A DNA stretch of 27,719 bases from Burkholderiales bacterium. Lineage in GTDB: Bacteria; Pseudomonadota; Gammaproteobacteria; Burkholderiales; Usitatibacteraceae. Shown piece by piece: positions 1-27,719 of the stretch. The notes below the pieces were generated by a model. That model was not told the origin of the DNA. It worked only from the letters and a program-made list of their open reading frames with translations, and searched no databases. The DNA lies in contig JAJAYN010000459.1 in the NCBI GenBank assembly GCA_026786225.1, positions 1-27,719 of the forward strand, in the 5' to 3' direction. The stretch's first letter is position 1. Every line of letters starts with the position of its first letter. Position numbers and translations under genes: made by a program.

Positions 1-2
1 CG

Positions 3-395
3 CCTACACCGCCCGCTGCACCGGCTGCGCCTTCCTCAGTCAAGCAAGCGATCACGATCCAGGCTGAAGCGCTGTTTGATTTCGACAAATCCGTGTTGAA
101 GCCAGCTGGCAAAAAGTCCATTGACGACGCAATTGCCAAGATGCAGCAAATTGACGTCCAAATGGTGATCGCAACCGGACACACCGACTCTGTCGGCACC
201 GATGCTTACAACCAGAAACTTTCCGAGCGTCGCGCAACATCGGTAAAAGAATATATGGTGTCCAAAGGTGTCGCTGCTGCCAAGATCACCACGCTGGGCA
301 AAGGTGAAACACAACCGGTCGCCACCAACAAGACTGCCGAAGGCCGCGCGAAGAATCGCCGCGTGGACATCGAGTTCAAAGGCGTGTCGAGGTAA
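3..395 (+). CDS. ompA: OmpA-family outer membrane protein, C-terminal peptidoglycan-binding domain (5'-truncated by the window edge)
   Basis: The frame is open from base 3: Pro/Ala linker PTPPAAPAAPSS, then ITIQAEALFDFDKSVLKP, GHTDSVGTDAYNQKLSERRA, GKGETQP and NRRVDIE. These are the standard OmpA_C motifs. Confidence 0.93.
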   Translation, partial: PTPPAAPAAPSSVKQAITIQAEALFDFDKSVLKPAGKKSIDDAIAKMQQIDVQMVIATGHTDSVGTDAYNQKLSERRATSVKEYMVSKGVAAAKITTLGKGETQPVATNKTAEGRAKNRRVDIEFKGVSR

Positions 396-414
396 TAAGC
401 ACTTAATGTTTCGC

Positions 415-446
415 AAGAGCCCCGCTTAACGCGGGGCTTTTTGTTT
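415..446 (+). terminator. Rho-independent terminator of ompA
   Basis: Stem AGCCCCGC (418-425) / GCGGGGCT (431-438), 5-nt loop, followed by a T-rich tract. Confidence 0.88.
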
Positions 447-468
447 GTAGGCTTAATTTTTGAGATGA

Positions 469-1797
469 TTGATTCAGGTTGAAATGACAACGACGCAAAT
501 GATTTCCCCGCGATGGCTCGTTCCGGTTGAACCTGCGGGCTTGGTGCTGGAAAACCACGCGCTAGTCGTCGATCACGGCAGAATTCTGGCTGTCCTCCCC
601 GTAGATGTCGCGCGCGGTCGCTTCACCGGCGTTCCCGAACTGGTTCTACCCGGCCACATACTCATTCCGGGCCTGATCAATTTGCATACGCATGCCGCCA
701 TGACACTGATGCGCGGCCTCGCCGACGACACGCCTCTGATGACATGGCTCAACGACCATATCTGGCCAAACGAAGCAAAGCATCTGTCCGAAGCGTACGT
801 GTTTGACGGCACCGAATTGGCAACAGCAGAAATGATCCGCTCGGGTACCACCTGCTTCGCCGACATGTACTTCTATCACGATGTGGCAGCGCGGGCCGCG
901 CTGAAGTCCGGAATGCGGGCAGCGCTGGGCGGTGCAATTCTGGAATTCCCGACGCCATACGCTGCAGATGCTGAGGCCTATATCGAGAAATGCCTCGCAC
1001 CCCGGGACGAGTTCGCCAATGATTCACGTCTGAAACTGATGCTGGCACCGCATGCGCCGTACACCGTCAGCGACAAAACGTTTGCACGTATTTCTACCAT
1101 CGCGGCCGAAGCGGATTACCCGGTCATGATGCACATCCACGAAACGCTGGATGAAATTGCACAGGGTGAAAAGGAATACGGCTGTCGTCCGATTGAACGC
1201 CTCGAATGGCTCGGAATTCTTGGGCCGAATCTCATCGCGGTGCATTGTGTGCATCTGACGCCAGTTGAGATCGATATCTACGCCAGGCTCGGCGTACACG
1301 TGGCACATTGCCCGGCATCGAACCTGAAACTCGCCAGTGGTATTGCACCCGTCAGCGCAATGCTGAAAGCCGGCATCAATGTCGGCATTGGCACCGATGG
1401 CGCTGCCAGCAATAACCGCCTGGATATGCTCGGTGAAACACGCCTCGCCTCGCTTCTGCAGAAGGGCACGACCGGCGACGCTGCCGCTTTGCCTGCGCAT
1501 CAGAAGCTGGAGATGGCAACGCTCAATGCCGCCAAGGCGTTGGGCTGGCAGGATGAAATCGGCTCACTGGTGGCGGGCAAAGCCGCCGACATGACTGCAA
1601 TCGACTTGTCATCAATCGAAACGCAGCCGGTCTATGATCCGGTCTCGCATATCTTCCATGCGGCGGGCCGCGAAAGTGTGAGTCACGTCTGGGTGAATGG
1701 GGAACTGTTGCTGGACAATCGGACTCTCATCCGTCAGGATTTGAATGAATTGAAAACGAAAGCGGCCATCTGGCAGCAACGCTTTGCGAGTAAATGA
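469..1797 (+). CDS. mtaD: TRZ/ATZ-family amidohydrolase, probable 5'-methylthioadenosine/S-adenosylhomocysteine deaminase (start may be ATG 484 or 499)
   Basis: Metal-binding motifs HTHAAM, APHAPY, HIHET, AVHCVH and GTDGAASNN. It sits directly upstream of ubiG, the arrangement known for Pseudomonas PA3170-ubiG-PA3172. Confidence 0.78.
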
Positions 1798-2519
1798 GAA
1801 TGCATGAAACGTCCAGTGCAAATAGCAACGTAGATCAGGCCGAACTTGCCAAATTTGGTGCGCTTGCCGCACGCTGGTGGGACCCAAATAGCGAATTCAA
1901 ACCGCTCCACGACATCAATCCGCTGCGCCTGGCATGGATCGACAAGCACGCAGGCCTGGCAGGCAAACGTGTAATCGATATCGGCTGTGGCGGCGGTATC
2001 CTTGCCGAGAGCATGGCGCGGCGTGGTGCTGATGTGACGGGTATCGATTTATCGGAGAAGCCGCTCAACGTCGCGAAATTACACTTGCTTGAAAGTGGGC
2101 AGCACGTTGAATACCAGTTGATCGCTGCTGAAGAAATCGCGAAGCAGCAACCGGAAAGTTTTGATTGTGTCACCTGCATGGAAATGCTGGAGCACGTTCC
2201 TGACCCGCTCTCCACCGTGCGCGCTGCCGCAACCCTTGCCAAGCCCGGTGGCTGGATATTTTTTTCCACCCTGAACCGCAATCCAAAATCGTTTCTGTTC
2301 GCCATCATTGGCGCAGAATATGTATTGAATCTCCTGCCCAAAGGCACGCACGAATACCGGCGATTCATCACACCGGCAGAGCTCGCCGCGATGGCGCGGG
2401 ATGCGGATCTCACTGTGACCGAATTTATCGGGATGACCTACAATCCGTTCAGCAAAATCTATGCGCTTAACGAAGATGTGAGCGTGAATTACATTGTGGC
2501 CTGCCGCAAACCTGCCTGA
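1794..2519 (+). CDS. ubiG: 3-demethylubiquinol / 2-polyprenyl-6-hydroxyphenol O-methyltransferase
   Basis: [36 protein letters not shown] motif [23 protein letters not shown], and LLPKGTH. Confidence 0.96.
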
Positions 2520-2540
2520 TCCGCGTTGACCGTAAACCCC

Positions 2541-3731
2541 ATGAACCGCCGACATTTCCTGTCACTCGCTTCTGCCGCGCCGCTGTTAAGCCTGCCGTGG
2601 GCGAGTGGCCTGTACGCGAGCACGGGTGCGGCGAGGCGGCCACCTTCCCTACTGGTGCTGGTGTATCTGCGCGGCGGCAACGATGCCTACAACACGTTCG
2701 TACCGCTTAACGATGCGCGTTACCGGAAACTGCGGCCCAATATTGCGATTGCACGCGAGCAGGTCATCCCGTTTTCGGCCACGCACGGCTTCAATGAAGC
2801 GTTGAAGCCACTGCTCCCCCTATGGGAAAACAGGGAAATGTTGCTGCTGCAAGGTATCGGCCAGCAGGAAGTCACCAATCAGCACTTTCGCGATGTCGAG
2901 ACGCAGTTCACTGCGGCCAGCCCAGACCAGTATTACGCCGATGGCTGGCTCACCCGTGCCCTGGGCGCCAATGTCGGCAATGACAGGCTGGGCAAATCAC
3001 AGCTCGATGCGATTGCGTTCGGTGACCTCGACATTCGCGAAGCCGATCCGATGGGCCCATTTCGTGGCAACAAAGCCCGTGTCATCAACATGCAGCATCC
3101 GTCGGAATGGCTTAGCGGCCAAAAGGTGACTGGCACGCAATACCTTGCGACTGCGCCCGCGCGTACATTTGCAGAAACATTCTCACAGCCACATCGCGTG
3201 ACGCTTAAAACCAGTTTTCCCACCAATGAATTTGGCGATGCATTGCGAGCGACTGCGGAACTTGCCGCCGCAGGCTTGGCCCCGCCCGTTGTGCACATCA
3301 CGCTGACCGCAAGCGATGACGATCAACACCATGCATTCGATACGCACTGGGACCAGCATAAATATCATGGCCCGACGCTGACGCGCCTTGCCGAAGGCCT
3401 TGCAGCGTTCCGCAATGCCATGCGCGAAATCGGCCTCTGGGATACCACGCTCGTGGCGACGTACGACGAATTCGGACGCTGCCCGAAGGAGAATGACAAA
3501 CAAGGGACCCATCACGGCTGGGGCTCCACACATTTTGTCCTTGGCGGAAAAGTAAAAGGCGGTCTGCTCGGCGAGCCCATCCCGGTCGTTGATGTATTCG
3601 CCATCGATGGCCCGCCGCCCGTGATCGACTATCGTGAACTTTACACCTCGATTATCGAGCAATGGTGGGGCGGCAAAGCGCGCGGCGTGTTTGATCGCAG
3701 CTTCAAACCGCTAGATATACTGCGCAGTTAG
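2541..3731 (+). CDS. DUF1501-family protein with a Tat signal (start ATG 2541 preferred over TTG 2526)
   Basis: MNRRHFLSLA twin-arginine motif; LVLVYLRGGNDAYN, Y..LRPNIAI, HFRD, FDTH, YDEFGR, GTHHGWG and IDYR, all typical of DUF1501. Confidence 0.82.
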   Translation: MNRRHFLSLASAAPLLSLPWASGLYASTGAARRPPSLLVLVYLRGGNDAYNTFVPLNDARYRKLRPNIAIAREQVIPFSATHGFNEALKPLLPLWENREMLLLQGIGQQEVTNQHFRDVETQFTAASPDQYYADGWLTRALGANVGNDRLGKSQLDAIAFGDLDIREADPMGPFRGNKARVINMQHPSEWLSGQKVTGTQYLATAPARTFAETFSQPHRVTLKTSFPTNEFGDALRATAELAAAGLAPPVVHITLTASDDDQHHAFDTHWDQHKYHGPTLTRLAEGLAAFRNAMREIGLWDTTLVATYDEFGRCPKENDKQGTHHGWGSTHFVLGGKVKGGLLGEPIPVVDVFAIDGPPPVIDYRELYTSIIEQWWGGKARGVFDRSFKPLDILRS

Positions 3732-3779
3732 TTGGCTGCCGCGCAGTTATTTGGCTCCCAACATCGCAACCTCCCGCCG

Positions 3780-4454
3780 GTGAGCATCTTGGCCGCGAAC
3801 GCTGTCAAGGCGGTATTGTTTGATCTGGACGGCACCTTTGCCGATACCGCGCCCGATATGGCGCGTGCCCTGAACGTCATCCGTCATCGCCACGGCCTCA
3901 CTGCCCTGCCTCTGTCTGCGGTCCGCCCGCATGTGTCGCACGGTGCGCGCGGCATGCTGGAGGTCGGCTTTGGCATCAACCCGCAACACGCAACTTTTGC
4001 TGCATTGCGCGATGCGTTCTACGACGAATATCAGGAAAATATATGCATTGAAAGCACGCTTTTCGCGGGCATCGATTCGCTCGTCAGTGCGCTGGAACAA
4101 CACGCAATCGCCTGGGGCATCGTCACCAACAAGGCTGCACGTTTTGCCTTGCCCATCGCTGAAGCGCTGGGTTTCGCACAACGCGCCGGGTGCATCGTCT
4201 GCGGCGACACGACACCACACACCAAGCCACACCCTGCGCCACTGCTGCATGCGGCGGACTTGATTGGCATTGCACCAGCTGACACGCTGTACGTAGGCGA
4301 CGATGCCCGCGACATTCAAGCGGCACATGCCGCGGGCATGCGCGGCGTCGTCGCCGAGTATGGTTACATCGGTGCGGATATCGATCCAAGCCTGTGGGGA
4401 GCGGCATTTTCGATCAACGCGCCGTTGGCGCTGAAGCCTCTGGTCTGCGGTTAA
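3780..4454 (+). CDS. gph: HAD-IA phosphatase (Gph/MupP-like, ubiG-linked); start GTG 3780 or nearby
   Basis: HAD motifs LFDLDGT, VTNK, KPHPAP and YVGDD. Position after ubiG is conserved; the Pseudomonas gene at this position is MupP, so the substrate is uncertain. Confidence 0.8.
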   Translation: MSILAANAVKAVLFDLDGTFADTAPDMARALNVIRHRHGLTALPLSAVRPHVSHGARGMLEVGFGINPQHATFAALRDAFYDEYQENICIESTLFAGIDSLVSALEQHAIAWGIVTNKAARFALPIAEALGFAQRAGCIVCGDTTPHTKPHPAPLLHAADLIGIAPADTLYVGDDARDIQAAHAAGMRGVVAEYGYIGADIDPSLWGAAFSINAPLALKPLVCG

Positions 4455-4539
4455 CCGCATTACCCAAGGGCCGCGCCGACACGGCTTGAAATTCAGGGCT
4501 TCACCCCGACATTGAGCGTAGAATCAACAAATCGAATTC

Positions 4540-4902
4540 GGGGCCGACCTGGTTTCGACGTGGGCTACAAAGCAGAACCGTGCATACCGAGGGGTGGTCA
4601 CCTCGTAAATACAACCGCAAACCAATAGTCGCAAACGACGAAAACTACGCTCTAGCTGCTTAAACCCAGCTGGACTCTGCACCGGTGGGCCTCAACGCCG
4701 GGTGTAGCAATACACAGCAGAGTCATTAACGAGGATCGCTTCATGTCGGGTCACTTGGCACGAAGTTAAATTTAGGTGGCTCGCTCCTCACCAGCCTGCC
4801 CGTTGGCGTGTGAGAGGTCAGAATCAAATACCGGGATCTAAGTATGTAGAGCGGCCTGTAGAGGGCTTGCGGACGCGGGTTCGATTCCCGCCGGCTCCAC
4901 CA
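4540..4902 (+). ncRNA. ssrA: tmRNA (transfer-messenger RNA)
   Basis: 5' end GGGGCCGACCTGGTTTCGAC; tag frame GCA AAC GAC GAA AAC TAC GCT CTA GCT GCT TAA (ANDENYALAA*) at 4631-4663; T-arm GCGGGTTCGATTCCCGC and a 3' end CTCCACCA. Confidence 0.98.
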
Positions 4903-4951
4903 ACAAGTAAAAACGCCATCCGGCTTCATCGGATGGCGTTTTTACTTGTTG
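4901..4951. terminator. Long perfect hairpin after ssrA, probable bidirectional terminator
   Basis: 22-bp perfect inverted repeat CAACAAGTAAAAACGCCATCCG (4901-4922) / CGGATGGCGTTTTTACTTGTTG (4930-4951), 7-nt loop, with T-runs on both strands. Confidence 0.8.
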
Positions 4952-5097
4952 ATTGCAGTTAGCGGGAACCGAATCCGCGTCCGGCACGGACGCGGGATGA
5001 GCCCGGACACAAAACAAGCCCTGCGGCTTGTTTTGTGCCTGCCGAATACGAGCGCCATGCAGGGCGCGAGGTGGCTTTTTCGGTGAAGCCGAAAAAG

Positions 5098-5118
5098 GAT
5101 TCCCGCCGGCTCGACCAA
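5098..5118 (+). repeat. Direct-repeat copy of the ssrA 3' end (att-like core)
   Basis: GATTCCCGCCGGCTCGACCAA matches ssrA 4883-4903 (GATTCCCGCCGGCTCCACCAA) at 20 of 21 positions and lies just upstream of an integrase remnant. Confidence 0.85.
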
Positions 5119-5229
5119 TAACACCCGCAACAGCGTTCAACGCGGTCCAAGTGACGGCATTTTTCTTTTGTTGTCAAGCTACTTAGCGTCCAGCGAGGTA
5201 TTGCAAAATCCGGCTACAGCCAATCATAC

Positions 5230-5293
5230 TGGGGGTATGGATTGGGGGCATGTCAAGAAATTGAACCGGAGAAAAAACATGGCTGGGGGTATG
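5230..5293 (+). repeat. Three TGGGGGYATG direct repeats, candidate integrase arm-type sites
   Basis: TGGGGGTATG at 5230-5239, TGGGGGCATG at 5243-5252 and TGGGGGTATG at 5284-5293 (the last overlaps the integrase ATG). Confidence 0.55.
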
Positions 5294-5960
5294 AAAAGCA
5301 AGCTCTCTGATAAAGCGGTCAAATCATTCACAGGCAAGGTTTGCCGGGGAAGAAGTTGGCGGACGGCGGCGGCATATAGCTGTTTATCTCTCCTGCACGG
5401 AGCGCGACCTGGCGCGTCAAGTATCGGATCGACAGTAAGGAGAAGACATATACGATTGGCCCTATCCCACCGTAACGCTCAGTGGAGCGCGTATCGAGTT
5501 GGTGGAAATTATGGCGTTGCTTCTGGAAGGCAAGGATCCCTTCACTGATCGCCGCGTTTCACGAGTCGCTTATTCAGCCAGCGCAGACCAAACGTTTCAA
5601 GTGGTTGCGCAGGAGTGGCTCGCGATGAAGCAAAAGGAATGGGGTGCAGTTCACTTTACCAAGTCCACGCATGCGCTTTAGTGGGATGTTTATCCACCTC
5701 TTGGAAAGCTACCGGTGTCGGACATCACCGCGACGATGGTCGCCAAAATGATCGAAGACATCCGCGATCGTGACGTACTTAAGACTGCCTAGCGAATATT
5801 GCAGCACGTAAACGGAGTCTTCTGTTATGCGCACGCCAAGGGACTCTGTCGCGACCATCCTGCAATATCAGCTCACGAGGTCCTGCCACGCAAGAAAAAC
5901 AGCAGCCGAATGCCCGCCCTGCTGGAATGGTCGGCACTGGGGAATGTGCAGCGCTCTGCA
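5291..5960 (+). pseudogene. P4-type tyrosine integrase pseudogene (arm-binding and core-binding domains only)
   Basis: Stitched translation: MKSKLSDKAVKSF / PGKKLADGGGI*LFISP...TWRVKYRIDSKEKTYTIG / YPTVTLSGAR...KDP...TFQVVAQEWL...AL*WDVYPPLGKLPVSDIT...TA*RILQHVNGVFCYA. It has two frameshifts, TAG stops at 5377, 5679 and 5790, and no catalytic C-terminal domain. Confidence 0.88.
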
Positions 5961-6002
5961 AGCATATGCGCGGGATGCTCAGCCATGTTGCCGCTAGCGC
6001 AT

Positions 6003-7007
6003 TCATCCTTCTTCAAGTCGGAAATATGCGATGACCTCCTTTGCCCGCTTGAGCCGAACAGCGAGTGCAGGCCCACCTGCCACCGCCACGCCCACTGCCA
6101 TCGTATCTATCATCACCAAGTGAACCATTCTTGAGATCATCGGCGCGTAAACATCCAAGTCCTCCGGCGCATCCACGAGTAGCGCGACGTTTGCAAGGTT
6201 TGCCAGTGGCGAGCCGCTCGCGGTGATCGCGATGACAGCCGCACCACCATCGCGCGCAATTTGCACACTTCGGATGAGTTCTCGCGTGCGGCCGGTTCCG
6301 GAGATGGCCACCACCACATCACCTTTCCCGAGCAAAGATGCCGACATGGCATGAACATGCGGGTCTGAATAAGCCGCTGTGGGAACACCGAGCCGAAAAA
6401 ACTTGTGCTGCGCATCCATCGCCACGATGCCGGAGTTACCTTGGCCGTAGAACTCGATCCGCCTTGCCGCAACAAGCAAGTGCGTCGCGCGCTGCAGCGC
6501 CTCAGGATCCAAATGGTTGCGTGCTGTGACGAGCGCGCTGATTCCACGGTCGAAAACTTTGGCCCCAATATCGGCCATCGAATCGAGCAGGCCCACATCC
6601 TGATGAACAAATGGAACGCCGTTCGCCAGGCTTTGCGCCAGCCGCAACTTGAAGTCGCGAAAGCCGCTGAAGCCGACAGCCGTGCAAAAACGCGCCACCG
6701 TAGGCTGACTGACGCCGGTGCGCGCGGCAATTTCAGGGAACGAAAGGCTGATGACGAGATTGGGATGTCGCAGGACAAACCGCGCAACCGATTGCTCGGA
6801 CGGACGTAGACTGTCCAGCAAGCTTTCGACACGGTCCAACAGCGTTGCCTTCCCTGTTTCCACAGGTGCAGAGACTGGCTTGTCGCGCTGCGCAGGGCGG
6901 CTGGCAGCAGCCACTTTCAATCGGCGGTCTTTGGGCGCACCAACCCCTTTCTCGACGGGCACGAGCGTCACTCGGGCGCTGGGGTTGAAGACATTTGCAT
7001 CCATCAT
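6003..7007 (-). CDS. hexR: HexR (RpiR-family) transcriptional regulator; the true start is probably internal (GTG 6863, ACG 6845 or TTG 6839)
   Basis: HTH region LRPSEQSVARFVL...GVSQPTVARFC..GFSGFRDFKLRLAQSL and SIS domain FYGQGNSGIVAMDAQHKFFRLG. Divergent from edd. Confidence 0.88.
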   Translation of the reverse strand: MMDANVFNPSARVTLVPVEKGVGAPKDRRLKVAAASRPAQRDKPVSAPVETGKATLLDRVESLLDSLRPSEQSVARFVLRHPNLVISLSFPEIAARTGVSQPTVARFCTAVGFSGFRDFKLRLAQSLANGVPFVHQDVGLLDSMADIGAKVFDRGISALVTARNHLDPEALQRATHLLVAARRIEFYGQGNSGIVAMDAQHKFFRLGVPTAAYSDPHVHAMSASLLGKGDVVVAISGTGRTRELIRSVQIARDGGAAVIAITASGSPLANLANVALLVDAPEDLDVYAPMISRMVHLVMIDTMAVGVAVAGGPALAVRLKRAKEVIAYFRLEEG

Positions 7008-7035
7008 TCTCGCTTCATCGCATGTAGTTTGTCAA
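7006..7035 (-). promoter_or_regulatory. Candidate sigma70 promoter for hexR
   Basis: Minus strand TTGACA (7035-7030), 18-bp spacer, GAGAAT (7011-7006). Perfect -35 with a weak -10. Confidence 0.45.
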
Positions 7036-7037
7036 CA
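7023..7037. promoter_or_regulatory. Degenerate HexR-type box overlapping the hexR -35
   Basis: TGTAGTTTGTCAACA is a 15-bp TGTA-N7-(T/A)ACA variant of the strong box at 7144. Confidence 0.4.
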
Positions 7038-7131
7038 AAACGCACATGGCGGTTCATCAAAATGACGCCTGCAATTGCTGTTAGTGCTATGAATGTTTGC
7101 TAATATTGTCCGCATTACTGCTAGCCCGGCA

Positions 7132-7160
7132 TTGACATAGTTCTGTAGATTTTCTACACT
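7132..7160 (+). promoter_or_regulatory. Sigma70 promoter of edd-eda
   Basis: TTGACA (7132-7137), 17-bp spacer, TACACT (7155-7160). An AAAGGA ribosome-binding site precedes ATG 7196. Confidence 0.75.
7144..7158. promoter_or_regulatory. HexR operator
   Basis: Palindrome TGTAGA-TTT-TCTACA matches the TGTA-N7-TACA shape of HexR boxes and overlaps the spacer and -10 of the edd promoter. Confidence 0.72.
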
Positions 7161-7195
7161 GTCACATCGTTTGTGCATATCCAAAAGGAACCGAT

Positions 7196-9070
7196 ATGGC
7201 GCTTCATCCAACCTTGGCGGAGATAACCCGCCGCGTGACATTGCGCAGCGAAGGCAGCCGCGCAGGCTATCTCAGGCGTGTAGAGCAGGCACGCGTTGCC
7301 GGCACATCACGTGGCCGCGTGTCCTGCACAAACCTCGCCCACGCGTTCGCCGCAGAGCCAGCCGCCAGTAAATTGGTTCTACGAGAAATTCGCGCACCCA
7401 ACATCGGCATCGTTTCTGCGTATAACGACATGCTGTCAGCGCATCAGCCTTTTGCCCGATTTCCCGAGCTCATCAAGCGTGCCGCACAGGAAGTCGGCGC
7501 GACGGCACAGTTTGCCGGTGGCGTCCCCGCCATGTGCGACGGCGTCACGCAGGGGCAGCCAGGGATGGAGCTCTCGCTGTTTTCGCGCGATGTCATTGCC
7601 ATGTCGACGGCCATCGCGCTTTCCCACGGTGTGTTCGACGCGGTACTGTGTCTTGGCGTCTGCGACAAAATCGTTCCCGGGCTATTGATCGGCGCCCTGC
7701 AGTTCGGTCACCTGCCTGCCGTCTTCGTGCCCGCCGGCCCGATGACAAGCGGCCTCTCCAACGACGACAAGGCCAGGATGCGCCAGCAGTTCGCGGAGGG
7801 CAAGCTGGATCGGGCGGCATTGCTCGAAGCGGAGAGCCGCGCTTATCACGGACCCGGTACGTGTACGTTCTACGGCACCGCCAACAGCAACCAATTCCTC
7901 ATGGAGGTCATGGGCCTGCATTTGCCCGGCGCAGCCTTTGTGACGCCCAACACGCCATTGCGCGACGCCCTGACATCTGCAGCAGCGCGACGCGTTGCAC
8001 AGATCACCCATTTAGGTGACCACTACACGCCGCTTGCCAAAGTATTGAATGAGCGCGCCATCATCAATGCCATTGTCGGTCTGCTGGCAACTGGCGGTTC
8101 GACCAACCACACCATTCACCTGGTCGCGATTGCACGAGCGGCCGGCATCATCATCAACTGGGACGACTTTGACGCGCTGTCTGCGGTTGTGCCGTTGCTC
8201 GCGCGGATCTATCCGAACGGCAGCGCGGATATCAATCATTTTCACGCGGCAGGAGGCGCAGGCTTCGTGATCCGCGAATTGCTATCGGCCGGACTGTTGC
8301 ACGACGATGTGCTCACCGTCACCGGCAAGTCGCTCAGTCACTTTACAGAGGAGCCCACGCTCAATGGTGAAATCGTCACCTGGAGGCCGGCGCCTGTATC
8401 AAGCGGAGACGACAGCGTTCTGCGCACGGCGGCAGCGCCGTTCAGTACCGACGGCGGCATGCGCGTGCTACGCGGCAATCTGGGTCGTTCGGTCATCAAG
8501 GTATCCGCGGTAAAGGCCGCGCATCGGGTGGTCGAGGCACCAGCGCTGGTGTTCGATGACCAGGACGACGTGCTGGCGAGTTTCAAGCGCGGCGAACTCC
8601 AACGCGATTTCGTGGCCGTGGTGCGATTTCAGGGGCCGAGGGCAAACGGCATGCCGGAGCTACATAAGCTCACCCCGGCGCTGGGCTCATTGCAAGATGC
8701 CGGCTTTCATGTGGCGCTCGTCACTGACGGCAGGATGTCCGGTGCGTCGGGCAAAGTGCCAGCAGCAATTCATGTTTCTCCAGAATGCCTCGCCGGTGGG
8801 CCATTGGGCAAGGTTCGCAATGGCGATATCATCCGCCTCGATGCCGATGCGGGCACACTCGAGGTCAAGGTATCGCCAGAAGAGTGGGCACAACGCGTGG
8901 TGTCAACTCCCGACCTTAGCCGGAATCAGTTTGGCATGGGCCGTGAATTGTTCCAGTCGGCGCGCGCCGCTGCGCTGACGGCGGAGGAAGGTGCGAGCAT
9001 ATTTGGCACGATTGACATACACCAATTCGAGAATTCTCCTGAATCCATACTGACCGGTACAACATCATGA
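7196..9070 (+). CDS. edd: 6-phosphogluconate dehydratase
   Basis: [21 protein letters not shown], Fe-S Cys motifs [15 protein letters not shown] and [38 protein letters not shown]. Confidence 0.96.
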
Positions 9071-9711
9071 CGACCATCCGTGAAATCATGTTCGCTAGCC
9101 CTATCATGCCGGTCATCGTTCTCGAACGCATCGACGATGCCGTGCCCTTGGCCGAGGCGCTGGTCAGCGGTGGCATCCGCGTGTTGGAAGTCACCATGCG
9201 CACGCCTGTGGCACTCGACTGCGTTCGCGCCATCCGTGCCGCCGTTCCCGACGCCATCGTCGGCGTGGGCACCATCACCAATATCGCGGACCTGAACGCC
9301 GCTCGCGCAGCAGGCGCCGCGTTTGGCGTGAGCCCCGGCACGACCGCAGAGTTGCTTGTACATGCCCATGGGTCCGGCTTTCCTTTTCTGCCTGGCGCGA
9401 TGACGCCATCAGACGTGATGCGCACGCTCGACGCCGGTTTCACCGCGATGAAACTGTTTCCGGCACGCCAGGCTGGCGGCATCGATATGCTCAAGGCACT
9501 CGGCGGCCCCTTTCCGCAAGTCCTGTTCTGTCCGACAGGCGGCATAGACGGTGAATCGGCTGCGACTTACCTCGCACTGCCGAACGTCGCGTGCGTCGGT
9601 GGCTCCTGGTTAGCGCCGGCCACGCTGATTGACAACCAGGACTGGGACGAAATAAGAAGCAGAGCGCATCAGGCGGCGTTACTTGCCAGACACCTCAACA
9701 AGCACAATTGA
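9067..9711 (+). CDS. eda: KDPG/KHG aldolase
   Basis: EVTMRTP, GVGT, VSPG, Schiff-base MKLFPA, FCPTGGI and VGGSWL. ATGA overlap with edd. Confidence 0.95.
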
Positions 9712-9960
9712 TTGGACCTAGCCCGGTTCGGCCAGGCGCGACGCCGCATTGCCGACGAACGTATGCTGCTTGATGTGTTGAAAAACTACTCTGCACTATT
9801 TGTGCGTCGCAATGAAGTCGAAGCCGCATGGCAATGGATCGACGGCATCATCGATAGCTGGCGGACCACAGGCTGAGGTCAAGCCTTACGCTGCCGTAGC
9901 TGGGGGCCAAGCGTTGTGATCGCGATGACCGAGCGCAACGGGCACTCGTTGCACGACTAA
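9712..9960 (+). pseudogene. zwf: C-terminal remnant of glucose-6-phosphate dehydrogenase
   Basis: LDL...RRRIADERMLLDVLKNYSALFVRRNEVEAAWQWIDGIIDSW, then frameshifted pieces KPYAA / SWGPS...ERNGHSLHD*. This is the recognisable G6PD C-terminus; the rest of the gene is absent. Confidence 0.82.
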
Positions 9961-10280
9961 GTTCCAAGTCAGACCTAGAGAGCAATTTCTCTTCTCATTG
10001 ACTGGCGCGGCTTTCCGGACACTTTCGCTCGGAAAGGCGCACCGATCTTGGAGATTCGCTTTCTAGCCTTGTGAAAATCCTGTCGCATCGCCAAAAGGCG
10101 AAATACCGCCCTACAGCCTAGAAACTCGCGCGATTTCAAACATCTAGAGACCTCTTCTACAGCCTCATTAGCCAGCCTTTGCTGCTGACGACAAATTGGC
10201 CCAGCCTGCGGGAAAACATTAACCCACCCCAATACCCCGTAGACGCTGACTCAGCGCATGATTGGGCGGGGGGTATGCCA

Positions 10281-10388
10281 TGGTCGGTCAAAATCGGCAC
10301 GCTGGGTCAAAAACACAGCAGCGCCAACCGCTCGCAGCTGAGCCACCGAAATTCCGTTACATGGGTCAATTTGGCGTCAGCGCCGACA
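10281..10388 (-). mobile_element. Two IS21-family terminal repeat remnants, no transposase
   Basis: Reverse complements read TGTCGGCGCTGACGCCAAATTGACCCA (10388-10362) and GTTGGCGCTGCTGTGTTTTTGACCCAGCGTGCCGATTTTGACCGACCA (10328-10281), the TG...TGACCCA end pattern with internal repeats typical of IS21. Confidence 0.5.
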
Positions 10389-10551
10389 ACCCGACAGTGG
10401 TGGCGAATTCGAACTTCATGAAAAACTTCAGAAAGAGGTCTGCGAATGCTGCACGCTACTGCGCTTTGGAACTGAACGCGCGCCGCTCACAGATTGCCAG
10501 CGGTTGCTTATGGCGCCAAATCGAACGATTTCATTTATTACCAAATTTTTG

Positions 10552-10579
10552 TTGACTTTCCTTTTTTTTGCATTAATAT
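10552..10579 (+). promoter_or_regulatory. Candidate sigma70 promoter of the TonB-receptor operon
   Basis: TTGACT (10552-10557), 16-bp T-rich spacer, TAATAT (10574-10579), in an AT-rich region. GAGGAG precedes ATG 10658. Confidence 0.5.
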
Positions 10580-10580
10580 C

Positions 10581-10609
10581 GCACTAAATCGTTGCACTAA
10601 ATCGTTGCA
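10581..10609 (+). repeat. Tandem 13-bp repeat, candidate LacI-family operator
   Basis: GCACTAAATCGTT occurs twice (10581-10593, 10594-10606) followed by GCA, directly downstream of the candidate -10. Confidence 0.55.
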
Positions 10610-10657
10610 GTAGATTTTACGATAGCCCTAGCCAAAAATTCATCTGAGGAGAACAAA

Positions 10658-13189
10658 ATGTCAGGTACAAAAAAACACGCAGGCGTCGGGCAGCGGCTGA
10701 CCCCAATTGCATCGGCTGTTGCTTTAGTTTTATTCGGCGCGAGTATGGCATCGCAGGCGCAGCAAGCCCCAGCGACTGAGGCCGAAAAGCTTCCGCCGAA
10801 AGCGGTTTCTCCTGCGAGTGAAAAAACCACTCAGAAAGCCACCCTACCTGCGGCGGCTGCACAACCGCAGCTGGAAGTCGTTATCGTTTCCGCGAATCGG
10901 CGTATTGAAAAACTGGAGGATGTGCCACAGTCGATCAGCGTGATCAGCAGCGAGGATATTGAGCGTAATAACGTTCGGGAATTCGAAGACCTCTCCAGAC
11001 TGGCGCCAGCGCTAAGCATCTCAACCGGCACACAAGTAGGCACGAACAGTATCAACATGCGCGGCATCGGCAGCCTATCGAACAATCTCGGTATTGAAGG
11101 CGACGTCGCGGTCATCCTCGATGACTTGCCGTTTGCACAGCCTCAGCAGGCATTCAAGGATTTGCACGACGTTGCTCGAGTTGAAGTGCTGAAAGGGCCA
11201 CAAAGCACGCTGTTTGGCAAGAGCGCCATTGCCGGCGCGGTTGTGGTCACAACTGCCCCCATCGGCAGTGGCCCATTGAGTGGCAAGGTGTCCACGTACT
11301 TGACGAGCGACCATGAATACCGCGTTGGAGCCACGGTCAGCGGCCGTATCTCAGAGCGCGTGGGCGTCCGCGTAGCTGCCAGCAAGTCCGATTTTCGCGG
11401 TTTGCTTCACAATTTGACTAACGACTCCTACACCAATGGCTCAGGCGGTGAGAACATCAACGGCAAGATCGAGTGGAACCTCGCTAACGATCTGGATGTA
11501 TCTCTCGCCGGGTTTTATAGCAACTCCAAGAGCACCGGAAATACATCCGCACTAATTTTTATGGACCCTCGCGTGGGTAGTCTCATCAGGAACAACGCCT
11601 TCCTGACCAATACAATTATTTTCCGGGACATCACGCCGGGCACCAGGAATAGGGACGTTCGCCTCGATGATGAGTCATCCCTTGCGCAAAAGGACTGGGG
11701 TGGAGCTTTGCGTGTCAATTACTTGTTTCCTGCCGGCTCGTTTCTCGCCGAACATAATTTGACCTCAATCACTGGGTATAACGGAAATGACGCTAACGAC
11801 AAGCGTGACAACGACGGCCACGAGGCAGTCATCGCACAGTACATACCACTGACCAACGCTGCCGGCGTCACGGGTACCGCTGCGTCAGGCATTAAGGAAA
11901 CCGCGAAGATCAACGGAACTTCGTATATCAAGACAATCACGCAAGAGGTGCGTCTGACCTCGCCAGACAGCGGAAATTTTCGCTATGTCGCAGGACTTTG
12001 GTACGCTAACACGGCGCTTGATCGCTATTACCTGCGCGGCATCTTCGGCATTAAGCCAACGAATTACACCAACTACGAGACCACGTCCGACAGCACAAAC
12101 GTTGCGATCTACGCCAACTCAACTTGGGAATTCATGCCAAGCCATACGTTAACCCTAGGCGGGCGTTTTAACCAGGAGACGAATGATTATTCGTTCACGA
12201 CCATCAGCGCTTTAGCGTCGACGGCTCCGGCAAATACCCCGTATACGCCCTACTTTGCTTACACAGCGCCAACAAATAAGGAGAGCGCGTTCACCGGAAA
12301 AGCTGCATACGCCTACAAAGTCACGCCCGACGCCATGGTGTACGCGAGCTATGCCACCGGGCGTAAAGGTGTAGCCTACGACATGACCAGCGGCGCCAAT
12401 AACAAAAATGTGTTTAAGTTTTTGCCTTTGGCGGCCGAAACGGCCGAAAACGTTGAACTGGGGTTGAAGGCCAACTTGCTCAACAACCGGGCAACCTTGA
12501 ACGTCGCCTTGTTCAATACGGACTTCAAGAATTACCAAGCTTCTTCCACTCAAACGTTCTCTGATGGCACTTCGGCAAGTGTTCTTTTTGGAATTGGCGG
12601 CGTTCGGACTCGCGGCGGGGAAATCGACTTCAGAGCCTTGATAACCAAAAGTCTGAAGCTGTTTGTAAGCTACGCGTACACCGAGGCGAGAGTAACGGAA
12701 TGGCAGTACGGGGCTTGTTACAGCGGCCGAACGAATTGCACAAACACCCCGCCCAACCCTGGCAACCCGGCTGCTTTGTACATCAACGGTGCCGGGTTCA
12801 TCATGCCCAACGCGCCGCGGCACAAAGGCACTCTCGGCGCCGAATACAGTGATCTATGGGGTCCGCTCAAGTTCACCTACTTTGCCCAGGCTAGCAGTCA
12901 GTCGTTCGTGTACGGCAATCTCGACCAAAATCCGGTGCACTATCGTCCTGGCATCACTCTGTTCGATACCGGCTTTTCCTTAGCCGACAGCAAGAACAAA
13001 TACAAGGTCGGGTTCAGTGTTAAGAATCTGTTCGACAAGCAATACTCGACGGGTGGTCAGGGCGGTGTCGTCGGCACCCTGTTTACGCCAACTGGCGCGG
13101 CTTCATCAGCAAACATTTTGCAACTAGGTTGGAAGCCCGCTCGTGACGCGTTCCGCTTCTACGCAGTGCGTTTTGACATGTCCTTCTGA
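10658..13189 (+). CDS. TonB-dependent receptor, probable alginate-oligosaccharide importer
   Basis: Signal peptide RLTPIASAVALVLF...AQA, TonB box LEVVIVSANRR, plug motif RVEVLKGPQSTLFGK.AIAG, SVKNLFDKQY, C-terminal Phe. The substrate is inferred from context. Confidence 0.88.
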   Translation: MSGTKKHAGVGQRLTPIASAVALVLFGASMASQAQQAPATEAEKLPPKAVSPASEKTTQKATLPAAAAQPQLEVVIVSANRRIEKLEDVPQSISVISSEDIERNNVREFEDLSRLAPALSISTGTQVGTNSINMRGIGSLSNNLGIEGDVAVILDDLPFAQPQQAFKDLHDVARVEVLKGPQSTLFGKSAIAGAVVVTTAPIGSGPLSGKVSTYLTSDHEYRVGATVSGRISERVGVRVAASKSDFRGLLHNLTNDSYTNGSGGENINGKIEWNLANDLDVSLAGFYSNSKSTGNTSALIFMDPRVGSLIRNNAFLTNTIIFRDITPGTRNRDVRLDDESSLAQKDWGGALRVNYLFPAGSFLAEHNLTSITGYNGNDANDKRDNDGHEAVIAQYIPLTNAAGVTGTAASGIKETAKINGTSYIKTITQEVRLTSPDSGNFRYVAGLWYANTALDRYYLRGIFGIKPTNYTNYETTSDSTNVAIYANSTWEFMPSHTLTLGGRFNQETNDYSFTTISALASTAPANTPYTPYFAYTAPTNKESAFTGKAAYAYKVTPDAMVYASYATGRKGVAYDMTSGANNKNVFKFLPLAAETAENVELGLKANLLNNRATLNVALFNTDFKNYQASSTQTFSDGTSASVLFGIGGVRTRGGEIDFRALITKSLKLFVSYAYTEARVTEWQYGACYSGRTNCTNTPPNPGNPAALYINGAGFIMPNAPRHKGTLGAEYSDLWGPLKFTYFAQASSQSFVYGNLDQNPVHYRPGITLFDTGFSLADSKNKYKVGFSVKNLFDKQYSTGGQGGVVGTLFTPTGAASSANILQLGWKPARDAFRFYAVRFDMSF

Positions 13190-13297
13190 TCGCTAATTGG
13201 CAAGTCGAAGTAATGTATTGATAAAGAAATCAGCGCGGCGGTTGCACTTGCTTGGTGTGCTGCGCTGCCATGCCGTTGCACGATATAAAAGGAGACT

Positions 13298-14332
13298 ATG
13301 AGCGAACCAAAAATTCAGGACGTGGCGCGTCTGGCTGGCGTGTCCCCGTCCAGCATTTCGAATTTTCTCAACAACCGGATGGAGCAAATGCGGCCGGCGA
13401 CGCAGCTCAAAATCCAGCAGGCAATTCAGGAGCTCGGCTACCGGCCAAACAATGCGGCTCGACAACTCAAGACCGGGGTTGCGTCGATGGTGGGGTTACT
13501 AGTCCCATCGCTGGCGAACCAGTACTTCGGCGCGCTCGCTTGCGCAGTGGAGATCGCCGCCGCAAAATATCACTGTCATGTCATGACCTTCAGCACCTTC
13601 AGGGATCCTGCGCGCGAGCGCGAAGTGATGGCCGATCTGATGGCGTATAACGTGCAGGGCATCATCACCGGTTCGGCATTGAACGATACCGAAAATCTGG
13701 AAGCTTTGGCGGTACGCTGTCCGGTCGTCGCTTTCGATGTTACGCGATCAAACGAAGAGCACGCGCGCATCAGCACAATTTCAATCGACAATGCCACTGC
13801 GACCTCAATGGCAGTCGAGCATCTCGTACATTTGGGACATCGATCCATCGTGCTGGTCACGCCGCCACCGCTCACGCTCAATCGCCAAGCACGGGCCAAT
13901 GGATTCAGCAAAGCAATTGCGAACGCGGGCATTACCGGCGACTTGGTGATCATCGACCCCACCGATGCACCGATTGACCCACACGGTGATACCCAGCTGT
14001 TTGCGTTGGGCCGTAGCGCGGCCGCCAAAATTATGGCGGCACCTTTTCGGCCAACGGCGGCGATTGCCATCAACGACATGATGGCAATCGGCGTTGGAGT
14101 CGGCATGAAGCATCTCGGCGTACAGATACCCAAAGACTTCTCTTTGATCGGCATCGACGACATTTTCTTCGCGGCGGCACACGATCCGCCGCTGACGACA
14201 CTGAGGCAGCCGATTCAGGCGATGGCAAATGCGGCTGTCACCCGCATTCTGGCACCAACCGGCATACCGGGCGACGAGGTTTTTGCACCCGAATTGATCG
14301 TACGCGGAACGACTGCGGCACCAGGGAAATGA
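13298..14332 (+). CDS. LacI-family transcriptional regulator (position equivalent to AlgO of Sphingomonas sp. A1)
   Basis: KIQDVARLAGVSPSSIS HTH, LGYRPNNAARQL hinge, NDMMAIG, IGIDD and PPLTTLRQP. AAAGGAG ribosome-binding site. Confidence 0.92.
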   Translation: MSEPKIQDVARLAGVSPSSISNFLNNRMEQMRPATQLKIQQAIQELGYRPNNAARQLKTGVASMVGLLVPSLANQYFGALACAVEIAAAKYHCHVMTFSTFRDPAREREVMADLMAYNVQGIITGSALNDTENLEALAVRCPVVAFDVTRSNEEHARISTISIDNATATSMAVEHLVHLGHRSIVLVTPPPLTLNRQARANGFSKAIANAGITGDLVIIDPTDAPIDPHGDTQLFALGRSAAAKIMAAPFRPTAAIAINDMMAIGVGVGMKHLGVQIPKDFSLIGIDDIFFAAAHDPPLTTLRQPIQAMANAAVTRILAPTGIPGDEVFAPELIVRGTTAAPGK

Positions 14333-14363
14333 CAAATCACTTACTTTGAAAAGATACGAAAAA

Positions 14364-15119
14364 ATGGAATTATTGGGAAGAAATGCGCTGGTCATGGGCG
14401 GCGCGTCGGGTATCGGCAAGGCCACTTCACTGGCGTTGGCAAAAGCAGGTTCCAACGTAGCCCTGACGTACTGGACAAGTGACGCTGAGGCGGCTGAAGT
14501 GGTGGCCGAAATCCGCAAGCTCGGTCGACTCGCGTGCGCGATCAAGGCTGATCTGACCAATAGCGAGGTGGCGGAAAAGGTATTTGCGGAGGCCGAAGGT
14601 GCGGTCGGCGATGTGGATACCCTGTTTGCAAATATTGGCGGCCTGATTCAACGCTCCCGTGTGGTCGATATGCCGCTGTCATTGTGGAATGATGCGATGG
14701 CACTTAACCTGACCAGCACTTTCCTGATCTGCCAGGCGGCTCTGAAGCGTATGGAGCCGCGCAAACGGGGCGTCATCGTCACCATGTCCTCGCTTGCCGC
14801 GTTCGACGGCGGTGGTCCAGGTTCCGCGCACTATGCGGCGGCCAAAGCGGCGGTCGCCACTTTCACCCGCGCGCTCGCCAAAGAGGTCGGGCCGCTGGGC
14901 ATCCGCGTCAACGGTGTATCACCAGGGCTGATCGCGACGCGCTTTCACGACCAATTCAATACACTGGCAAATCGCCAGGCCATCGCGGAGCGGACGCCGG
15001 CGCGCCGTGAAGGCTTGCCTGATGATGTCGCAAACGCTGTCGTTTTCCTCGCCTCTGATCGAGCAGCATTTTTGGCCGGCGAAATTCTCCAGGTCAATGG
15101 TGGCCTGGGCATGTTTTGA
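14364..15119 (+). CDS. SDR oxidoreductase, probable 4-deoxy-L-erythro-5-hexoseulose uronate (DEH) reductase
   Basis: GGASGIG, SSLAAFDGGGPGSAHYAAAK (the GGGPG..Y...K signature of A1-R/A1-R'-type DEH reductases as I recall them), VSPG..TRFHD. Located inside the alginate cluster. Confidence 0.75.
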   Translation: MELLGRNALVMGGASGIGKATSLALAKAGSNVALTYWTSDAEAAEVVAEIRKLGRLACAIKADLTNSEVAEKVFAEAEGAVGDVDTLFANIGGLIQRSRVVDMPLSLWNDAMALNLTSTFLICQAALKRMEPRKRGVIVTMSSLAAFDGGGPGSAHYAAAKAAVATFTRALAKEVGPLGIRVNGVSPGLIATRFHDQFNTLANRQAIAERTPARREGLPDDVANAVVFLASDRAAFLAGEILQVNGGLGMF

Positions 15120-15283
15120 TGGGATGCGCAAAACCACTATGGCCAAGAATGACGCGAGGGGTCACGGTTTTTGCATCGCTACGATTGAGCTACCGGCAAA
15201 GACGATGCACCACACAGTGCGCATAACCCGTCGGCATCGAGACACTGGTGCAGCTGTCTTCAATGGCATGTCAAGGAGCCGAA

Positions 15284-16393
15284 ATGGCAGCCAACGTTAG
15301 CTTACGCAACGTCGTCAAGCGATTCGGACAGACTATCGTCGTTAACGACGTCGATCTCGATATTCGCGCTGGAGAATTCCTGGTCTTGGTCGGCCCCTCG
15401 GGCTGCGGGAAGTCCACGACCCTGCGTTTGGTTGCCGGTCTGGAGCAGGTATCGAGCGGCACCATATCCATCGATGGCCGCGAAGTCAACAATCTCGCTC
15501 CGAAGGATCGTGGCGTAGCGATGGTCTTCCAAAACTACGCGCTATACCCGCACCTGAGCGTACGCGACAACATCTCATTTGGTTTGCGCTTGAGCAGCAT
15601 GAAGCGTGCAGATATAGCTGCCGCCGTTGCGCGCGCTGCCGCCATCCTGGAGTTGGAGCCGTTACTCGATAGGCAGCCCGCAGAACTGTCAGGAGGTCAG
15701 CGTCAACGGGTTGCAATGGGTCGCGCCATCGTGCGCAACCCTGCCGTCTTTCTGTTCGATGAGCCGCTGTCGAATCTGGATGCCAAGTTACGCACCCAGA
15801 TGCGAGTGGAGATCAAGCGCTTGCACGCGCGCCTAGGCAATACCGTGATGTACGTGACGCACGATCAGCTTGAGGCCATGACATTGGCTGACCGCATCGT
15901 TGTGATGCGCAATGGCATCATCGAACAAATTGGGTCACCCGAGCAGTTGTTCGATTCGCCAGCATCGGCATTTGTCGCAGCTTTTATTGGCTCTCCTCCA
16001 ATGAACCTGATCCCTTGCACGGTTGAACAGTCTGGTGATGCGACGTCGGTCAGGCTGGGCGCGGACAATCAATTGTGCCTACCCCTTGCTGCACGCGCAG
16101 CATTGATTGGTGCAGGCGAGTTGTTATTTGGTGCGCGCCCCGAAGACATCCATCTCCAGCCGCGCGAGAGCACCCAACCCCTGTCGGGAGTGGTTGAACT
16201 GGTCGAACCCCTGGGTGGCGAATCATTGGTGCATGTACGCATTGGCGGCGAACTGATTGTGGTCCGCGCGGAAGGCCGCCAGCGGGTGCAATCGGATGGG
16301 CCCATAAAACTTCATGTAGACACGGGGCGCATCTATCTGTTCGGCCGCAAAGACGACCGTTGCGTCTATCCGGCACCACAGGTGGTCGCATGA
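15284..16393 (+). CDS. ABC transporter ATP-binding subunit (MalK/AlgS type)
   Basis: Walker A GPSGCGKST, LSGGQRQRVAMGR, FLFDEPLSNLDAKLR and YVTHDQ. AAGGAG ribosome-binding site before ATG 15284. Confidence 0.93.
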   Translation: MAANVSLRNVVKRFGQTIVVNDVDLDIRAGEFLVLVGPSGCGKSTTLRLVAGLEQVSSGTISIDGREVNNLAPKDRGVAMVFQNYALYPHLSVRDNISFGLRLSSMKRADIAAAVARAAAILELEPLLDRQPAELSGGQRQRVAMGRAIVRNPAVFLFDEPLSNLDAKLRTQMRVEIKRLHARLGNTVMYVTHDQLEAMTLADRIVVMRNGIIEQIGSPEQLFDSPASAFVAAFIGSPPMNLIPCTVEQSGDATSVRLGADNQLCLPLAARAALIGAGELLFGARPEDIHLQPRESTQPLSGVVELVEPLGGESLVHVRIGGELIVVRAEGRQRVQSDGPIKLHVDTGRIYLFGRKDDRCVYPAPQVVA

Positions 16394-17328
16394 GCGCGGC
16401 CAGACAATCCTCGATATTGAAGGACAGTAGTCTGCTGCAAGACATACGCCGTGACTGGATGCTTTATGCAATGCTACTTCCCGCCGTAATCTGGTTCGCC
16501 GTGTTCATGTACCAGCCGATGGCAGGATTACAAATTGCATTCAAACAATACAGCGTCTTCAAGGGCATGCAGGGCAGCCCCTGGGTGGGCTTTGACCACT
16601 TCGTTACTTTGTTTCAAAGCGATTTTTTTTGGCGTGCCATCTTAAACACGTTGATGATTAGCTTTTACTCCCTCGTGCTCGCATCGCCAGTGCCTATCAT
16701 CCTCGCGCTGATGATCAACGAGGTGCAGTCCACCGGATTTCGCAAGACGGTGCAAACGGCAGTCTACCTGCCGCACTTCGTTTCATTCGTAATCGTTGCG
16801 GGCATTGTGATCGCCTTGCTTTCGCCGGGTAATGGCCTGGTGAACAACGCCTTGGAGGCATTGGGCTTGGATCGCACCTATTTCCTGACGCGCCCCGAAT
16901 GGTTTCGCACCATTTACATTGGATCGAGTATTTGGAAGGAAGCTGGCTTTGACTCAATCATTTACCTGGCCGCCATCATGGGTATCAATCCGGCTTTGTA
17001 TGAATCGGCGCAAATCGATGGTGCCACCCGTTGGCAAATGATCACGCGCATCACGCTACCAAGCATCTTGCCAACCATCGCCGTATTGTTCGTTATACGC
17101 CTCGGTAATGTCCTCGAAGTGGGCTACGAATACATCATTCTTCTCTACCAGCCAACGACCTACGACACTGCCGATGTCATCAGTACGTATATCTACCGTG
17201 TAGGTATCCAGGGGGCACGCTACGACATTGCGGCGGCGGCCGGCGTGTTCAACGCGGTCGTTGCCTTGATACTGGTTCTGGTCGCCAACAAGCTCAGCCG
17301 GCATTTCACGCGCACGGGTGTTTTTTGA
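16390..17328 (+). CDS. ABC permease (LplB/AlgM1 type)
   Basis: WVGFDHF, YLPHFVS, YLAAIMGINPALYESAQIDGATRWQ (EAA loop), ADVISTYIYR. ATGA overlap with the ATPase gene. Confidence 0.92.
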   Translation: MSAARQSSILKDSSLLQDIRRDWMLYAMLLPAVIWFAVFMYQPMAGLQIAFKQYSVFKGMQGSPWVGFDHFVTLFQSDFFWRAILNTLMISFYSLVLASPVPIILALMINEVQSTGFRKTVQTAVYLPHFVSFVIVAGIVIALLSPGNGLVNNALEALGLDRTYFLTRPEWFRTIYIGSSIWKEAGFDSIIYLAAIMGINPALYESAQIDGATRWQMITRITLPSILPTIAVLFVIRLGNVLEVGYEYIILLYQPTTYDTADVISTYIYRVGIQGARYDIAAAAGVFNAVVALILVLVANKLSRHFTRTGVF

Positions 17329-17349
17329 ATTCGGCAGGGGAGTCTTACC

Positions 17350-18231
17350 ATGATGTCTAGACCGATCTATTCTGTCGGTGATCGCTGGTTCGGGCGTGTC
17401 AACGCAATATTGCTGACCATATTTGCACTTTGCGCGCTTTACCCCATCGTCTATGTCACATCGCTATCCATGAGTTCGGGCGAGGCAGGGTCGAGCGGGC
17501 AAGTGTGGTTGTGGCCGGTTGAGTGGACTCTGGCTGCGCACCAACATGTCGTGAAGAATTCATTATTTTGGATTTCATACGCCAACACTTTTTTCTATAC
17601 CGTGACCGGCACATTGACTAGTTTGGCACTTGTCATTCCGGCAGCATACGCACTCTCGAAAGCACGGTTGCGTGGTCGCCGCGTGATTGGCTTCTTCATC
17701 GCGTTCACCATGTGGTTTCATGCCGGCATGATTCCGTTCTACCTCAACCTGCGTGATCTGGACCTGCTCGATTCGCGCTGGGGAATTGTGATTGCATTCG
17801 CATTAAATGCCTTTAACGTCATCCTCATGCGCAACTTCTTCGAGTCTGTATCTCCAACCTTTGAAGAGGCGGCGCGCATAGATGGCGCAAATGATTTCCA
17901 GATCCTGTGGAAGGTCTACATTCCCTTGGCCAAGCCGGCCATTGCGACTGTCGCATTGTTGTGCGCGATTGCACGGTGGAACGGCTATTTTTGGTCCATG
18001 GTGCTGCTCAAGACGGAAGACAAGATTCCACTTCAAGTGTTTCTGAAGAAGACCGTCATCGAGGTAAATATTACCGAGTCAGTTGCAGGCGCAATTTCGC
18101 AGCAACCTTACTCGCTCGAGACCATCACTGGCGCCATCATCGTCCTGTCGATCATTCCGGTCCTGATCGTCTATCCAATGATTCAGAAGTACTTCACCAA
18201 AGGTGTGACGCTAGGTGGAATCAAAGAATGA
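17350..18231 (+). CDS. ABC permease (AlgM2 type)
   Basis: AYALSK, FTMWFHAGMIPFYL, FEEAARIDGANDFQIL (EAA loop), WNGYFW, YPMIQKYFTKGVTLGGIKE. Confidence 0.92.
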   Translation: MMSRPIYSVGDRWFGRVNAILLTIFALCALYPIVYVTSLSMSSGEAGSSGQVWLWPVEWTLAAHQHVVKNSLFWISYANTFFYTVTGTLTSLALVIPAAYALSKARLRGRRVIGFFIAFTMWFHAGMIPFYLNLRDLDLLDSRWGIVIAFALNAFNVILMRNFFESVSPTFEEAARIDGANDFQILWKVYIPLAKPAIATVALLCAIARWNGYFWSMVLLKTEDKIPLQVFLKKTVIEVNITESVAGAISQQPYSLETITGAIIVLSIIPVLIVYPMIQKYFTKGVTLGGIKE

Positions 18232-19838
18232 AGCGCGCCTTGCAACCTGGCCGGCGTATCGCCGAACCCCCATCAGTGGTGAAGCGGCTCGCCGCTTATT
18301 CGATGACGTCGGTGGTAACTGGCATTTTTGCGGCCAGCATGCCCGCGTTCTCGCAAGTCGAACGTCCACACACGACCAACCCGGTGGAACTCACGATCCA
18401 TATGCATTTCCGTGACAAGTATGTCTGGAATGAAGACTGGCCGGTCGCCAAGGAGCTGACACGTCTGACCAATATCAAGCTGATTGGCACAGCCAGCAAA
18501 GTCGCCACCAAGAGCCAGGAGCAGTTCAATTTAATGGTGGCCTCAGGAAAACTCCCCGATATTGTCGCCGGGGACAATCTCAAAGATGATTTCATCCGCC
18601 TCGGCATGGAAGGTGGTTTGCAGCCGTTGAACAAGCTGATCGACGACCATGCTCCGCATATCAAGGCCTATTTTCAGAGCAATCCGCAGATCGAGCAGGC
18701 CATCAAGGCCCCAGACGGCAACATCTACTACATCCCCTATATTCCCGACGGAACCGTGTCGCGTGGTTGGTGGATTCGTCAGGATTGGCTGGACAAGCTC
18801 AATCTGAAACAGCCGCAAAATGTTGACGAGCTATATATCGTCTTAAAGGCGTTTCGCGACAGGGATCCCAATGGCAACGGCAAGAAGGACGAGATTCCGT
18901 ATTTCAACGCTCAGCCCAGTGAGGTATACAGGCTAGTTCTGTTGTGGGGCGCGAGGTCGTCGGGATCCAACGCGGCCATGGATTTCATGATTGAAGATGG
19001 CAAGGTCGTACATCCCTTCGCGCAGGAGCGCTTTAAAACTGGCATAAAGAATGTCGCTAAATGGTACGCCGAGGGTTTGATTGACAAGGAAATATTTACC
19101 CGCAAAGCCCGCGCCCGCGAACAATTATTCAGTGCAAATCGTGGCGGCATGACTCACGACTGGTTCGGCAGCACGAGCACCTACAACCAGCCAAACGCCA
19201 TCCCCGCGAAAGTCAAAGGCTTCAACCTGGTGCCCATTGCGCCGCCGGCGGACATCAATGGTAATCGTTATGAAGAAGACTCGCGGAGGCTTGTCATGCC
19301 GGACGGTTGGGCCATGACGATCCGCAACAAACGGCCGGTTGACACCATCAAGTTGTTCGACTTTTACTTTAGCCCGGCCGGCAGGAGGCTGTCGAACTTC
19401 GGTGTCGAGGGCCAACAGTACATCATGAAAGACGGAAGGCCGACGTTCACGGAAAAATTCTTGAGTTCACCCATACCGGCGAACAGCAAATTGTGGGATA
19501 TAGGCGCACAGATCACGATCGGTTTTGTGCAGGACTATGAGTACGAAAGACAGGTGACCTTCCCCGAAGGAAAAGCAGGGCGTGACTTGTACATGAAAGA
19601 AAAGTACCTCATTTCCCAATTTCCGGGCGTCAATATGACGATCGCGGAACGCACGATCTACGATAAGTACTGGCCGGACCTTGTGGTCTACCTGGACGAG
19701 ATGGCACAGAACTGGGTGCTCGGAACCAAAGATGTGGACAAGACCTGGGATGCATACCAAGCGCAACTCAAGCGCAATGGTCTGCACAAGGTGCTGGCCG
19801 TAATGCAAAAAGCCTACGATCGTCAGTACGGCAAATGA
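18228..19838 (+). CDS. algQ: Alginate-binding periplasmic solute-binding protein (AlgQ1/AlgQ2-like); start ATG 18228, not 17907
   Basis: LTIHMHFRDKYVW.EDWPVA, SQEQFNLM.ASG.LPDIV.GDNLKD, FTRKARARE, GGMTHDWF.ST, QDYEYERQ and MQKAYDRQY closely match Sphingomonas sp. A1 AlgQ sequences as I recall them. ATGA overlap with the upstream permease. Confidence 0.87.
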   Translation: MKRALQPGRRIAEPPSVVKRLAAYSMTSVVTGIFAASMPAFSQVERPHTTNPVELTIHMHFRDKYVWNEDWPVAKELTRLTNIKLIGTASKVATKSQEQFNLMVASGKLPDIVAGDNLKDDFIRLGMEGGLQPLNKLIDDHAPHIKAYFQSNPQIEQAIKAPDGNIYYIPYIPDGTVSRGWWIRQDWLDKLNLKQPQNVDELYIVLKAFRDRDPNGNGKKDEIPYFNAQPSEVYRLVLLWGARSSGSNAAMDFMIEDGKVVHPFAQERFKTGIKNVAKWYAEGLIDKEIFTRKARAREQLFSANRGGMTHDWFGSTSTYNQPNAIPAKVKGFNLVPIAPPADINGNRYEEDSRRLVMPDGWAMTIRNKRPVDTIKLFDFYFSPAGRRLSNFGVEGQQYIMKDGRPTFTEKFLSSPIPANSKLWDIGAQITIGFVQDYEYERQVTFPEGKAGRDLYMKEKYLISQFPGVNMTIAERTIYDKYWPDLVVYLDEMAQNWVLGTKDVDKTWDAYQAQLKRNGLHKVLAVMQKAYDRQYGK

Positions 19839-19912
19839 CCACTGGGGTGGCGTGCGTTGTGCACGCATCTCCAACTCTAACTTGACCCCTTGATCCAACT
19901 CGAACTCTTGAT

Positions 19913-22222
19913 ATGAACGCCCTCCAAAAATTAGAACGGCCGACCGCTGGTCGGCTCACCATTCAGCGCGCGCCAGACGCAAACAGACCGCCCACCGAAA
20001 ATCCACCGCGATTTTGCTGGATCCCTGACATCGATAGCGGGGCACGCTATGCGTTGCGTTTGCGGGCGCAGCAAGGCAATGACCCGTACACGGTGATCGC
20101 GACCAATCTCCGACTCAACTTTTTTACGCCAGACCAATGCTTTGAACCGGGTAACTATGTTTGGAGTTATGCCCTGTGGTCTGAAGAAGGCGCGGAAGTA
20201 ATCTCAGACTGGAGTGAGGAGCTGGAATTCAACTTGGCCGATGGCTTGACACGTGCGCCGGGCCTCAAGCACGCGGATCGATATCAGGCGTGCAACACAC
20301 AACATCCAAGGTTGTGGTTGAACCCTGAAGAAGTCAGCACACTGGGAAAGCGCGTGCAAGCTGACCCGGCATATTGTGCATGGAGTGCATTCATGGATAC
20401 GGCGGTTCGGCCATGGGCCAATCGTGTGCCAATTGACGCGCCACAGCCATACCCGGGTAACAAGCGTACGCCAGCACTTTGGCGCAAGATGTACATTGAC
20501 TGTCAGGAGCTTTTGTACGCTGTGCGCCATTTGGCTATCGCTGCCAAAGTTTTGGGTGATGCTGAATTGTTGGCGAAGGCGCGCCAGTGGCTGCTGCATG
20601 TGGCCCGTTTCGATGTTTCTGGTGCCACGTCCCGCGCATACAACGACGAGGCCGCGTTTCGTATTGCAGGTGCGCTGGCGTGGGGCTATGACTGGCTTTA
20701 CAACGACTTGAGCGAAGACGAACGCGCGGAGGTTCGAACCGCACTCGGCTATCGGCTTGAGGAAGTGGCAACCCATGTAATTGACCACGCACGCATCCAC
20801 GTTTTTCCCTACGATAGCCACGCGGTTCGATCGGTAGCGTCGGTGATGGTGCCAGCGTGCATCGCGTTGCTGGGCGAGCATCCGCGCGCAAAGGAATGGC
20901 TGGACTTCGCCATTGACTATTACGACACACTATATTCGCCGTGGGGAGGTGCCAGCGGCGGCTGGGCGGAAGGCCCGCACTACTGGACGACCGCGATGGC
21001 TTACCTGATCGACGCCGGCAACCTGTTGCGAAAACATACCGGCCACGACATTTACAAGCGCGTATTGTTTCAGAATACAGGCAGCTTTCCGCTCTACACG
21101 AAGGCCCCCGATACGACGCGCGCCTGTTTTGGGGATGACTCCACCTTGGGCGATTTGCCAAGTTTGAAAGTCGGCTACAACATGCGGCATTTCGCCGCCG
21201 TCACGGGTGACGGCCATTTGCAGTGGTATTTCGAACGCATCTGCGAACTCGCCAAGGGCACTGAGGGCGAGTTTTACAACTATGGCTGGTGGAGTTTTGC
21301 ATTTGATGAGTTGCAATACCAGCATGACTTTCCGGCGGTAGCGTCAAAGGAACCGAGCGACTTGCCGCAAATGCGTTATTTTCAAGACGTCGGTTGGGTC
21401 GCCGTTCAACGCGATATGCACAACCCCGACGAGCACCTGCAGTTTGGCACCAAGTGCAGTCCCTTTGGATCCATCAGCCACAGCCACGGCGATCAGGGCG
21501 CGTTCTTGTTGTTTGCGCACGGTGAAGAGCTGGCGATTCAGAGTGGCTATTACGTGGGTTTCGGTACCACCATGCACCGCAACTGGCGGCGTTTGACCAA
21601 AAGCAAGAACGCCATCTTGATTGATGGGCACGGTCAATACGCCGGGGCAGACAAGTCGTTACAGATCCAGTCAGCAGGGCGCGTCCTGGAAGCGCGCGAG
21701 CAGACTGATGGCACGGTCTTCATCAGCATCGATCCGACCCAGGCGTATCGCCACGATGTTCCCTATCTGCGTAGTTATAGCCGCGATTTTCATTTGATCC
21801 GTGGACGTCAGCTGCTTGTCGTGGATGAAGTAGAACTCTCGCAAGAGGGGCAGGTGCAATGGCAAATGCATCTGATGAACTCTCCTCAACTTGGGCAAAA
21901 CAGCTTTCGTTATGAAGGTCAGCGTGGCGGGGTCACGGGTGAATTTGTGTTCTGTTCGTCTGGCCACGTGACGTTGTCCTCAGTCGAGGGCTTTGACGAT
22001 GTCGATCCCCTTGAGATTGAGGGATTACCCTTGCACCACCGGGTAATTGCGACGACCCCGCACGCCTGTGTTCACACCCTGGTGACCCTGCTTACCCCCT
22101 ACCGGGTAGGGTATCCAGAGCGGTTGCATCACTTTATTGATGACCAGGGATTCGCGACCCACATCTACTTTCAGGACGCCCTGGACCGCAGCTATTCAGT
22201 CACGCTACCGAAGCGTTTCTAG
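19913..22222 (+). CDS. Exo-type oligoalginate lyase, family PL15 (Atu3025 / A1-IV-like), no signal peptide
   Basis: PTENPPRF.W.PDID.GARY, HPRLWL, RAYNDEA, catalytic-region motifs YDSHAVRS, WAEGPHYW and SHSHGDQ, and C-terminal FIDDQGF...LPKRF, as in Atu3025. Confidence 0.92.
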   Translation: MNALQKLERPTAGRLTIQRAPDANRPPTENPPRFCWIPDIDSGARYALRLRAQQGNDPYTVIATNLRLNFFTPDQCFEPGNYVWSYALWSEEGAEVISDWSEELEFNLADGLTRAPGLKHADRYQACNTQHPRLWLNPEEVSTLGKRVQADPAYCAWSAFMDTAVRPWANRVPIDAPQPYPGNKRTPALWRKMYIDCQELLYAVRHLAIAAKVLGDAELLAKARQWLLHVARFDVSGATSRAYNDEAAFRIAGALAWGYDWLYNDLSEDERAEVRTALGYRLEEVATHVIDHARIHVFPYDSHAVRSVASVMVPACIALLGEHPRAKEWLDFAIDYYDTLYSPWGGASGGWAEGPHYWTTAMAYLIDAGNLLRKHTGHDIYKRVLFQNTGSFPLYTKAPDTTRACFGDDSTLGDLPSLKVGYNMRHFAAVTGDGHLQWYFERICELAKGTEGEFYNYGWWSFAFDELQYQHDFPAVASKEPSDLPQMRYFQDVGWVAVQRDMHNPDEHLQFGTKCSPFGSISHSHGDQGAFLLFAHGEELAIQSGYYVGFGTTMHRNWRRLTKSKNAILIDGHGQYAGADKSLQIQSAGRVLEAREQTDGTVFISIDPTQAYRHDVPYLRSYSRDFHLIRGRQLLVVDEVELSQEGQVQWQMHLMNSPQLGQNSFRYEGQRGGVTGEFVFCSSGHVTLSSVEGFDDVDPLEIEGLPLHHRVIATTPHACVHTLVTLLTPYRVGYPERLHHFIDDQGFATHIYFQDALDRSYSVTLPKRF

Positions 22223-22327
22223 GTCGGGCTGGTGGTGGCCACTGCTTCTGTTATTTGATGAACACTCGCCTTGATTCTTGCGTCGTCCACACAGGCTGTT
22301 TGTAGCCAAACCACTGGAGCCCGCGTC

Positions 22328-23773
22328 ATGCAAATCCGTTTGTCGTTTCTACTGGCGCTTGTGTCCAGCGCTGCTTGTGTATTTGCACAGCAGCCGCCAA
22401 AGGGCGTTACCGAGCCACATTTGGGGGCGGGATTGCGCAATCCCGACGGCTCCGCCCGCCCAGTTCCGCCGCCGCACAAAACTACGAAAAGAATCCTCGA
22501 CGTCACGCGATTCGGTGCAGATCCAATCGATAGTGCCCACGATGATCGCCTGTCCATCGAGGCTGCCCTGAATGAAGCAAAGGCAGGCGATGAAGTCTAC
22601 TTTCCCAATGGTGTCTACAACCTCAACAGCAACTCAACGAAAAACCCGGGTGCCAACATTCTGCTCAAGAGCGGTGTCAACTTGCGTGGTGAGTCTGAAG
22701 CCGGCGTCAAACTTATCAGCAACTATGACGGTGGACCCGGAAAATTCAATTTTGCAATCCTCAGGGGCGTTGATGCGAACGACATTACCGTCTCCAGGAT
22801 GACTCTCACGTCAACATGGAATCGTAAATTCTCAACGAACCCACGCGAGATGAACCCTGATCGCGGCGGTCCCCTATATGGCATTGCCATCGACGGTAAC
22901 GCGGGCAAAAACGAGCGCCTTACTTTTGAACATCTGACCGTTGAGCGTTTCGCGCGGATGGGGATTCGCCTGGGCAAAGGCACATTTGATTCCGTGATTC
23001 GATACTGTACAGCCCTCAACGCAACAGACATTGCCGGCGGTGGTAGTGGTTACGGCTTCGTGATTCAAGGGCAGACACATCAGGACAACGACGTTAACCC
23101 GTTCCTGGGCACCAACAACGACACTGCTTACAATGTCATTGAGCATTCCAAAGCTATCGGACCCTACATGCGGCACGGGGCGTTGATTCAATTCTGGGCG
23201 CACAACAACGCGATTCGCCACAATGTCTTCTCGCGAATAGTCTATGACGCCATCGACTTGCACGGCGAGGACGAATACCTCAATGAGATTCACGACAACG
23301 TTGTCACTGAGGTAACGCAGGGCGCGGGCATCGGGATCGGCAATTCCGGTGCTGGGCATGACAAAAGCGGACCCTGGAATTGGATTCATCACAACACAGT
23401 CACCAACGCAAAGGTTGGACTGACTGCCGAATATGGCACGGTCGCAAACGTAATTGAGGACAATGTTTTCCAAAAGTCGGAAAACTACGATGAGGCCTAT
23501 GGCATGAACCTGGGCTCTATCAAGAATTTCATCATTCGCCGCAACAGCATCATCAACAATTCGTCGAAGGGATTCATCGGCATCCGCCTTGTGCGCAACC
23601 GTGCGGAAGGAAGTGAACCCTCCGGCGTCGTCTCAAATACGCGTTTCGAAAACAACATCATCACTGGTAACAAAGGCGCTGGCGCACGTGCCGTGGTGAT
23701 CGTAGAGCAAGGTAACGGCAACGTCTGGACTGGAAATATCATCAAGGACAACGCGGATAACACCGCGCCTTGA
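22328..23773 (+). CDS. Secreted right-handed beta-helix protein (Pectate_lyase_3-like N-terminus), function unknown
   Basis: Signal peptide MQIRLSFLLALVSSAACVFA, DVTRFGA...DD..SIEAAL..AKAGDEVYFPNGVY, L.SGVNLRGE, then Asn/Ile/Gly-rich coils (IRHNVF, IHDNVV, IHHNTV, IEDNVF, IRRNSI, FENNII, WTGNII). GGAG precedes ATG 22328. Confidence 0.82.
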   Translation: MQIRLSFLLALVSSAACVFAQQPPKGVTEPHLGAGLRNPDGSARPVPPPHKTTKRILDVTRFGADPIDSAHDDRLSIEAALNEAKAGDEVYFPNGVYNLNSNSTKNPGANILLKSGVNLRGESEAGVKLISNYDGGPGKFNFAILRGVDANDITVSRMTLTSTWNRKFSTNPREMNPDRGGPLYGIAIDGNAGKNERLTFEHLTVERFARMGIRLGKGTFDSVIRYCTALNATDIAGGGSGYGFVIQGQTHQDNDVNPFLGTNNDTAYNVIEHSKAIGPYMRHGALIQFWAHNNAIRHNVFSRIVYDAIDLHGEDEYLNEIHDNVVTEVTQGAGIGIGNSGAGHDKSGPWNWIHHNTVTNAKVGLTAEYGTVANVIEDNVFQKSENYDEAYGMNLGSIKNFIIRRNSIINNSSKGFIGIRLVRNRAEGSEPSGVVSNTRFENNIITGNKGAGARAVVIVEQGNGNVWTGNIIKDNADNTAP

Positions 23774-24026
23774 CCAGCGTCGAAACACCGGAGGGCCGAA
23801 TGACGATGCCTGTGGGGCAGGCTGTGACAGGCCAGGGCACATTCTTGTCTTCCTCACGTGTTGCGATTGCGTGTCGAAACAACAATTTTTGCGATAAGTG
23901 CGATCAACTAGATGAAGTACGAGATTTATGACCTGACACCTCGTCAGATGTGGCGCCCGTGATTGATTCTCTCTTTGCCCCGCCGATTTTGTTCAGCGAT
24001 CTACCAATCCCGTCTGGAGAAATCCA

Positions 24027-25415
24027 TTGAAGCAGTTGATCCGGCCCGATGTGGTCCGACTCACCACGCCGATCCTGGTTGAACAAATCTGCATCAACCT
24101 GTTGAGCATTGTCAGCACCATCATGGCAGCACGGCTGGGGCCGGAGGCGGTGTCAGCAGTTGCGATGGTGGAGTCGATCAATGCGGTGATCGGTTCGGTA
24201 TTTTCGGCGCTTGGTGTCGGGGCCACTGTGGTGGTGGCGCAACTCTTAGGGCGGGGCGAGAAGACGACCGCCGCGCGCGCGACGTTGCAGGCACTCATTT
24301 CCGCGGGGCTGATCGCAACGGTGTTTGCGCTGTTATTGATCACCTTCCGCGTGCCAGTGCTGGGGTACCTCTTTCCGGGGGTAGACGCGGATGTGATGCG
24401 TAACATGCAGGTCTACCTCGCCGTTACCGCGCTGTCTTTCCCACTTAGTGCGTTGACGATTGTCGGCTGTGGCGCCATTCGCGGAGCAGGCGACACCGCA
24501 GCGACGATGAAGGTCAACGTTCTTGTCAACATCGTCAACGTAATCCTTAGCTACTCCCTTATATACGGCGTCGATCTGCCGGGCACCTCCGGGGAAAAAT
24601 TGGTCCCGGCATTCGGACTTTTAGGCGCGGCGTACGCGATCGTCTTCACCCGGCTTATCGGCGTGGGTTACCTGTTTTTCGCCGTGTTGTTGAAAGGTGA
24701 CTTCCTACCGCCACGTGCGTTGTGCCGCTATCGTTTCGATACCCACCTGCAAGCGGCCATCTTCTCGGTCGGCATCCCGGTGAGCATGGAGTCAATGATT
24801 TTCAATGGCGGCAAGTTGATCGTGCAGATCTATATTGCTGGCATGGGAACGGCGGCGATTGCCGCTAACTTCATCGCTTTCTCAATTGCCAGTTTTATCA
24901 ACATACCAGGTGCAGCACTGGCGGTCGCGCTCACCACGCTGGTCGCAACAGACGCGGGACGCGGTGACTTCAGCGCCGCCCGACGAACGATTTGGCATGT
25001 CATGCGAGTCGGCTGGATCGCGATGGCAATCGTGGGAACCATCTTCTTTCCGCTCGCCCCATGGCTTGTCGCCCAGTACTCACAGGACCCTGCAGTGATT
25101 GAACTTGGAGCACTGTTGGTCCGCATGAACTGCCTCTTCCTTGTCTGTTACCCCACAACATTCATTCTGCCCAATGGCTTCAGAGGCGCGGGTGATGCCC
25201 GATTTACAGTCCTAACCACTTTCACGGGCATGTTGATTTTCAGGCTCGTGCTAGGTTACGTTTTGGGGGTGACATTGCAGTTCGGCATTGTAGGCGTCTG
25301 GTGCGGCGTCATTGCAGACTGGTTCGTCCGCAGCCTGATGTACATCGTGCGCCTGCGCGGCACGAAATGGCAACGCACCGGACTTGCGATTCCCCCCGGT
25401 GAAAAGGAGGTTTGA
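24027..25415 (+). CDS. MATE-family transporter
   Basis: About 12 hydrophobic segments in two repeats; PILVEQ, RLGPEAVSAV, RGAGDT..TM.VN, N..LSY.LIYG, GFRGAGDARF. TTG start preceded by GGAG. Confidence 0.88.
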   Translation: MKQLIRPDVVRLTTPILVEQICINLLSIVSTIMAARLGPEAVSAVAMVESINAVIGSVFSALGVGATVVVAQLLGRGEKTTAARATLQALISAGLIATVFALLLITFRVPVLGYLFPGVDADVMRNMQVYLAVTALSFPLSALTIVGCGAIRGAGDTAATMKVNVLVNIVNVILSYSLIYGVDLPGTSGEKLVPAFGLLGAAYAIVFTRLIGVGYLFFAVLLKGDFLPPRALCRYRFDTHLQAAIFSVGIPVSMESMIFNGGKLIVQIYIAGMGTAAIAANFIAFSIASFINIPGAALAVALTTLVATDAGRGDFSAARRTIWHVMRVGWIAMAIVGTIFFPLAPWLVAQYSQDPAVIELGALLVRMNCLFLVCYPTTFILPNGFRGAGDARFTVLTTFTGMLIFRLVLGYVLGVTLQFGIVGVWCGVIADWFVRSLMYIVRLRGTKWQRTGLAIPPGEKEV

Positions 25416-25460
25416 TCAATATCACCGAACGCTATTGCCGGTTCCGGTTTGCCAATCCGG

Positions 25461-26465
25461 TCATGGGCCGACAGTTTGGGCATTGCTGGCAGACAAGTCT
25501 TTCTCAAGCTGCGCGCGAGTGGGGAGGCCGTCACAATCGCCGGGAAATTGGACAACACGCGCACCGATGAAATTGCCGCGTGCCGCAGCGGCGGCGAGGG
25601 GAAGGCCTTCGAGCAAGGCACTTATCACGCCCACTGCAAAACCGTCTCCGGCACCTACCGTGTCTACTACTTTTGCCACGGCCAGGCCAGGTGCAGTGCC
25701 TGTTCCCTGCTCGTCAGCATAGTAGGCACCTTCAACACCGAGCTTTACCACGACTTGCCTCGCGCCGCGCTCAAGGTAGAAGTCAGCGATCTCGGGCGCA
25801 TTTTGGCGCCCGGTCATCAGACGGCCTTCTGCCAGACCCGGCATGACCAGATCCGCATTGGCAGCCAAGCGATTCAACGTCTCAATCATTACCTGCGTAG
25901 AAGGCCACAAGCGCGGGCGCAAGTTTGGATCGAACGACACCCTGCTGCCGGCTTGCTTGAATTGCGCGGCAAGCGCGAAAGTGAGATCGAGTGCGCTTGT
26001 CGAAAGGGCAGGCAGGATGCCGGTGAGGTGTAAGTGGCGCGCTTGCGCGAAGTCACCAACAGGCTTATCGGCACAACTCAGGTGACTCGCAGCCGAGCCT
26101 TGACGGAAATACTCAACACTAGGATCCGCGCCATTGAGCTCGAGTGATTTCAGCATGAAACCGGTGCGGTGGTCGGCATCCACGACAACCTGCCGAAGGT
26201 CGATGCGCTCTGCCGCCATGAAGTCCAGTAGCGCGCTGCCCAGGCTGTCCTTTCCCAAGCGGCTGACGTAACCGATCCGAAAGCCCAAGCGACTCAAGCC
26301 CACGGCCACGTTCAGCTCGGCGCCCGCGGTTGCGCGTTGGAAGTCGCGCACCTCGGACAAGGCACCGGACTGCCGGGCGATGAACAAAGCCATTGCTTCG
26401 CCTACGGTTACGACATCGGGCACGTTACCGCCATCTGCGGCAGTATCAACGGGTACATTACTCAT
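25461..26465 (-). CDS. kdgK: PfkB-family sugar-acid kinase, probable 2-keto-3-deoxygluconate kinase (KguK-like branch); start ATG 26465
   Basis: GEAMALF, AGAELNVAVGLSRLG, FDPNLRPRLW, VVKLG..GA and VDTVGAGDGF. Start overlaps the PL7 stop (ATGAGTAA). Confidence 0.7.
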   Translation of the reverse strand: MSNVPVDTAADGGNVPDVVTVGEAMALFIARQSGALSEVRDFQRATAGAELNVAVGLSRLGFRIGYVSRLGKDSLGSALLDFMAAERIDLRQVVVDADHRTGFMLKSLELNGADPSVEYFRQGSAASHLSCADKPVGDFAQARHLHLTGILPALSTSALDLTFALAAQFKQAGSRVSFDPNLRPRLWPSTQVMIETLNRLAANADLVMPGLAEGRLMTGRQNAPEIADFYLERGARQVVVKLGVEGAYYADEQGTGTAPGLAVAKVVDTVGAGDGFAVGVISALLEGLPLAAAAARGNFIGARVVQFPGDCDGLPTRAQLEKDLSASNAQTVGP

Positions 26466-27252
26466 GGCGCACCGCAAGATCATGAATGCGCACTGCGGCG
26501 ACGCTGCGCGCGTCGCCCTTGCTGTTGTCCTGCAAGTAGTTACCCGCCTTGAAGTAGTAGCGCAGGGATTTCCACGCCGGGTCGCGTGCGACGAAGTCAT
26601 CGATATAGGTCTTGCCATTGACCGTCATCAGCAAGCGCCCGTGCTCAACTTTGAGCGAGCCTTCATACGTGCTGCCCAAAGGAAAATTGCCGTCAACGTT
26701 ATAGAGAATGTCTTTGCCGCCTTTGGCTTCGGCCTTGACGAGAAACTGCAGGGCGCTGTCCTTCCATTGCGCCTTTACCAGGGGTGGCGCATTGCTGCCG
26801 TCGGTGTTGACACCGTGGATCTGGAACACGATTACCCGGACCCCAGGAGGAACGCTCACCAGCTCTTGACGCAGCGTCATCAGGTGCGTGCCATCGGTCG
26901 TCCAGTTGTCGGCCTTATTGGCCGGATTGATCATTTCACGCAATTCACTGCGCGGATACTTGGCATTGGCGGTACTACCACCGTCGCTCTTCGCCGTGAA
27001 GAGAAGGCTACCGCTCGACTCGACCCGAAAACTGTCGTTCTGGTATCCCTTCGAGAGCCTGTCGGGCTGCACTTCACTTGCCATGGCATCGGGCAGCGTA
27101 AGTTTCCAGTGGCGAAGATCGATGCGCTGTCTATTTCCAGTTGCGGGTTCGAGTACAGACAACGCCAGACTGTCGCTGGTGCGCAGTGCTTGCGGGACGC
27201 CGGAACAGCCGATCAGCGCAGCGCAGGTGACCCATATTGCGGTGCGTTTCAT
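26458..27252 (-). CDS. PL7 alginate lyase, predicted lipoprotein; start ATG 27252
   Basis: All three PL7 signatures are present (RSELRE, QIH, YFKAGNYLQ). The N-terminus MKRTAIWVTCAALIG-C has a lipobox with Cys16. Confidence 0.9.
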   Translation of the reverse strand: MKRTAIWVTCAALIGCSGVPQALRTSDSLALSVLEPATGNRQRIDLRHWKLTLPDAMASEVQPDRLSKGYQNDSFRVESSGSLLFTAKSDGGSTANAKYPRSELREMINPANKADNWTTDGTHLMTLRQELVSVPPGVRVIVFQIHGVNTDGSNAPPLVKAQWKDSALQFLVKAEAKGGKDILYNVDGNFPLGSTYEGSLKVEHGRLLMTVNGKTYIDDFVARDPAWKSLRYYFKAGNYLQDNSKGDARSVAAVRIHDLAVRHE

Positions 27253-27440
27253 ATTGGGCGGGCAAGAAAAGTTGGCGTAGTTGAGTTTCGTTGATTGGCG
27301 GCTCCGGGATGCTCGCCATTTTGTTTTTCCAAATTGTTCATCATTGATATCATTTCGCAAACGGCTGCTGTCGGACTGGGCGCAAGCTGACAAGTATAAA
27401 CTGGCAGTGTGCAACTGCGCATATGAGCCTGTCCTGTCAA

Positions 27441-27719
27441 CGGGTAAAACTGTTCGGCAAGGCACATCGCGTGACGCGAAGTTGCTCGAGAAGCTTGAGG
27501 ATATTGTTGGTCTGTATATGTCGCCGCCGGAGAACGCGCTGGTGTTGTGCTGCGACGAGAAGAGTCAGGTGCAAGCGCTGGATCGCACACACCCCGGCCT
27601 GCCGTTGAAGAAGGGGCGCGCAGCCACCATGACGCATGACGACAAGTGCAACGGCACGACCACGTTGTTTGCTGCGCTCAAAGTGCTCAATGGTGAAATC
27701 ATTGCCCAGTGTCAGAAGC
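27441..27719 (+). mobile_element. IS630-family transposase remnant (5'-truncated, runs off the window)
   Basis: RVKLF, then a frameshift to [69 protein letters not shown]. The canonical THDYKRHG is degraded and the HTH part is absent. Confidence 0.88.

Follow-up and report, generated by a model that had tools for sequence, protein, structure and literature searches.

The segment 4903-5117 of the window (the whole stretch of DNA that was analysed, 27,719 nt in length) is best explained, at a probability of roughly 0.6, as a cassette at the 3' end of the tmRNA gene ssrA that is bounded by a duplicate of the ssrA end, the interruption of this duplicate being a nested copy of a dispersed repeat. 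According to this reading, the ~215-bp non-coding cassette would provide the working terminator of ssrA, continue with an inverted ssrA end, a short hairpin and a direct ssrA end, and be bounded by the duplicated last 20 nt of the gene; the direct copy would have been broken at the T-stem/T-loop boundary by a REP/BIME-like repeat of 80 nt, scattered among genomes of the Burkholderiales, together with a 23-nt hairpin particular to ssrA. The interruption would then be a repeat nested in dispensable DNA and not a T-loop-specific event, and positions 5098-5117 would form the junction to a former P4-type island, of which a frameshifted integrase stump would be all that remains. Integrase-type insertions at tRNA and tmRNA genes are bounded by duplications of this kind.

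The ssrA gene and its duplicated 3' end

The features of the region are listed below, with the source of each assignment in brackets.

4540-4902, plus strand: ssrA (tmRNA gene), encoding the tag ANDENYALAA (ARAGORN; Rfam RF00023, 220.7 bits; RNA contigs)
4901-4951, no strand: terminator palindrome with perfect 22-bp arms and a 7-nt loop (inverted repeat 4901-4922/4930-4951)
4952-4983, minus strand: inverted copy of the ssrA 3' end (inverted-repeat search; BLAST self-hit, 81% over 81 nt)
4975-4995, no strand: perfect 9-bp hairpin with the loop GCA (arms 4975-4983/4987-4995)
4987-4996, plus strand: left flank of the split ssrA end, a direct copy of 4870-4879 (direct repeat search)
4995-5074, plus strand: one copy of an 80-nt, two-hairpin dispersed repeat (homologues, alignment, covariation, flank logo)
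5075-5097, no strand: 23-nt hairpin with a 9-bp stem (inverted repeat; relatives)
5098-5121, plus strand: direct copy of the last 20 nt of ssrA and 4 further nt, candidate att-type duplicate bounding the cassette
5229-5239 and 5283-5293, plus strand: two exact 11-nt direct repeats, CTGGGGGTATG (direct repeat search)
5279-5790, plus strand: decayed P4-type integrase (collinear sub-threshold Pfam pieces, frames, tblastn)

According to both ARAGORN and Rfam, ssrA is intact despite the duplication; the copied part of the gene is its 3' end (4870-4902). The initial annotation had described a second ssrA end that is split at the T-loop, and in the repeat search all of its coordinates hold to the base. 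The sequence CGGACGCGGG, which comprises the 5' half of the T-stem and the five nucleotides before it, is present as a direct repeat at 4870-4879 and 4987-4996, and the last 20 nt of the gene (4883-4902) are found again at 5098-5117 with 19 of 20 positions identical (the single mismatch is a C-to-G change), the match extending to 5121 at 22/24. The gap between the two pieces (4997-5097, 101 nt) stands in place of TTC. With up to three mismatches allowed, the 20-mer occurred at these two places only in the window, and in 0 of 100 shuffles. The hairpins claimed for the insert were recovered as well by the inverted-repeat search (a perfect 13-bp hairpin at 5008-5020/5025-5037 and a perfect 9-bp hairpin at 5075-5083/5089-5097), and the claimed GCGCC/GGCGC stem was placed at 5052-5056/5063-5067. 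An independent public DNA contig covers 4874-5247 with one mismatch; the arrangement is thus not a misassembly of this bin. A search of the window and of the 3.4-Mb assembly revealed no third copy of the ssrA end that would mark the far end of an island, and a near match in the closest relative (G010) was rejected as such a far end, since it sits within a coding repeat. A permuted tmRNA was likewise rejected: Rfam tmRNA_permuted reached 26-39 bits on the relatives, the cut-off being 47, and these matches below the cut-off consisted of the ssrA end, terminator and inverted copy (L174, L176) or lay inside ssrA. The promoter scan of 4400-5400 returned nothing, ssrA's own promoter included, and is thus of no informative value.

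Three elements had been missed in the initial annotation, namely the terminator palindrome, the inverted T-arm copy and the hairpin at 4975-4995. The palindrome has the shape of a two-way terminator and forms the centre of a longer palindrome (4870-4983) that is composed of the ssrA end and its inverted copy; its arms differ between relatives, each pair of arms being complementary or nearly so. Within the inverted copy, complementarity to 4870-4891 amounts to 91% for the T-arm part (4962-4983), and the acceptor part (4952-4961) is diverged; the copy is also found in relatives, where its decay varies. Through the 9-bp hairpin with the GCA loop, the inverted copy is connected at its end with the direct piece (CGGACGCGG; left flank, GGACGCGGG). 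The DNA fold of 4868-5121 (-90 kcal/mol, z -12.8) is dominated by the long hairpin of ssrA end, terminator and inverted copy, and in the RNA-parameter fold of 4951-5121 (z -6.1) the inverted copy pairs with the direct copy and closes four hairpins.

The 80-nt dispersed repeat

The first 80 nt of the insert (4995-5074) are a copy of a dispersed repeat; the remaining 23 nt (5075-5097) lie outside it. The repeat consists, in this order, of GGATGAG, stem 1 with the loop CTGC, CGAAT.CGAG, stem 2 and GCGAGGTGG, the window copy carrying an A in the 10-mer where the family has a C. Two further copies of 4995-5074 were detected in the same genome by BLAST, one on contig C176 and one on contig C99 beside tRNA-Ala(CGC); a third, within a 5' fragment upstream of tRNA-Ala(CGC) on C99, was found by reading and then by motif search. 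Among the 40 relatives sampled, matches were present in 16 of the 24 genomes of the genus (up to 16 per genome, tandem copies included) and in none of the 16 other families; the sole signal from the latter was a weak match of 24 nt that fell on the portion of the query derived from the ssrA end. By means of a pattern for the 3' half of the repeat, at least 120 stretches of public genomes were identified, including Castellaniella (33 and 46 repeat matches in two genomes), Pusillimonas, Candidimonas, Pollutimonas, Alcaligenes, Bordetella, Thiomonas, Pigmentiphaga, Usitatibacteraceae MAGs and Betaproteobacteria bacterium UKL13-2; one copy of the latter (L044) shares its gene context with a copy in G017 (L015). 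The DNA data sets that contain the window best are glacier metagenomes, and the shared gene context and the matches in Usitatibacteraceae MAGs, taken together, would point to a Usitatibacteraceae-like betaproteobacterium as the source.

A gap-free alignment over 80 columns was obtained for 92 distinct copies. The two hairpins, the first being long with the CTGC loop and both being closed by tandem G-A pairs, covary strongly: 94.5% of the cells are paired (76% when shuffled, 28-41% when slid), the stems contain 403 two-sided changes, and the observed score was reached by 0 of 500 shuffles. G-U pairs outnumber A-C mismatches (38 versus 17), which identifies the plus strand as the folding strand. 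The blocks GGATGAG, CGAATCCGAG and GCGAGGTGG are invariant in the alignment; their invariance is overstated, since they were partly fixed by the search pattern, while the variable stems were unconstrained by the search. The initial proposal of a non-autonomous mini-element stands as regards a small repeat with homologues elsewhere and covarying stems, but not as regards its location in T-loops; homologues in other T-loops, with covarying stems, had been envisaged, and both homologues and covariation exist, but the homologues are not in T-loops.

Many of the copies are located at gene ends. For the 110 copies of loci L003-L148, the TGA contained in the leading GGATGAG ends an open frame of at least 80 codons in 56, and it serves as the stop in 50 of the 79 copies with a long frame that ends between -60 and +20 nt of the repeat start; where it is the stop codon of the host gene, the protein ends in Gly. 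The idea of T-loop targeting was not supported: about half of the full copies (56/110) abut the end of a reading frame, and the few in tRNA-like DNA occupy differing positions. The flank logo displays G or T at -1, mostly G at -2 and A or G at +1, and no duplicated flank around the copies. Terminal inverted repeats are absent, the ends GGATGAG and GAGGTGG not being inverted repeats of each other. A hairpin just upstream of the repeat was found for 15 of 106 copies (2.4 in controls); it characterizes a subset and was dismissed as a general insertion rule. A second small palindromic family (GAATTCG and then a long hairpin, enclosed by the outer stem TTTTTC..GAAAAA) was observed in L152, L163 and L015; it nests beside the 80-nt repeat in ssrA cassettes and is also located behind genes.

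Comparison of the repeat with named families

The 80-nt repeat has no match in Rfam 15 and no description in the literature searched, and over 4903-5260 Rfam gave nothing better than E 0.2. We know of no enzyme that moves it. The expected identity was BRE, the Beta-proteobacterial repeat element of Bordetella (Hot et al. 2011, PMC3110155), which it resembles in the bacterial groups concerned, size, variable-number tandem arrays and an overlap with gene ends by a few bases; however, the two differ in sequence, the supplement sequences of BRE sharing none of the three invariant blocks, and this identity was therefore rejected. Insertion of the repeat into a BRE-like element, behind CCCCCTTGGGG, was observed in loci of Alcaligenes and Pollutimonas and in a MAG that is labelled Rhodobacterales (see L091, L049 and L034); the two families thus form mosaics.

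With REP/BIME, ERIC, Correia/NEMIS, RUP and BOX the repeat has in common the length of ~80 nt, the hairpins and the tens of copies per genome, as well as the position mostly just behind genes in the same orientation, the tandem and partial copies and the nesting with other repeats. Unlike these, it is devoid of a GTAG-type head, of terminal inverted repeats and of an evident target duplication, and its own TGA stops about half of the host genes. An assignment to REP/REPIN was not retained, as the GTAG-type head is missing and the copies are tandem and direct, not inverted pairs; nor was a link to RAYT, since no Y1 transposase (PF01797) was found in the two Castellaniella genomes with 33 and 46 matches. 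MITEs were discarded owing to the missing terminal inverted repeats and target-site duplication. A hammerhead ribozyme, of which the motif GAUGAG...CGAA is suggestive, was rejected: GG or UG takes the place of the essential CU that precedes GA, and Rfam gave no match. A group I or tRNA intron was rejected as well, the insert being too small and most copies of the repeat being located outside tRNA genes.

The ssrA cassette in relatives

The cassette is present in 17 of the 21 readable ssrA loci of the genus. Twelve of the 21 have the design of the window, some with a variant first stem or with extra nested palindromic repeats, the latter being situated between the left flank of the 4987-4996 type and the 23-nt hairpin; the left flank is conserved among the class-1 relatives. 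Five of the 21 have the same design with an unrelated insert of ~125 nt between CGGGTTCGA and ATTCCCGCC, which contains three hairpins that covary between L161 and L174. The 23-nt hairpin was seen in ssrA cassettes only and is absent from the dispersed copies of the repeat; its stem covaries between relatives. In the window, GAGGTGG is followed by C, as opposed to A or G in all of 109 other repeat copies.

Cassette-free loci consist of ssrA followed by a plain terminator and flank (L162, L164; the truncated L156 starts alike), and in G010 an integrase fragment directly follows ssrA, no cassette having been found in the G010 assembly. Cassette-free genomes could also be the result of deletion between the direct repeats, which gives the same picture as empty sites, and the "native flank" could itself be an island arm. 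The units occur in tandem, with two in L166 and three in L176 (79-95% alike), and in L011, L014, L166 and L188 the direct copy is followed by a second terminator and a second inverted copy. The post-ssrA flank of L162, which is directly behind the gene in L156 too, reappears behind the cassette and the decayed duplicate in G035, a genome of another family (L181; 85% over 66 nt, E 6e-16); one and the same flank can thus adjoin the gene in some genomes and the duplicate in another, which is what att-type duplicates would lead one to expect. Excision or circle joints were not detected in the assembled contigs of public runs. A direct copy with contiguous halves was not found in the relatives examined; that the repeat arrived after the direct copy had been made is therefore what we infer, not what was seen.

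The integrase stump and the downstream DNA

The integrase stump reads as arm-binding and central domains in shifting frames with in-frame stops. Its Pfam pieces, each below the cut-off, correspond to positions 27-52 and 51-81 of Arm-DNA-bind_3 and to positions 1-25 and 31-65 of Phage_int_M, and tblastn yielded a weak match with the integrase fragment of G010 (E 1.7e-4). Within 5279-5790, there was no match to a whole integrase domain, and the catalytic domain is missing. The stump belongs to the DNA beyond the duplicate and not to the cassette. The initial suggestion of a decoy att site was borne out insofar as the downstream ssrA end behaves as an att-type duplicate, with the integrase stump adjoining and the flank shared between L162 and G035. 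The two CTGGGGGTATG repeats, 54 nt apart and situated around the start of the stump, may be arm-type integrase binding sites.

In L150, the corresponding locus of G010 (99% identical in the part of ssrA compared), the start of a P4-type integrase follows ssrA and meets a stop after 52 codons. Behind the stump of the window, a gene for an RpiR-type regulator starts at 6003 on the minus strand; the region 6003-9711 onwards comprises this regulator, Edd (6-phosphogluconate dehydratase family), KDPG aldolase and then sugar-acid uptake genes.

A corresponding cassette at tRNA-Ala(CGC)

Cassettes are located at 2 of the 27 tRNA/tmRNA genes of this genome, ssrA and tRNA-Ala(CGC). The latter cassette is composed of a terminator palindrome, an inverted tRNA end of ~30 nt, ACAG, a variant of the repeat, a direct copy of 28 nt and a second terminator; besides this genome, another member of the genus, a second genus and a Usitatibacteraceae MAG have it, and cassette-free sites exist in the second genus. 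At both targets, the inverted copy matches its own target. The repeat of the tRNA-Ala(CGC) cassette sits before an intact T-arm copy and not in a T-loop. Three of the four repeat copies of this genome are positioned in tRNA-like DNA: the ssrA copy, the copy 5' of the tRNA-Ala T-arm copy and that in the D-loop of the tRNA-Ala 5' fragment. Among the 17 tRNA/tmRNA genes in L010-L148, a disrupted copy adjoins only the tRNA-Ala(CGC) of L074.

The D-loop arrangement (L004 on C99, 318-412, minus strand; L074, 5038-5145) is made up of the first 20 nt of tRNA-Ala(CGC), the repeat in the D-loop and ~9 tRNA bases; it is located upstream of the intact tRNA-Ala(CGC) and is also present in the Usitatibacteraceae MAG, i.e. 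in two genera. Such a promoter-proximal fragment would place the repeat in the leader transcript of the tRNA. This genus and another one have tRNA-Ala(CGC) genes that are 100% identical, against 88-95% identity in the remaining genera of the family (L185-L189 versus L190-L207), and within the own genus the gene was found in 2 of 10 sampled genomes only; horizontal transfer of the gene together with the cassette would fit this patchy pattern.

Transcription

In two ice metatranscriptomes, RNA contigs cover the tmRNA at depths of 10^3-10^5, end at ~4902 and drop to zero after ~4930; no RNA contig in either data set lies over 4931-5004 or beyond 5078. A few low-depth RNA contigs map to 5006-5074 with 4-5 mismatches, and one of them joins two copies of the repeat; based on these mismatches and this joint, they originate from other loci. 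As the RNA data are assembler contigs from mixed communities, the argument that they furnish against a gene is weak. The initial annotation had considered a structured RNA that mimics tmRNA, and the segment 4951-5117 might accordingly be read as a structured RNA with a tRNA-like end, i.e. a tmRNA mimic or a decoy substrate. Its predicted fold, which is closed by the pairing of inverted and direct copy around four hairpins, and the folding of the plus strand in the repeat family (G-U versus A-C, 38 to 17) agree with such an RNA; however, the segment is placed behind a strong terminator, ARAGORN (which reports ssrA as the one tRNA/tmRNA-type gene) and Rfam find nothing there, the RNA contigs that cover the tmRNA stop short of it, this copy shows poor acceptor-like pairing, and the closing helices are subject to decay among relatives. 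We thus consider this interpretation highly improbable.

Origin of the cassette

The bounding duplicate, the presence and absence of the cassette, its tandem units and the adjoining stump fit the known traffic at tmRNA genes, and the duplication would accordingly have been made by site-specific recombination. One feature is a misfit to the cassette reading that we prefer: the inverted copy, target-matched at two genes, for which simple decay is no explanation. To our knowledge, ordinary integrase att sites contain no inverted copy of the target, and the island arms that adjoin ssrA in G010 and that follow 5118 in the window are likewise devoid of one. The inverted copy would be explicable either by a folded single-strand att site or by a miniature tandem inversion duplication. 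In the case of the folded site, the cassette would integrate as single-stranded DNA whose inverted and direct copies anneal so as to mimic the duplex gene end, with the repeat as a variable tip, and a tyrosine recombinase would exchange one strand with the gene end, an exchange for which CTX-phage attP(+) with XerCD and integron attC with IntI are precedents. The downstream end has the layout to be expected under this assumption (gene end, cargo consisting of the terminator only, inverted site, spacer, direct hybrid site, flank), the two copies, inverted and direct, differ according to the target (ssrA or tRNA-Ala), the units are arrayed in tandem as integron cassettes are, the T-arm is retained in the inverted copy whereas the acceptor 3' strand is systematically diverged, which would give rise to a central bubble, and the RNA-parameter fold (z -6.1, four hairpins) pairs the two copies. 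However, the cassettes have no linked recombinase, compensating changes are missing where the inverted copy has decayed in relatives, the repeat of the ssrA cassettes is a side branch of one arm and not the tip, two targets only are known (2 of the 27 tRNA/tmRNA genes in this genome, and none of 17 tRNA genes in the vicinity of other repeat copies), and tandem units and empty sites are also explicable by ordinary homologous recombination; the folded site hence appears unlikely. The wider version, in which gene-less units of ~200 bp at ssrA and tRNA-Ala(CGC) would integrate via folded single-strand att sites and the repeat would spread by a related mechanism, seems distinctly unlikely. No recombinase would be involved if the arrangement were a replication error: the nascent strand would snap back at the terminator palindrome and copy the ssrA end backwards, and after a second switch at the short palindrome copying would go forward, resulting in a miniature tandem inversion duplication in whose third copy small repeats settled later. 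Inverted triplications by template switching at inverted repeats are established (for example PMC4689423), the order in the window is exactly direct, inverted, direct, and the two junctions coincide with the loop of the 22-bp palindrome and with the 9-bp hairpin with its 3-nt loop. The second terminator and inverted copy after the direct copy (L011, L014, L166, L188) and the species-specific terminator arms, whose pairs are complementary or nearly so as if one arm had been the template of the other, are in line with this process as well. It would nevertheless require a rare accident that became fixed at two genes and was kept in several genera and in at least two families, and it leaves unexplained why the same repeat family is placed between the inverted and direct copies at both genes; we regard it as an unlikely account.

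A further alternative concerns the repeat itself, which might be a mobile mini-element with a preference for loops in tRNA-like DNA, be it the T-loop or the D-loop. Such DNA harbours three of this genome's four copies, the D-loop insertion recurs in the Usitatibacteraceae MAG, and the flank of G or T at -1 and mostly G at -2 is that found after G19 of the D-loop or G53 of the T-stem. Against this preference, more than 100 copies are located elsewhere (56 of 110 at the end of a reading frame, some inside BRE), the tRNA-Ala cases are inherited and not independent events, the repeat of the tRNA-Ala cassette precedes an intact T-arm copy outside its loop, and among the 17 tRNA/tmRNA genes of L010-L148 the tRNA-Ala(CGC) of L074 is the sole tRNA gene with a disrupted copy; a loop preference is thus decidedly improbable. 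Since the repeat follows immediately upon the hairpin at 4975-4995, other repeats nest at the same place and the T-arm of the tRNA-Ala copy is intact, the settling of a dispersed repeat in the cassette is preferred over a targeting of T-loops.

Relation to known systems and significance

Tyrosine-integrase islands at tmRNA genes are reportedly treated by Williams in "Traffic at the tmRNA gene" (J Bacteriol 2003). Such islands leave displaced 3' fragments and tandem arrays at tRNA and tmRNA genes (Islander/TIGER resource, PMC4383910; ssrA islands of Dehalococcoides, PMC3146451). In common with integrase islands at tRNA and tmRNA genes, the cassette has a direct repeat of ~20 nt of the ssrA end, a terminator supplied by the element, a stretch after the repeat copy that reads as a decayed integrase gene, arrays of units and a flank behind the repeat that varies between genomes; in contrast to them, it is only ~200 bp long and gene-less, and it holds an inverted copy of the target and an interrupted direct copy. 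The likeness to integron attC and CTX-phage attP(+) is one of layout only: at its downstream end, each unit has a variable structured spacer between inverted copies of a site, the units are in tandem and a central stretch is mismatched, whereas no link to IntI or Xer was found and the target is the end of a tRNA or tmRNA gene. Tandem inversion duplications and inverted triplications by template switching at palindromes share with the cassette the order direct-inverted-direct and the position of both junctions at palindromes; they differ in that the cassette involves tens of bases and not kilobases and recurs at two genes in several genera.

As regards annotation, the second ssrA end should be treated as an att-type duplicate within a nest of repeats, and neither as a gene nor as a T-loop intron. 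At two RNA genes, the gene-less cassettes with inverted and direct copies that match the respective target differ from standard integrase sites and point to a recurrent replication error at the terminators of RNA genes or to an undescribed mode of integration; the folded-site reading, if true, would represent a recombination of the integron attC and CTX attP(+) kind that is aimed at the ends of tRNA and tmRNA genes. The 80-nt repeat covaries strongly and is frequent in Castellaniella, other Alcaligenaceae, Thiomonas and Usitatibacteraceae; it could influence how stable mRNA 3' ends are, or how translation terminates, at dozens of genes per genome.

Follow-up and report, generated by a model that had tools for sequence, protein, structure and literature searches.

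A TonB-dependent receptor gene heads a single-AlgQ ABC importer block in a predicted alginate locus of Burkholderiales

We analysed a 27,719-nucleotide stretch of DNA from a Burkholderiales bacterium (hereafter the window) and found that a TonB-dependent receptor (TBDT) and an AlgQ-type ABC importer are encoded in one co-oriented block, which is probably an alginate uptake and catabolism operon with the TBDT as the outer-membrane entry step for AlgQ and AlgM1M2S. The block covers positions 10658–19838 and, according to ORF and Pfam domain calls, comprises genes for the TBDT, a LacI-family repressor, an SDR, AlgS, AlgM1, AlgM2 and one AlgQ, all on the + strand and separated by gaps of no more than 128 nt. 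This gene content agrees with the original prediction, whose coupling of a TonB receptor to a single-AlgQ importer is upheld by the gene calls and by homology to proteins of Sphingomonas sp. A1 (A1); its end point, base 19838, is the AlgQ stop. The TBDT-AlgQ hybrid is real, yet it is a lineage-wide mosaic.

The four importer parts all have A1 proteins as their best solved-structure matches and lie in one run in the A1 gene order. AlgS (15284..16393, +) is an ABC ATPase of MalK type with Pfam ABC_tran, OB_MalK and TOBE_2 domains; its ORF opens at 15248, its likely ATG is at 15284, and the alignment with A1 AlgS (4TQU_S; E 4e-139, 467 bits) begins at ORF residue 13, with other MalK-type ATPases next at ~350 bits. 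The lead of the A1 match is wide for the permeases AlgM1 (about 16390..17328, +; 4TQU_M, E 7e-150, next-best match 2e-13) and AlgM2 (17350..18231, +; 4TQU_N, E 1e-135), and also for AlgQ (18228..19838, +; AlgQ1/AlgQ2, E ~1e-220). AlgQ carries a signal peptide and is predicted to be a periplasmic alginate-binding protein; its 62% identity to AlgQ2 over 509 residues suggests that it binds alginate or its oligomers. The host genome, 86% complete, contains one AlgQ copy only. In the AlgQ tree, the window protein falls within a single-copy clade (support 100%), which has the AlgQ1/Q2 clade as its sister. The single AlgQ was rightly called; one copy is the norm, and two copies are the peculiarity of A1, Uliginosibacterium and Chania.

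The block is embedded among further genes of uronate metabolism. Upstream lies Eda, the KDPG aldolase of the final pathway step (9067..9711, +; Pfam Aldolase 1e-70). Downstream, a PL15 exo-type oligoalginate lyase (19913..22222, +) matches Atu3025 (3A0O) over residues 7–769 with E 3e-299, and is followed by an exported beta-helix protein with a weak NosD Pfam match (22328..23773, +), a MATE gene (24027–25415), the 2-keto-3-deoxygluconate kinase KdgK (25461..26465, –; Pfam PfkB 1e-59) and a PL7 alginate lyase (26458..27252, –; Pfam Alginate_lyase2 4e-49), a probable lipoprotein with the lipobox LIGC. As read from the N-termini, the receptor, AlgQ, the beta-helix protein and PL7 have signal peptides, and PL15 has none, as expected of a cytoplasmic enzyme. 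Domain calls assigned none of the block's genes to the MFS family; the MATE gene is the sole secondary carrier, and we therefore ruled out a PUL-like alginate system of TBDT plus MFS type.

The receptor gene (10658..13189, +) encodes 843 residues, arranged as a signal peptide, a 35-residue Ala/Pro/Lys-rich linker, a TonB-box-like EVVIVSA, the plug and a 22-strand-type barrel. Specifically, Pfam places Plug at residues 86–194 (1e-20) and TonB_dep_Rec_b-barrel at residues 326–791 (1.5e-35), while EVVIVSA lies just before the plug and is conserved as xVVVSA in a 24-sequence alignment, the TonB box being judged by eye. The gene caller returned an 814-residue version without a signal peptide; because the signal peptide is present from the ATG at 10658 alone, this originally predicted start is the right one. 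With plug and barrel, export signal, TonB box and three TonB_C genes above cut-off in the host genome, the protein has the features of a TBDT. The host itself is a Burkholderiales genome of freshwater/soil type. A SusC/SusD-type receptor as in Bacteroidota was ruled out, since the protein has Plug and barrel domains only, with no carboxypeptidase-regulatory-like domain at its N-terminus, and the next gene encodes a LacI regulator, not susD. The curated NCBIfam models for siderophore, haem and B12 receptors yielded 18 matches to the receptor, all far below cut-off (best TIGR01783, 129.8 bits against 223.5). Additionally, no STN domain, the FecA-type N-terminal signalling domain, was detected by Pfam, no riboswitch was found for the receptor, and the search for an upstream Fur box gave a best match of 10/19, which equals background.

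The region ahead of the receptor gene contains instead a candidate sugar-type control element. A sigma-70-like promoter, TTGACT-16 nt-TAATAT (10552..10579, +; consensus match only), is followed by two overlapping, CG-centred 14-bp sites, CTAAATCGTTGCAC and CTAAATCGTTGCAG, with a 13-bp period (10584..10610, +), which were the only strong operator matches in a motif scan of the 27.7-kb window. All nine orthologous loci examined carry one to four copies of the motif [CG]TAAATCG[TA]T[GA]CAG within the ~320 nt that precede the receptor gene, and it is almost absent elsewhere in these 20-kb loci; in two of them (L082 and L125, the latter being the G164 locus) a TTGACT promoter context also precedes the operator. 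The LacI-family protein encoded directly after the receptor (13298..14332, +; Pfam LacI and Peripla_BP_3) combines an HTH_LacI with a periplasmic-binding-like domain, and the promoter carries the CG-centred 14-bp pseudo-palindrome typical of such a pair, so this repressor is predicted to bind there. Its relatives form a tight orthogroup of 67–80% identity, with the next drop to 48%; the LacI gene lies directly 3' of the receptor gene in seven of eight fetched orthologous loci, and the lists of LacI and receptor relatives share 28 contig matches. The original prediction named iron regulation as evidence that would count against it; at the sequence level we found the conserved LacI-type operator and no Fur box.

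The third gene encodes the SDR (14346..15119, +; Pfam adh_short_C2 2e-58). It scored below cut-off with the KduD-like NCBIfam models, and is 43% identical to the SDR that follows PL15 in a receptor-less AlgS-M1-M2-Q-PL15 locus of the phylum sample (G767/L123); from its context, it probably reduces DEH to KDG. A terminator-like hairpin (15088–15109) sits at the SDR stop, and the window motif scan found no strong operator 5' of algS; therefore, the ABC genes may be a transcription unit of their own. The SDR-AlgS gap holds a weak, speculative operator-like site, TTGCATCGCTACGA (15171..15184, +), which differs at three outer positions from CTGCATCGCTACAG, found upstream of the receptor in G164, and gave no match to the main operator consensus within three mismatches.

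We further examined the relatives of the receptor and their linkage to AlgQ. Orthologues at 52–55% identity, of the Massilia/Duganella type, head a TBDT-LacI-SDR-PL15-like lyase-KdgK run in seven of the eight fetched loci, and in L082 and L131, the pair with Pfam annotation, KdgK is followed by MFS-GDSL. In 20 loci whose receptor homologues reach 44% identity at most, no alginate genes were present. Nine other contigs, of 25238, 18534, 15586, 255941, 38898, 14956, 26257, 66303 and 27416 bases, were assigned both a receptor of 64–84% identity and a close AlgQ, the co-location being derived by matching records on base count and data source rather than from gene order. A single clade (support 100, stem length 0.41) unites all ABC-linked receptors and has the MFS-linked clade as its sister; the window receptor belongs to a clade of 23 receptors that holds every ABC-linked one. 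A Mantel test showed a partial correlation between the distances of the receptors and those of AlgQ (r 0.40, p 0.02), and the two histories are partly discordant, as on the 25238-base contig, where the receptor is 84% identical to that of the window and AlgQ only 71%. Among the 120 best receptor matches there was none from the 5.6-Mb contig of Piscinibacter sakaiensis, whose AlgQ is 74% identical to the window AlgQ, and the Rhizobiales and Rhodobacterales AlgQ loci examined had no receptor; hence the ABC importer does not need this receptor. The receptor-AlgQ pairing is thus not confined to the window: at least ten loci, forming a clade, have it, and it appears to recur across a lineage of uncultured relatives. 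The co-occurrence analysis proposed with the original prediction accordingly favours it, and the orthologues are linked to uronate or alginate genes or to AlgQ, not detached from them.

Compared with the 'pit' system of A1, the window has the same gene order, algS-algM1-algM2-algQ, and a predicted control of the same kind, since the A1 cluster is under the repressor AlgO, which its authors describe as acting like LacI (PMC9751261). The two differ in that A1 has AlgQ1 and AlgQ2, whereas the one AlgQ of the window branches outside this duplication; and in that the window block starts with a receptor gene, while published accounts of the A1 cluster name no TBDT and invoke a pit with flagellin-like surface proteins. 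The A1 system has cytoplasmic lyases, and its hallmarks include a pit at the cell surface, the alginate-binding flagellins p5/p6 and uptake of polymer that has not been degraded. In the window, PL7 and the beta-helix protein, a putative lyase, are exported, which points to import of oligomers rather than polymer. Since A1 also possesses alginate-induced TBDTs, p1–p4 (PMC9751261), the idea that a TBDT cooperates with AlgQ is not entirely without precedent; we found no published description of a TBDT paired with an AlgQ-type ABC importer. The loci of Agrobacterium fabrum (Atu3019-3026) and of Devosia, Falsirhodobacter and Limimaricola plasmids share the single AlgQ and the AlgS-M1-M2-Q-PL15-SDR run, often with a MATE gene nearby. 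Unlike the window, these Rhizobiales and Rhodobacterales loci have no TBDT and have GntR rather than LacI regulators, and their proteins are only 47–59% identical to those of the window.

The Massilia/Duganella TBDT-LacI-SDR-lyase-KdgK-MFS-GDSL unit resembles the other half of the block: besides the orthologous receptor, its LacI (75–79%), SDR (79–83%) and KdgK (63–70%) are close to those of the window, and the receptor promoter bears the same operator motif. However, its inner-membrane step is an MFS transporter instead of the AlgQ importer, its lyase is only distantly PL15-like (E 2e-16) instead of a true PL15, and its receptors are the sister clade to the ABC-linked ones. FhuA-FhuDBC and BtuB-BtuFCD likewise join a TonB-dependent receptor to a periplasmic binding protein and an ABC importer; the window follows this three-step logic and differs from siderophore and B12 uptake in substrate class, in its CUT1 sugar-type importer and in LacI-type rather than Fur or riboswitch regulation. 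An alginate-assimilating gene cluster of Hydrogenophaga sp. UMI-18, a cultured member of Burkholderiales, was reportedly described by Yamaguchi et al. in 2019 in J Biosci Bioeng 128:203. Its 'ABC-transporter' BBH51080.1 lies in the 90% cluster of a protein (P0141, left out of the AlgQ tree) that is 65% identical to the window AlgQ, and no receptor from UMI-18 contigs was among the receptor matches listed. A KDPG aldolase is reported to be a member of this cluster (PMC7479843).

In the proposed pathway, two exported proteins, the lipoprotein PL7 and the beta-helix protein (a putative lyase), would cut alginate in the periplasm or extracellularly. The TonB-energised receptor would carry oligomers into the periplasm, where AlgQ would capture them for AlgM1M2S2 to pump into the cytoplasm. 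There, PL15 would free the unsaturated monomer (DEH), the SDR would convert it to KDG, and KdgK and Eda would complete the pathway. LacI would bind the tandem sites at the receptor promoter and thereby make the receptor respond to sugar, not iron. As for its origin, the locus is a mosaic of a TBDT-LacI-SDR module, found elsewhere with MFS in Massilia/Duganella, and an A1-type AlgS-M1-M2-Q-PL15 module, and the whole receptor clade would have been inherited together with the ABC importer.

Three other explanations were weighed against this pathway. It is unlikely that receptor and importer are mere neighbours that work independently, with porins or some other entry supplying AlgQ and co-transfer on an island accounting for the pairing. 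The ABC-PL15 module does work receptor-less in Rhizobiales and Rhodobacterales and the receptor module elsewhere with an MFS transporter, the module histories are discordant, a terminator may follow the SDR, and the locus is part of a probable ssrA island, which searches of other genomes of the genus (four for the receptor, five for AlgQ) failed to find. Nevertheless, the pairing has been kept, despite the reshuffling of modules, across a receptor clade in which identity is down to 64%, and on at least nine further contigs; both modules are predicted to act on one substrate, and anionic oligomers must have a way across the outer membrane to reach a periplasmic binding protein.

We consider it very unlikely that the receptor is an iron-related transporter, for siderophores or ferric-alginate chelates, that does not serve carbon uptake through AlgQ. 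Ferric-alginate transport has been proposed for p1–p4 of A1 (PMC9751261), haem and siderophore receptors are the best, though weak, solved-structure and NCBIfam matches, and homologues are labelled 'iron complex outer membrane receptor' in the source databases. These labels are generic automatic names, however, and the curated iron/B12 models stay far under their cut-offs (e.g. 130 bits vs 223); the upstream region has a conserved LacI-type operator in place of a Fur-box-like site, the FecA-type domain is missing, and sugar-acid catabolic genes always adjoin the receptor orthologues. It is highly improbable, finally, that the substrate is some polyuronide other than alginate from which the same unsaturated monomer is released, be it glucuronan, a pectate-like polymer or an exopolysaccharide of bacteria. 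DEH is also produced by other uronate lyases, the lyase in the sister loci with MFS bears only a distant resemblance to PL15, and the AlgQ family includes glycosaminoglycan binders (5GUB-type matches); against this stand the identity of AlgQ to AlgQ2, the match of PL15 to the oligoalginate lyase Atu3025 and the PL7 'Alginate_lyase2' enzyme encoded nearby.

Beyond the alginate pathway itself, the ABC-linked receptor clade and the AlgQ importer might have adapted to each other as a dedicated relay, which would hand its substrate directly to AlgQ or pass much longer alginate chains than the MFS-linked receptors do; we regard this as rather unlikely. If such a relay exists, it would give AlgQ-type 'macromolecule' import the outer-membrane component that it lacks, with no pit involved, and the long stem between ABC- and MFS-linked receptors (52–55% identity, against 75–83% for LacI and SDR) would reflect a change of specificity and not mere drift.

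The locus that joins a TonB-dependent receptor (TBDT) to an AlgQ-type ABC importer is a real, recurrent and undescribed variant of the known alginate systems. The host genome is metagenome-assembled (86% complete, 3.4 Mb), and the window is one entire 27.7-kb contig of it. The gene block of the original prediction was recovered, coordinates included. Specifically, the TBDT gene (10658–13189) begins at the ATG at 10658, the only start that yields a signal peptide, and is followed on the plus strand by genes for a LacI-family regulator (13298–14332), an SDR (14346–15119), and AlgS, AlgM1, AlgM2 and AlgQ, the last ending at 19838. All four importer proteins are clearly orthologous to the Sphingomonas sp. 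A1 importer, with AlgQ sharing 62% identity with AlgQ2. Further along the same strand lie PL15 (19913–22222), which matches the Agrobacterium oligoalginate lyase Atu3025 (E 3e-299), an exported β-helix protein, and a MATE carrier (24027–25415). The PL7 (26458–27252) and KdgK genes are on the minus strand, convergent with the block, the latter with an overlap of about 8 nt at the PL7 stop. Ahead of the block, the contig encodes Edd and Eda (9067–9711), and RpiR on the minus strand.

Several details of the contig deserve mention. Just past eda, about 780 nt ahead of the receptor gene, a 50-codon 3′ remnant of zwf (9724–9876) matches positions 226–267 of the 296 in Pfam G6PD_C (E 3.5e-9); it is a scar, possibly at the left junction between the alginate block and an Entner-Doudoroff cluster. 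The PL7 open reading frame was first listed too long; its likely start at 27252 gives a lipoprotein signal with the lipobox LIGC. An open frame (27281–27718, plus strand) runs off the end of the contig; it has no Pfam match and, judged by eye, resembles a transposase fragment.

Three designs of alginate uptake have been distinguished, comprising SusC/TBDT with MFS, porin with symporter, and pit with AlgQ-ABC (PMC8286568), but the TBDT with AlgQ-ABC of the window is not among them. Siderophore and B12 uptake follow the same three-step logic. A literature search returned no described locus with a TBDT and AlgQ, which is not proof that none exists.

The homologues of the receptor form three tiers of identity, and linkage to alginate genes, whose absence would have counted against the original prediction, is seen or deduced in two of them. 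Among receptors of 63–84% identity, which form 22 protein clusters of metagenome or MAG origin throughout, we inferred co-location with a close AlgQ homologue for nine, from contigs identical in exact size and data source (25238, 18534, 15586, 255941, 38898, 14956, 26257, 66303 and 27416 bases). These represent 9 of the 15 contigs of at least 12 kb in this tier; an 8247-base receptor/AlgQ pair was excluded because its two members come from different data sources and the length is a small number. At 52–55% identity, seven of eight loci read TBDT, LacI (73–79%), SDR (77–83%), PL15-like lyase and KdgK, with MFS and a GDSL esterase next in both annotated loci and an ABC importer in none. A metagenome scan yielded just one useful locus, L082. 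No alginate gene lies near the receptors of 44% identity or less (20 loci from Duganella, Massilia, Roseateles and others), and among the matches listed in a genome-contig search, all at 40% identity or less, none stands beside alginate genes. In the tree of receptors, a single clade of 23 (support 100, stem 0.41) contains that of the window together with all nine co-located ones; its sister is the clade of MFS-linked Massilia/Duganella receptors.

Additionally, a GDSL/SGNH esterase gene ends the Massilia/Duganella-type TBDT-MFS unit (L082, 17266–19203; locus L131, 12136–12885) and also lies 3′ of the SDR in a Devosia locus (L126, 16726–17892). The enzyme may remove acetyl groups from O-acetylated bacterial alginate; if so, it would give a clue to what the natural substrate is in soil and fresh water.

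The region upstream of the receptor contains a sigma-70-like promoter (10552–10579), followed directly by two overlapping 14-bp CG-centred sites (10584–10610), the sole strong operator copies in the window. We compared the upstream regions of eight other orthologous receptor loci, namely L082, that of genome G164 and those of six Massilia/Duganella-family genomes. The motif [CG]TAAATCG[TA]T[GA]CAG is found in all eight, in one to four copies at most about 320 nt from the receptor start, often paired at 13-bp spacing and rare elsewhere across those 20-kb stretches. A LacI-family gene lies directly 3′ of the receptor in seven of the eight, and for 28 receptor homologues in the protein database a LacI orthologue is encoded on the same contig. 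A receptor of the iron or cofactor type was also considered; in Sphingomonas sp. A1, ferric-alginate transport has been suggested for the alginate-induced TBDTs p1–p4 (PMC9751261). For the window, this reading is unlikely: there is no Fur-box-like site upstream of the receptor, the riboswitch search there was negative, Pfam finds no signalling domain in the protein, and the curated siderophore, haem and B12 receptor models all score far under cut-off. At the level of sequence, the iron regulation that the original prediction had set against its own proposal finds no counterpart here, where a predicted LacI-type operator is conserved. The operator, the adjacent LacI gene and the lack of iron-type features together predict control of the receptor by the sugar-type repressor that the locus itself encodes, with operator binding deduced from sequence. 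Within the window, no further strong operator precedes algS or PL7, and a terminator-like hairpin lies at the SDR stop; the hairpin and the missing operator before algS are weak points, and the ABC genes may form a transcription unit of their own.

Other features of receptor control were observed. A perfect inverted repeat, AAATCG-AA-CGATTT (10518–10531), lies just 5′ of the −35 box; it repeats the left half-site of the operator at another distance, perhaps as a third site for a regulator. In genome G1319 (locus L129), a 54% receptor orthologue has no LacI, SDR or lyase neighbours and keeps operator motifs upstream (three within 3 mismatches, two of these within 1), which suggests that a regulator encoded at another site acts on it in trans. 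In the complete genome G164, the match to the receptor orthologue (L125, 8526–10885) is split into two segments that lie in separate frames (46% and 53% identity), and the gene is probably frameshifted or broken.

AlgQ is rare in the genomes sampled. At a threshold of E 1e-60 or better, none of the 400 genomes sampled from the order has a homologue, against two of the 400 sampled from the phylum; the 301 genomes of the family to which Sphingomonas sp. MMS24-J13 (the source of L020) belongs also gave none. Receptor and AlgQ were both absent from the other same-genus genomes searched (4 and 5, respectively). The plasmid search returned solely alphaproteobacterial and Gram-positive AlgQ loci. Receptor-less AlgS-M1-M2-Q-PL15-SDR loci, always with one AlgQ, include L123 and L124, from two phylum-sample genomes that belong to a single family, as well as loci on plasmids of Devosia, Falsirhodobacter and Limimaricola. 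In the AlgQ tree, the window groups with full support among proteins that occur in single copy, together with Piscinibacter sakaiensis (74%), a cluster including Rhodocyclaceae MAG proteins, and the receptor-carrying contigs. Its sister clade holds AlgQ1 and AlgQ2 of A1, Uliginosibacterium and Chania, and the duplication falls inside that sister clade; by this phylogeny, a single binding protein is the ordinary state. Hydrogenophaga sp. UMI-18 reportedly has an alginate cluster, published by Yamaguchi in 2019; its binding protein (BBH51080.1) belongs to a 90% cluster, and the representative of that cluster shares 65% identity with the AlgQ of the window.

The A1 proteins AlgQ1 (BAB03317.1) and AlgQ2 (PDB 4TQU chain Q), listed as proteins P0249 and P0252, are identical to proteins MGC3965493/4 of a Rhodocyclaceae MAG, from a 1.1-Mb contig, and cluster at 90% or above with Uliginosibacterium sp. 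sgz301328; this identity reflects either very recent transfer or questionable source taxonomy. A MATE gene also adjoins the AlgQ-PL15 loci on plasmids of Falsirhodobacter algicola (L127, 3007–4347) and Limimaricola variabilis (L128, 21064–22428), so the window's MATE carrier may be a recurrent pathway companion.

The term hybrid, used in the original prediction, proved apt, since the receptor-LacI-SDR head is common to MFS-type loci and the ABC-PL15 body to A1-type loci. Over ten pairs, the correlation between receptor and AlgQ distances is only partial (Mantel r 0.40, p 0.02), and between the window and the 25238-base contig the receptors are 84% identical and the AlgQ proteins 71%. From this mismatch, re-pairing of the two modules has evidently occurred more than once.

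The distribution of signal peptides is consistent with a relay from the receptor through AlgQ to AlgM1M2S2. In such a relay, the extracytoplasmic PL7 lipoprotein and the β-helix lyase would cut the polymer, the receptor would bring oligomers into the periplasm, AlgQ would bind them and hand them to AlgM1M2S2, and cytoplasmic PL15, SDR, KdgK and Eda would complete the breakdown. A further weak point is that the ABC importer clearly works without this receptor in other bacteria.

Together, the window and its relatives represent a fourth combination, TBDT with AlgQ-ABC, apparently common in uncultured Burkholderiales. The receptor is a candidate, simple and amenable to genetics, for the outer-membrane step of AlgQ-type import, which has long been unclear. 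In practical terms, the ten genes make a compact cassette with which to engineer alginate use. Orthologous receptors with the same repressor and operator, partnered in some loci by an MFS transporter and in others by an ABC importer, constitute a natural experiment that permits a direct test of how the inner-membrane partner affects, for example, affinity and oligomer length.
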